From Iphione sp. A-MEVVRFRX5 (taxonomy: Eukaryota), in contig OZ320313.1 of NCBI GenBank assembly GCA_976226885.1, positions 38,998,001 through 39,062,000 on the forward strand: a DNA stretch of 64,000 nucleotides, read 5' to 3'. A program made the position numbers and the translations under genes. This document shows, one piece after another, positions 1-64,000 of this stretch (position 1 is the first letter of the stretch; the number at the start of each line of letters is the position of its first letter). The notes below the pieces were generated by a model. It ran no database searches and had not been told where the DNA came from. It was given only the letters and a program-made list of their open reading frames with translations.

Positions 1-1113
1 TACACATCTACAGACTCACAGTGGGTAGAGGGAGTGGAAGGTGTGGGGGGGGGGGGAGGGGAGACAGACGGACAGACATACAGTGAGGCATACAGGTAGA
101 GTGTTTGGTGGAAAGGTTGGACCGTGCACGGTCATATTTGCGTACCTTCAGATAAAGAGCAATATAGTTGTACTTGTCAAATGAGATTTAATGAAAAACA
201 ACTTGTGAAAATTATAAAAATTGCCCTTCATGAATTATACAATACGCCACACCAAAGGTACTTGTACATACTCGGTCAATTAATGTGAGTGCTCTCCTGT
301 GGGGAATATGCCTGACTCCTATTAGCATTTTGTTGGCATAAATTGCCAACTTATCCGTATGGCCACTAGGGGATTAGCTTGCATATCACTGTGGTCAACA
401 TAATGCCATATCGCCCCTGTCTAACCAATCAAATTGAAGGATTATAAAACAATATTTGAGATCCCGTGTTAAATTCAGATTGAGCTATGCGCCTGCGAAT
501 GGTGATATTCTGATAACTGTTTATATAAATCCAGAATCCCAGCATTTAAGCACATGCATGATAACACATAAAAAATGTATACCTGCTTGACCTAACCGAA
601 CCTAAGTCACCCAACCTACCGACTGATCTACCTACTCATCAGGCTATGTATGTACCTACCAATATATGGGGTCCCTCCCTATCTATCGATCCTACTTACC
701 TTCCCTGCCATTCATTTACCTACCAGACAATATATAGCCACATAAGAAACGCCGAATTACATATGCACACCCACAAACCTTGGCTTTGCACCCACATTTA
801 CACACAGGCACACGCACAGAGGCACACAAGTGCACGCAAGTACGCACACGCCTAGCAACGCCTGACGCACACCTCTTGCCTCCACCGTCAGCATCAACAG
901 GCACCAGCTTGGTCCACGATGACAGCAACAAAAGTGAACACCCGCTCATCCACTCCTTCACTGGCCTCCTCTCGTCATAAACGGATAGAACGTCAGCGGG
1001 GCGTGTGGTTGGCATCGGGTAGTGCTGGTCACGGATGGTTGATCTTGGCGGCATACCGGTTTGTTTGTTGTCACCGACGTTAGTCAGTGGTACCTCCCAA
1101 GCCACTGATTACC

Positions 1114-1247
1114 NNNNNNNNNNNNNNNNNNNNNNNNNNNNNNNNNNNNNNNNNNNNNNNNNNNNNNNNNNNNNNNNNNNNNNNNNNNNNNNNNNNNNNN
1201 NNNNNNNNNNNNNNNNNNNNNNNNNNNNNNNNNNNNNNNNNNNNNNN
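1114..1247. other. assembly gap (N run)
   Basis: Run of N bases. Confidence 0.99.
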
Positions 1248-1542
1248 TCAGACAGACGGAGACTAACAGGGATGTATTTTATCGGGGTTCATTTCCGGTG
1301 TTTCCGTACGATTAACTGAGAGAATTCTCCGTGATGCACATCATTTTTATTATGCCCACCATTGCTCTAAATAGTTACTGAGGCTAAGTGACTCAAAAGT
1401 AATGCCAATGTCGGCCAGTGTTCATGAAAAATGGATTTATCGTGAGGGAGAACGGTGCAATGAAGCTATTTGAATGAAAACACTTGTATATCTATAATTT
1501 AATGAGTAGAAAACGATTTTATCATTTACGTGTCTATATGTA

Positions 1543-1759
1543 CAAGCCCGTGGCCGATACCCCCCACAAGAGCCAGGAGGTCCACCCAGAGAAAGAAAAT
1601 GCTCCAGAAAAATTTAGGAAAAGTGAGAAATGTGAGGAATTACCCCAGAAATGTCCCATGCAAAGTGAGGAAAGTAAAGAAATGTGAGGAAATGTGAGGA
1701 AACATGCTGATTGCTTGCCAGGAAATACCCCACCACAAAAATTCCTGGCTACGGGCCTG
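1543..1759. mobile_element. MITE family A, copy 1 (TIR CAGGCCCGTAGCCAGG-like)
   Basis: Left end CAAGCCCGTGGCC, right end CCTGGCTACGGGCCTG. Flanked by TATGTA on both sides. Ends are shared with the copies at 34532 and 38054. The interior has short AAATGTGAGG repeats. Confidence 0.7.
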
Positions 1760-2578
1760 TATGTATCAAATTTACTTTTGAAATCATAGAAGTAATGGCA
1801 CGCCATGTGTTTATAGCCAAGAACGTTTCGGATTGGATTATTTCGGTCGGTTGGATGTTATTCCTCTGCTCTATGAGGAAAGCCATCGAGTATTAGATAT
1901 GTAAGTTGTGGTGGATCTCTCAAGTGTGGGCAGAAACTCAGAGACTGATTTAAACCCCTCGCCACGTTTTCACATTGGATCTCTCAAGTGATGTGCAGAC
2001 GTGGACACGTCACTTGCTACCTGCTGTTATGTAATGACGCCTGAGAGGGCAAGCAATACCCAGCTGGTTTGTTCCGTTGCAACTTGCAGCCAGGTCGTGC
2101 TGTCCCGGTATACAATGTATACCAGCACATGGTTTGTGTGTTACTACGTAGTTACCTACAAAGGTGTGATGCGAGAGTGATGTGCATGGTGTTCGTATAC
2201 ATGATCCTGGCCCTCTCAGACCTGACCCTCGGACATACAAAAAAAATGAAGGCCCACATGTGTGTATTTGTGCTTAATAGCTTGCGTTTCTCCTGGTTTC
2301 CATGCTGCATGCTATCGGCCAATGTCGTACTGTAGTACCCTTGTGTGTGAGTTTGCAACAAAGTTGTGAATTGTTTCTTGTTTGATTTGACCCCCGTACC
2401 TCGGCCGGCGGGCGGCCCGGCCGGCTTCCAGCCCGGGATCTGCGGCTAGAGTACAACGTAACGCAATCGCGCAGTGTTAGCGGCCTAGCAACGCCTAGCA
2501 ACCGCACCGCTAGGTGAAAACAACTGTGAACAACGAAGGGGAAAGGGGGCGTAGAGCACCACTGAATAGTGTCCAAGC

Positions 2579-2783
2579 ATGCCTAAAAGTTGCGAGGCGG
2601 TAGGTTGTACGAACCATGCGCGAAAGCTAGACAGAAAAGTGCGATTTTACACGTTTCCGAAGCGTCACCGGGAGGCCCAAAGAAGAGATTTGTGGTTGAA
2701 GGCCATTCAGCGGGTCAACAGGGACGGATCGCGTTGGAGCCCCACCCGGCATCTCGTGCTGTGCAGCGAACATTTTGTGTCAG
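2579..2783 (+). CDS. THAP zinc-finger protein, coding exon 1
   Basis: MPKSCEAVGC...FYTFP...RRDLWLKAI...W.P...LCSEHF matches the C2CH THAP pattern. Ends at a CAG|GTAAGT donor (phase 1). GC-rich promoter-like DNA lies upstream (about 2390-2570). Confidence 0.92.
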
Positions 2784-3402
2784 GTAAGTGCACTCTCTTA
2801 CCGTTTTCTGGTCTGCCTACAGTGTACAATCCACTGGACCCTTCATTAGGCTAAGTTTGTAGTAAGTTTTGAATGAACCAACCCGGGACCGGAACAGGTC
2901 CTAGTACTACGTGCACCCCGGTCTGTGTAAAAGTGCGAGACACATTACACACATGGACGTCCTTGTACCAGACCACAAAAGAAAATGATCTGAGAAAAAG
3001 TCCTACGTCATTCTTTGAATTTATTTTTGTTTTCCAAGGTACTGAATAAGTAACCTCATTCAAATTATATGATGGATCGGAAAACTTAGGCTCATCACGG
3101 CTTGAGGTAACTAGGTCGGACTCTGATGGAGTGGAACAGGTGCTCTCTGCTTGTCAAGTGGCAAGAGGGCAGACACCAGGGGGGTACTGCCAGTTGTAAG
3201 AATTTTGTTCATGTTCACTGTACATGTACCTTTAACATGGAATTAGATATTCAGTTATCATATCTTCCTGGGATAGTATACTACCATCTGTTATTGAGAA
3301 TTGAGAGACCAGAATACCTGGGGTTGCCCCTACTTTTTTTTCATTTCAAATAGGTTTCTTAGGTCTTCCTGTACATAGGAGACAGAATTCTATACACCAT
3401 GG

Positions 3403-3490
3403 CCTTTGTAACAGGCTATGGACCAATCTGAGTTGGGGCTTAATTCCCTTTGTAACAGGCTATGGACCAATCTGAGTTGGGGCTTAATTC
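3403..3490. repeat. perfect 44-bp tandem duplication
   Basis: CCTTTGTAACAGGCTATGGACCAATCTGAGTTGGGGCTTAATTC x2. Confidence 0.95.
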
Positions 3491-4201
3491 ATATGCAACA
3501 ATTGTTGGCTATACATATATCGAAAAATGACTAATGGTACATAATTTCTGCACCTGCTTTGTGTAATGAGATAAAAACTATCCAGGGCATATCATTGTTT
3601 TAAATACCCTTTCAGAGTACAGTAAATCTTAAAGCTCAATAAGTAAGTAGCATTACCTATGCATGGATAGTTTTTTTTATCCGGAACAGGTATTTGCTCA
3701 TTTGTTTATTAGCATACCCGTAGAGAGCAAAAAGATTTTAGGCCTCAAAACTGTTAATCAAATAGAATATTTTGCCATTCTATCGGGCAAATTTGATGTT
3801 CTCGTTTGTGGAGTTGAGTATCATACAGGAAGAAATGCCCTTTATTACCAGTGACATTCTCAAACATGTTTAGTTCATACACCGTTTGATATTATTGATA
3901 TTTATTCTCTGTCAGTTTCACGTTAGTCACTCCTTACGTTTGAAGCAACATGGATTCAATAGAACCACATTCACCCAGTCTAAACATGAATAACTTTTCC
4001 TGTTAGTGTAGAAAGTGCATAATACGGCTTGAAAATGCAACACAACTAACAGTAATAAAATGAAATATATCTGGTATGAAGTCCTCTGCAGCGTATAGCC
4101 GTTTGTTTTCTCTCCTCTCAGCTCTGGAAAACTCAGTCCTGAACATTTATCTGTTTAATTTACAGACTCCTCGGATTCACGGTGATCTCATTCTCTTTCA
4201 G

Positions 4202-4301
4202 GCAGACCGAATAAGAACCCGGAACATGTGGACTACGTGCCTAGTGTCTTCAAACGTCAGGCAGGGGTGAACACGAAGCGCACGTCCTACCAACCCAAAC
4301 G
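4202..4301 (+). CDS. THAP protein, coding exon 2 (completes the THAP domain)
   Basis: Acceptor TTCTCTTTCAG, phase 1 matching exon 1. Reads GRPNKNPEHVDYVPSVFKR..., with the DYVPSVF motif typical of the THAP C-terminus. Ends at donor CG|GTATGA (phase 2), or reads through to TGA at 4327-4329. Confidence 0.85.
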
Positions 4302-4566
4302 GTATGATGGAGCACACACCCTGGCGTGAACCAGTACTATAAAGTCAGCTCTAGGAGAACCCGATATACAGTTGTACTTCACAAATAAAGCCTGATCTGT
4401 CCCTCTCTGTGCTTAACTCCTATGCTTTTTTTCGTAATGACAAAGGTTTACTGAAAGCTGTCAGTGGGGCCCTAACGTCTTGTCTTCCGCCCTTTAGCAC
4501 CACCTTTCACCACGCATCACCACTTACTCTACAATATCCCTCTCCAGTTCCACTTATCCAATGCTA

Positions 4567-4570
<4 letters not shown>

Positions 4571-4652
<82 letters not shown>
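4571..4652. repeat. (CT)n microsatellite, about 41 units
   Basis: Direct observation. Confidence 0.98.
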
Positions 4653-4653
<1 letters not shown>

Positions 4654-4714
4654 GTTCATCTCTATATAGCTGTATTTATTTTCCCATGATATACACAATA
4701 AACCATTAGACAGA

Positions 4715-5780
4715 CTATTATACACTCGGGATGTTTCTCTACTAACATCTCGCACATTTTCGGGACTGCAGGCAGTTCGCAGGATACCTTTGAAACAAAA
4801 GCGTTACATCGTGGGTGGTCCTAAAACATGATGGTATGTCAACTCCTTAAACGGCGCTTTGCATGAACAACTTCTATTAGAAACACCATATGCAAATCTC
4901 GAACACCGTTATGGCCACTCGAGTAACCGCCACATAAGCCACGATGTTCACGACAGATCAGGACAAACGCAAAATTCATACACTTTACACATCAAACAGT
5001 CTCTTGTTTGGCGAAGGTTTATAAGTGAGATTTTCAGGTCTGGGCCACACAGTTGAGATGTACATATACTTGGGAACATCCCTGATCATCTCAGCAGGTG
5101 GGATACTTTCGTCAAGTTAAGAGTGAAGTTTTGAAGCATGACCTCATGTTCCTTGATACCGAAATCAGAGTAGATGATCCAAGAATTATAATAACCGTTA
5201 TGTACCAGCGAATCCACTGCTGTATTTAATTTTCTACGCTACTGTTTACACCAGGACTCCATTGGAAAAAGAACATCACGTACCGGTATGGACAATATTA
5301 TAGGTTGCGCACAACCTGCTTGCCTGCTGGTGGTTTCACCAGTGTTGCTGTAGGAAGCGGCAAACATCTGACGTACGGAAGGACTTTCCTCCAAAAGACG
5401 TGGTCTATTCTTGTGGCTGAGTTAACCACTTAGATGTAGATTCCTTCTCACTGCAACAACCCAACAGTGACAGACATAGCCACCGAAGGGTCCGCAATCT
5501 AGTGACTTTCACCCTGTTTATAATGATCAAAACGTAGGGTCACAGGTAATTGGGACTTTACGGCTATATTATGTACTGTAGAAAAGACCTCAGCAGAAAT
5601 GGAATGTCATCACAGTCTTCTAAATGACGCCCAGCATGAGGGACATTATGGTATTAACCAGATCATACAAAAGAGAACCTCACCAAGCACCCTGTGGAGA
5701 TATTTCCAACCTACTAAATTGTATGGATATCACCCAAAGTTACCAAAAAAGCGCTCAGTAAACTCACCTAGCAAAATGTA
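4715..5780 (+). mobile_element. degenerate Penelope-like retroelement RT fragment
   Basis: Broken frames give TRDV..TNISH, MQISNTVMATRVTAT*ATMF (cf. QxxGTAMGTxMAPxYANLF), WRRFISEIF (cf. WxRYIDDIF), MFLDTEI and KKNITYRYGQYYRLRTTC, in the order expected for a PLE RT. Confidence 0.7.
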
Positions 5781-6679
5781 ACGTTAGGTGTAATTTCGAT
5801 GTACATATTTTCACAGCCATGGTGTTGCGTCTTCACTTTTTTTTTTTCATAATTCTTGTTAATAACCTCGGTGTTTTCTTGTAGCCATTCACTATGCAGT
5901 GAATGGATGCATGGAAATTAAGTCTAAGTTGTTCACATTGCAGCAGTATATATTGTATCACATGCAGATGCAGCAGGCAATCCTGTTGAAGGCCGCTAAA
6001 AAATGCCCGATGGAGGAGCTCCAAAGCCACTGTCATCGGATCAGCGTGTCTTGTATGTAGGCATTTCAATGCCAATAGCCACACAGGATACAACGACACT
6101 GAGAAAAACAGTGGTTGCGTCATAGGTCATACTAGGGTGTGTTTTCAAATTTGATGTCCCAAAGACCTGCCCCATACGATCCATAAATCAAATCTGCACA
6201 GGTTTTACACAGGTTGTGTCATTAATGCATAAATTGTGCCTTTTTTTCACGCAAATTCGCACTTTCATGCAGGTTTCTCATATTTTACCTCATGCAGATT
6301 TCTACAAAGATACCACCACGCATACAGATACGCAGGCTTAGCTGTGAATCTAAATCGCCCTTTCATGTACTTCATTGCTAAAACAGATACATGGGCTGTG
6401 AATATTTGGACCTGTCCCAATCTGTAACAGTGTCCATATTTTTAATCAAAATACACAGACCTGTGCATGGAATCACTACACTGTTTAACGATAGACACCG
6501 GAAAAGATGCAGTGACTACAAAGCATGGCCACATGGAAATTCAGCCGTACGTAGACTTCAAATTAGTATATGTACTAGGACTAAATCATACCCAATTTGT
6601 TCGTCTTTGGCGAAAATGATAAGTCGTACCATTGTAATTGTTATTAGGAGACCTATGATAAAAGGCCCTTATACGTCCA

Positions 6680-6900
6680 CTGTCGCCTGTTGGTAGGCAG
6701 ACTCGTGTACGGACTCTGGGAGGCTCTTCGGTCGGCGACAGGCCCTAATGAAGTCAGATCTGTGGAATATCTTAGTGACACAGGACTTTCCCATGAGATT
6801 TCTATTGTTTTCCACCAGCATGCTGTAAACTGAGTTGAAGGTAATGACGAGAATGCTGTTAGGTGTGTCGTTATGTCGCTCGTCTCGGCGACAAGAATAT
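6680..6900 (-). mobile_element. possible second Penelope-like fragment (RT-endonuclease linker)
   Basis: ILVITFNSVYSML...ACRRPKSL resembles the PLE linker motifs LVxTYHP...AYRRPKNL. Confidence 0.4.
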
Positions 6901-8106
6901 GTATCTGGCAATAGCACCGGCGTTTAGGTAGATTTTATCACTCTACAGCAAACTTTATGGAATTCACTCAAGATGGTCATTTAAATCTGAGACATGCACA
7001 GAACTCGTTCTATATTCCAACGACTCCGTGACCCTGTGTTCAACAGAACCAGGGGAGATGCCTCCAATTTGGTTTTCCCTCTTTCGACCCAGTCTTTCGA
7101 TTCAGCCTTTTTGTGCACCACGTCAGCTTTTGGTCTAACCAAAGACCTTAGGTTATAAATTCTAGAAGTGATTCTGTAGTTTGTCGGTGAGCACGCTTTA
7201 GACAGGAACATGAGGGAACAAGGCTCCTACCGGTCCCGGACAGAGGCCACGAGGTCACTTCAATGAACATTTTAAGGTTGCATGCCACTTTTTGCTGATT
7301 ATTCCTCAGGTCACAGGTCATTTAAATAAAGACATCAGGTCATCAGGTCACCTCTGAAAGGCACGGTAGGTGGCAGGTCGCACAAACCCCTCGATCATTT
7401 ATCTTAATATAATAGTGTAGGGGGTGGGGTTTAAAGAATACATTTTTTCCGTCAGGCTCACTATCCTTCCATCAACCTTTTAAAGATTAACTGATTGTCC
7501 CGTGTCCTTCCGAAAATGCAGTTTTATCAAGATAAACCTCAGTTCAAACTAGATGTTGGTGCATAGTGTGCAGTGTCTAAACGTTATAAATTTCTTGGAA
7601 GCGGTGTGTATCACTGCAGGGGTGATAATACTCTTCCATCAGATTTGATAATCATTAATATTATGGCATAAAGTGTTCGACAGGCAAAAACTGTACACTA
7701 ACAGATTGTGATATACACTCGAAGGCAAAGTAGGCATGGCTGCAGGTGGGTATATTGTAACTACAGGTATTCGGCGCATTCGTGGGCATGTGTATATAAT
7801 TTGCGATTAAGTTTGCAGCGTTGTGTGGCCAGCACAGACTGTAGTGGTGCGCTTTGATTTGTTCCGATCTTCGTTCCGACACAATGTGAACTGGTTTTTA
7901 ACGACGTCGCTTCGTTCCTCCATATTACGGGCTGTGAGGATGGGTTAGATTGTGGATGGGTACTGAGGGGAGGGAGAGGTTATTGTTTGCCAGACAGGTT
8001 TGGAGAGATCGGGGACCAGTGGGCGCGGGGGGATGGGGGAAGGAGGGAGGGAGGTAGCGCCCGTTGTTGAACGCTTGCGTCGATAAAGTGCGCCAAAACA
8101 CGTTCG

Positions 8107-8120
8107 GTTGCCATGACAAC
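8107..8120. promoter_or_regulatory. RFX X-box motif GTTGCCATGACAAC
   Basis: 13/14 match to the palindromic X-box GTTGCCATGGCAAC, in a CpG-rich patch just upstream of an ATG and a splice donor. Confidence 0.55.
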
Positions 8121-8140
8121 GCAACACCTCGCGTCGAGAA

Positions 8141-8192
8141 ATGGAGCTACTTGAGAGCCCAACAGAGACCGTCCCCCTCCCCCTGCCAGCAA
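8141..8192 (+). CDS. candidate short first exon (MELLESPTETVPLPLPA)
   Basis: ATG 20 bp after the X-box, and donor CAA|GTTAGT (phase 1). The downstream partner exon was not identified, and an N gap follows. Confidence 0.3.
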
Positions 8193-8193
8193 G

Positions 8194-8196
<3 letters not shown>

Positions 8197-8226
<30 letters not shown>
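8197..8226. repeat. (GT)15 microsatellite
   Basis: Direct observation. Confidence 0.95.
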
Positions 8227-8227
<1 letters not shown>

Positions 8228-8269
8228 CGAATTAGTGTATACATTTGTGTCATTTTGTGCTAATAGTAG

Positions 8270-8476
8270 NNNNNNNNNNNNNNNNNNNNNNNNNNNNNNN
8301 NNNNNNNNNNNNNNNNNNNNNNNNNNNNNNNNNNNNNNNNNNNNNNNNNNNNNNNNNNNNNNNNNNNNNNNNNNNNNNNNNNNNNNNNNNNNNNNNNNNN
8401 NNNNNNNNNNNNNNNNNNNNNNNNNNNNNNNNNNNNNNNNNNNNNNNNNNNNNNNNNNNNNNNNNNNNNNNNNNNN
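8270..8476. other. assembly gap (N run)
   Basis: Run of N bases. Confidence 0.99.
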
Positions 8477-10409
8477 TGCTGCGGCCCCTGGTGGTGCTAT
8501 GCTGCTGAGATCAATACAATGCCCCTTAACTCCTCATATTGATGTGTGATTGCGTGTGCATGTCATGAGTAAAGTAATGTTTATGTGTTAAGAGTGAGTG
8601 CCATTATAACACTAAATATATATAAAATGTTGCCTGAACGTAGGTCCAGCCCATGGAATTATAAAGAACTATGTACTAATTTCATCTGTGTTTATATTTG
8701 GAAACAGTATGAAGCAAGATGCTCATTGATACATATTCTGTGTGTGAAAATACATAATCATTGAAATTACATGCTGCATGTGGCCCTACTTTTGCAGTGC
8801 TGAGTAGGGATATTTCTTTGTTGCATAACACAGTCCTTTACTGTGATTAATCAAATAGAACTTCCCTTACTGATGATTCTAGGGAGTGGGATAAGGCCTA
8901 AACCAAAAATATCTGAGATTCTGGTAACCCAACCGACCCTGATTTTTGCCCCAGTAGGAATTCCCTTAAAATTTTTAAATGGATTTATTTTCATCAATAA
9001 TGGACCAAGAAAGACATGCAATGGCTCATAGTCTTCCCAAGGTAGGTTTCACATGTATCTGTTGTTCACGCTCAGGGATCTGTTTGGGTGATTGCTTAAC
9101 AACCCAAACCAAGGCTTTTAGTTATTCTTGTCACATGTGCCCGTTAGCATAACTATCAGATCTGCTTGCATTTCTCCTATCCATCTGGGATGGGTTATAA
9201 TGCATATGATACATTCCACTATTTTTTGTACCAGCGATATTCTCCAAGACTACTAAAAACTACAGGAAGGAATTATTGTATAATACAAAAAAAGATTAGT
9301 ACAGACTCCTGATGCCTCCTAGACCCTGCCACAACAAAAACAATTGAATATATCAAATTAAACTATGATTTTTACTTTAAAAATGACCATCTTGGAAATA
9401 CATCTGGTACAAAAAATGGTGGAATATATCATATAGATGCGTTTTAAACAGGAATGTACTGCAGAAGAACATCTGGTATTAAATCATTCATGGACCTTAA
9501 ATGGAATGTCTAATAAATAATGCACCATTATGTGTGAAAAGTCAACAGATACATTTGAAACCAGCCATTGGGCCCTAACTTTCATGTGAACATTGTTATA
9601 TTCAAATCAGAACAGTAGAACCAAAGATGTAGTCCTTTGAAGTCTCTGCACATGCTATTCTCACAGAAAACAAAATCTAAAAATGAAACAAAGTAGCGTA
9701 CTGATCCTTATTTTTCAGAATTTTTGTAGAGGCAATTGCTTCACAGCAGCAGTTTACAGTGGTCCCCTGACCTATATAAAGGTGAGGGTGCCTGCTATGG
9801 AGGTGAAAAGAATTGGGATGCTCCACTTGGTCCTATTATAATATTAAGTTCCGTGCTACTCATTTGGCATTTATTTCAATCCTAACTCTGATATTATAAA
9901 GAGACGTGTAAAACCGCCTATAGATTAAGTGGCTTCTTTTAGGCATGTGATTGGTGAGAGAGAGGGAGAGAGACAGAAAGACAGACAGTCAGACAGAATT
10001 ACTAGGAGTACATGTAAAGGGAAATGGGAGGCAGAGGATAGAGACAGGTGGGGCAAGTAGAGATAGACAGTGAGGAGGGTTGGAGAAGCAAACACATAGA
10101 GAACGTCATTGCCGAGTAATTTGTTTAGTAAGGGTTTGCCTTGTGAATGTACGCATCACAGTCACCTAAGTTGGGATAAACGGTCACAGTCATGCATGAT
10201 GAAAGTCATGGGCACCGTCACACAACACAGTAGTGAGCGACTGGTTACGTGTTTGCACATTATGGATATCTAAATGTGAATGTGTACAATGTATACATGT
10301 ACTGAACTCCATGATCTTCCTCTCCCCCTCTGAAAGTTACGATGTGTAGCTCATATTCATTTATTGTCTTCATATGTTCACCACACGGGGCTTTGCCGCT
10401 TGGTCTTTC

Positions 10410-10515
10410 TATGGTATGTTTATGGACAACTGGTTACATCTATTGTTTGATATGATGTCGATAATATATGGTATATTTATGGACAACTTGGTTATATCTG
10501 TTGTTTGATAAGATG
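10410..10515. repeat. diverged ~57-bp tandem duplication
   Basis: TATGGTATGTTTATGGACAACTGGTTACATCTATTGTTTGATATGATG versus TATGGTATATTTATGGACAACTTGGTTATATCTGTTGTTTGATAAGATG. Confidence 0.85.
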
Positions 10516-12548
10516 ATCTGGGAGCAGAATAGTGCCAACCTCACCACACATCTCATTTCTCAACATTCCCCTTATTGTCGTGCTTTATTCATCTTCATAT
10601 CATACTACCCACATAGTGAGGATTTAGGTTTACCTGGATACACACACTTAGTGCATCTCTTAACCCAGAGAGAATATAGATTTAAAAAATGAAGCTGTAA
10701 AGTAAGATGGGACACAAAGTAATGATCAGACTAGATAACCAGGTGCGTCATACAGACGTCACGTGATGCGCATGCTTACGCACACATAATACACTACATT
10801 TGGGCAGTGTATACATGCACACGGATATACAAACGTATTTGGTCACGTATGTGTGAGCGGGCAGGTCTGGGCTTGTGAAACATAATTATGGTAGCTGGGG
10901 AGCAAAGAGGTGGGAGGGGCCTGTTGCTGGGAACTGTGCACACCTTACAACTACATCGATACGTTGTCAGTGGCAACTGAGGCCCGTTTACACCGTGGCG
11001 GTTCATTGTTGCTCCAAAGTCCCTCTCACCGGCGCAAAATGCAGGTAATTTTAGCACACTGCACAACGCGACATCTGGTGTTAGTTTTCAGTACATGGTG
11101 CCCATTGAAACTAAGAAACCTCATCAATATACAAGTAACAAGTTGTGTATTGCTGGATTACATGCTTTCTTTAGCCGTCCCCTTGATGACCTTTGTTCTA
11201 CTGACACAGTGTCTTATTTTTTCCCTCATCTTGTCACCACCTCTATGAACAGTGGTTGGTCCGAATATCACATCAACTACCCATTTCTGTCTGCCACACT
11301 ATCTGTCCGTTTTTCTATGTGTGTCTGTCCTTCCACCCCAACGGTGTATAGAGTTGCCTTAGCGTATGTGTAACCTAGCACCCTCCCCTGTGTGACATAG
11401 TGGCTGGTCATCGTTAACTGAAAGACCTACAATGGTTTCAAACTGAACGGAGACCTCAGCAAGACTCTTTTATTGTCACCCACATATTAACGGTACGTAT
11501 GTGGGAGTACAATTTGAAATACCCTGACTTTAAACTGACTTCTGAGAACCAGCTGCAACAGTTCCATGAATATCGAAGTGGAGTTTCCTCAGGCGCTAGG
11601 CTAGGTTGGCATATACGGTGAATGTGGTTTAAAAGCCCACACCGTAAGGTGCTGCCTACTCCTATTGTTTACTTTGGTGGCTCGTCGAAGACTAGGGAGA
11701 TTAACGTTTAGTCCGTAGCAGTAGACTACGTCAGCCTGTTCACCATGGCGGCATCCACACAACCACACCGACGTGGCCTATTCACGAAGGCACAAGGGGA
11801 CTTCTGGCGCCTGGCATGAGGTGGGAGATCTCGCTTATCGTGCTTCATACCGTGGCAGTAGGAACTGCAGTACCATACACTCCATACCATGTAGTTCAGT
11901 CTAGGACCGTACCAATCAACCTCTGTCGTTACTGGAAGCAATCCATACACTGTCTTGGTAAGGTTCTTTCGGTGATCCGCAGGGTCTTCGATCTCCACGT
12001 TTACCGGAGACGAGAGAAGCGCACAGACCTTTCAGTGTAGGACCCTTTTTGACAGTGTGCGTTAGTACAGTACTCTCCACTAGGGGAATATGCTGACGTC
12101 AGACATCCCACTGTACATGTATAAGCATGTACTGAGCGATTTTATGAAAACTTTGCAAAGCCGTTTAATTTCTACTCATGGTGTCAATGTAGCCATGGTA
12201 CGTGTATATTAATTACACTTTAAATGATAACATTTTTATGATCACAGGTCACACTCTATTTCATGGTGTAGAAGGTTGCATTAAGGGTTACGCTTACTGG
12301 GTCATAGCATATGGAAGGTCTGATAGATGTTTTGATATCTGAAAAATGTAGACTTCTGCTATATAATATATATTCATATCTCATCAAGTATGTGTTTGTC
12401 GTTAACATGGCAGTGTCAAAAGGTATGCAGCATGTATGTCTCAGAACAACCTCCTATTTCCAGTAGTATATCCCGTCTCATGTTAACAGCTCAGAAAATG
12501 CTAGATTTTGGTTAATAACAAGAGCCTTTTCTTTCTGTGTCATTACAG

Positions 12549-13136
12549 CCGGCACATTAACCAGGATATGCTGAAGTCGGAGCCGGTCGCTGTCATGTCC
12601 TCTTCCAAGGACGACCCCATGGATCTGGGGCCCTTTCTAAAGGAGTATGTCCTTAACAACCCCTTCACGTCCTCCCCAAGCCCTCCACCTGCCCCGCGGA
12701 CACCGGCTCCAGTCCGGACCCTGCTGCCAGCACGGACCCGGACGTCTTTCCTGGGGATCAAATCTCGGCCGGTGGTGGTGCCCGCCCAGTCCGTGCCAAT
12801 CAAATTGGAGAGGGCTTCCCCGAATGACACGCCGACGTGGTCTGGCGGCGGAAGCGCCCTGAACACAGCGGTCACCACAGTTGGACAAATCCCGGTCCTG
12901 GCAGTCAAAGCGATTCCCTCTCCGGCACCCATAGTCCACCAGGTGGCTCCCATAGTCCAAACCCCCACCGCCGATGTCGCTAAGCCTGCCAATGAAAACG
13001 AGACTCCAGTGCTGCTTCCGGTTCCGCCGGGTGGGGTCGTCGACACCCCTAAAGCGCACATTGGCAGTAACCGAAACTTTGCTGTCATGCTGAGGGAGAT
13101 GAAGCTACCGCACAAGCACATTAAGATAAAGAAATG
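12549..13136 (+). CDS. internal exon, Pro/Val-rich region of a putative DNA-binding protein
   Basis: Acceptor TTTTCTTTCTGTGTCATTACAG (phase 2), an open frame of 195 codons, and donor TG|GTGAGT (phase 2) that fits the next exon. Confidence 0.85.
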
Positions 13137-13545
13137 GTGAGTGTGAGTGACTTGTATACAGCCTCTCCTGGAGTAGAATCACTGCAGGAAACGTCTGTTT
13201 ATCCGAATGTGCGTTGTCTGTTTTCGTGATCGTACGTGCATGCCTATATGTGTGAAATCAAGATTACAGAATGAATGAGACTGACCACAAGGTCAGCATT
13301 TTGAGCACTCTGTCTTTCAAACTGAAGATAACAAATATGAGAAATGTATCTCATCGATAGCCTTTCTAGTTTATTCCTCTGCCCAGAAATGCCTTCAGAA
13401 AATTTCACAATACTTTCAATCCTTAGAATAGTTATACATGTGGTGGTAATAATAATTCACCCAAACCGGTACGCCGTATGCATATTTACCTTCCATCCCT
13501 ATACGCACACTGAGTCTTAAATGCCATTGCTTTGCTCACTCTCAG

Positions 13546-13744
13546 GCTGCTGTCCAACTACCGGCATGCTGTCAGCAGCCCCGTGTGGTTGTCCTCCGAT
13601 GACCTCCTGGACCATGCGCATCAACTCTTCACAGACCTGAAGAGCAGTGTGCTCAGCCGCATCATGAAGGTCACCTTCCCGAACTGCCACAAGGTCATCA
13701 ACAAATACGGCTACTTCTACATCGGACTGGTGCAGAGGCCCGAG
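13546..13744 (+). CDS. exon encoding a divergent RFX-type winged-helix domain
   Basis: Acceptor CTCTCAG and donor GAG|GTGAGG. After splicing it reads WLLSNY...LSRIMKVTFP...YGYFYIGL, which aligns by eye with the RFX DBD (WLLDNY...FGKLIRSVF...KYHYYGL). Confidence 0.75.
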
Positions 13745-14113
13745 GTGAGGAACACACAGCGTACTAGATGTTCATACATGCACTGCTGATGCCTGGGTCA
13801 GATGTGAGAAGTACTTGAGGAATGGTTCTGTCCAGAGTCAAGCGTGCAAAATTGTGTATTTTTACGCGACGAACACTTCAAAAATGGTTTTCTTATTGTA
13901 CTATTTTGGTTTAGCTGAAATTCTACATCTGGTTGTGCTGGACAATGAATATACATGTGTATTTCTACTAGTAAATCTGAACTGTAAAAACAGACATGCA
14001 TGTACAAACAGGTGTGCAGACACGCATGCATACACACGCACATACGCACACACCCACCAAGTCAGTTTACAAATGTCCTTAAACATCAAGCAATGCAACT
14101 TCTGTTTATACAG

Positions 14114-14293
14114 AAAGCGCACTACAACGATGAGTCGCTCTGCCAGGCGGCAGAGGCCGTAGCTTCGGGTCAGCTGACCGCCGAGATGGCGTCTCAGGTC
14201 CACGGTTTCACGACGGAGTTGATCAACCGATTCGTCGTCTGGTTCGACACCATCAATGACACTTTACCTGATGATGACACAGCAGAGAAAATG
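14114..14293 (+). CDS. exon encoding a Pipsqueak (psq)-type HTH
   Basis: Acceptor TTCTGTTTATACAG and donor ATG|GTAAGT, both phase 0. YNDESLCQAAEAVASGQLTAEMASQVHGF matches the psq pattern YxxExLxxAxxAVxxGxMSxxxAAxxYGI. Confidence 0.75.
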
Positions 14294-16309
14294 GTAAGTC
14301 CCAGAGATGACAATGTGGTAACGAGTCTAGGCGCACATGTATTTAGTCCGTCTCCAGTCTCCTACACAGCTCATCTCTTTCTGTAAGCACACTTAAAAGG
14401 CGTTAACGTCTTGCGGATATCAGATGGTGAAATTTGGATGTTTGTCTTCGCGAGGAGGGTTGGGGTTAGGAGTTAACTGAACAGATGCATCTGGACCTCC
14501 TACAGTCATATATGTATTGCTCAGTTAGGTTGGAGCCCACAGGTTCGCGTAACGGGTAACTCAGGATGTATAAGCTGTGATCTTCTTGGACTGTCCACCA
14601 CAGCTGTCAATCCAAAAGTACAGGAAAGACTAAAAGCATTGCTGGCGTGCCCACCACCCTGTTACAGCAAGATATTTTAGCACTTCTTGTGACGTGACAG
14701 CAGGCTGTGCGCCAGTGAGAAAAAACGGTAGTGTCTGCAACAGTGTTGCAAAATACATCAAACATCGCTTTATAACGGTGTTCGCAGTTGACACGTTTTA
14801 TGTATCTGAAATGGAACTAATTGCCTCAATCCAGCTTTCTGTAATATATATGGACGTTTTAAGCCAGACATTTTTATCATGCAAGAACGATAATGCTCTA
14901 TTTGCATGTACCCATGTTTTCGTGTCCCTGTGTGAGTCTTTCGTGGTGCCGTGCTTCCATTTTTTTTCTGCATCTGTGCTTATCAGCTGGAGTGCTACCA
15001 CGCACCTGTACTTTATGTTCAAACATGGATCCATGTTTAAGATTTAGACATGTCCCATTTTCTCTTGGTGCATATATCTGTGTTTTGGCCTTGGGTGGTG
15101 CCATGTCTTGGCATCTATGCTTATCAGATGGAGTACTTTCATGTACCTGTATGCATATGTTAAAAGACGGATTTGTGCCCATGGAAAAAAACAAGGAACA
15201 CACATATGGGCACATAGAAATTTGCCTTAAACTAGACGCAAGGTTGATTTTTTTCCCCACCCTGTCTTCTGACATTTACCCCACAAAATGCCCGATACAT
15301 GATGTCTACCGTCTATACGTAGGATATTTTCGCCTTTTGTTATCAAAAAAGATTATGAAGGCCATCAATGCAAGCTGATAATATCGCATATGATCCCGCA
15401 ATAGAGCACCATGTACAGTAGGACGGCAGATACAGATTATTTTAATGGCTAGCGCTTAGCGCAGTTACAGCAATATTCTTATGGTGGAGGCAGTGTTATC
15501 AAGGCAATGTTAAACTGATCAAGGTAGCGTTCATGCCAAGATGCTGGTAGCTTATCAGAGAGTACAAATTTGGGACTGTGAACTGTACAAGTGCGACCTT
15601 TCCCACTCCCTGTTATAAAATTAAAAACTCTTCCTGTCAGAGTAGGCGGAACGTGAGTGCAGTGGGGACGAGGCAATTAAGGTTCTTTTGGTCTGAGGTA
15701 GTCTGAAGATAAGGTTCTAAGTTTCTTAATTTGCACTTCGTCAGGAAACACCTGCACTGCACCGTCGCTTCGTTGTGTGGAAATTGATTTCATGTCTTTC
15801 TTTAGTAGCTCTATAAGCATGGTTAGGTATACAGAGATTTTATATTTATTTCCTTCTAAGGCGACTTAATTAACTTCTGAAGTATGGCTAGGCCATTTTT
15901 CTGTCTGTTCTCCCATCAGTTTTGCGTATTCACATGCCAAGCTCTTGTTTCGAGATCACTGTACAGCTGCCAGGTGTACGCTACATTATATTTTACGTTC
16001 AGCCGGTCCTTCCTGCTCAAGGGGCTACACGTATATATATATTATGGTGTACCTACATGAGCTGTTTTACAGTCACGTGAATCATATGCTGTCAGTAGTG
16101 AGAGTTAGACGTGTTAGAGTGCACCTGCATGTTGTCATATTTTTACTCTGCATGCTGACGAGTCCTTCCTTCTGACTTTAGAACAGGGACTCGGATCCAG
16201 ACTGGGTGAGTGCAGTCTTAAACGGTCCACCTCTCTGCCCCAGTCTGTTAAGGATAAGGATAGCATTCGCTGTCCCTCCCGTGCCATGGCTCTCTGTGTT
16301 TTTCATTAA

Positions 16310-16444
16310 NNNNNNNNNNNNNNNNNNNNNNNNNNNNNNNNNNNNNNNNNNNNNNNNNNNNNNNNNNNNNNNNNNNNNNNNNNNNNNNNNNNNNNNNNNN
16401 NNNNNNNNNNNNNNNNNNNNNNNNNNNNNNNNNNNNNNNNNNNN
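16310..16444. other. assembly gap (N run)
   Basis: Run of N bases. Confidence 0.99.
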
Positions 16445-17453
16445 CTCTGTCCATCTATCTGCTTCCCCATCTCTGTCAGTCTTTCTTGAATCTCTTTTTT
16501 GTCCTTCAGTAATCGACCTGATTTCTGTTCCTCTCTTTTATTACTTACTCTTCCTTTGCAAGGTCTGTTTCATCGCTTCTACCTTTTTTTTACAATGTTC
16601 ATAGCGTGCATCTACTAGCGAGTTCTAGGCGGAATAAGATATAAATAGAAATCAGCCGCACTGACTCAGGTTCCTGTTGTGTACAAATTCTAACCAAATT
16701 GTTCTAACCAGTTTGTTTGATTGTCAATCGTTGTGATTAGTAAATGGATGTCATGCGTATGTGAGAGTGTGTATACGTTGTATCAGGCTGTGTGTGCGTG
16801 AGTACAAAACACGTGGGTGCCTTATTGCAGAGCTCACCTCTCTTTCTCTTACGTTCAGCCGCGTATTCTCAGAGAGTTCACGATTTTAGAGCTTAAAATA
16901 CTTACCCTTAGTTTCATGCTGGCTTGTGATCTTGCTGGTCCATGATATCTTTTTTTTCCAAAGGTTCGTATCAAACCTCTACACTGGATATACTCTGCCG
17001 ATCTAAGACTGAGCAGTTTCATATCTTGGTCTAACATCATAATCAGTATTTTTGTACTTTCAAGGTTTGAAATAAAATGATTTCGGAATTCGCTTTGAAA
17101 TATTAGGAGACTGCTGCCTAAATCCAATTAATCAATTTTGCATAGTGACATTTAAAACAAAAATAACTTGATTTCTACATTTCTAAAGTTATGTCATGGG
17201 TTGTTAACCACTAAAATTACCACGCTTAGTTGCACTCAAGAAATTACAGTCTTATCAGCATTTAGACTCTTCATTGCAGTAAGTAGGTTTAGCTTATAAA
17301 GAAGAGTTGTCATACAGGCAGTATTAGTGCGAGGGGCCGCAAATCTTGAAATTGTTTTCTCCATAATTCCTCACAGCCTTTACTAGCTACCACCCGTACA
17401 AAGAAACCATACTGATGTTTCATGAACTTTAACGTGTCTTGACCTCCTTACAG

Positions 17454-18704
17454 GTGATGAGTGACTCCGAGTCTGAGTCAGATGATAACGTCGCATCAGG
17501 GACCTCGGAGAATCGGTCCAGCATCAGGTGGAAGTTACGTCAGAAGGCACGTGCCAGGCTGAATACCAAGATGGAGCCGAGGTCACTCTCCTCGTCGCCA
17601 CCTTTAACGGCAGCATCAACAGCCAATATATCCACTACGCATGCTTTGTCATCAGCAAAGCCGCACCAGCACAAGTCTGCAGACGGCGAGTGGCGGCCCC
17701 CGCGTGTGCAGTTGGTTGATTCGGCAGGCGCACCCGGTCACCCACGCCGGCTCAGCTCTCGACTGAAGGCACGAACCAAGAATAAGGCAGGAGGCCACCA
17801 AAAGGAGAACGGCGGTGCTAATCTAGTGAAAGCCGAGGGCGGCACGGACATCGAGGACGGTGAGCAGGAGAGAGCAGATTCTGGTCCGGCCGAAGGGGAG
17901 GGCACTGATGATTCGGGTGATTTTGATGATTTCTACGATGACGAGGAGGAGGAGGACGACGACGACGAGGCAGACATGGACGATGATGACCTCAGCAATA
18001 ATACACAGTCTACTCCAACGGATGGGTCCACCACATCCTGTGTGGCCTCCACAGCCATAGGCAGCTTCCAGGTTCGTGTCAAAACCGAGCCCTTGGATCC
18101 CGAGTGTGAGGAAGACGAGCAGAACAATAACCAGCGCCCTTGCAGTAAGAGCCCCCCTCAGTACGGCAGGCAAAAGGCTCTCTTGAAACAGAAAGAGGGT
18201 GAAGGGGAGGGTGCTAATGAGACTGGGAATACCGCCTCGTTCCACACACTGCGTAGTCTACTGAATGAGTCGGGCCACGCAGGAGGTGGTTCCCAGAAAC
18301 GCTCAAGAAGTCCCCAAGGAGAAAGTCCAAGCAAGGTGCAGAAGTGCAGTCCAGGAGAGGGCAGCAGTAACGGCAATGCCCCTGGTGGTAGTGGGGGCAG
18401 TCCGGCAGGCAGCCGATCACAGAGTCTAAACTCGGTGGTGGATCTGCTCACAATGAAGCAGGAGCTGCAGCAGACACGTGACTTGCTCACAGCGAAGGAG
18501 AACGAAAGTTCGGCCCTCGAGCGCAAACTCGCACATGCACATTCGGAAATCCAGTCTTTGCAGAGGACACTCTCCATTCAGGAGACGACTCTGTCTGACC
18601 TCGCTACTGAATTCTTTGAGCTTTCGAGCAGTTTTATGAAGATAACCCACAAATTCAAGCAAGCGCTCACAGATGCAAACATCACTAGGTGTCAGCACAC
18701 GTGA
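17454..18704 (+). CDS. terminal exon: acidic/Ser-rich low-complexity region plus C-terminal coiled coil
   Basis: Acceptor CTCCTTACAG (phase 0) and a 416-codon open frame to TGA. Contains a D/E tract and a heptad-rich C-terminus (LLTMKQELQQTRDLL...LERKLAHAHSEIQSLQRTL). Confidence 0.88.
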   Translation: MMSDSESESDDNVASGTSENRSSIRWKLRQKARARLNTKMEPRSLSSSPPLTAASTANISTTHALSSAKPHQHKSADGEWRPPRVQLVDSAGAPGHPRRLSSRLKARTKNKAGGHQKENGGANLVKAEGGTDIEDGEQERADSGPAEGEGTDDSGDFDDFYDDEEEEDDDDEADMDDDDLSNNTQSTPTDGSTTSCVASTAIGSFQVRVKTEPLDPECEEDEQNNNQRPCSKSPPQYGRQKALLKQKEGEGEGANETGNTASFHTLRSLLNESGHAGGGSQKRSRSPQGESPSKVQKCSPGEGSSNGNAPGGSGGSPAGSRSQSLNSVVDLLTMKQELQQTRDLLTAKENESSALERKLAHAHSEIQSLQRTLSIQETTLSDLATEFFELSSSFMKITHKFKQALTDANITRCQHT

Positions 18705-21700
18705 CACCAGAGACACTGTTGATTTAAGCCTGCACTACTTGCTTTTCACTTATCAGTGTATATAGACTTCCAGGGACCAAAACGTAGCACACGTTAACAG
18801 TTCATAACAGATTTTTGCTTTTTCATCCATGTCATTGTATATATCTCGTATATATAATATCTAATATATAATATATACAATATATATTATATATAATATA
18901 TATGACATGTATACAATGTAATCACAATCACGAAATATCACGTTCATCTGTCTTCAGTTGTTTTGCTCGCACCAAGACGAAAATTGGGAAGACAGTGTAA
19001 GTTTGATAACTTCTGTGTAATATAATGAGGTTTCACATAATATAGGATATCATGAAAACCATTCTGTACTTTTCTGAAATGTACAGGCAACATTATTTGT
19101 AACATTAATTCGATTCAAAAGTCATTCCAGGCCTCCGAATGTTTGGCACATGAAGTGCAAATGAGGGCTCTATATTTGGACCACTGACTCTACAAGTGTA
19201 GTTTTCATGAAGGGCGGAAAGCAATATCCTCATTTTTTTTTCTCAAATCTGCAGTTACGATTATCGCTTTGAGGTGAGCATAGAACACGAATCAAATGCA
19301 TAAGTTTTAGTTGATCATGTAGAAACGGTTTGGAAGTATTTCCTCAAAACGTTTAGCTCATTTTGAATATTTAATTTATAAAATTTGCTAATTTACTAAA
19401 TAAGATGTAAACTCACAAACAGATAGAATTCTGCACCAAATCTCAACTTAAATTTTAGTAGCCTGTAAATTTTATTACTAACCTACGTTTCTAATTTGTA
19501 CAATTGATTGCTCCGTTCGCAATGTAATACTTATCACTATTACTTAAAAATGACCCCCGGACTGCGTTAAGGCATATCCAGGTTTATCCATGGGAATACA
19601 TCAGAACATTCCCAGAGCTTAAAGTGTTAAACATCCAGAAGTCTGTGATTTCATCTGTAAGGCTGTGGGGAAAGGTCATGTTGGAAAGGTGTTTGTTGGT
19701 AACTGTTAGGAGGAAACAGACATGGGTACGTTGCTCGTAAGTGTCGCACAGAATGACTTTATATGACATAACACTAGTAATGCAGATATTAGGATCCTCG
19801 CTGTGAACATCATTATTTACTGCAGTGATCCTGTCATCAGATCTTGTTGATCGGATACCCCTTATCCGGAATAAATTTTGCGGCGATATTGCGCTTATTC
19901 TCATGTATGCTTACCTGCTTTGTTCGAGACCCAGAATGAATAAGCTTGCAAGGGCTTCCTACGTGAATGTAGCTGGCTCTGGCCTGAGTCCGCATTGACA
20001 GGCTATGTTTTCAAAGATTTTATCTGGATATCTGCAGAGCCTTTCACATCAAAATTGCTCTTTATGTCTTGTTTGCGAAAGATTTTCGATAAACTGGTCG
20101 AAGATCAACAGAAACTTATGTATCGGATAGTGTCAATTCATCCCTTGACCTATTGCGAGACCTATTGTCCCAGGGTCAGCCGGACGCCATTGTTGGAATT
20201 AATAACAGAATGCACCAACATCACTGAAATCAACGCGTCACTCCGTAGCCCTATGAAGCACATTATCAAAAAGTGCCTCGCATTGAAATCCCTTCACCCG
20301 TTTTATTTTCGTATATCTTGTTGTCTGCGCAGTTAGTTTCAGAAATCGTTCTCTTTTTACATGTTTCGGAACTTATCTGATACCATACGGGGTAGAGTGG
20401 TATATTGTGTACAACGGTTCTTTGCTAAAGGGTTTTTTCTTTTGCAGTAGTCACAGTAACATTCCGTATGTTTTTTTAACTCTCTTCAAGCTCTGTTCAA
20501 CTATTGTTGGCAGTGTTCCACACTCTGGCTGTATGCTATGAAGGAATCTTGTATTTCCTTGAAATATATTTTTTTTGTCTTGCTTGTTGAATTGTTGTGT
20601 GAGAAAACTGTTGAGTGTCCAAGAAAACATTACTGTCATTTGATTCTTCTTCCACGCTCATTTACTGTATAAATGGATGGTTGTGAATCATCCACATCAG
20701 CAATCACCAAAAGTGTACATATTTTCTGGAGGCCTTTTGGCTTTGTGTATATATGCTCATTCTGCTGATGGAGAGTCCCATTGTTTGTATCATGGCAAAG
20801 TTGATGTTAGCATTAATAATAATTACCATGCCAAAATACAATTTCCACACCCACCTCAAGTCACAGGTTCAGCATTTGCATGTGACTGACTCTTGGCTAT
20901 TGTTCTGGTTGAGGACTATGGCAGTGGAAACTTTGACACTAACCCACACCACTTGCCGCTCGGAAAGGGAACGTAAGTGTTGACCTCGGCGAGGACTATC
21001 TGCCTGACAGTGGAGCCATTGCACTTTGACAGTAGGAACATTAAGCAGTAGGGTATGACGGTAGGAGCATTTATCACACTAGTCTTCATTCATTAGGGGT
21101 TGGGCGAAGCAAGTAGAAACAAGTTTGGCTGGCGACAGAAGTTGTGTTCCTCATAACAACCACTCCCTTACATAGTTACCAAATTGGAAGGAGGACTTTT
21201 GTGTACAGTCTAAGACAGCAGCAGAAGTCTCTAAAGCTTTGATGCCGTAAAGATCCATCCTCTCTTGGAATGACACAGCCCGCGGGAGTACTCGGTGCAT
21301 GGTGCTTAGGCAGGTTTCACATTTATTCTGTATAGCTGTTAACATGAAAATTACAGGTCCATAGCTTATGTTAGCTCTTTGATATGGCTCTGTGAGAAAT
21401 GCTAATGCATCGTATTGCATTTCTTCATACCCATGCTGGACGGTCTATCGCACAAATGGATGTATTCCTCCATAGGAAAGCACTGCGGGAAGCCTGAAGG
21501 AAAGCATTTGGTATAAAATCATACACCTCTACTGTGGGGTTTACGCACCATGCACCATTGCGCGTTAAAACATAACACGACATGTGAAACCTGCCTTAAG
21601 CTGGGATTGTAGTAATATCCATCCCCTCCCATAAGAACTTATTGAGGCAAGGGTTATGCACAGTTTAGTAGGCGTAGTGTTAAACCAATAACACCCACAC

Positions 21701-24700
21701 TTTTCCAACTTGAGTCCAATACACTGCAAGTAGTAGGTATCCTGTATAGTGAAAATTCAGCTATGACTTTGACTTCACCGTTGGCCTGACATATACCAGA
21801 TTTTGTTTCCTTAATCAATGGAGACTATAGAGTTCTGTTCAACAATGAAGACGGTCCTGAACCGTATGTTGACGATAGTTCAAATGGATCATTTTTTGTT
21901 GATTGTTGAATAATCAGTGTCAGATATTGCACTTAGGGAGATAGTCCTTGATTTATTCCTTGAAAATATATGGTTTGGCCTCTTCTATTAAGTACGGCAT
22001 ACAGTATGTTAAGCCATCTTCATAGTCCCTGCCACAGTCAACATTTGACCTGCAGTCTGATCCGTACAGTAAACCTGTGTAGTCACATGACGTCACGTCA
22101 TGTAATTGGCGTCTTAAAAGACGTCGCCATGTTACCTGCATTTCGCTAGAGGGTTCATTCCCCATGTTGGTGAACTGTAATATATCAGATTCATTCCATG
22201 TAATTTACAGCAGAGTGCTATATTTTCACAGACGTTTCGTTTACACTTTTTCTTATTGTGATTCTTGAAAGTTTGCAAACGGAAGTACTGGCGAACCAGA
22301 ATTCCTTGTTGAGATGTTTTTGTTTTCATCCCCCACGGTGTCTTGTTGATTCTGGAGAAGCAATAAATATGTCAAATACAAACACAGCAGTGTCCCGTTA
22401 ATCCGATCGCGTTCAAGCCATTCTGTCTAGTTATAGAGGATCCTTGCCAGCGCCAGAGTCATGTATGGCTCAGGATTGACACCAACACCTACCAGCCAAA
22501 GCTTATAATGTGATACTGAAGTATATGGCCAGCTGCCCCTCTTTCTTGTTGGGGGTCGGGGGAGGGCAGAGAATGTCATTGAGTGTAGGGTACGTCGGCA
22601 GTGCGCCTTCCTCATGCTCGTGTTGGTGGGTGTTGCTGTCTTTCGGACATTATGATTCTGTTGAAGGGTCATTGAAAGGAAGGTGGACCTAAAAACACTG
22701 TATCAGCCTTACCTGTCCGTAGTCAGGAACTGGAATCTGAACGACCGGATTAACGAGACAGTAGCTTGGAGAGCCACTTACCTGATGTATAGGAAGCAGA
22801 ACTTCGAGGCCTTTTTGTACCAGTTTACTATGATCAGCTCTTCAACTGGTGAATACACCGCTTTGTAATTTGCTGGGTGATCATCATAATGTGCGATATT
22901 ACCAGTGCCCCTTTATATATTTTGATCTATATATTTCTAGTAGAGATCAACTATATTGTAGGTATTCAAATCTGCCTTGAAAAACAGACACAAGTTCCAT
23001 TGAACTTTAATAATGAATAATGTATGTTGTCATGGAAATAATTCCTCTTTTGAATAAATCATTTTCATATACAGAGCCAAGCGTTCTTTCCCATGATAAT
23101 TTATGTTGTATTATCCTGTCAAGGTCTGGATTTTCGCCTCGTTTAACTTAAACTCAAAAGCTAAACCCTACTGTATGCTTCATAAATTACACAATTTCTT
23201 GATGAATTTTGGTGTTCTTCTGACATAAGGCCATTAAACTTCATTGGAAGTTGTATAACAATTCAGCCTATCTCTGATGATTCAAACCAGCTTGCATACT
23301 CTCAAAATGTACATACTCTCACACATACACTCACACAGTTGCAGGCAAACACATGCTCTCATGCACGCACTGTCATTCACACGCTCTTGCACACACATGC
23401 AACAATAAAACAACTAACCATGCCCCCACGATGCAACTAAGAGCTGCAACAAAAGTATAACTGTAGACGAGTTCTATTATTTTTCGACTTAGTATACCTC
23501 ATTTTGCAAATTTATTCAGTTCTCCACTGTTACAGTCTGCCTGTCTGGTCAGCTCCTCAAATTCAGTATCTCCCTCCTCTTTCGTTCCTTGTTTTATCAA
23601 TTGGTTTACAGTATACTTGATTTTACCCCTATCCATATATCCCAGCAGCTTCCAATTGTCTCACTACCTCCAATTGCTTACGTTCTTTCTTGCAAGGCAA
23701 TACACAATCGACAAGATTCCTCTTTTTTTGTTTCATTCTTTTATTTCCTTTGTCACTCCCCCGGTAATAGGAATACCTGATACTCACTGACGTTCACAAA
23801 AACTCCACACAAGACTACCCATCGTGATCCCTTTAGTAACAAATAAGCCAGTAAACAAATAAATATATGGTTGAAACAATGTATGCCAGTTTGGATATTT
23901 CGTAATATTGTAATACTGCCTTTATTTTGTCGTCTAAGGTCAGCTGGTGCAAAAGCCCTTGACCAACTTAAACATACATGCACATGAGATTAGTATTGTA
24001 CACATATTTCTTCCATCACTACTGCCAATTACGTTTCAACATGGGTTTTCACAATTGGAGAGATGTTTGAGCGAAAACATCTATACTTTTTGGACACTAT
24101 GCATTAATGTTTGTCAAAGATACTGAATTCCCTTTAAATATTATGAAATAAACAGTCCATCCATTTGTTCTTGCAGCGCCATATAAGGTATAATGCTACC
24201 TCACTTGTCCTGACGGACTACTTCCATGGTTAACCATAACCCCGGCTAAATTGTTGTCATGTTCCACATCAGTTGTTTTCAACTAGTGACAAATGTACAT
24301 CAGATATTTAGTATTTAAGCAAGGAAAACATAGGGTTAATAGAATCCATCGTCGACATGGAATCAGAGAGGGTTAATGAGCCTGAGGTTGGCGTGGTAAT
24401 CCAGACTTCGCTGTGCCGATACTAGTAAACTAGAATAGAGCCTCATATATCTCGGGTAAGGCTTGAGAAATAAGATGAAAGGAAACCGTGCCAATGTTGA
24501 TGTACAGATTTCTTGGGACCAAAGTGAAACCAATCGATGACGTATCAATTGATGTTAGCACAAGTATGCAGAGCGATCATTGGTCGTGTATTAAATGTCT
24601 GGGACCAGCAAGAGAACACTTTACTTTCATCAATGAGTGTTTTTGTTCTTAATACTGCTCTACGGTGGGCGTTTCGGTCTTTGTCGTGGTTGTCGTCGTG

Positions 24701-25128
24701 GTTGTTGTGCTGCCACCTGATCGCCACTCTTGGAACTTCAGGAAGGTGTCTGCTCCGAATGCCAACGTGGAAGCGAAGCTGAAAAACTGTTGTGGGGAGT
24801 TTCTTAGAAGAGCAGCAAGCTACGACAGAGAGAAGCAAAGGAAGAGACAGCGGGAGATTGACTTGTCCCATGAAAAGTAATATGCCCCCCTACCCTCCAC
24901 AGACATTGTTCCCTGTCCCCTTGCAACCACACACGTCCAGCAGTCTGGCGGCGAAACTGAAAGCTAACTGCAAGGATTGCTCTTACTTCTGCTCATGTGG
25001 CGTCATCTGATGGTTAAATGAAGCCTGCACTGAGCTGTTTATAGGAAAGGGGAGTAGGGAGACACGGACTTTTAACAGTCATATGTGGGTGAAGGTAGAA
25101 GGACATGTACACAAACAGGTTTACTCAC

Positions 25129-25227
25129 GCAGGCGGCCCCGATGGCTGGAAGCCAGGATGCCTTGACGGCTGCCACGATGCCAGAAATCAGGAAGAAAAG
25201 TGTGTAGACGGCGCACGTGATCAGCTC
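25129..25227 (-). CDS. MARVEL-domain membrane protein (plasmolipin/CMTM-like), exon with TM3 and start of TM4
   Basis: Acceptor TTTCGCTTCCGACAG and donor TGC|GTGAGT, 99 nt, phase 0/0. Encodes ELITCAVYTLFFLISGIVAAVKASWLPAIGAAC. Confidence 0.8.
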
Positions 25228-25339
25228 CTGTCGGAAGCGAAATAGATGTACATGATCAATTACAGAATGGTGACAGCATCAATTTATTCATATGTGACGC
25301 AAAACAATGTTACTCGGTATTGAGATAAAACCACTATAA

Positions 25340-25526
25340 TGTTGCGGGCTCCACTCAGCGGAGCCCGCTGTCGGCGGAGGTTGAGAATTTGGGGCTCCGC
25401 CCGGAGTAGCATTCTGTATATAAGTCGGGCCGGGCGGAGCTTCGTTGTCATTAGTGTCCTGTCTCTTAAGGAATAAACTTCATCAACTGTTATCTTGGAG
25501 TCATGTCTCTTCGATCGGGGCGAACA
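25340..25526 (+). repeat. 5' LTR (187 bp)
   Basis: TGTTGCGGG...GGGCGAACA, with TATATAA at 25417-25423 and AATAAA at 25472-25477. Differs from the 3' LTR at 3 positions. Confidence 0.95.
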
Positions 25527-26756
25527 ATTGGTGGCAGCGGTGGGATACCTGCCCTAGGGGCTGAGGCGGAAGAGGAGGCGGAGGTAGTCAAGCTCCGGGC
25601 GGAGTCGGCGGAGCCCGCCGGGTCAGCGGAGGTCGCCGAAGAGCTGCCGGAGCCCGCCTGGCTCCGCCCGGAACCCGCCACTGACTGGGACGCACAGTCC
25701 ATGGAGGGGAGCCAGCCTCTGGGTAGCGGGGATGCCCAAACAAGAGATGAGGTGGGGCATGGGACTGACGAGGAAGAAAGAGAGCACGGAGCCCCTACCT
25801 CATCCGCCCCACACAGATTCAATGAGGACACTGATGACCACCCTCCTCCAGAGGAAGACGAAGGAGAGGGGGAGCCGACCGACCAGGCAGCTGAACCGCT
25901 TTGGACTAGCTTTGTCCGGGAGTTGAGTTCTGCCCTTCGACCGGAAGGAGGAAGTAAGAAGAGCCTGGTGAAACCTGACACTTACGGTGGGAGTACGCCC
26001 TTGTGGGACTTCCTACAACATTTTGAGCTGATGGCCTTGGCAAACCACTGGGGGACCGGAGAGAAAGCCATCCAGTTAGGCATCACCTTGAGGAAGTCGG
26101 CTCGGGCGGTCCTACGGAGTTCGGGGATCGACGTGGAGAAGCCCCGAGCTTACCAGGAACTGGTGGCCGCCCTCACGGAGAGGTTCCAGTCCAAGCACCA
26201 GACAGATGCATACATCCAGCAACTGAAGGGGCATCGGCAGGGGAAGGCCGAGGCCCTGGCGGACCTTGCAGACGAAATTGAGCAATTGATACAGCTGGCC
26301 TACCCCGAGGCGAAGGGGGCCTGGAAGGACCGGATGTGTCGCGAATACTACGTCGGGGCCCTCAGCAACGAGAAAATTCGGAAGTGGGTGACCCAGGCCC
26401 GAGTGGCAACCTTCCGTGAGGCGTTGTCAGCATCGCAAGTAGCGGAATCTTACTATCAGCACAAGTCCGAAAGGGTTGGACCCAAGCGTGTGCATAAGCT
26501 GGAAGTGGCCACGGGGGAAGCTCCGACCAACAAGCCCACCCCCGGGACCGAGGCTACAGCGGCGGGCTTCGAGCGACTGGAGCTCCTGCTCCAACAGCTA
26601 CTGGCAGGCCAACAAGGGGTGGAGAAGGAGAATCGCCGGCCGAATAACAAGAAATGCTTCAATTGCGGGGAACTCGGGCATTTCAAGCGCAACTGTCCCC
26701 AGCCCTTGAAGGAGCAACCGTCGGGAAACGGGGTGGCGGCCGCCCCTCGCCAGTAG
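25503..26756 (+). CDS. gag: Gag (capsid-like region and CCHC zinc knuckle)
   Basis: 417-aa ORF with KPDTYGG..W.DFLQHFE...N.W and CFNCGELGHFKRNC. The first ATG lies in the LTR; the next in-frame ATG is at 25701. Confidence 0.92.
   Translation: MSLRSGRTIGGSGGIPALGAEAEEEAEVVKLRAESAEPAGSAEVAEELPEPAWLRPEPATDWDAQSMEGSQPLGSGDAQTRDEVGHGTDEEEREHGAPTSSAPHRFNEDTDDHPPPEEDEGEGEPTDQAAEPLWTSFVRELSSALRPEGGSKKSLVKPDTYGGSTPLWDFLQHFELMALANHWGTGEKAIQLGITLRKSARAVLRSSGIDVEKPRAYQELVAALTERFQSKHQTDAYIQQLKGHRQGKAEALADLADEIEQLIQLAYPEAKGAWKDRMCREYYVGALSNEKIRKWVTQARVATFREALSASQVAESYYQHKSERVGPKRVHKLEVATGEAPTNKPTPGTEATAAGFERLELLLQQLLAGQQGVEKENRRPNNKKCFNCGELGHFKRNCPQPLKEQPSGNGVAAAPRQ
25529..25546 (+). promoter_or_regulatory. 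primer-binding site complementary to tRNA-Leu (AAG/TAG type)
   Basis: TGGTGGCAGCGGTGGGAT is the reverse complement of the eukaryotic tRNA-Leu 3' end ATCCCACCGCTGCCA-CCA, and lies 2 nt after the LTR. Confidence 0.88.
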
Positions 26757-29700
26757 AGAGGGCGGCCAGTCCCCGACCCCACTTGGAAGAACATCTCCGG
26801 ATGATTCAGCTGTCCTGTGGGCGGGAAGTCACTCTGGAAGGGGAGAGTGGCCCCACAACGAACATCACGCTACCTAGTGAAATCGATGATCGGATAGTCC
26901 CCTGGTTAGTGGATACCGGAGCGTCGCTGACCCTGCTGTCGGAAGAAGTCGCCGACACCCTGCCGCTCGGAGAATTGGAGCCGACAGTGGGGCGGATTTT
27001 GTGTGCAGACGGGAAACCCCTACGAGTGAAGGGGTGGACGAGGTTGAAGGCGAGTTTCCAAGGGATCGAGCTGGAAGTCAAGGCTTGGGTTGCCCAAATC
27101 GACTGCCCCGCCATCTTGGGGCTGGACACGCTTCGCAAATGGAAAGCACAGGTGGACACGGAGGGGGCCGCACTGCGGGTGCGGGTCCCCGAGGACAACG
27201 GCGCGGGTGGATGCCGGGCAGAGTTGGCGGAAGATTGCCACCTGGACGGGAGGAGCGCGGTGCAGGCCCCCTTGCGATGGGCAGGGCTGGAGACCGACAC
27301 TGGACCTGTGGTGGTGGAAGCCTCCCCCGAGTGGGAGGGTCGCTCGGGGATGCTACTGGCACAGACGGTGTGCCAGGTGGGAAGTCAGTCCGGAGTGGCG
27401 GAGATAACCAACCCTGGCCCCGTGGGGCGTCGACTGAGAAAGGGAACCGTTGTCGGCAGGGTCCAGCGGGTGGATGGGCCGGTGCAGGCCGTTCCGGAGT
27501 GCGAAGAGGTGGCGGACGAGGACGTGGAGCTAGGACCAGCGCTCAGGACCCTGCTAGAGCGCCTACCACCCATGACTACAGATGAGCGGCAAGGGGTCGA
27601 ACAGATGTTGCAGCGTAACGCGCGCTGTTTCCAGGAGGACGGGCAACCACTTGGGCACACTGACACGGTTCAGCATCGGATTGACGTACAAGGACATGCC
27701 CCTATCCAGCAGAGGGTACGCCGCCTTCCCCCGGTGAAGAAAGCGCTGGTACAGCAAGAAGTGGACCGGATGCTGCAGCAGGGGGTACTAGAGGCCTCTA
27801 CCAGCCCGTGGGCGTCTCCCGTGGTTCTGGTCCGGAAGAAGGACCAATCCTGGCGATTTTGCATCGACTACCGTGCCCTTAATCGAGTAACAAAGAAGGA
27901 TGCCTACCCCCTTCCGCGGATTGATGAGACATTGGACGTGTTGGAGGGAGCACGTTTTTTTTCGGCAATCGACCTGGCCAGTGGCTATTGGCAGGTAGGG
28001 GTGAGACCAGAGGATCGAGAGAAGACGGCTGTTTGTACTCCAGGTGGGCTCTACCAGTTCCGGGTCATGCCCTTCGGACTGTGTAATGCGCCCTCCACCT
28101 TCGAGCGGTTGATGGAGGCGGTGCTCCGCGGCCTGGTTGGACAGTCTTGCCTGGTCTACCTGGACGATGTGATCATGATAGGGAGGACGGTAGAAGAAAT
28201 GACCCGCCGACTTGACGAAGTCTTCGGCCGCCTGGGGGAGGCCGGACTTAAAGTAAAGCCGCAGAAGTGTCAGTTGTTCCAGAGGGAGGTGGCCTATCTG
28301 GGGCATCGTGTGTCTGAAGAGGGGGTCCAGCCTGACCCTGAGAAGATCCGGGCCATCCAAGAGTGGCCTCCACCGCGCTGCATCACAGAATTGAGGAGCT
28401 TCATCGGACTGTGCTCCTACTACAGGAGCTTCGTGGAGGGGTTCGCAATGCTGGCGGCCCCTCTGCACGGACTCTTGGAGAAAGGACAGGAGTATCGCTG
28501 GGATACCGAATGTCAGCAGGCGTTTGAACAATTGAAGGGACGGTTGGTGATGGCCCCCGTCTTGGCGTACCCGCGACCGGAGGGACAGCTAGTGCTGGAC
28601 ACCGATGCGTCAGCGGCTGGAATCGGAGCCGTACTGTCACAAGAACAGCAAGGACGGGAGCGGGTGTTGGCCTACGCCAGTCGTAGTCTCGCGCGTCCAG
28701 AGAAGAACTACTGTGTCACCCGGAAAGAACTGTTGGCGGTAGTCTTCGGCCTGCGTAAGTTTCGCTCTTATGTTGGGGGGCGAAAGGTGGTCGTCCGGAC
28801 GGACCATAGTTCATTACGTTGGCTATGCAGCTTCAAGGAACCGGAGGGACAGTTGGCCCGTTGGCTCGAGGAAGTCCACTGTTATGACTTGGAGGTGATA
28901 CACCGCCCGGGAAGAAAGCACGGGAACGCCGATGGCCTTTCGCGAGTCAAGTGCCCCCAGTGTGGACGGGACCCGGAGGAGGATCTGCCGACCCTGGGGC
29001 AAGTCGCTACGGTGTTGGTGGCCCCTACTGCATTGGACTCCCTAGCCCAAGCCCAGAAGGCTGAGCCCGAAGTGGCGGCCCTCATTCAAGCCTGGGAGGC
29101 GGAAGAGCCCCTTCCTGGACTGACTGGTAGTGATTCCCCGGAGGGGAGGTGGCTGAAGAGCGAGTCACGGCGGCTGAAGATGAAAGACAATCTGCTTTGT
29201 CGACGCTGGGAGGCGGAGGACAGAACGCTGTGTTACCAGGCTTACGTGCCCCAGCCATTGAGGTACGACATCTGGCGTGAAGTCCACACGGGAGCGCTGG
29301 GAGGGCATCTCGGCGCCGAGAAGACAGAAGGTGCCCTCCGTCGGAAATATTGCTGGCCAGGACTCCGACGTGATGTGGAACGTTGGGTGAAGGCTTGCCG
29401 TGAGTGCCAGCAGCGACAGGATCCGGCTCGCCGGCACCGGGCTCCCCTTCAGCTTCGGGTGGCTCCGGCCCCGTGGGAGTTCGTAGCCGTGGATGTGTGC
29501 GGACCTTTCCCCGAGACCGAGCGAGGAAACAAGTACATCATTGTGGTGGCGGATCACTTTACGAAGTGGACGGAGGCGTTCCCCACTCCGGAGGTCACGG
29601 CGGCGAAGACAGCAGACGTCCTACTCCGAGAAATCATCTGTCGATACGGCCCCCCCCCGTATTCTTCATTCCGACCAGGGCCGGAACTTCGAGGCGGCAG

Positions 29701-30902
29701 TGATGCGGGAACTCCTACAGATGCTGGGCATTCAACGGTCACGCACAACTCCGTACCATCCCCAGAGTGATGGAGTCATCGAAAGGTTCAACCGCACCCT
29801 CTTAGGAATGTTGGCCAAGGTGGTCCGGGAAGATCAATCCGACTGGGACCTCCGAGTGCCCTTCGTTCTGGCAGCCTACCGGGCTACCCCGCACTGTACC
29901 ACCGGGTTCTCTCCGAACTGGTTAACCTTACAACGCGAGACCACGCTTCCGGTGGAGCTGATGGTGGGCAGCCCCCGAGACGAGCCGCAATCAGCTTCCG
30001 ACTATGCCAAGCAGATTAGGGAGCGCTACATTCAAGGCCACCAGTTAGCCCGGCGCCACCTACAGAAGTCGGCTGAGCATCAGAAGGATTGGTACGATCA
30101 GCGAGTTCGTGAGCAAGAATTCGACGTTGGCGATCAAGTTTGGGTCTACTCACCGATAAAGAAGAAGGGGCGGTCCCCCAAATTGCAAAGTCGCTGGTTA
30201 GGACCGTGGACGATTCAAGCCAGGCTCAGTGCTGTCATCTACCGCATCTCTCGAAACCAGAAGACTCGGGTTGTCCATGCAGATCTGCTAAAGAAAGCGA
30301 TCTCTCCTAGTTCAGAGGAAGAAGAAAGACTCGGGCGAGTGTGTGTCGTCACCCTGATGCCGGACACGGATGCGGCCCCGGGGGGTGCGGGCCAACCTAC
30401 TGTGCCCCCGCCCCGCTGGTACCGCTGTAGGCCTAAGACAACTGGCCAGCCGCCTGTGGTTCCACAGGAGCACCAGGGACAACAGGATGCCCCCGCCCCA
30501 GCAACGCCCTCCAATACGACGGATCCCCCAAGGCTGGGTGGACTTGGTGGCCCGGGAACTCCGTCTCCTGAGCGACCGGACTTGCCAAGTCCTGCTCCAA
30601 TCGCGGGAAGTCGCGGGACGGAAGAGAGGAGAGAAGCCAGGCCCACGCCCAGGGACCTACCATCGGGCATGGCAGAGACTGCGAGGAATCAGGAGGAGGT
30701 TGCAGAGACAGTATGGCGGACGCGCGGTGCAGCACCTGGTGGAGACCCTCTGGAGGAAGATCGGAGAAAGAAGACACCCAGCCTGGGGACGGCGACAGTT
30801 GAAGACGTCGAGCGGAACTCGCCCGGAGCCCGTGGCGGAGCACGCCCTAACGGGGTGGAGCCCGCCCGGAGCTCAGCCTCTGGGCGGGCTCCACCCCGTT
30901 AG
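26654..30902 (+). CDS. pol: Pol (aspartic protease, RT, RNase H, integrase), with one frameshift in integrase
   Basis: Motifs LVDTGAS, YLDD, DTDAS/TDHSSL/NADGLSR, HHCC zinc finger, D-D-E core (VAVDVCGP, HSDQG, IERFN) and GPW. One extra C in the C9 run at 29650-29658 moves the integrase core into the 29493-30902 frame. Confidence 0.93.
26723..26767 (+). promoter_or_regulatory. -1 programmed ribosomal frameshift signal
   Basis: Slippery heptamer G GGA AAC in the correct gag phase, an 8-nt spacer, then hairpin GGCCGCCC-CTC/GCCAGTA loop/GAG-A-GGGCGGCC. Pol is in the -1 frame. Confidence 0.8.
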
Positions 30903-31233
30903 AGATTACACCGCACTCCGCCACCATCCAGCCAATCAGAAGCAGACGCGGGAAGGTTCGACCAATCAGCGACTGGCGGAGCTAGCCCTGAAGGGATATA
31001 AGCTGGCGGCCCTAGAGGAGGCGATTCATTCCGTCCATCGCCGCGCTCTGCCCACCCAGAGATACTTCCCGAATATTTCCCGCCCGGAATTGAGTGCGTC
31101 TGCGGAGGTCTCCGCGGAGTTCGACCGGAGTTCGTCCAAGTCGCTGCCGGAGCTCGCAGACAGGCAGAGCTCGCTACACGAAGCCAGCGGAGCTCACCCG
31201 GCGGAGCTTGCCCTACCGGAATCCGAGAAGACC

Positions 31234-33750
31234 ATGACATCCAGAGGGAGAGCCCAGTACTGCCAGTACTGTGGCTACATTTCTGACAAGCCGGGCAATT
31301 TCGATAGGCACATGTTAACCCATGGGAAGCAGGGGTTCGTCCGCCGCTGTCCGGTGCCCCGTTGCCAGGGGGCACACTTCGGCCGCCGGGATGACTTCCG
31401 GCGGCACCTGGAGAACAAACACAAGCAAGACGCCGACAACCCCATCGTCCTGGGCCAGGACGTAGACCTGGAGTTTATAGACCTGGTCAGTGGCCAGAAC
31501 GTGCCTGTCCCAGAGTGTTGCCGAGAGGAGTACCAGCGGCAGTTGAAGGTGGAGGCGTACGAGCGGGAGAAGGAAGCAGCCATGATCCAGGGGGAGGCCC
31601 CCCCACCGCGACCCAAGTTAGCTCGGAAGCCCCCCCGGGGAAGGAAGGCGTCAGCTGCCGCAGGCCGCCCTCCTCCTCCCCCCCGGGATGACGACGACCC
31701 AGAGGAGGACGAGGATGTGAAGGAAGAGACGGGGGCTACGGAGGGGCCCTGCCTGCGCCCCCGAGTCGGGCGTGGGGGACAAGTCTCCTCCACCGTGGCC
31801 ACACCAGGGGCAGGCCGCCCACCAGTCACCCCGGGTTCTTCGGCCTCGGTAGACATTCCGCTGTTCGGGCTCGACGTGTCGCCAGAGGTTCCAGAGGTGC
31901 GGATCGGCCGCAAGGTCCACAAGTCTACGGGAAAAGCGGCTAACTGAAGTACATCAGCAGGAGAGACGCCCGCCGTTCCTGCACCGGCAAGCCCGGCCGC
32001 ACCGGGGTCCGCCTCTGCCGCCTCCACGCCTGGGGCTGCTCCGGTGCGCAGCCTTCCCCCCACCAGATCCCGACCCGCCGAGTCGTCTGGGGAGTGGCCA
32101 ACCCCCTCCACCCCTGGGAAGGACTTGGACTTCCAGGCCATGCGGGACAAGGCCGATCGAAGGAAGAGGAGGTAGCAGCCACAGACCTCTCCCGTCACCC
32201 TGGCTAGTCTCCCCTCACCTGCAAAGAAGGTCGCCAACATTACGTCCTCCACGATGTCGCCGCTACACCGGGCGGTGATTGCCGCGGGATTTCGGGACCG
32301 CACCCCCCAGTCCACTCCCACTTCCGCTAGTTCGTCCTACAGTGAGGCGGCACAGGAGCTGGACGCGCGACTAGGAGAAGAGTGGGAGAACGTAGAGAGG
32401 GAGGAGCGGCCCACGGACGTGGTGGTGATCGGATCGGATCCGGAGTCAGAGGACGAAACCCAGGTGGAAGACGCTACCGCCGCCTCTGAGCCGTTGGCCG
32501 AGCAGCTCAGCGCGAGCCCGGGGACCCCCTGTGGGCGCATCCGCTACGCCCGGCTGGATGTGGCAGGGGGGGCCCCGGCGGACGATACAGCAGCTGAGGA
32601 TGTTCCCTTGTCCGAGGGGGAAGCCGCCCTCACCCTGGCGGAGCTCGTGGGGGAAGAGCTCCGCCCGGAGCCCCCGGCGACAGAGACCGAACCTGGCGGA
32701 GCTCCCCCCGAGCCGGCTGAGCCCGCCCCTACCCAGCCGCCGGAGACGACTGTTCGGCTCTCAGAGCCTGGCCGGGCTCCACCAACGGGGCACCAACCAG
32801 AGGCACCTGAGCAGCCGCTGACGATGCCGGAGCCCGATACCAGGGTTGAGCCTACCCCCCCGGCACTCCCGGGACGGCGCACTGAAGCAGGGGCAGGGGA
32901 GACCCTGCCCAAGGAGATCCCCCCGGCACTCCCGGGACGGCGAGGGGAGGAGCCGGCACCTACCTTGCCGGACCCTCCCGAGGAGATCCCCCCGGTGCTT
33001 CCGTGACGGCGCGTAGCAGACGGGCCAGACGCTCCGGCCCCTACCGAGGAACTCCCCCCGGGGCCCCCGGGACGTCGGATTGAGGCAGAGCCCGACGCTG
33101 GGGCTCCCCCTCAGGATATCCCCCCGGCACTCCCGGGACGGCGGACGGATGAAGGACCCGGGGACGAGGCCCAAGGCCCTGCTCTCCCCCTGGCACTCCC
33201 GGGATGGCGACCACCGGCGACCGGAGGCGGAACTGGCGCACCAGCCCAACCCCTGGCTACCAGTACCCCCGCGGGGGAGCCCCCGGGAGCAGCCCAACCG
33301 CGGATAGGGCCGGCCCCGGTGGGCCCCGACCGCCGGACTGAAGTGCGGCCTGGAGCCCGTAGGCAGCTCCTGCTGGACCCTGCCACGGTGGCTGTGACCC
33401 GCTGGGCGCATGCCCGGGTTGTCACCCCCAAGACCTCACCCCCTGCCGGTTGGCGCATTGTTACGGCGGAGGGGACTGCTACCGTGATCCCTCAGAGGGA
33501 CCATACTCGCGCCAGATTCCGGCAGGGGGTGCAGTTGCTGTTACGGACGGCCGACCCTGAAGACACTGAGGAGCCGGGGCACTGGCTTCAGGACAGAGGG
33601 ATTGCTGATCCCAGTCTGGACGTCTCTCAGGTCTCCTCAGAACTGTCCTCTCGCTTGTTGGAGCCTGAACGAGTGGAGTTGTCGTTGGAAGAAGAGTTCC
33701 AGGTGGTGGCCAGGCCAGTACAGGCCCCGGCGGCAACTGCGGAGCGCTGA
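31234..33750 (+). pseudogene. ORF3 of the Gypsy element: two C2H2 zinc fingers, acidic/Pro-rich region, PPALPGRR repeats; three in-frame stops
   Basis: The listed ORFs 30370-31947, 32254-33006 and 33319-33750 share one frame, broken only by TGA 31945, TAG 32173 and TGA 33004. ACCATG at 31234. CQYC-x12-HMLTH and CPVPRC-x13-HLENKH. Confidence 0.8.
32857..33210 (+). repeat. six coding repeats of CCCCCGGCACTCCCGGGACGGCG (PPALPGRR), period 63-69 bp
   Basis: Copies start at 32857, 32920, 32989, 33055, 33121 and 33187. Confidence 0.9.
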
Positions 33751-33767
33751 GATGTTTTGCCGTTACG

Positions 33768-33901
33768 TTGGTCAGTACAGACCTTTTTGTTCAGTAAGGC
33801 TTCCAGCAGTAAGAAGATTGTCAACGGATTTGTTGTTTGGTCAGTACAGACCTTTTTGTTCAAGTAAGGTTTTCAGCAGTAAGAAGATAGTCAACGGATT
33901 T
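33768..33901 (+). repeat. ~69-bp tandem duplication in the retrotransposon 3' UTR
   Basis: TTGGTCAGTACAGACCTTTTTGTTCA...GTCAACGGATTT x2, with a few differences. Confidence 0.9.
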
Positions 33902-33946
33902 TATAGGTTTATTCAATTAGCAGTGGCTCAGGGACTGAGCCTTCTT

Positions 33947-33958
33947 GGGCGGGGGTAA
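33947..33958 (+). promoter_or_regulatory. polypurine tract
   Basis: GGGCGGGGGTAA immediately before an LTR start (TGTTGTGGGCTCCGC at 33959). Confidence 0.75.
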
Positions 33959-33972
33959 TGTTGTGGGCTCCG

Positions 33973-34049
33973 CAGAATGGTGACAGCATCAATTTATTCA
34001 TATGTGACGCAAAACAATGTTACTCGGTATTGAGATAAAACCACTATAA
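33973..34049 (+). repeat. exact copy of the 77-bp host flank 25263-25339, lying between a truncated LTR start and the full 3' LTR
   Basis: CAGAATGGTGACAGC...AAACCACTATAA is identical at both places. Confidence 0.95.
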
Positions 34050-34236
34050 TGTTGCGGGCTCCGCTCAGCGGAGCCTGCTGTCGGCGGAGGTTGAGAATTT
34101 TGGGCTCCGCCCGGAGTAGCATTCTGTATATAAGTCGGGCCGGGCGGAGCTTCGTTGTCATTAGTGTCCTGTCTCTTAAGGAATAAACTTCATCAACTGT
34201 TATCTTGGAGTCATGTCTCTTCGATCGGGGCGAACA
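34050..34236 (+). repeat. 3' LTR (187 bp)
   Basis: Matches the 5' LTR except at 34063, 34076 and 34101. Followed by the TSD ATAA. Confidence 0.95.
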
Positions 34237-34531
34237 ATAAATTCAATAACAAAGTGAACGGCTCATGCATGTACAAATGTACTTGTAGTTCTCATTTGCC
34301 CCATGCATCAACAGCATCATCTGACTATAAATAGAATTTATAATAGAACTGATACCACTGACACGCAGGTAGGATTGTTACAAGAAAGTTGATGTCTACG
34401 TGTTGAACGTGTACATGAAATCAGTAGTACAAAGGAAATATTATTGATGTACCAGAGTTGTTAAGTTAGGTGATAGGTAGCGTTCTCGTAAACTTCAACT
34501 GGATGAATTAATATAAGGAATGGAATATACA

Positions 34532-34682
34532 CAGGCCCGTAGCCAAGGGGGTATCGTCCAATACCCCCCATAGACATATATGACTATAGGCTTTGATAGG
34601 GATAAAAAAAAATTAGTTCCATCCCTGGAGTATTGGGGGTATCGTCCAATACCCCCCAGAAAATTTCCTGGCAATGGGCCTG
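34532..34682. mobile_element. MITE family A, copy 2
   Basis: CAGGCCCGTAGCCAAGG...CCTGGCAATGGGCCTG, with TATACA on both flanks and two internal GGGGGTAT-CGTCCA-ATACCCCC hairpins. Confidence 0.8.
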
Positions 34683-35099
34683 TATACATAACTTACAGTT
34701 CATAAAGCTATATATTGCTTGTTAATAAGGTAAGAGATTGTATATCGGCTTGTAAATCCTGAGTTACAGGGTGTACACATAAACTGTCCTACACATCATG
34801 TGATCAGTATTCTTCGCTACCATAAGAGGAGTGGTAGCGGACAAACTAAGATTTGATTGCTCTGGAGTTTGTCTGCACATTCAGAAAATATGTGTATAAT
34901 AATAGTTAATAGTAGCTATTTGTGGACGTTTTTACAGTTAGTAGTAGTCGCAGGGGAGACCATATTCCTTTAGTCCAGAAGTGGTCCACTAAGTGGGAGT
35001 TGATTGTAGATAAGTATGTCAGAGGAGTCATGAACTCAGAGTTTGTAACCAATCAACAATTTGACATTACAAAGTACCTGCATTGTTGGCCTTCTGTCT

Positions 35100-36740
35100 T
35101 GGTTAGATGTTAAGGGTGTTTCACGTTACCTTCCAGCATCAGCCAGAACAAACTCACAAACAGTATACAATGGTATAAGGACACTGGTGCTGTGGCCTAT
35201 GTCAAGAGGTCTAGTGGCAGACAATCCACAAGCAAGATCGTCCACCTTGCTGATTTTGAGAGAGTTGTAGGGCTTATCACCTTATATGCAGAGACTAACA
35301 TGTCTTCCCTGGCTTTATGACTACCCACAAGTGTAATGACATCCTGCTCCTCCCCTCATCTGCAACCAAGGCTGACATCCACAAATTGTATCAAGCAGCC
35401 ATAGAGGAGTCTCTGTTTAGGTGTGTAGCAGACTCTAAGTCGCCTAACCTTGGTCCACACCCTGCCTATTCAGTGGACATAACTACCCACATCAGTTTGG
35501 ACTATGCCTAGCAGGTCCACCTGGACTTCTCCCCAGTGCCACCAGGTTCACTATATTTCCTAGTCCCATGCAAGGTGCATCTTTGGGGTGTGTAATGAGG
35601 CTATAACCAAGCAAGTCAACTATCTCATAGATAAGGGAGACTGTGGCACTATGGGCAATGCCATCATCTCCTATTTACATCACTCTTTTGAGAAGTTTGA
35701 TCTAGGGGTCATACTCTTTTGATCTGCATTGTGACAACTGCAGTGGCCAGAACAAGAACAATTATGTGCTTTGTGTGAAGGGTCCTCACTGGTCATTACA
35801 GAAGAATCACACTGAACTTTTGTATTACTGGCCACATGAAGTTTGCCCCTGACTGGTGCTTCGGTTTGCTGATACAGAAGTTTCAGTATGAGCCTGTCTC
35901 TAGCCTGTTGGAGTTATCTCAGACAGTACTGAAGAGTACCCAGGATCAGGTCAACATTCCCCAACTTGTCGGTGATGAGTCAGGGAACATTGAAGTACCA
36001 TCATATGACTGGCAAACTTTCCTCTCACTTTGTTTGATGTTTGCAAGGTATTAAGCAGCAGCATCATTTTGAGTTCTCAATCCAGAACCCTTGGGTTTTT
36101 TCCATCCACCAGTATGCAGACAGCAAGCCACACATGTTCAAGACATTTTCAAGTGGCAGCCCCCAAGCTGTCCCCAAGAATTCCCCCCCTAACTGATTCC
36201 CTCCAGCAGTTTGTCTACAAAGAGACAATGGTATCTGTGCAAGAACATCAGAGACTTCTGCACAAAGGAGACCAAAGACATCATGTGCCCAAACCTTGCA
36301 TTTATGACACTCGAGTATGAGTTCGAGTAGGGGGGTGGGCATTGATGCTGAAGGGGTGCCCTGGCCTTCACCATTGACGCAGGCCTGAATCTATCTAATC
36401 CTTCTGTAATCAGTGAAGTTGGAGAGGGGTACATGGTTTATGACACTGTTCTGACAGGAGCAGAATCTGACACAGAGCTAGGAACAGCTCCATGCCCACC
36501 TCTAAGACCTGCTAATGAAGGCCTTGCATAAAGAGGCAGAGGCAGGGACATAGACAAAGGCAGAGGTAGGGCAGAGGTAAGGGCACTAGTGGCCATGGGT
36601 GTACCTGGACCCAAGACACTTCAGAGGGGGATAAGAAGGCGGGGGGGCAGATGTTCAGACAGATGGAGAGCTCCAGCTCAGACCATGACTCTGACTCTGA
36701 GCCAGAGCACATCCACAAGCTAAGTGTGCAAAAGGAAATC
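35100..36740 (+). mobile_element. degenerate DDE DNA-transposon transposase, Sola-like
   Basis: Interrupted frames give LLPSSATK..., SLDYA*QVHL..P.PPGSLYF..P.K..LWGV, QVNYLID, GNAIISYLHH, LHCDNCSGQNKNNYV and FCITGHMKFAPDWCFGL, then an RG-rich/acidic tail. The DxCxxQNKN and GHxxxxxD motifs are the basis for the Sola-like call. TIRs not found. Confidence 0.65.
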
Positions 36741-37355
36741 ATGGTTTACCAAAAAAGACAAGATGAACTTGTTCTTCAGATTATGTTTGAATGTCTGCTG
36801 GACTTGAACTGAATATCTACTTGTCTAGACTCGAAAACCACAAGTGGTGGTTCAACTACTTGTACAAAGACTTTGTTCAAAATGGTTCATATTGTTATTT
36901 TATTATAACCTCCAAGACTGTGCTCTTAATCAATCCAAGACAATCATGAGCAATTACAAAGACTATTTTACAAGACCTGGGTAGACCTATGGCCCTTTTG
37001 AAGCTTCTAGAAGGAGGTACTGTGATACTGTGTGCTTGCCTTTCTAGGTTAAGTTTGCTTCCCAGAGTGAGATTTTGTTACATTTTCACAGGCTGGCATA
37101 AATAAAATGTTATGTCTTGAAATGCATGATTCTCTTGTATTTTGTAGCTTAGATAGTGTAGATAAACTATGTTAAGTTTCAGGAAGACTGAGCAATAGAA
37201 AGTGTCTGTTGCTAAGGTTATTCTGGAAGACCACAGTAGACCACACCTATGAAAACTTCAAAGGCAAATATCTGTTTCTCTCATCTGATTAGGCGTGATA
37301 CTTGATAACTTTGTTGCATTACCATATTTGGCCTAATTATGGTAGGCAGACATAT

Positions 37356-37447
37356 CTCATTAGAAAGCTATACCACATTAGAAAGCAATAGTAAGAGCAT
37401 TAGAAAGCTATACCTCATTAGAAAGCAATACCTCATTAGAAAGCTAA
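37356..37447. repeat. ~19-bp minisatellite (CATTAGAAAGC core), about 5 units
   Basis: Direct observation. Confidence 0.85.
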
Positions 37448-37551
37448 GAAATAACATTTTGATGAAATATGTAACTGAAAGTTGATTTTTCCGACTTTTC
37501 ACTCATTTCACCAAAACGGGTCAGATATGCAGCCTTTATCATTAGACTTAC

Positions 37552-37722
37552 CACCACAGGAACAGGAATGACCGCTGGCAGTTTGTAGACAATTCTGAAG
37601 AGTTTCAAGACAAAGAAGACGGCTATGATGATGAAAGCGGTGATGCTGACGAACAGCACCCATCCACCACCCCACCACGTGCCCCAGACGCATGCGCAAA
37701 TGAACGTGACAAAGCTGAGCAC
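37552..37722 (-). CDS. MARVEL-domain membrane protein (plasmolipin/CMTM-like), exon with TM1 and TM2
   Basis: Acceptor TTTTTGCCATTCACAG and donor GTG|GTAAGT, 171 nt, phase 0/0. VLSFVTFIC...GWVLFVSITAFII..FFVLKLFRIVYKLPAVIPVPVV resembles plasmolipin GWVMFVAV...YLFQLHMKLYMVPWPLV. Joins in frame to 25227. Confidence 0.82.
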
Positions 37723-38053
37723 CTGTGAATGGCAAAAAGTCGGCTGCGTCAACATGGACTCAAGAACAATATCAGTAAAATAAACGCTTCAATGTTAGAA
37801 TGTTAGACAAACGCATTTCCTGAAGTGCATGAATATACTTCCACGCTTGTAAGTATACAAAGCAACGTACACACATGTACATTATATGTGTACAGGCAAT
37901 GCGTCTATAAACTATATGCACGAAAGTCTTTGTGTACATACATATATATCGATAAAACATTAAGGATGTCCACTTCGGTTCAGACAAAGACCTAACATAT
38001 GTATGAGGGGAAAATTGTTCCCCTTCTGGTAATGTAAAAGGGGCAGGACATCA

Positions 38054-38210
38054 CATGCCCGTTGCCAAGGGGGTATCGGGGGTATCGTTCGATACCCCCA
38101 GAGCAATTAATATCTATTGGCCTTTATATGGTATAGAAAAAATAGTTCCACCCCTGTGGTATCAGGGGTATCGCCCGATACCCCCAGAAAACTTCCTGGC
38201 TACGGGCCTG
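38054..38210. mobile_element. MITE family A, copy 3
   Basis: CATGCCCGTTGCCAAGG...CCTGGCTACGGGCCTG, with CATCA on both flanks and the same GGGGGTATCG..CGATACCCCC hairpins. Confidence 0.8.
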
Positions 38211-38399
38211 CATCACATCTGTAGGCAGAATCGTTGCTAGTATGCTAGTTAACTGTGGGATGCTGGACTCAGAACTACCGAACCTATTCAACTTCTTCTT
38301 CTATACTTTTCTAGATATTTGTCATTAAACATCAAAGATCATATGGTGCCCAAAGTAAATGACCTGCCTTAGTATGATATAGTAACCTTTAACCTTCAT

Positions 38400-39000
38400 T
38401 AAGTAGAAGCGAATGAAGTAGCTAAGATAATACCTCTGTTCAAAAATCAAGTGTTTATGATTATATGAATAATTAATGCCCTACATGACAACTACCTTGG
38501 ATAACAAAATTAATAGAAAAGATTATATACCAAAAATTCTATACCTAGCTCACACATAAAACTTTCTCACCACTAATCAGTTTGGCCTTCGTCAGAATTT
38601 AGTGTGCGACTCACAAGTGCTTTATGAAACCCATCTCTCTTCTGATAATGGAATCCCATCAAACTTAATAGTCATATACTTTCGGAAAGACCTCAATATA
38701 GTGAACCACTCCCTATAGCACTCCAAAATGAAAACATTTCCATAAGAATACCCTTGGTTGATTCAAAGCTCATCTCACAGACAGGTATCAGTACTGCTTG
38801 GTTAACAGTCAAGCATCTGACCTACAAAAAATCATCTGTGGTGTTCCTTAGGAATTCACTTTGGATCTCCTGCTCTTGAACACCTTTGTTAATGACATAA
38901 CGGACAGTGCATGTATATCCCTTAACTGTACTTAAATTGCTGACGATACACTAATTTCCATCTGATAAAAAACAGTGCTGGTCTACAAGAAAAATCAAAT
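38400..39000 (+). mobile_element. degenerate CR1/L2-type LINE RT fragment
   Basis: Remnants of K.A.IIPLFK, NQFG.R and CGVP*...LLL..FVNDI...ADDTL. Confidence 0.7.
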
Positions 39001-39728
39001 GAATTGAAAGAATGAATGAGTGAATGAACTAAGGTAATGCAGCTTTGCAAATAAGCTGCTGATGGCACCAGCAAAACAGAAGTTCCATCTGAATTTGCAC
39101 GGTAAAACCCGTCTTTTTAGGGACGACAATTGGACTGAATAAGAGTATATCGTATCCTCTGTTCAAAAAACCTTATGTTAGAACTAAACTTTGACCGTAC
39201 AATGTACCACCATTCCACCATTTTCTCTAGAGTTCTGCTGATTAAACCTTAACACAGACCGTTGTATGCAAAACCTGCCACAAAGAGAAAATGTTTGAAC
39301 CTAAACACAGGACATTTTGCAAATGACCTGGAATGGGTACAGTTGCTTAAAAATTACATGTCGTTTAAATTTCAAGTTATATAGTGATCTCGTTCCATAC
39401 AAGCCTAGTGATTATTCTAGGAGGCAGATAGTCCTGATCATGTTGTGTGGTTAACAAGTAGGCGTAGGTTTGTTGCTTACTGCCAGTGAGGCCAAAGAAC
39501 CTAGTCATGCCATACACCATACCATATATAGAATAAGGCTTCTATCACGAGGCTTTATCATTATCGTAAACTGTGTTCATGTCATTCAAAGCTAACCCCA
39601 GCGTGTGTTAAGTGAAACAACGATCAAGAATGCCTAACCTATACGTTTGCTTTGTATTGTTTACCTCTCTTGGAAATCATATCCAATACAACTATTGCTG
39701 TGTTTAATACTGTCTCGGGTTATGTTCT

Positions 39729-42700
39729 TTGTTTTACTCTCATGTAAGGGGTATAATGGGGTGGAATGGTCTCGGTGTGGTGGTAGTGGGGGCTTACCGT
39801 GATTATACAATCTTACTCTTATTATTAGTGATGGGCTTTCTTCGAATACTAAACTTCAACGTCAGGAGTGTGCGTAAGAAGATGGTAGGGCTCACTGAGT
39901 TACTTTTAGCCGAGAAGATAGATATTGCCATCATTTTTGAAACTTGGCTGAATGCTACCTACAATCAAGGGGAAATTGAAATTGATGGTTATCAGTCATT
40001 CAGGCAAGATAGGGAAGGAAGGGAAGGACAGAGGGCAGGGGGATTGTTGGTATATGTGAGGGAGGGTATTGACGTGCAAGGGGTAACTAATCAGAACAGG
40101 GAGGGGAGTTTATGCAAGATCATGCGTGTTAAACTAAAGGTAGGGAAGCGGCGTCCTCACTATATGGCAGCCGTCTACCGTCCCCCTCATGACAAGCTAA
40201 AGGATTCTGCTGGTGCCTTGGAGCTAGTGCTGAAGGATGTGGCCAAAATGAAGTGCTGTGATGTGACTATAGCGGGAGACCTGAACTATGACTATATTAT
40301 GAAGGGGAGAGTCAGTCAATGCCTAACTGACCTTTTTTGCAGCTACAGCCTTACGCAACTCGTACAAGCTCCAACAATGGTAGAGAGTGATCACTACTTA
40401 GATCATATATGGATAAACTACCAAGGCCGCTCAAGTGTTCATACGCCTCTATGTTTTATGAGTGACCACCTGCCAGTGGTACTCCAGGTCAAGAAGGGAG
40501 CACCAAAGATCAGCTATGCAACGATCGAAATCCGAAGATGGGGGGGCGGCCAATCCTGAAGTACTTGACACACGCTTGCGCCATGAGGGATTATCTATAG
40601 TTGGAGAGGATCCTGACACTACATGGAAGAAGTTTGAAGAGCGGACAAGAGCGCTTGTGGATGAGTTATGCCCAGTCAAGAAGGTTAAGCTCAACAGGGA
40701 GATAGAATGCCCTGCGTTGGATGACAAAACCCTCGAACTGATCGTGGACAGGAAATACTTCTATAAGAAGTGGAGGACAGAAGGGTGTGTTGATTCAAAA
40801 TGAATCTTCAGGTTTCTAGACAAGAAGGTGAAGGCAGTGATCAGGATGAATCACAGGAACTTCTGGATGGACAAGGTGGCTGTGGCTGGTACAGACTCGG
40901 GAAAACTCTGGGGAGTGCTCAACACTGTCCTGGGTCGTGGAGTGGGTAAGGAAACTCTGCCCAGTCGTGTGAATGCAGATAGCAGCGGGAAGACGTCACT
41001 AGCGGCTGAGTTTAACAATCACTTTGTGGATGAAGTTGCGCGGCTAGCAAACAGCCCATCAATACGAAGATGGGTTGCACCAGGACGGCAGCAAACGTTT
41101 AATATTGCCGCACCAAGCCCGATAAGGCTTCGCCCCATCGTCCAGAAACAACGTGTACGCAAGTCATCAGGGTTAGTAGGGATACCAACACACATACTGA
41201 AACCTCTGCTACTGCTCCAAACAGACTTCCTAGCTGGCCTATTTGGTAAGATCATTGAAACTGGCCATTACCCTGACACCTGGAAGGTAGCCAGAGTGAC
41301 TCCCATATTCAAGAAGGGGGACAGAGAGCTACTGTCTAATTATAGACCGGTGTCAATCTTACCACTTCCTGGCAAGATCTTTGAAGCGTGGTATGTAGGG
41401 ATGTTGATGAAAATCCTCAAAGAGAAAAACTTCATCAACAAGCGGCAACACGGATTTCGAGCGGGGAGAAGTACGGAGACTACCATGGTAAGCCTCATTG
41501 TTCACGCGCAGGCAATGTTGAACTCTGGACGGTATTGCAGTCTCCTAGCCTTCGACTTAAAGAAGGCCTTTGATCTTGCGCCCTCAGCGGGGGTATTACA
41601 CCGACTGGAGCAGGCAGGCGCGAGCATCGCCATCAGGAGACTTGTGGCATGCTACTTCAACAACAGGCAGCAATTTGTGTGCTGTCACGGTGTGGACTCT
41701 CACCTACGTGAGGTCCAACACGGCGTCCTCCAGGGATCCGTGTTCGGCCCAAGTGCCTTCTCGCTTGTCATTGATGAGATCGTAGGGCAACTACCGACCA
41801 ACAGCGAAGTTACGCTGTATGCGGACGACATGACCATTGTTGTGTCGGCAACAGACCTGCTCCATTTACGGGTGGCATCACAGAAGACCATTGATGTGGT
41901 CTCCGTATGGTGCAAACAAACCGGCCTCAGGTTAAGCGAAGGCAAATGCTCCTATATGGTGCTTGGCAAGGCTGCCGACACCCCGCTGGACCTATGTATA
42001 GGTGAATCCAAGTTGGAGCTGGTAACAAAGGCGCGTCTATTTGGATTCATGGTCAATTCAAGGATGAACTTCAAGGAACAGATCAAGGACATAAAAGCGA
42101 AGATGTGGGCAGCTGCCATCAGCCTAGGCAGAGCTAAACGTCTTCTTGATCTGCACATTCGTGCTAGACTCTTCAAGGCGTTGGTCCTTCCGCACCTTTT
42201 TTATGGTGCAGCTGTGCTGTATGGCTCCTCTCTGTCAGACAGGAGGAAACTCCAGGTACATCTAAATAGATGCATGTGGGTCAGCCTGCAAGTAAACATG
42301 CAGGCATCCACCAAGTGTCTTGCAGAAAAATTTGGCATCGGAAGGGTCACAGACATCATTGAAAACTGGGCTATTTCCGCAATACATCGACTTGTACATC
42401 TTGGACTGCTCCCCCTTGCCTCTAAGTCCAGGACTAGGGATGGTGGCAGTTTGCGAGCAATGGTCCCGAGACCAAAAAGCAGGAAATTCTTGACCAGTCC
42501 ATGTTATGGGGCTGTGTCTACATGGAACAAGCTGCCGAAAGCACTAAGAGAGGCCAAGGTGCCTAGAATAGGCACCTGGCTGCGGGATCAAGCCACGGAT
42601 CACTAGAGGACAGGCATGCTGCGCAGATCCGTCGATACTTACTGACTCACATTGTGTGATCTCTTATTCTCGGAGCTGGGTGGACTACACTGCAGGTATA

Positions 42701-43781
42701 TAAGTCGAGTGTAATGAATCTGCATTCTGGAGGTTGGGGGTAGGAGATGATATAGTCTTATATTACTTTCCGAGAAAAGGGGAAAGGACCAACCGGAGGG
42801 GCATGGGAGGGGTTCAGTCTAATGTTTTGTTAGCATACCGGGGGGAGTCTTCAAAATTTAATATGGGCATTGCGTGTCAGCTGACACAAGTGTACTAACA
42901 GAGTGTTTATAATAGGGGAAGGGATGTAAGTGGGGAGAGAGTTACCAAGCCATACAAAACTGGGAAGCTCTGTGTCACATGCACGTATAACAGAAATGGT
43001 TAAGTCGCTACTGTTGCTATTAGCATGCTCATCACTTCCTTGGCTGCATGGCCGGCAAATTAAACAGTTTGCATGATCGGCACCGTAACATTTCTTCTTA
43101 ACCATAAGCCTAATGTCAGATGCTACGAAACAATACCTGCACTCAACACCTGTTGTGAGCATTGTCGTGTGTCCGCATGCGTGCCCACTGATACTATGAG
43201 TTGTCAAATGTTCGTACTGTAATCCTGTGCACTGTACCACTAAACGTGATGTATTGTTGTGTGTGACATGTCAATGTGTTATATGCCCGACTGTATGTAC
43301 AATTGTGCTGTCCATGTGATAATTGCTTCAGTCAGTGTAGAGTCCTGTTGCTTCTTAACTCTAACATGTGCGGTATAACAAATGTCTAACTATTCGTAAA
43401 GCCTTATATATCGCTTCTGCAGATGTGTAAGCTGTAACACTGCATGTGAGCTGCAATGTACATTGTATCATAGTTCTGTGTGTATCCTATGTACGTTTGT
43501 TATGTTACATGTATCCCTGTGTGCACTGGATTTAGGATTTAACAGTTAAAGGTTTGTGCCCACCGTAATGTGCCATGCTCATCAACCTAGAGTAAATATG
43601 TTGCCCCTGTCATCTCATGTTGTGCTGTCAGTGATGCCTGAAGTGTACTACTATATCTGTGCACTGGCCCCCTGGGCCCTATGTTGTTTCAATTGTCTAT
43701 CACTGTACTTAAGACTATTAACCAGGAGAACTTTGTATCACTCATGAAGATCGGTTAATAAAAGTTTATTCATTCATTCAT
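39729..43781 (+). mobile_element. CR1/L2-group non-LTR retrotransposon (APE endonuclease + RT)
   Basis: EN-RT frame, followed about 1.15 kb later by AATAAA (43757-43762) and an (ATTC)n tail typical of this group. The 5' end and TSD are undefined, and linkage of the tail to this copy is inferred. Confidence 0.75.
39831..42606 (+). pseudogene. LINE ORF2 (endonuclease + reverse transcriptase), one frameshift and one stop
   Basis: ILNFNVRS, IFETWL, GGL..YV, AGDLN, LDHIW and SDHLPV (APE); NYRPVSIL, QHGFR, FDLKKAFD, QGSVFGP and YADD (RT). Extra G in G7 at 40540-40546 and TGA at 40801-40803. Confidence 0.9.
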
Positions 43782-44421
43782 AGTGCATGTTCTTAGGCAT
43801 ACATGTCACACGTATAACGAAATGAAAAACTGAAGCTGCTTATTGCACAGCATCGATAAATTACATATAAAAGAAGACGCTTCACGATATAAGCAAAGAT
43901 ACAGCGTATAGGCAAAGGAACTTACTATTTCGATAATTTTACAGACAGAGTCGATGGACTTGACATACTCCACGTCCAAGCCGATTTCCTGTGTGTTGTC
44001 AGACATCTCAATCTGTTTTAAAAACGAAGAAAAAAGTTATATGGTATGTTTTGTAATAAATCATCATTTTCTTTTTTCTTTATCGACTGGAAATACAACC
44101 TTCCATACTTCAGTTTCTCGAAATGCACATCTTTGTGAATCATATGTACCATAATTCTTGGGGTTTTGTCATTCAATTTTTAATATATATGTATGTGATT
44201 GGAAATGAGGAAAGGTGATAGATATTGCAATTAAGTTTTAATTTCTATAAAATGTTAGATAAAGCTACCTTTATACCACACTTGTACAAAAAGATTATCT
44301 TCGATGTGTACTAAGTATTAATGATAAAGAAATACCTTGCAGCCCTGACAGATATACTCGGAGCTACATTACAGCATACCCAGTCAAGTGGGGCAAACAA
44401 TTACAGACTGCAGAAATTTAA

Positions 44422-44900
44422 GAGAGAGAGGGCTGGAGAGGCAGCAAAAGGGAGGGAGGGAGAGAGAAAGGGAGTAAAAGAGGATGTCAGGGAGGACAGG
44501 AGGAACCAAAGAAAGAGGGAAAGAGAGAAAGAGGGAATGACAGAGGAAAGAGGGAGAGTGGGAAGGAAAGCAAGAGAGAGGAAAGAAAGAGATGGAATGC
44601 TATGGTGAAGCAGAGAGAGGGGAGAGGGAAGGAGGCGAGGGATGCAGAAGGATAGAGGATAAGGGAGAGAGACATAGGGGAAGGGAACAGATGAGGTAGA
44701 GAAACGGAGAAGCTACAAAAGAGAGATACCAAGAGGATGAAAGGACAGAAGAGAGACATAGTTGGCGTGAGGGAGAGTTTTAGAGAGAAGATATAAAGTA
44801 TAAAGAGAGAGAGAAGGGAGAGACGAAAAGGGAAGTATTAGAAAGAAACAGGGAGGAAGGAAGCAAAAGGAGGTGAGAGAAGAAATATAGAAAGTGGGAC
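44422..44900. repeat. purine (GA)-rich low-complexity tract
   Basis: Almost exclusively A/G on the + strand. Confidence 0.85.
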
Positions 44901-46226
44901 AGATTTGAAGAGGAAGCGCCTCAAATAGTGATGCCTCTCAACTCCCCAAATTTGGACACTGCCTAGGATTGTTCCATGTTACCTGCTACGGCCAAACCTT
45001 TTAACTACCACATAGATATACATTTAATAGTTTACAAGGGCGGTACAAACGTCTTAGGTTTGTTTGTGTTATGAACTGTAGTGACGATCTCAAAGAAAAA
45101 CGCTGTTTAGCAGCACGAAATATATTGGATCTCAAATTTTCTTGGACAATTTTGTTAATGGGCCACAATTACCACTGACGTGTATCTGCTGGGTCTTCAT
45201 AGGATAGCAAAGATGTGTTAAAAATTACCGTAGGTTATATATGTTGCGATATTAACGGGCTTATATAACAATTATCTGGTCGGAAATGTCACATCGAAAA
45301 CTTAAGCTAATTTGGAAGATACTCAAGTAAAGCTGTTTTGAAAATTACCGCCTCCGCTTTTGTCTCAGTATTTTTTCACACAAGCTTTACGTTGTAAGTG
45401 GCACTGCTTATATCTGCCATTTAGCATACACGTAAATGATATGAATATTACCAAAACAATCAGTCTATCGTTTATTTTTGATATGTGTATACATGTATTT
45501 AACTTTATTACAACTAGGATATATCTCTCAAGATACATCAGGCACTTTGCCAAAGGGTAGAGGAACATGCAAAATGATGTCAGCAACACTATGGTGGATA
45601 TGTGGGAGAACGTTTACAATCTAATCAGCTTTGTTGAATGCTTGGATCAGTTTTCTCGCATCAGGTAGGCCATATACTTGTTTTAGCGAATCCAGCAACA
45701 TGTATATCAATTGACATAGTTATGAAAATGTGTTTATTATATATTTAGATTACTTTTGTATATTAACATGTATTTTTCTTCCACTTTCATCGCAAAACCA
45801 ATATTTTAATCTTGTTCCTGTCATATTACTATACATTGTTCGATCGATCGAAGTGACCTAAAGCTGAGTAAAGATTCTACGTTTATTGGTGAAAAGTCAA
45901 AAAGATGAATGACAGTGGTTCTCCACCTGGCCGCAAAATATACATAACTTTTAATCTGGGCAGAGTTGCAACCTCAAAATATTCCAGTACCTGCACCCAT
46001 GGCAAGCTCTGCTACAATATACAGGAAAAACTCGCTTTGCGACCTCCTCACTTTGCGACCAAATCGACTATTGCGACCATTTTGGTTCGGAACGAAATTA
46101 TTTTTAGTACATTTCTATAATGGTAGAATCTTACTTTGCGACCATATTGCTTTCCGACCATATTCAGCCTGCGACCACTCATCTTTGGGTTCTTTTCAAT
46201 ATAATTTACTATCACTTTGCGACCAT

Positions 46227-46497
46227 CACCCTGGAGGGGTGAGGCCGAGAGTGGTCGCAGGGTGTCAGGAGCGTCAATGGGGACGTCTTTGATGGTCCTC
46301 GCACCTTGGAGGGGTGAGGCCGAGAGTGGTCGCGGGCGTCATCATCGACGACTTTGATGGTCTCTCACCCTGGAGGGGTGAGGCCGAGAGTGGTCGCGGG
46401 CGTCAACTTCAACGACTTTGATGGTCTCTCACCCTGGAGAGGGTCTGCCGAGAGTGGTTTGGGGTGTTGGGGGCGACCTCTCTGATGTTCTCTCACC
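46227..46497. repeat. 64-75-bp minisatellite inside the MITE, 4 units
   Basis: CACCCTGGAGGGGTGAGGCCGAGAGTGGTCGC at 46227, 46302, 46366 and 46430. Confidence 0.9.
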
Positions 46498-46507
46498 TCT
46501 TTGAGTC

Positions 46508-46631
46508 ACTTAAAGTCATCAAATTCAGCACTTTTTGGACTTAAAGTCATCAAATTCAGCACTTTTTGGACTTTTAGTCATCAAATTCAGCACTTTTTGG
46601 ACCTAAAGTCATCAAATTCAGCACTTTTTGG
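46508..46631. repeat. 31-bp minisatellite inside the MITE, 4 units
   Basis: ACTTAAAGTCATCAAATTCAGCACTTTTTGG x4. Confidence 0.95.
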
Positions 46632-47989
46632 ACGTTTCATATGTCAATAAAGAGAGAGGGAGAAAGGGATATGATTTCAAGCCCAGACCCCCATACAAAA
46701 TCACTTTGCGACCATATTCAGAATTACGACCATTTTGGGCCGACCCAAGTGGTGGTCGCAAAGCGAGTTTCCCCTGTACATGTACATGTATATATTGCCT
46801 GACATTTAGGATTGCATGTTTCCAGATTATTGGAAGAAGTGTATTATCATATAACCAAATAGAGTGCTTGTCTCTTGACCTAGGTCTTTAAGTGAATGTG
46901 AAGATTTAGTGTCCTTCTTTTTTATATTCTTTATTCATTCAGGTAAAAGTGTACACTCTATGTATATGCAAACCTGACCACTCATACTTTGAGTTTCCTG
47001 TGATACAATAGGCTTAGTGATTATGAGTACATGATGTAGTGTTATCCTTACTTGGCATGTAACATGCTGTTTTATGTTTCTTGATTTGATTTAGGTGGTA
47101 TTGACTCTCACTCCTTTACATTCACTTTCATTTTTGCATGATATACAATGCAATGTATTCCTTGTTTCATATTGCTTCGGAGTTTGTCGTTTGTGAAAGT
47201 AATTTATATTTATTGTAGCTTACACCAAGTTGTTCATTTTTCCTTGATATCATGCATTCATGTTATGGACAATGATGTTCTGAGGTATAATATGCTCATA
47301 TGTCCAGTTATAATAAGATTGCAAATGGTTAGACTGGTTACATTCAAGGCTTCTACCCAGCCGTATCTTGACAAGTTATCTATTCTACAAGCATCTGATT
47401 GATCTGGTGTACTAGCTTATAACAAACTGTTTATTGAAACTTATCTACATCTCCTCATAATGTTTAAATCAACCCTTTCAGAGTATGCACCAATTTTCTT
47501 TCATATACCTACAGTACTTCTTTTGACTGCATTTCTGAACACTTTTCAGCATTTTATCCCTCTTAGATTTGGGGTAATTTTGTTCCAGGCTGTGATGCTA
47601 TTGTATGATACTGACATTTAAACCTGCTCGTTCCCACATCTGGGAGACATAACATTCAAACATATTGAGTACTTGTAGGGTTGAAATTCAGTAGAGGTTG
47701 AGGTACATAACCAGTTGGTCTCGCCTGCCTGTCAGGCATCTCCACCATTAGTTGGTAGTTGAGTCTTATTTCGATAGGTTCCATATTCATTTGACAGTAA
47801 AGGCTCTCTATTGGTACCCTATTTGTTGATAGTAGCCAAGGGTTGTTCTGCATACTTGATTTAGTAATACTTCAATCTTCCTCCAGTGGGGGCTACTTCT
47901 GTTATTAAATAATAGCCCCCTCCATACTCCCAATAGGGTACCAACATTGCTTGAACAAGCATTATGGCAGTCTTTTTTGAGATAACAGA

Positions 47990-48700
47990 TTTTTTACAGC
48001 ATGCCTATCATGTGCGATACCTTTGTCACCTGCATTGCTAGATGCTGGTTGAAGTTTAGCTTGTCATCTGGAATTAAACCTAAATATCGGTATGACTTCA
48101 CAGCTTCATGTGTTGTGTCATTGTAATGAATTTTCAGGTCGGATACCATGCCCAACTCTCTATGCCTATTACACATAGCTTTTGAACAACTACCTCATGG
48201 CACACTGTATTAAATGCTTTTTGGAAGTCTAGAAATATAGCTCCTGGCACTCTACCTCTGTTTATACTAGACCATACGTTATCTGTCAGTGAATCTGCAG
48301 CTCTCACTGTCCCACACCCTTTGCTGAATCCAAATTGTTTATCGCTGAGAATCCCATTATCCTCTAGGTATGAGATCAGCTGTTAGCATATTGCTCTTTC
48401 AATTACTTTTGACATCACAGGCAGCAGACTCACTGGTCGAATGTTGGTTACTAATCTCTTGTCCTTACCTTTCAATATTTGTGTCACTGTGGCTGCTTTT
48501 AAGTCATCTGGAAAGGTGTTAGTTCTAATAGAGTAGTTGACAAGGTCTATTACTCTTGATATGTTAATTAGCATGGCATCTTTCCAGATTTTAGTCCTGA
48601 GTGACAGCAGCCCCGAGGGCTTGTCATCCTTAAGATCTGATATAAATTTGCTTACTTTATCATTTGTCAAACTCTCTCAGAGAGAATTGAGTGTTCTGGG
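47990..48700 (-). mobile_element. degenerate, internally deleted CR1/L2-type LINE RT fragment
   Basis: FPDDLKAATVTQILK...NIRPVSLLPVMSKVIE, KQFGF, FLDFQKAFNTVCH, then directly YRYLGLIPDDKLNF. The QGS and YADD motifs are missing. Confidence 0.8.
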
Positions 48701-51299
48701 GTGGGAAGAGTTCCTGTGGCAGGCTTGTATGGTTTGTAAAATTTGTTCACATGATCTAGCAATAGTTAATCAGCAATGGCATGACCTTCTTCTACCAGTG
48801 TGATTGGCTCGTTGCTCTGACCAATAAGAAAGGTTTTCTACTTCTTTTGTTTTTTCCTAGAAATAAAGCCACTATTATTCATACGGCTTTGCCATTGTCT
48901 ATGTCCAAATTTATTTTACTGTCAGGTACTACCAAGACTCTCTCGTGTGACACCCACATCTGAGTTCACCCACCCACTCATATGCCCATAGTCAGCATTA
49001 TATTTCCATGTTTATGTGTTTTCTTGACTGTGATGACATGCTGACAGTATTTTTTTTCATCAGGAGGCAATTTCCCTACATTTGTGCATATTGTATACCA
49101 TGTAGCATGCCCACATTTTAGCGTATTTTCAGATTGGAAAGATCTGTATCTTCATGGCCGGGAACTATGGGGTGATACAATGGTCCACTTTGGTTCCATT
49201 ACTATTCATGGTGAACATGCAGACTCGTGACTGCATTTTACAGCCATGGAAACATGCTGCACATGCACATTGACATTAAGCCTTACAATTCATCAAAAAT
49301 CACACTTCACGTGCACTGAGGTTCTCTAGAGTTTGCAGCCACTTATTGTATGGTGTTTAGTGTGTGTATGGGTGTTTGGTGCACATTTCTGTAAATGCAT
49401 GATGAAATCAGTGAACGATGGAATACTTTAGACAAATCTCTGCGAAGATCTGAAGTTGGTGGGTAAATATATCGAAGAGCTAGTCTTCGATTTAATTTTT
49501 CAGAAATCGACGGGCAAATGTGGGATTTGTGATATGCTGATAAAAATGATGTACTTTTTTTTTGTTAACAGTGAAATTATCATATTTACCTTTTCTAATC
49601 AACCAGCTACGTTGGATGCTAATTGGGAAAATCGATTGTCTTGATACATTTGTGAAAAACATATCAACACACCCACCTATCTATCTATACCCCTTCCCAC
49701 CCATAGACATATGCACATGTACCACAAACCTCCTCCTGAACACGTACAGACATTGCCAGAGAGCCGGTCAGTAAATTAAGGGCATGAACGACATCAAACA
49801 TAGCGTAAAAATTAGTAAACGTCTTACCTATGTTTCTTGAGGAAGGAAGAGGAATCCCGCAAAAAGGGCTTTAAATCAGCTGTCGGCGTCCCTGTTATCC
49901 TTCAGGAACTGTTTGTAGCAGGCTGACAGGCAGACGACGAGGAAATCAGTGTATTTGGTACAAAGGACTTTGGGTTTTGCAGCAAACAAATCCGGTGGGG
50001 CTCCCAACGTGGACATCATTTTTGTCCTCATGTGGTATCTATTTGTAAAAACCAGCCGACGAAAAAATTCATAATTTCAAAAGAGGCCAAGAAGTTATAT
50101 AATTTTTAGACAGCGTTAATAGGTCTTTAATGATGAAAAGGGATTTGGAAACATATATTAAAATAAATAAAGTTACAGTTTTTATCCAACATTTTGAAAA
50201 TGCTTCAGTTGGTTAGGCGAAAAAAGGTCTATAACCTCATCTGGTGATATTGTTTCATTGCACTGTAAATCTTTCATGCCATCGAACTGCTCTGATGAAT
50301 CTCTAAGAACCAGAAAAACGTGCCGAGGGAGAAAGTATGCATACGGAAAAGGAAACTATTATATTTAGGTGTCGATTCAAATTAAGCTTCCATCAAAGGG
50401 ACTATTAATTACGCTAATTAATACTTGTATGTTACATACACATGTACTTAGTTGAATCTGATATACCGCCCCATCTTCCTGTTATGTATTATAGCACTGT
50501 TTCATCCTGAATATACAGCCATTTGGTTGGCGCGTAATCAAACCCTGTTCGCGTGTAGTGAAATGATTTGGAATTAGAGGCCGGTTGACTTGGCATAATT
50601 AGGCCAAGCAATAATCTGGCTAGAATATGCGCCCACATCAGAATAAATGTTTGTATGTAACACAACCTCGGACTTAGTTTATATGCATAACTAGCTTTCC
50701 TGTGATTTATACTTGACAAATATTGGTTGATTGTTAAATATGGTAGCTTGCATCAATTAGAGGTTTTCCTGTATGTCGGCTGTTCCTGATAACGAATGAG
50801 ATAAACCACGTAGTGGATATTACAATCATTGCTCAGGTGGGCGTAACGCTGGCAACTGATAACACCTAGATTTGGCCATAGGCGCTTTTTCATTCATTAG
50901 GTAATACAGCCTGACTCCCTTGTGATTTAGGCTGCATTTCCTTGTACCTGTGTCTCGGTGTAGTGTGTCACCATGTTTTCGCCATGTTTTTGGGAGGAAT
51001 ACATGGTAGGAGTAGTGGTGTATCCGTGTACACATAGTAGTGTGTATTGTGCCTCCATGTGCGATTTTTTTGGAATAGAAAATGTGTGCTCTGTGCTCCC
51101 CTGTTGTTGGTTTTTTTGGAGACGAACAGATGTGAATATGACCAATACACTACACAAATAAGGTTTCCGTAGTTTGGGAGATTAGCAAGACATGAATTTT
51201 TCCTGATACTTCTACTGAGCTAAATCCCTATACACAGATAAACTGGTACATGGAAATCAAGCCTTAGCTGAGAATGCATAGAATGACTGACATTGCAAG

Positions 51300-51326
51300 T
51301 ACAGTGGAACCTCTGTTAAAGGACAT
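51300..51326 (+). mobile_element. isolated Tigger/pogo-like TIR end (TACAGTGGAACCTCTGTTAAAGGAC)
   Basis: Matches the TA|CAGTGGAACCTC end pattern. A related GGAACCTCTGTTAA occurs near 54198. No opposite end was found. Confidence 0.4.
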
Positions 51327-54300
51327 CTTAGGACAAAGTATTGTATTTTGCAGAGATGATTTGCTGTACACCCTGCGGAACATTTCCCCTATTACATTGT
51401 ATATTTCAGGATAAGTAATTTACCAAGTAAGGTGTCAATACTTTGTTTGCAGCCACCCCCGACAGCCCTAGAACGACATAGCGTGGACCGACATTATTAA
51501 ATTCACGATCGATGACAGTGGGAGTGACGTAGAGAAATATCACATGTATATTTATATGTTTAAACTAATTCCCACCCCCGAGGAAGACATTTTAACAGGT
51601 TCGAAAGGCTGAGACATTAAAGCTGACTGACAATCAGCCCGCTGTGTTGTGTTAGTGTGGTTTCTATCTTTTTCTTTTCTTTCTTCTGGCGTCATGCAGG
51701 TCATTACGTCGGTCCTAAAATAAAGAGCTACCCCCAGTTATCTATCAATACCTGCAGGCATTGCACAGATTGGTGTCCACCTTTATGCGTATTGTTATGT
51801 CTCGATATAATGGCAGTAATTATCACTACCTATATCGACTATTATCTCTACCATTTTACAATGGAAATGCGAAATTCGGTGGTGTCTATAAAAAAAGGTA
51901 CTACGGACAGCAGAGGGACTGTCGCTGGATTTGGGCGGTACTGACAATTCCCAACCGCTCGCAATCAAATTCACACCATAAGCTTCAAGGCAAAAACAAA
52001 GAAAATCAGACCAGCAGCTACAGACACGTCTGTGTAAATGATATCAAATGTATATTTATATATTCCTCTCTGTGTGTCTCCTTCTGTCCTTGTCAGTTTG
52101 TTTGTATGTTGTCTGTCTGTCTCTTTGTCTCTGTCTCTCTGTCTTTCTCTCTATCTTTCGATGGTGCTGTCCTGAATTCTGGTTTGGTACTGGTATTGAC
52201 CAGTCTGTCCTCCTGCTTGTATGTCATATTTTTGTAGGCTTTGGGTTAGTGCAATCTCCATGTACGTAGGTACGGACCGGACTTCCCCGCCACCTGACAC
52301 ATTTGCTGTCAGTTTTTGCTGTTTTTCAGCTAAATTCGCCTTAAATTTGCCATTTTCTAACCGATTTGCCCAAGTGTTTGCCATTTTTCTGCCGATTTGC
52401 CCTAGTTTTTGCTGCTTTTCAGCCGAATTTGCCTCAATTTTGTCATTTGTTGGCCAGTTTTACCTTTTTCCACTGTTTTCTGGACGAGTTTGCCTGATAT
52501 TTGCCTTCTTTCAGGTCTATTTACCTGGTTTGGGGCTTATTCCAGGCCTGAAGGAAGCGGCAGGTTCTGGGCAGACTGGACAACAAGCGATCAGCCCACA
52601 TGGACAAGGTGGCAGGTACGGAAGGTTCACATACACTGGGACAATTCTATCTTTTTACCCTGGGGCAGACCTTCCAATGTCCATGCACAGAGTGGTGGGT
52701 CCAGAAGACTCACGTACAGGGAGATAGTGCTTGAGGCTATGTACCAATCATTCCATGTTTCATGCCGGTCCATGTAGATGTTTATGCAGAGGTTAGGGGG
52801 AAACAGGGACAGATGTACACGCACGTAACTCTGATTTCACGTCTGTGTTTACAATGCTCTGTATGTGTCAGCGTATATCTGCTCATATAACTGATAATAT
52901 ACAACAAGAGAATAACTCATGCAACTAAGCACATATGGCATTAAGAGCCACACAATAGGATAAGTAACTCAAAAACGTACAGGACAGCAAATAATTCATG
53001 AAATGTGTGGAAACGTGCAGTTTTTATTCAAACAAGTGCCAAAAAATAACCTCCCTGTTTTAACCTACATCTGTATGAGATCTAATCACCATGGGCAGAT
53101 CTACTTTCAGGCAATATTTTATTTATGTGGTGTAATGATATTAAATTAAGTACACTTTAAACATATTTTATATACTTCTAGTCTGGGCACATACAGTGTA
53201 AAGAAATAGGGCATGGCCCAATCTGAAATATAAATCCACTTTTTCATATTGCAAATGGACATATGGCGAAACTGCAGTAGTTAACAACAGATGCTGAAAA
53301 ATATCAAAACACGGATCCAAACACTGATATGAAAACACATGCACATGTACATAGAGATTAGGCCTTCATGATTCCTAGTCCAAATGTTTCAGACCTCTAG
53401 TTTACCCTTCTTTTAGTCTTTCATTTAGGTAAAATCTTAATTTATATGTATATATATCTGTATACGTGCTGACGTGTATCTGTCCTTGAGCGCGTGTGAA
53501 TTATGTGTAACCATTTATATCAACGTCTGTTCGTGTGTTTGCAATTAATTTGATGTCCTATGTAAGTGTGCATGGATCTGGTTGTGTGAGCGAAAGTATA
53601 TTCTAGCCGGTCTTTTACAAGACACTCCCTTGTTTGTTTGCCTGCATGGTTGAAAATGCATATTCATACACATGCATGTCCATTTTTTGGTACATATGTG
53701 CGCATGTCTATTCCTGTGTACTTGCGGTAGGCGGGGGGGCATTGTCATCCGATGCGTGAAGCACAAGACAAAAACGCTCATTACGGTTTGCGTGAGGGAA
53801 TTGGAGTAGGATGTAAGGCCATTCGTTCTACCTTATTCTAGGCCGAAAGGAGGAGACAGCCTATATGTGGGGACAAGATTAGCAGTAAACTGGAGTTGTC
53901 ATCGAAGGAGAAGTAACAGGAGAAGTAAGCAGGTAGGTTGTAGTCTATAAACTTACAGTTGCAGACTGACTTTTGTAAATACATGTAGCTTGATGACTAG
54001 ATTATCAATCGGTTGACTTTCAGCGCAGGTCATATCAGTTTATGCAGAAAATTCACAATTCAAATCTGGCTTGTAGAATAAAAGGTCCTGCTGACATGGC
54101 TTTTTCTTGGGGAATAATATTCATCATGTTAGACTCATGTTGATCTTTTGCTACCAGAAGTCTCAATATGCAGGTACAACATATCTGCATAAGCATTGGA
54201 ACCTCTGTTAATGGATAACAGAACATAACGGATAAACCTTACTGCTGACAGCAATTACAGCATCGATTTTTAGTCCCTGACTACAACATTTTCGGCTACT

Positions 54301-55163
54301 TTGGATATCCTATACTGTAGTCACAGTGGTTGTAGTTCCTGCTATGTATGCAGTAGCGAGGTTCCACTGTATGTATACATGTATTATAGGTATGCTGGAT
54401 TTTCCCGAATCATTATAATCAAAGTGCTTCCAAGCACAAATAAGAATGGAATCACCTTTGTTCCATCCACGAGGGATATTTTGAGAAATTGATAGATAAT
54501 CGATCTTATCGAAAGTCTCCATCTACTCTTTTCACTCTTTTTTTCTTTCTTTCCCTCTGGTCGCAATGCTTTCTCCTTGAATTTACCTCTTTCCCACCGT
54601 TCTTCTTACTGTCGTAACGCCTTGTCCCACTGTAAACACTGGTCTCTCCATTGTCTCTCTTTTTCCACTGACCTCATCTCTTTCCCGAGTGTCCCAACCC
54701 TTTTCTATTCCTTCCACCACTTTCCTTGCTGTGTCCATCCCTTCTGTACTGTTTCCACTGCTCCTCCTATTGTTCCCATCCCTTCCCCACTGTCCTCACC
54801 TCTATCTGTATTGTGCCCATCCTTTCCTACTCCCATCTCCAGCACCTTCATTAAGTTTAATTTCCATGTGGATGCATAATTTTCAAGAACATTTATAGAA
54901 CATTATGGTTTGGTAAGGTTAAAAACATTCATACAGTATTGTACAGTAAATCATAAAGTTCAGGTAACTTTAGAATTAAACATTCAAGTAATGTGGTTAA
55001 GTCTGGAAATGTATAGAAGTTAAATCACAACATTCAGGCAATGTTAGAAAGAAATGTTCCTATAACATTATTGTTTGGTAAGTAAAGTTTCTAGAATCTT
55101 GTTGCTTGGTCACATTGGACAATGAAGATAAGGAATTTTTTAACATGATGCATTAACAAATTA

Positions 55164-55226
55164 AGATGGCTCACCAGATTATTTGTTAGACTTTGAATCA
55201 GAAAAAGTGGGTTCATATCCCACAGT
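55164..55226 (+). pseudogene. degenerate tRNA-derived sequence (tRNA-Gln(TTG)-like pseudogene or SINE head)
   Basis: A-box-like TGGCTCACCAG, GACTTTGAATC anticodon loop and perfect T-arm GTGGG-TTCATAT-CCCAC. The D and acceptor stems do not fold. Confidence 0.4.
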
Positions 55227-57961
55227 TAAAAGTTAGATCTCTATAAAAAAATAGACTACTGTAATTAAAGAGGAATTCCAAATTTTGAAGTATTTTGTAA
55301 AAAATCATTGTTTCACTGCAGTGTTCCATAAACCTAAAAATTCATATAAAATTCTTATAAATGTTATTTCACAACGTTCATCAAACGAAACTGCAATGTT
55401 TATAAGATGTTTTTACCAACATATATGCCTATTCCTGGCCTATCTATGTATCTCCAGTGGCCGCACTACCTCCTTTACTGTCCTCTACCCTTTCTGTAGT
55501 TCCCCTGCTATATCTTCAATCCGACTATACTATATCTTTCGTCTATCAACTTGTGTTTTCTAGTAAATGGCCCAAAAGCTGTCCGCTCTTTCTGTGATTT
55601 TGTAACTGCTTCACTCCCACATTTGTGATATAAGGATAAGGAAACTTGTATGAGTGCACCTCAAACCCACGTCGGCTGGGGGACTAGGTCTACCCTGCAA
55701 GTATGGGAAAGGTGCATAAGTCGGTATACCTGGTAGGGGGGCTTAAACTCACATCATCAGCAGGATTTGTTCTCCCTGTACATTGCCTACATATAAGTGT
55801 CCGCGTTCTAACCCACCAGGCCGCAGAGGCTGAACTTTGGTTAGATGATACATGCTGCATTTATAGAACTACAGCCTTTTGACTCTCTCCCTTTCTCTCC
55901 CACTCTCCCCCCCCCCCTTTCTGTGTATGTGTAGAATATTCCGTATTTTGCAGCGCCATCTATAATATATATCTATATATCTGATGGCACGGTTCACCTG
56001 TGATATAAACTATTACATCAGCCATCTGCCAAATTAGACCAAGCAATGTAAATGGGCATTCATCTATTCAATTTGCACGAGTGGAAAACGAAAAAAAGTC
56101 TTTGGCAAACAGTCCAGGATCTGATCCACATTATGAACTGCGTATATTCGCTAACTGCTTTTTCAGCTGTCAACTGTGTAAAGTTAATACATAAATAAAG
56201 CATAATCGTTTATGCCTTCTCATTGCAAGAGGGAAGTGTGGGGTATAGGCCTACTTCCATGGGCGAAAATTTAAAAGACAGCAGCACACACGACTTATTT
56301 GCCGAGGGATTGAATATATAATAGCTGTCTGAATCACATTCTGATTAATAGGCCGGATTTTCTCCTAAATTGATCTTTATATCCCGAGTCCTGGCATCAG
56401 TGAAAATATGGGCAGATCGGGCAATAAGCAAGAAAACGTTCACACACGAAATGCGCACATCTGCTATTAATTTTGCCTGTTGTTTTTATGTTTTCTTCTC
56501 TTCACTGTTGAGTGCAGTCACTTCGAGGGTGTGGTACACGGGTCTGATGATGTAACTAGATGTGTCATTTTATCTTACGTTGAATTGAATGTTTTCCGAC
56601 ATCGTCATAGAATTAGGATAGAGACACGTTGAACGAGAAGCTACCAGAAATAAACTGGAATAGCAACGACAGCCTTTGAAAGGCTATTTCCATCTGTCCA
56701 ACGCATTCGTGACGAATGTTCTGATTGAAATGTTGCACATTTCATCACAAATATGGATATAATTATATACATAATGAAAATAACATTTCAACAAAAGACA
56801 AATGACACTGTCTACATCATATCTTTATGAAAACAAGGCAATTGATGCCCATGCTGAAAATGAAAACAATACTTGGACGTGTCAGACACTTTGGTTTAAA
56901 TCAGTTTTTCGAGTAGACGCCAAGACCGAAATGACTGAGCACAGGTATGACTAAAAGTAGACAGAAAACAAACAGTGGAAAGCCTCTGATTCGCACACCC
57001 ATGGTTGTTTCCCAAACTGTGCCCAATTAAGGCCGTTTTCCATGTACATGTTATCCCGCTTATGGAGACGTAAGGGCAATGTTCTACCGAGACAAACCTT
57101 TGAACAGATGTCTATTAATGTTCCAAAAGATCTCTCGTATGAGCGCATATCCGGAAAAGCTATCCATATTTGATGGTTTATCCCACTTAATGTATGCGTG
57201 AAGAAAATATATTGCAACAACCTTTCAGTCAGACCTGGACATCTGGAGGTCAATATGGTCTTGCAAATTGGTCCATTTCAGACAAAAAAACATATCTGAA
57301 AGCGTGAAAATGTGTGCATAGGAGAGAATGGCCTAAGGCATGTCATTTTAAGAAACTTGTCTAAATATATATAGGGGGCATAATCCTGTTTCAGATTTGT
57401 TCCTAAGATGGCTTTCTACTGCGTAACTGAACTAACATGAGACGGAACGAGAATCTAAGGACACTAGATGACTTGCTTTTCTCATCACCGCATGATTTGA
57501 ACCTGGAAAGCGTACCTAAATATTCCTTTCATAGACGACGAAAACCTTACCTCGAAGCACCGACTTGTATATTTAGGGAAATAGGAACGCCCTTCATTCA
57601 GGTCAATGATTGGCGCAACTTACAGTGTTTTCAGTGCGGAAGGAAAGAACACTACGGACCAAATTCATTTGGGAAATTTGCTATTTTAAAACTGGACCGA
57701 AGCCAGATATTACAGGACTCCAATTTCAATATGGTATAAGTCATCGCTATATAATTATAAATATTCTCGGAGCTATGATACGTTCTCTCCAAAGTCTACC
57801 ATTGGTGATGTTTCTGTTTTCTGGTACTGGCGATTTTAACGTAGCTGGATTTATTTAATCATTAGCGTTTAATCATCACGTTGTATATTTATTTTTGAAA
57901 TATTTACTTAGAGCATCATCGAAATTAATTCATTTTATTGCAGCTCTTCAAACCATTCACA

Positions 57962-58019
57962 ATGCCATGCCAGGATGCTTACAGAGTAGCACTGAAAGTT
58001 GTGACCATCCTTGTCTATG
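57962..58019 (+). CDS. candidate small secreted protein, first coding exon (signal-peptide-like MPCQDAYRVALKVVTILVY)
   Basis: Exon bounded by TTTTATTGCAG (57943) and TATG|GTAAGT, phase 1. Confidence 0.5.
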
Positions 58020-58755
58020 GTAAGTGTATCATGTTTAAATTTGCCGCCTAGCTGGTGTTTTCATAGACAGGCATTTCACTGGATATACCTTATAATGTAC
58101 ACTGCTTTTTCTTGATTAACAAATGCAGGATGGTACACAACGGGGGGGGGGGGCTTAACTATTCTGGTAAAGCATTATTGATGATTTTAATTCAGCGCGA
58201 AACATTATTTGGCCTTCCAAATAGGCGCCAAGCATTATGAAGCATTTACTGGTGAACGCTATCTAAAAAGCAATTCTTGGTAACGCATTCTTTCCTCCTT
58301 TTTTAAACGTTATGCATGTTTTTAATTCATGGTGATACGTTATTGGGTACCCCCTGACTCCCCCTGTAGGTACGGGACTTGAAAGTTGAATTAAGAATTC
58401 AGCTATGTGACCTATTGCTGAGCAGCCAAATGTCGTCCGCAACTAAGAAGTTTTCAGGGGTTCTGCTTATTAAATCCTTCTTTCAAGTTATAAAACATAG
58501 CCCCTCGGATCAATTTGCCATCTGTCAAACATACAAAAGCGTTTTAACCATGCCAGCAAATAACAGACAAGTGTATCTCCAAACCTGTCAGCGATCGGTC
58601 GGTTTGACCTTGGCACGTGCAACCTGGGCATGACGGGATAAATAACTATGAGGCATCGGCGTTACATGTTGGCAGGGGAAAGGAACAGATGATAAAGGTC
58701 GAAATGAATGATGTAAAATCAGAGCAACAACTGTTAACGTTTTATGTATGTCGCT

Positions 58756-58835
58756 ATAACGTGTTGGTCTCCTTTTTTTTGCTGTACAAAAAAGGATAAC
58801 GTGTTGGTCTCCTTTTTTGCTGGACAAAAAAGGAT
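58756..58835. repeat. 40-bp tandem duplication; each unit contains a CCTTTTTT..AAAAAAGG hairpin
   Basis: Direct observation. Confidence 0.9.
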
Positions 58836-59863
58836 TATTACCAATTATGCCTGTCATAATGCCGAGAACCGTAGTTGTAGGACTTGCCTTGAAAACACCT
58901 TTGTCTCTTTCCTCAGGCCTTTCAAGAATTACCTGATGCTACAGTAATCAGAATACTAGATGAGCATGAACGATGAGTTATTAGTTTGCCTTACCCAATC
59001 TCCATGAAAGTAACGAGACGAAGTATGAAATTTTGATGATCATTTCAATTTGAAATTTTGATAGCAAACCTTTAAATGATTTCTAGATAGAAATACAATT
59101 TAACCAGCTGTCAGTTATTTTGGTGCAATGTCTGGTATATATATATTGCAAAAATTGTTTAAATAAAAACGATGGTAACAATGAATTCCCAGGAAACGTA
59201 AATAACATTAAATATGCCTATAGGATGATGGGATAGGTCTAGGTAGGAAATTGGACTGATATTGTAATAACATTGAGACACAAGCAACTAGTATTTTATA
59301 TTTCCATATTGTTGGAGTACTGTTGAATTGTGGTTAAGTTAGAAATAACATGGTGGTGATTGAAAACATTACCAAAACAACATCGTGACACAGTGTTGTG
59401 GTAATATCAGACCATGTTACCACAACGTTGGATAATGAATCAATGTTGAATTACTTTGTTAAATCTAAATTACCACAATATTGTAGCTAGGGTATATTAC
59501 AGGGTGAATATGTTGAATTTTGTCAACAAGCTCCAACAAGGAGTCAGTATAGCTCAGTAGGTCAAGTGTTAGAATAAGTAACAGCACATGGGGGATTGTG
59601 CATCACTTACGAAAGATACAAGGTGCAGATAACTATGTCAATCTACGAAACTCTGTGTTCAGATAGAACCAGTTTAGATTTGGACATTGTATACGACGCG
59701 GAGGTATCCCTCGTATGTCATCGGTATCTATATGCAGAAGCTATGTGGCACACTGACTTCGAGCAGTTTTGTTTGTTCATACTTTCTGGTGTGTGGTAAA
59801 ATAAATAAAAATTCACTACATAGTGACGTAGCTTGGTGACATTGTAAACGTCTTCCCATCCAG

Positions 59864-60225
59864 TTCTGGACAGTTCTGCCCAATCATATGGCTATGGATA
59901 TGGCTACGGACAACGGCAGCCAACCATTCAGCCTGCACGTCAAACAACGGTCCAGACAAGATTGCCGACAACAACCTTGCGGGAACCGACGCCTTATAGC
60001 AGTAGTTGTCTTGCTACCTTTAAGCGCTATCCCCATAGACGCGAACCTTCCGCACCCGCCACCTTGTGCGTGGACACCGGGAGGTCCGATCAAAGCCAAA
60101 AAGATAAAACTATCCCCATGTATGCGAACTTCCCGGCCCCGCCACCTGCTGCGTGCGGGACGATCGGTGTTGGTCCGGGAATCCCGCACCCCGCCACCTC
60201 CACGCCACCCTTTGCGTGGACATAA
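59864..60225 (+). CDS. candidate small secreted protein, second coding exon (QSYGYGYGYGQ...)
   Basis: Acceptor GTCTTCCCATCCAG, phase 1 fits 58019. Gives VLDSSA|QSYGYGYGYGQRQPT..., open to TAA at 60225. Confidence 0.5.
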
Positions 60226-60372
60226 CTGTGTCAAATCGCTCTCGCGCGCGCGAGAGACGCCGAGATTGACCCACATCTTTCGGCTTTGTTTACTTTGTGC
60301 GGACGCTGGGGTGTCTGATCGCTCGATATTTCGTCAACTTTTACTCGTGTTTGGACACCGAAAGATCCAATC

Positions 60373-60571
60373 ATGGGCCGCAAGAAGCGAGCAACTGATC
60401 GTCCAAACCCTCTCACAACGTGCTCGGACGCTGAGGTGGATTTCTTCATCAAATGCGTGGAGAGAAGGCCGGTAATCTTTGACCCCTCTAGGTCCGATCA
60501 CAAGGACATATTGAAGGTTCGCCAGGCTTGGCAGTCCGTGGTGAACGAGATGGACGTGGAAGGTTTAGAAG
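60373..60571 (+). CDS. MADF (Myb/SANT-like) domain protein, first coding exon
   Basis: FFIKCVERRPVIFDPSRSDHKD..KVRQAWQSVVNEM matches the N-terminal half of MADF. Donor GAAG|GTACGT. Confidence 0.8.
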
Positions 60572-61499
60572 GTACGTTTTTTTGATCGGACATACCAATG
60601 TCCAAGCGAAAAGTCGACTTTGATTTCGTGATATAAAAATGTTGCCAAAGAATCTTTTATCATGTGAGCTGTGTGTGTTTGTGGTAGCAGTAGGATAGTA
60701 GCCATTATAGGTTACATACAGCAAAGAAACATTCATCTTTTGAAAATGAAAAGACAACTTGACCTATGCAAATGAGGTCATTAGTTCAGGTGTCACCACA
60801 CTGTGTTATATGTATGTGATTGATTTTTGATTTTTAATTGTCCCTGCATGTGACATTATCCCTGCACTGTTGTGGTAAGTAGAGTAGACATTTTTGTTAA
60901 GTGCACTGTGTGTTCTTTGCTCCTTTTAGATTGAATTTTGTGATTGCTGAATATTGTAATCATGTTATTAGTATGGTTAGACAGGAGGCCATCTTGTGTC
61001 CTTCTTGAGCAGCAAGGCAGCAAGTGGCATTTTTTGCAGAGAGGAGGAATTTTTTCCAATTGGATGAAAGTGAGTACACCATTGCTATTACATTTGTGTT
61101 ATATTATAACTTGTACACCTGTGGCATATGTTGGCTTATGTTTGAACTGGTTTTTGATAATTTCTGTCATGTATTTGAGGAAAATGAGATGCACACTTTC
61201 TAGAATCTTCCATGAGCTAGGTTGCATCCTTGTGATGGAGAGTAGACATGTGTCCCATGATGTTTGCAATAGATGTTTAGCCTGAACATTACATTGTATG
61301 ATATTGTTGTTGTAGATGATGTAGTACTGTTGCAAACTATCAATTACTTGTGTGCATAGCTGTAATTGCTAGAAGATACTAGCATGGTGTACTCCATGCA
61401 TCAGCATTATTAGTCTGCAGTGTGTAAGTAGTCAGTTAGTATTTGCCAATGTGTTTCAAGACATGTTATGTACTGGCAGGTGATGTACTAGGTTATGCA

Positions 61500-62650
61500 C
61501 TTGTGCATATAGGAAAAATGTCTGATGGTATATGTCATGTTCATAGCAGACAAAATTTTGTGAGACCTGGTTTCTTTTTGTGGGTTTTTTTTTCATGTTG
61601 TGTGATTTTGACTCTCTGGCCAAACTGTACTGGTTGGTCACCCAATGTATGTGTATATGGGAAACATGTGTGATGGGGTTTGTCATGTTCAGAGCTACCA
61701 ACATTTTTTTTTCATGTTAGGATGGTGTGTGCCTTTGTCTCTGTGGCCAACCTGTACTGGTTGGTCACCCACACTGTGTGCACATGGCCAATATGTATGG
61801 GGGGGGGTTCCTGTTCAGGGCCAACAATTTTTTTTTTTTTTTCATGTTAGGATGGTGTGTGCTTTTGTCTCTGTGGCCAACCTGTACTGGTTGGTCACCC
61901 ACTGTGTGTGCATATGGCAAATATGTATGGGGGGGGGGGTTCCTGTTCAGGGCCAACAATTTTTTTTTTTTTTTCATGTTAGGATGGTGTGTGCCTTTGT
62001 CTCTGTGGCCAACCTGTACTGGTTGGTCACCCACACTGTGTGCACATGGCCAATATGTATGGGGGGGGGTTCCTGTTCAGGGCCAACAATTTTTTTTTTT
62101 TTTTCATGTTAGGATGGTGTGTGCTTTTGTCTCTCTGGCCAACCTGTACTGGTTGGTCACCCACTGTGTGTGCATATGGCAAATATGTATGGGGGGGGGG
62201 TTCCTGTTCAGGGCCAACAATTTTTTTTTTTTTTTCATGTTAGGATGGTGTGTGCTTTTGTCTCTCTGGCCAAGCTGTACTGGTTGGTCACCCACTGTGT
62301 TTTATGCAAGTGTATATAGACAACATATATCAGGATTTGTGTTATGTACATAGCAACCAACTGCTTTTAGGAACAGGTTAGGGTTTTTCTTCCTGTTAGG
62401 GTAGTGAGTGTATGTTGTCTCTGTGGCCAAACTGTACTGGGTGGTCACCCACTGTGTGTGCATAGGGCAAGCATGTAATAGGGAGGGGGATGTCCTTTTC
62501 AGGTCCAACAATTATTTTTTTTTTCATGTATGGATGGTGTATGTTTATTGTCTCTATGGCCAAGCTGTACTGGTTGGTCAAACACAATGGGTGCATATGG
62601 CAAACATGTATGAAGGGTTTTGTCATGTTCAGAGCTACCTACAGGTTATT
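61500..62650. repeat. ~130-bp tandem repeat array with A/B alternation
   Basis: The GATGGTGTGTGC anchor lies at 61721, 61851, 61983, 62113 and 62244, with diverged units on both sides. Each unit has a long G run and a long T run. Confidence 0.95.
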
Positions 62651-62744
62651 AAACCTTTTTTTTTAAATTTCATGTCAGGGCACTTTATGTGCACATGAAT
62701 ATTTCACTACTGCAGTGTCTGACTGTGGATTTTAATTTTTCTAG

Positions 62745-62896
62745 AATGAAGCGATTCGGGATAGACCCAAAGGACCCCGCCTATAACGCCAAGAGGTCCA
62801 AGGCCTCACGTGATGAAGATATAAGGCAGGACCCTGTGGGAGCCCGCAAGAAGGCAGCAACAGACCGGCGTGAACGGCGGCGGCTGGGGAAAATTG
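62745..62896 (+). CDS. internal exon, basic (MKRFGIDPKDPAYNAKRSK...RRERRRLGKI)
   Basis: Acceptor TTTAATTTTTCTAG and donor TTG|GTGAGT (phase 1). Confidence 0.7.
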
Positions 62897-63230
62897 GTGA
62901 GTTACTGTCATTGACCCTAGAATGTATTACTCTACCCTTGTGCAGCATCAAGAGAGGGTACTAGAAGGGGGGGAGAAGGATAGTATAGTAACTGAGTGTG
63001 TGGAGAAAAATGGTACATACCTTTCCCAAAGCAAAATAGCTTAGTGTATAGACTCATAACTTGTAAAGATGATTACAGAGTAAACTGAATATGTTTCTCA
63101 CTAAAAATGATTAACCTTATATATTTTTAAGAATAAACTTTCCTTTTGGCCTTTCTGCATACCTGAGGTACTAAAGGAATGAATCCTATTTCCAGTACTG
63201 TAACATTGAAAATGATGCATTGTATTTCAG

Positions 63231-63392
63231 CTAAAGGTGAAGAGCCGTCGAAAGTGAAACAGGGCCCAAATGAAACTGATGCTGCCTTCGCCCTCCGTGA
63301 GGCCCAGTACCGCATAGATCTTAGGAACTGGGCCCTTGCCCAAGTTCACAGTGAGGAGGAGAGTGAGGACAGTGAGGAGGAGGGGCAGCCTG
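63231..63392 (+). CDS. internal exon (KGEEPS...YRIDLRNWALAQ...acidic)
   Basis: Acceptor TGTATTTCAG and donor CTG|GTAAGT, phase 1/1, in frame with its neighbours. Confidence 0.75.
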
Positions 63393-63585
63393 GTAAGTTA
63401 ATGTGTTGGGTCATTCTGCTTCAGTTTTGGGGGGAGGGAATTTGGAGGGGATTCCTATGTGTATTACTGGCACTCATACCAATTATACTTGTATGGTACT
63501 GACCATAAAAGGAGACACCCTGTTGCTTTGCAAACCACATTAATTGAATTCTAATATGTGCACACCCATTTCTTTCTTTCTGAAG

Positions 63586-63882
63586 GTGCTGGTGCCCTGA
63601 ACGGGGTATATGTTGCCCCTCCTCCCGCGAATGGGCAGCTGGTGCAGAACCAACAGCAGCAGCAGAACCAACAGCAGCAGCAGAACCAACAGCAGCAGCA
63701 GAACCAACAGCACCAGCAGAACCAACAGCAGCAGCAGAACCAACAGCACCAGCAGAACCAACAGCACCAGCAGAACCAACAGCACCAGCAGAACCAACAG
63801 CAGCAGCTGCAGGAACAGGAGGCAGAGGAGAGTGAAGAGAACGAGGAGGAGGAGGACGACCAACAGGAGGCTGCCAGCAATG
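63586..63882 (+). CDS. internal exon with a Q/N-rich repeat and acidic tract; the gene continues beyond the window
   Basis: Acceptor TTTCTTTCTTTCTGAAG and donor ATG|GTAAGT, phase 1/1. Confidence 0.78.
63645..63806 (+). repeat. nine 18-bp coding units CAGAACCAACAGCA(G/C)CAG = QNQQ(Q/H)Q
   Basis: Direct observation. Confidence 0.95.
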
Positions 63883-64000
63883 GTAAGTTTATGTCTAGAG
63901 TTTCTGTCTTTTCAGTATGCTTGCAGTAGTCTTCGTGTATATTTCTACACAAAACGGTTTCAATGGTGGCCATCATGTTGTACATACAGTTATGTTTCAT

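Follow-up and report, generated by a model that had tools for sequence, protein, structure and literature searches.

Six exons on the forward strand of the 64,000-nucleotide stretch of Iphione sp. analysed here (the window) can be joined into one open chain, which raises the question of whether they encode a single protein or belong to separate genes. An earlier note, made from the letters alone, had favoured one protein in which a THAP domain, an RFX-like winged helix, a Pipsqueak helix-turn-helix (HTH) and a coiled coil are combined. The joining of THAP to the rest has only compatible phase in its favour; the orthologues start at an internal methionine, and two of them carry in-frame stops upstream of it. 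Most probably the window contains two genes side by side on one strand, namely a short THAP zinc-finger gene and a conserved but uncharacterised invertebrate gene that is RFX-like. The best explanation of the locus as a whole, to which we give a probability of about 0.75, is a THAP gene at 2579-4329 and a separate, X-box-preceded gene of RFX fold at 12568-18704, whose product is probably a DNA-binding regulator.

As far as the exons themselves are concerned, the earlier reading was accurate. All six (numbered 1 to 6 in Table 1) are open in the phases proposed, every boundary carries GT/AG, and their lengths (205, 100, 588, 199, 180 and 1251 nt, with exon 2 ending at 4301) add up to 2523 nt, so that a chain of 840 codons and a stop can be written. 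Neither of the two assembly gaps touches an exon, and in two other species the order of the sequences flanking each gap on both sides is the same. In the orthologous transcript exon 6 follows exon 5 immediately, so the second gap is not expected to hide a coding exon.

Table 1. Features of the THAP gene, the RFX-like gene and the region between them (positions in the window).
Feature	Position	Strand	Remarks
THAP gene, coding exon 1 (exon 1)	2579-2783	+	Met to ...HFVS, donor GTAAGT; Pfam THAP match
THAP gene, probable last coding exon (exon 2)	4202-4329	+	Completes the domain (YVPSVF); reads through the 4301/4302 donor to TGA 4327-4329
Candidate poly(A) signal AATAAA of THAP gene	4384-4389	+	55 nt after the stop; from sequence only
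Conserved non-coding block with perfect RFX X-box	8094-8150	+	Candidate promoter or upstream control element of RFX-like gene
GTTAGT, candidate donor of a short non-coding first exon	8193-8198	+	Putative
Assembly gap	8270-8476		Non-coding, between X-box block and exon 3; flanks colinear with L005
RFX-like gene, first coding exon (exon 3)	12549-13136	+	CDS start probably ATG 12568; homology begins at Met7 of the exon
Exon for RFX-type winged helix: strand 1, helices 2 and 3, wing (exon 4)	13546-13744	+	Structure match, conservation
Exon for three-helix HTH, tentatively psq-like (exon 5)	14114-14293	+	AF2, Foldseek, weak Pfam
Assembly gap	16310-16444		Non-coding, within last intron of RFX-like gene
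RFX-like gene, last coding exon (exon 6)	17454-18704	+	TGA 18702-18704
Basic stretch	17523-17561	+	In exon 6
Acidic tract	17919-17990	+	In exon 6
Invariant V-K-x-E, SUMO-type site	18078-18089	+	In exon 6
LRSLL (LxxLL motif)	18249-18263	+	In exon 6
Coiled coil	about 18423-18677	+	In exon 6; heptad register

The RFX-like gene is a conserved single-copy gene of four coding exons, with a CDS that probably starts at ATG 12568, ends at 18704 and encodes 732 amino acids. Exons 3-6 are colinear and conserved in the orthologous loci L003/L005 and L004, and the intron positions of the three internal joins are conserved across species. Spliced mRNA of these exons was seen in a relative: the Logan contig L024 aligns to L004 in four blocks, with the introns spliced out, and its 621-residue ORF (P0018) starts at the methionine orthologous to 12568, with a TGA two codons upstream, and contains no THAP domain. 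The fallback offered in the earlier note, that the RFX, psq and coiled-coil part would stand even if the THAP link failed, therefore holds, with 12549-18704 being one conserved, spliced gene in which the psq assignment is tentative. Exon 3 encodes, in order, an invariant DDPMDLGPF (12610-12636), a proline-rich linker, an invariant DTPKAHIGSN (13042-13071) and, at the end of the exon (...KKW), helix 1 of the winged helix.

The exons were analysed singly, and the orthologue P0018 stood in for the whole protein in searches. Word searches with P0018, full length or residues 140-300, gave no match, and those with exon 6 returned only the last-exon ORFs of three other species; Pfam gave no match for exon 3, exon 4, full-length P0018, P0011, P0012 or P0014. 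The sole named relative is the Capitella teleta hypothetical protein CAPTEDRAFT_215619 (UniRef R7UXK3), a divergent, uncharacterised gene model of 235 residues that has the winged-helix and HTH module at about 38% identity, with no X-box found within 10 kb upstream. Nothing was found in the literature on the architecture of the RFX-like gene or on the Capitella protein.

The assignment of exon 4 to the RFX-type winged-helix fold is confirmed by predicted structure only. The AF2 model (pLDDT 90.4) has as its top Foldseek matches 1dp7 and 8zjr, with TM scores of 0.76 and 0.73, and VIA aligned it to 1dp7_P, the DNA-binding domain of RFX1, with a Z score of 9.5 and an rmsd of 1.7 Å over 63 of 66 residues, followed by 8zjr_M (RFX5) at 8.9, whilst the next best of 48,161 chains reached 5.5. 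The RFX-like winged helix of the earlier note was thus borne out as a fold but not as a profile match. The RFX_DNA_binding model (PF02257) matched neither the 14 family members nor full-length P0018 even at an E-value of 10, and hhalign against the RFX DNA-binding domains of this same genome gave a non-significant probability of 2%. Sequence searches of the PDB with exons 4 and 5 yielded only chance matches and a PDB profile search with exon 4 none, and the 12 matches from an exhaustive HMMER search with the exon-4 profile were all short ORF fragments, with no RFX protein among them; one, P0013, was rejected as a spurious repeat protein. ESM Atlas features of exon 4 point, as a lead only, to DUF3874 and Pox_D5, winged helices of phages and mobile elements.

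The exon shares its winged-helix topology with the RFX proteins (RFX1-8 and DAF-19; PF02257; 1DP7, 8ZJR), as well as the helix-1 motif W-L-L-x-N-Y and the helix-3 pattern (F/L)(G/S)(K/R)I(I/M)(R/K)xxFP. Residues R38, K41, K49 and K53 are conserved or nearly invariant across the 14 family members, and in the alignment R38 and K41 fall on the K and the R of FGKxxR in helix 3 of RFX. The wing, in contrast, is several residues shorter and reads K-V-I-N-K-Y-G where RFX has T-R-R-L-G-T-R-G. In RFX1 the arginine-rich wing (RRLGTRG) reads the X-box half-site; it is absent from this family, whose shorter consensus C-x-K-V-x-N-K-x-G contains two lysines only. If the winged helix has a DNA target, it probably recognises it in a different manner from that in which RFX recognises the X-box. 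The proteins also differ from RFX in that full-length P0018 matches no Pfam model, including those of any other RFX region, and in that the winged helix is followed by the HTH and a terminal coiled coil. The coding sequence is under strong purifying selection, as indicated by a dN/dS of 0.038 in exon 4, which is 85-86% identical in amino acids to its counterparts in two species. Since the genome also holds about eight canonical RFX loci, the RFX-like gene is an addition to the canonical set.

Exon 5 is predicted by AF2 to form three helices (pLDDT 76.5), consistent with the HTH claimed for it, whereas the Pipsqueak type is only possible. HTH_psq (PF05225) scored 12.9 bits against a cut-off of 20.4 (E 0.092), over profile positions 2-27 only, and weak matches occurred in three of eight family members (best E 0.068). 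The top Foldseek match is the HTH of LCoR (2COB; probability 0.98, E 0.24, 21-22% identity), although by VIA this was tied at Z 5.8 with the TrpR, AlpA and small-terminase folds. The LxxLL motif, which is conserved only among the four closest orthologues, and the PxDL-like motif near the N-terminus recall the NR box and CtBP motif of the LCoR/LCORL/E93 (Mblk-1) family. Members of that family have neither an RFX-type winged helix nor a terminal coiled coil, however; the HTH_psq score here falls below the Pfam cut-off, the third helix differs, and PMDLG misfits PxDLS at the last position. The C-terminal coiled coil claimed for exon 6 is supported: in a single heptad register, hydrophobic residues occupy 16 of the 23 a/d positions.

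Between the two genes lies a perfect X-box, GTTGCCATGACAAC (8107-8120), which matches the consensus GTHNYYATRRNAAC and is the only strict X-box within the 64 kb window. Outside the exons, the block that surrounds it is the one place where blastn finds a match to L005 (E 1.5e-5, with 77% identity across 57 nt); the match is colinear, and the L005 copy carries the X-box GTTACCATGGCAAC. In L012 a strict X-box and two near-matches were found 1.4 kb upstream of the ATG; none was found upstream of L011, L025 or the divergent Capitella member L026. Genome-wide, the core motif occurs 1442+1394 times, compared with 0-2 for the reversed control. Donor-like GT motifs follow the X-box by 70-90 nt in L005 and L012 too, and the X-box probably marks the RFX-like gene's own promoter and a short non-coding first exon, which would end near the candidate donor in Table 1.

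Taken together, the RFX-like gene appears to represent a new, uncurated family of RFX fold, probably a dimeric nuclear DNA-binding factor. From N- to C-terminus its product comprises DDPMDLGPF, the proline-rich linker, the RFX-type winged helix (helix 1 from the end of the first coding exon, the rest from exon 4), directly followed by the three-helix HTH, and then the basic stretch, acidic tract, V-K-x-E site, LxxLL motif and coiled coil. In the mechanism that we envisage, the protein would be nuclear, form dimers by way of its coiled coil, use the winged-helix and HTH module to bind DNA, and regulate transcription, its expression probably being driven by canonical RFX factors through the X-box. 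As a tentative extension, the RFX winged-helix superfamily may have an uncurated branch, probably restricted to spiralians (annelids and molluscs), of which this gene would be the founding member. The branch would have diverged too far for profiles to detect it, gained a psq-like HTH and a coiled coil for dimerisation by fusion, and been wired into the RFX network via conserved upstream X-boxes. It would act there downstream of RFX as an effector or, should its module have kept the ability to read palindromes resembling the X-box, in feedback or competition with the canonical RFX factors.

RFX factors are master regulators of cilia genes, and an upstream X-box is typical of ciliary genes (RFX/DAF-19 targets). 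The protein could accordingly be a structural or scaffold coiled-coil component of an RFX-controlled cilium/centrosome programme, using its winged helix and HTH for protein-protein contacts. The wing without the RFX arginine cluster would fit such a role, as would the fact that winged helices often mediate protein contacts, with many non-DNA-binding winged helices in the VIA match list. We regard this as rather unlikely, because two consecutive folds of DNA-binding type, with nearly invariant lysine and arginine residues in helix 3 and wing, argue against it, as do the acidic tract, basic stretch, V-K-x-E site and LxxLL motif, which are typical of nuclear regulators, and best structural matches that are DNA-bound RFX domains and lie well above the rest.

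The upstream gene is proposed to be a two-exon THAP zinc-finger gene of about 111 codons, one of roughly ten THAP paralogues in this genome. The THAP domain of the earlier note is firmly supported: exon 1 alone matches PF05485 with 45.5 bits against a cut-off of 23.9 (E 1.4e-11), and the zinc signature C-x4-C ... C-x2-H and terminal YVPSVF are visible. About nine paralogous copies of exon 1 occur in the same genome at 38-53% identity, sharing an exon end after HF(I/V)(T/S)G. One paralogue, L007, reads ...SYKRYLRH... through the same Arg-Tyr as at 4301/4302, and because the read-through is kept there, the GT at 4302 is attributed to Arg-Tyr codons.

This bears directly on whether 4301 is spliced to 12549 in this species to give the 840-residue protein of THAP, RFX-like winged helix, HTH and coiled coil, whether as its chief product or as a read-through or fusion isoform peculiar to this lineage. 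The THAP exons and exon 3 share a strand, lie 8.2 kb apart and are compatible in phase; the GT at 4302 could serve as a donor, the acceptor at 12548 is good, and the 19 nt that precede Met 12568 contain no stop here, so that the frame is open from the 12549 acceptor. THAP proteins moreover commonly end in a coiled coil. A phase match with six open codons, however, has a probability of roughly 0.25 by chance, and the residues between the 12549 acceptor and the methionine are not conserved. Homology with four other species begins exactly at this methionine, which lies 4-14 residues before the invariant DDPMDLG in all five species, and in two loci an in-frame stop stands just upstream of the orthologous ATG in the same exon (TGA in L004; TAG in L012, two codons upstream). 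The 12.9 kb upstream of the gene in L005 and some 9 kb upstream of it in L012 contained no THAP, and none was found in L011, L025, L026 or the transcript ORF P0018; a weak THAP-like tblastn match in L005 (1363-1389) was inspected and rejected. Comparison with the orthologous mRNA and four orthologous loci thus gives no indication of THAP on the same polypeptide as 12549-18704. In addition, a stop and AATAAA follow THAP exon 2 directly, and the conserved X-box block stands between the two genes. We consider the fused product improbable; the THAP link very probably reflects nothing more than phases that agree by chance. A resemblance to proteins of the THAP1, 5, 7 and 11 type (THAP with a C-terminal coiled coil) would exist only in the fused product; here, comparison separates the THAP domain from the coiled-coil gene, and the THAP gene seems to encode little beyond the domain itself. 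The case shows that adjacent exons of compatible phase can suggest fusion proteins that comparison does not support.

That the RFX-like gene is a recently domesticated or still mobile transposon gene, with the THAP gene a remnant of the same element, is very improbable: DNA transposases often carry THAP and psq-type HTH domains, retrotransposons lie nearby and the language-model look-alikes of exon 4 offer a lead in this direction, but none of exons 3, 4 and 5 has a match at a second place in the 1.18 Gb genome (copy number being the one feature of transposon derivation tested), the intron positions and upstream block are conserved across species, selection is strongly purifying, the ORFs listed for 1-22,000 include no transposase-like product or catalytic domain, and THAP is absent beside the orthologues. 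The exon shuffling from transposable elements suggested earlier likewise finds no support in these single-place matches and the conserved gene structure.

The two-gene reading leaves a constrained, expressed protein family in which a clear RFX-type fold, unseen by Pfam, is set in a new architecture, behind a conserved X-box. The RFX DNA-binding domain is known from a small number of protein contexts (RFX1-8 and ARID2). If the protein binds DNA, it would be a lineage-specific node added to the spiralian RFX network. It would also be a good case in which to study the ways that the wing of RFX can be remodelled.

The region most likely comprises two genes on the forward strand, a THAP gene (exons 1 and 2) and an RFX-like gene (exons 3–6, from an ATG at 12568), which an earlier note had read as a possible single protein of about 840 residues joining THAP, an RFX-like winged helix, a Pipsqueak (psq) helix-turn-helix (HTH) and a coiled coil. 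The domains of that architecture largely hold, and the THAP fusion is unsupported by comparison. The six exons translate as proposed: once the phases are applied, the frame holds throughout the 2523 nt of the chain (840 codons plus stop), with GT/AG at every exon boundary and good polypyrimidine tracts. Two assembly gaps fall in non-coding DNA between exons; both flanks of each are colinear with two other species, and the exons bordering the second are joined directly in an orthologous transcript. The protein of the window was analysed exon by exon, and whole-protein scans used a natural orthologue, P0018, instead.

Coordinates of features in the window
Feature	Position	Remark
Exon 1	2579-2783	3′ phase 1
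Exon 2	4202-4301	3′ phase 2; THAP frame continues to 4329
Conserved block	8094-8150	aligned place in L005, 9882-9938
X-box	8107-8120	GTTGCCATGACAAC
Assembly gap 1	8270-8476	non-coding, between exons
Exon 3	12549-13136	3′ phase 2
Invariant DDPMDLGPF	12610-12636	N-terminus of the RFX-like gene protein
Exon 4	13546-13744	3′ phase 0
Exon 5	14114-14293	3′ phase 0
Assembly gap 2	16310-16444	non-coding, between exons
Exon 6	17454-18704	
LxxLL (LRSLL)	18249-18263	
Ty3/Gypsy LTR retrotransposon	25503-33750	gag (zinc knuckle), protease-RT-RNase H-integrase, further ORFs
Non-LTR retrotransposon	39729-42606	apurinic-type endonuclease ORF and reverse-transcriptase ORF
Tandem ORF-like repeats	61645-62353	~40-residue motif, + strand; probably satellite or minisatellite

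Exons 3–6 form one gene. When the last exon served as query in a word search, last-exon ORFs of other species appeared on contigs L003/L005 and L004, where homologues of exons 3, 4, 5 and 6 are colinear, with amino-acid identities (L003/L005 and L004 respectively) of 52/51%, 86/85%, 55/47% and 45/37%. Four more distant loci (L011, L012, L025 and the Capitella locus L026) carry parts of the set: all have exon 4, all but L026 have the end of exon 3, L026 has exon 5, and L011 and L012 also have the coiled-coil part that closes exon 6. The cluster member P0018 (621 aa) is encoded on a 4317-nt Logan contig, L024, which is a spliced transcript, since it aligns to genomic contig L004 as four blocks of 100% identity that leave out the introns; its joins (KKW/LL, RRPE/MQ and NLV/MSD) are identical to the three proposed among exons 3–6. 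In the 1.18-Gb genome, exons 3, 4 and 5 each have no match outside their own locus, and the dN/dS of exon 4 against L003 is 0.038, with synonymous sites saturated. An exhaustive profile search returned 12 matches, 11 of them short family ORFs; the other, P0013, was judged spurious. Only one member of the family is named, the hypothetical protein CAPTEDRAFT_215619 of Capitella teleta. The full-length orthologue matches no family in Pfam, and a literature search yielded nothing on this architecture or on the Capitella protein.

Pfam confirms the THAP domain on exon 1 (E 1.4e-11), which is very probably not part of the RFX-like gene product. Homology of exon 3 sets in precisely at codon seven, which is the ATG at 12568, and in five species a methionine lies 4–14 residues ahead of the invariant DDPMDLG. 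Stops precede the orthologous methionine by two codons, a TGA in L004 and its transcript, 3′ of the acceptor, and a TAG in L012. Conservation is lacking in the six codons that separate acceptor and methionine in the window, and an open frame there with matching phase has a chance of about 0.25. No THAP was found upstream of the orthologues within 12.9 kb in L005 and about 9 kb in L012, in the remaining orthologous loci or in P0018. Past the proposed donor, the THAP exon reads ...KRYDGAHTLA to a stop at 4327-4329, followed by AATAAA at 4384; since the frame of L007, a THAP paralogue, continues across the corresponding site as ...KRYLRH..., the GT at 4302 is a mere Arg/Tyr codon junction. Also between the two genes lies the single stretch of non-exonic DNA that is conserved with L005. 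A minor isoform fusing them in Iphione sp., for which the compatible phases and open frame would allow, is improbable. About ten THAP exon-1 paralogues occur in the same genome (for example C1:157205969, C1:54808161 and C18:59004; L007–L009), with 38–53% identity and a common exon boundary after HF(I/V)(T/S)G; this family is partly decaying, because some copies carry stops (a TAG in L008).

The RFX-like winged helix proposed for exon 4 is upheld by structure matching, not by profiles. A model built with 14 family sequences (pLDDT 90.4) retrieved the RFX1 DNA-binding domain (DBD; 1DP7, TM 0.76) and RFX5 (8ZJR, TM 0.73) first and second in Foldseek, the next match scoring 0.49, and an independent all-against-representatives alignment gave Z-scores of 9.5 (rmsd 1.7 Å over 63 residues) and 8.9, against 5.5 for the following chain. 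The 3′ end of exon 3 supplies helix 1, and its Trp codon, split across the junction, gives KW-LLSNY, matching W-L-L-x-N-Y in RFX1-3-type domains of the same genome, and LSRIMKVTFP in helix 3 aligns with RFX FGKIIRTVFP. No profile method links it to RFX at significance, and its wing is shorter than that of RFX and lacks the Arg cluster. The modelled domain is therefore RFX-type by fold and not by sequence membership, and it probably reads DNA differently. The genome also contains a canonical RFX1/2/3-type gene (C10:86599245-86599697; L015 1519-1950, minus strand) with two tandem DBD exons that share one open frame at a spacing of about 250 nt (VQWLIENF...RRLGGR and VQWLIDNY...RRLGTR), which are candidates for mutually exclusive use.

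Exon 5 encodes an HTH, modelled as three helices (pLDDT 76.5); its Pipsqueak identity is only possible, as the psq-type HTH of LCoR ranks first in Foldseek but ties with many HTH folds by Z-score, and Pfam HTH_psq matches weakly, below cut-off, in three of eight members. The last exon encodes a conserved run of basic residues, an acidic tract, a V-K-x-E site of SUMO consensus type that is invariant, and the LxxLL, kept in the four closest species; it ends in the predicted coiled coil, which is heptad-regular and has hydrophobic residues at 16 of its 23 a/d positions. DDPMDLGPF is reminiscent of a CtBP-type PxDLS motif without conforming to it; together with LRSLL and the psq-like HTH it recalls LCoR/E93-type co-regulators.

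The conserved block contains a perfect RFX X-box, the sole strict match in the window, and L005 has GTTACCATGGCAAC at the aligned position. In L012, one strict X-box and two one-mismatch copies lie within 130 nt (7720-7850), 1.4 kb 5′ of the ATG; no X-box was found upstream of L025 or of the divergent Capitella locus. X-box sites in the Iphione genome are not random, because the strong core occurs 1442 + 1394 times against 0–2 for a reversed control. Donor-like GT motifs follow the X-box by 70–90 nt in the window (GTTAGT at 8193, 77 nt before an assembly gap), L005 and L012, and the block may be the promoter region of the RFX-like gene with a short non-coding first exon. An X-box-bearing block precedes a gene whose own product has an RFX-fold domain.

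The RFX-like gene represents a real, constrained and uncharacterised family whose RFX-type fold is set in a new architecture, and its product is probably a nuclear, dimeric factor that binds DNA and is controlled by RFX.

Follow-up and report, generated by a model that had tools for sequence, protein, structure and literature searches.

Organization of the element

The window, by which we mean the whole stretch of 64,000 nucleotides analysed here, contains a retrotransposon whose features are collected in Table 1. The Pfam matches in its pol follow the order PR-RT-RH-IN, which assigns the element to Ty3/Gypsy. Its LTRs, of 187 bp, have TG...CA ends, and it has a primer-binding site (PBS) and a polypurine tract (PPT). 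A 4-bp target duplication was found in 30 of the 31 copies examined. At the gag/pol overlap, the slippery heptamer GGGAAAC was retained in 37 of 40 copies, with a hairpin on its 3' side (z -3.3). Because the heptamer is conserved at the overlap and the hairpin follows it, a Gag-Pol-tail fusion made by -1 frameshifting is likely.

At 33959-34049 of the window copy, the polypurine tract is followed by 15 nt of the LTR start and by a 77-bp copy of the 5' host flank, after which comes the full LTR, an arrangement that may reflect either conversion or duplication after insertion, or an assembly artefact. With the flank copy placed before the 3' LTR, the LTR date of the window copy is therefore unreliable. 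Among 22 copies measured (L021-L059), the distances from the stop codon to the LTR group at about 210, 283 and 356 nt.

Elsewhere in the window, 39708-42606 is a LINE-like element whose frames, judged by eye from the translation, resemble an endonuclease and a reverse transcriptase. Two short related repeats with internal palindromic ends (34547-34686 and 38072-38209) are MITE-like, a tandem array of about 130 bp occupies 61542-62652, and a CAG/AAC-rich repeat coding Gln/Asn lies at 63600-63851.

Table 1. Features of the Ty3/Gypsy element, in window positions
Feature	Position	Strand	Remarks
5' LTR	25340..25526	+	187 bp, TG...CA; TATA at about 25417-25424; four GCGGAG
Primer-binding site	25529..25546	+	identical word after the LTR in all eight families; presumably tRNA-Leu-like
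Leader/gag start	25529..25700	+	five further GCGGAG
gag with CCHC zinc knuckle	25503..26756	+	Pfam
Candidate -1 frameshift signal	26723..26790	+	GGGAAAC slippery heptamer and hairpin
pol core, PR-RT-RH-IN(GPY/SH3)	26648..30320	+	window copy frameshifted near 29,650 (integrase core)
Basic linker domain in pol frame	30469..30739	+	predicted helical; families 1-3; frameshift just upstream in window copy
Candidate internal promoter inside pol linker	30791..31233	+	CCAAT x2, TATA and initiator words; eight GCGGAG
Met of zinc-finger protein	31234..31236	+	first ATG after internal TATA
C2H2 finger 1	31261..31323	+	helix KPGNFDR (N3, R6: predicts GAN)
C2H2 finger 2	31348..31422	+	helix RRDDFRR (R-1, D2, D3, R6: predicts GCG)
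Post-finger segment	31423..31600	+	conserved; charged helix at its end; dN/dS 0.07
Disordered region	31601..33384	+	acidic, basic, Ser/Thr/Pro and Pro/Glu repeat tracts
63-69-nt repeats in disordered region	32853-33230	+	
C-terminal domain	33385..33750	+	conserved, no known family; dN/dS 0.05; W-A-x2-R...P-x2-W...W...E
3' UTR tandem repeat	33784..33901	+	unit about 70-73 nt; copy number differs among elements
Polypurine tract and 15-nt stub of LTR start	33942..33973	+	
77-bp copy of 5' host flank (25263-25339)	33973..34049	+	before the 3' LTR
3' LTR	34050..34236	+	three mismatches to the 5' LTR; 4-bp target duplication ATAA

The zinc-finger frame as the C-terminal part of pol

The original prediction had described the stretch at 31234-33750 as a single interrupted frame and as a third gene separate from pol. 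The stretch is indeed one frame of 838 codons closed by a stop, and it is interrupted by stop codons at positions 238, 314 and 591 (31945, 32173 and 33004). We compared the window copy with the 39 other best-matching copies among the 40 scored in the genome (1.18 Gb, 89 contigs). The three stops are private to the window copy, as none of the 39 others has a stop at the same codon, and the tail is open from its Met to its end in 27 of the 39 (hand count). The separate third gene did not survive this comparison: in 26 of the 39 other copies the sequence runs from the GPY motif to finger 1 without a stop or frameshift, and a free-standing ORF3 was rejected on these copies. From protease to the final stop, the frame is open in nine of the 39 copies, with a length of 2,363-2,413 codons (hand counts). 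The frames appear separated in the window because the window copy is frameshifted at about 29,650, in the integrase core, and at about 30,460, in the linker. Read across the copies, the zinc-finger ORF is the last 838 codons of pol, and the whole finger tail is an extension of pol by about 1,180 codons. The case also warns that what looks like an 'ORF3' in a single decayed element may be the last part of a pol of 2,400 codons.

The tail protein is probably also made alone, from the internal promoter described below. The linker carries 16 breaks in 300 codons versus 58 in 2,014 codons elsewhere, about twice the rate (hand tally; Poisson p 0.016), and the breaks fall partly at recurring spots. 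This excess of breaks in the linker tells against our reading and hints that the fusion of the tail to pol is less important than the parts.

The zinc fingers and the C-terminal domain

The predicted finger 1 (C-x2-C-x12-H-x3-H) was recovered by Pfam as zf-H2C2_5 with an E value of 6e-7 and 29.4 bits (cut-off 27). Finger 2 (C-x4-C-x13-H-x4-H) had no match in Pfam alone, but its Cys and His ligands are invariant in an alignment of eight rows covering seven families. The pair has the ligands, the hydrophobic core and the conserved residues at -1, 3 and 6 of a classical C2H2 tandem, joined by a short linker of eight residues that is not TGEKP-like. From position -1 to 6, the helix of finger 2 is RRDDFRR in 35 of 40 copies and that of finger 1 is KPGNFDR in 39 of 40. 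Across the eight rows, which are 22-55% identical to the window, finger 2 always has R-1, D3 and R6, and finger 1 always has R6; the three finger 2 residues are retained in all eight families, family 7 being seen outside the eight-row alignment. A fold search with the finger pair returned two-finger DNA-binding domains such as Tramtrack as the closest, weakly (E 0.12), and a PDB search gave generic finger matches only (best E 0.001). When the finger region was compared with database proteins of 1,470-4,195 residues, none of 19 candidates scored, which is weak evidence.

The tail had been predicted to have no transmembrane helix and not to be env-like, and this was borne out by a top 19-residue Kyte-Doolittle mean of 0.76 in a natural copy. 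An env identity was rejected on this absence of a hydrophobic helix, and no env Pfam match was found in the window element. Pfam also returned no chromodomain match in the post-integrase pieces of the window.

The end of the tail is a conserved domain of about 120 residues and of no known family, which this clade adds. Its W, A, R, P, W, W and E columns are invariant in the eight-row alignment covering seven families, and it had no match in Pfam, PDB or the Atlas. An AlphaFold model built from five rows has low confidence (pLDDT 61). The best VIA hits of this model, phage tail-completion proteins, reached a Z of 7.4 with an rmsd of 3.4 over 99 residues, which is below the level that the tool regards as meaningful, and BFVD gave no match at E 0.001.

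Purifying selection, composition and distribution of the tail

Between the two subfamilies, dN/dS is 0.05 for the fingers and the C-terminal domain, 0.07 for the post-finger segment, 0.05 for the reverse transcriptase (RT) and 0.06 for the integrase, while the disordered parts range from 0.19 to 0.71. These are pairwise values between the subfamilies, from 21 x 18 copies for the tail region, with misaligned parts of two copies masked. In the fingers, variants shared by at least three copies comprise 12 synonymous to one replacement, and singletons are neutral (0.96). The tail, with its fingers, its disordered acidic/proline-rich region and its C-terminal domain, is under purifying selection. 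The check set out in the original prediction, an intact tail with dN/dS below 1 in other copies, thus came out in its favour, with fingers and C-terminal domain constrained as strongly as the RT. Its observation on composition also stands: GC content and CpG o/e are 0.68 and 0.73 in the tail, 0.61 and 0.73 in gag, 0.60 and 0.83 in the pol core, and 0.42 and 0.58 in the host DNA of the window.

Genome searches with the tail and with database pols recovered seven further families. The eight families of the host genome form one clade with support 1.0, all with the tail, in a FastTree tree of 70 rows without named references that was built on the integrase only and has about 190 residues for families 7 and 8. 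Integrase identity to family 1 ranges from 53% to 77%, and the nearest database RT is 62% identical. The frame runs from GPY through the fingers in 14 of 20 elements and, in a separate set of six family-8 elements, in three; the in-frame fusion was found in seven of eight families, the sole family-7 copy being broken. In alignments of seven families, the finger pair, the post-finger segment and the C-terminal domain are common to the families. Counted from the GPY motif, the tail has 1,100-1,570 residues. That eight families share it although their integrases are as little as 53% identical agrees, together with the dN/dS values, with the long residence in the element that had been proposed.

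Four-fold sites are close to saturation already for the two most similar families (163 of 448 identical). The family of the window copy is young, with identical LTRs in 15 of the 31 copies for which both LTRs were found. Within family 3, some subfamilies (L081/L101, L082/L102 and L092/L112) have near-identical LTRs and integrases and differ considerably in promoter-leader and tail, which suggests that the tail module is exchanged or changes fast. Another family-3 element (L080/L100) lies within a long satellite array of about 87 bp. At the family-8 locus L132:1121 (oriented), a second primer-binding site lies about 480 nt upstream of the element, which suggests that this element inserted into the 5' end of a related one.

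The reading that the tail is a recently captured host gene or a neutral passenger is largely refuted by these data, and we consider it very improbable. C2H2 fingers are common host domains and the origin of the tail is untraced, as such a reading would have it; the tail, however, has a dN/dS of 0.05 and is common to eight families with near-saturated four-fold sites. Among the 150 scored genome matches to the tail, each one retrieved proved to be a copy of a retrotransposon or a short degraded remnant, and the PDB matches were to generic fingers.

The GCGGAG word and the predicted finger target

Zinc fingers bind DNA antiparallel, and the helix code of the two fingers therefore predicts the target GCG-GAN. 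An engineering table gives RSDDLQR for GCG and RSDNLAR for GAG, and N3 and R6 are common to all GAN helices listed there (PMC3607563, Table 2). We noticed the word GCGGAG in the window before the finger code was applied, and the hypothesis that the fingers read the element's own word was recorded before the LTRs of families 2-8 were seen. The counts of GCGGAG in the LTR (4), the leader (5) and around the internal TATA (8) compare with shuffle means of 0.14-0.56 and were reached by 0-1 of 300 shuffles; for the leader, the mean is 0.45 and none of 300 shuffles reached five. As background, the word occurs three times in 3.5 kb of pol core and 0.036 times per kb of host DNA. The word is found on either side of each of the two TATA boxes and also over the start sites and leaders.

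When no word was chosen beforehand, GCGGAG ranked first among the 6-mers of the LTRs in families 1, 2, 4 and 5. The LTRs of families 1-8 contain 4, 4, 2, 7, 9, 0, 0 and 0 copies, respectively; residue 3 of the finger 1 helix is Asn in families 1-6 and Arg in families 7 and 8. The highest counts are those of families 4 and 5, whose helices are near-textbook (RKDNLRR and RKDNLKR in finger 1, RWEDLKR and RKDDLRR in finger 2). In families 1-2, position -1 of finger 1 is K or H, and the last base is not fixed by it. In family 8, the LTR contains five GCGGGG, and seven more precede the fingers. Since families 7 and 8 are sisters on the tree, the Asn-to-Arg switch counts as one event. Some families fit less well: family 6 has N3 and R6, yet no GCGGAG in its LTR, where other words occur, and in the LTR of family 3, which has Asn3, GCGGGG (4) outnumbers GCGGAG (2). 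In families 1-5 and 8, one and the same word forms clusters both in the LTR and in the pre-finger region. As control LTRs from finger-less Gypsy families, two candidates among nine elements were considered, and no LTR pair was found. From the helix code and the clusters, finger 2 would read GCG and finger 1 GA(G), binding the clusters.

A candidate internal promoter in the pol linker

Upstream of the finger Met, CCAATCAG occurs at 30932 and 30962, followed by TATAAG at 30997 and an initiator-like word at about 31023. None of these words, the two CCAAT, the TATA and the initiator, varies among the 40 copies, and in all 40 the finger Met is the first ATG past the internal TATA, about 212 nt from the presumed start. 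Family 2 has the same spacing of these elements in 10 of 11 copies. We infer that the CCAAT-CCAAT-TATA-initiator stretch is a candidate internal promoter for the finger protein. In families 1-5, a TATA lies upstream of a Met that is 8-12 codons ahead of finger 1; in families 6, 7 and 8, no TATA was found within 520-600 nt upstream of the fingers.

Third codon positions of residues shared by families 1 and 2 are identical in 21 of 25 cases in the promoter stretch versus 365 of 771 in the pol core (Fisher p 3e-4), and this identity therefore points to constraint on the promoter stretch at the DNA level. The promoter-bearing part of the linker has a dN/dS of 0.43 between the two subfamilies. The linker domain upstream of it (linker 1) has a dN/dS of 0.16, and its helices are predicted at pLDDT 75-82. 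Shared variants fall mostly on pol-frame third positions in linker 1 (28 of 47) and evenly in the promoter part (18 of 47). The possibility that the linker is read in another frame was countered by the third-position excess in linker 1. When the linker domain was searched with HMMER against 1.84 billion representatives, there were two matches, P0123 and P0124. P0123 is a true fragment (E 1e-20) from outside the host genome and holds the linker domain and the promoter-coded residues. P0124 was rejected as a relative, the match being a repeat artefact.

A proposed regulatory circuit and its alternatives

LTR retrotransposons are normally thought to depend on transcription factors of the host, whose C2H2 proteins are known to repress them. 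We propose, with a probability of about 0.55, that the tail is a DNA-binding regulator which the element encodes to act on its LTR and internal promoter, and which would work like the foamy virus Tas although unrelated to it. That the finger protein might regulate the LTR had been suggested originally; the dN/dS values, the eight families and the motif match make this plausible, but the free-standing ORF3 of that suggestion is replaced by a C-terminal part of pol. In the proposed circuit, basal transcription from the internal promoter would supply the finger protein alone. Finger 2 (GCG) and finger 1 (GA(G)) would bind the word clusters in both promoters, and the acidic/proline-rich region would activate, so that a positive feedback switches on the full-length RNA, as Tas does in foamy viruses. 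The form fused to Gag-Pol by -1 frameshifting, perhaps cut by the protease after integrase, would bring the protein into the particle, where the tail could act on new cDNA or a fresh insertion. A beta-strand word after integrase resembles words at other pol junctions and may, speculatively, be the protease site. That two fingers read only about 6 bp counts against the proposal.

Should a Gypsy clade indeed supply a C2H2 factor directed at its LTR, the host-factor picture would be reversed, and Tas/Tat-type regulation would have a counterpart among retrotransposons. We found no Gypsy-encoded C2H2 protein aimed at its own LTR described in the literature searched; Repbase, GyDB and most subscription journals lay outside the search, and the families may be catalogued there. 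More tentatively, and at somewhat less than even odds, an env-less Gypsy clade may have independently evolved a circuit of the complex-retrovirus type, with its own C2H2 factor, an internal promoter in pol together with a particle-packaged Gag-Pol tail, helix and word diverging together by family, co-resident families with partly separate feedback loops, and a host genome seeded with sites for a transposon-supplied factor. The eight co-resident families would offer a ready specificity-swap test.

Other explanations of the same features appear unlikely, in decreasing order of probability as discussed here. Among them, we give most weight to the clusters being host GC-box sites of the Sp/KLF/Egr type while the tail does something else, e.g. 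tethers integrase to chromatin like the chromodomain of chromoviruses. The word GGGCGGAG is GC-box-like, GG precedes 17 of 35 GCGGAG sites, and family 2 has five full matches to an Sp1 consensus. Family 1, however, has no full Sp1 match, and GCGGAG outnumbers GCGGGG by 35 to 1 in the four regulatory regions of families 1-2, whereas the published Sp1 site is GGGGCGGGG (PMC4219604). The word also varies among families that share one host. Tethering would suit a tail that is in frame with integrase in seven of eight families, and in three database relatives a chromodomain occupies the corresponding position, but the insertion sites are AT-rich, with ATAT-like 4-bp duplications in 30 of 31 copies, and only three GCGGAG occur in 24.5 kb of flanks from 31 copies. 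On this last count, insertion targeting by the finger word was itself rejected.

It is somewhat less probable that the fingers bind their own word to repress or to shield, either as negative feedback on copy number or as a cover of CpG against host methylation and silencing. The sites flank both TATA boxes and overlie starts and leaders, where a bound protein can block initiation, and every site contains a CpG, in an element whose CpG o/e is 0.73-0.83 versus 0.58 in the host. Long acidic and proline-rich tracts are, however, more typical of activators, and the families are abundant as well as young, given that the LTRs are identical in 15 of 31 copies. A little less probable again is a tail that works only in the particle, binding the LTR ends of new cDNA and aiding assembly of the integration complex or nuclear entry, with the internal promoter being incidental. 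This would account for an in-frame fusion that persists over linkers of about 110 to about 480 residues, for selection on linker 1 in the pol frame (dN/dS 0.16) and for the basic clusters in the tail; it leaves unexplained the DNA-level conservation of the CCAAT, TATA and initiator words, the conserved Met and the word clusters far from the DNA ends, and it sits poorly with the roughly doubled rate of breaks in the linker.

Comparison with known systems

Taken together, the sequence features indicate that this is a Ty3/Gypsy element and not an env-bearing element, a chromovirus or a spumavirus. Spumaretrovirinae have an env gene and make Pol from a spliced RNA; this Gypsy element is outside that group, without env and with a gag/pol overlap that contains a conserved slippery site. 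Foamy virus Tas is described as a 3' accessory DNA-binding protein with an internal promoter that acts on that promoter and on the LTR (PMC13220597). The anatomy of the Gypsy element mirrors this combination of accessory gene and internal promoter of Tas/Bel1. Unlike Tas/Bel1, the Gypsy tail is a classical C2H2 pair, in frame with pol, in an element without env. The function of Tas is proven, whereas that of the Gypsy tail is read from sequence, and the likeness would be one of working, not of sequence.

The Tor elements of Oikopleura dioica are Gypsy-like and express a third gene from an internal promoter, which lies within pol for Tor3b (PMC4402516). They share with our element a third gene or tail with an internal promoter (a candidate one in the Gypsy element). 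The third gene of Tor encodes a membrane Env glycoprotein, whereas the Gypsy tail is a zinc-finger protein with no hydrophobic helix, and the signal peptide and transmembrane anchor that mark env-bearing elements (errantiviruses and Tor) are absent from it.

In 11 of 120 database pol relatives, the pol frame likewise includes a Met, one or more zinc fingers, an acidic stretch and a C-terminal domain (ENA/Logan: P0014, P0015, P0030, P0031, P0034, P0035, P0046, P0053, P0072, P0085 and P0095). In these 11, the Met and zinc fingers lie directly behind the usual integrase end. They differ from our families in forming a separate clade (support 1.0 for each clade, with the backbone between them not resolved), in their helices, in a much shorter tail and in a C-terminal domain with no detectable relation to that of the Gypsy tail. 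The zinc-finger tail of the database clade is possibly an independent gain.

Chromoviruses and other Gypsy elements with a chromodomain resemble our element in having an extra domain fused in frame behind GPY/SH3, as was seen with a chromodomain in three of the 120 database relatives. They differ in that the Gypsy tail is without a chromodomain, has its own start and gives no sign of targeting by the finger word. The three relatives, P0010, P0028 and P0044, are Gypsy pols with a C-terminal chromodomain and are placed among the non-finger relatives in the tree.
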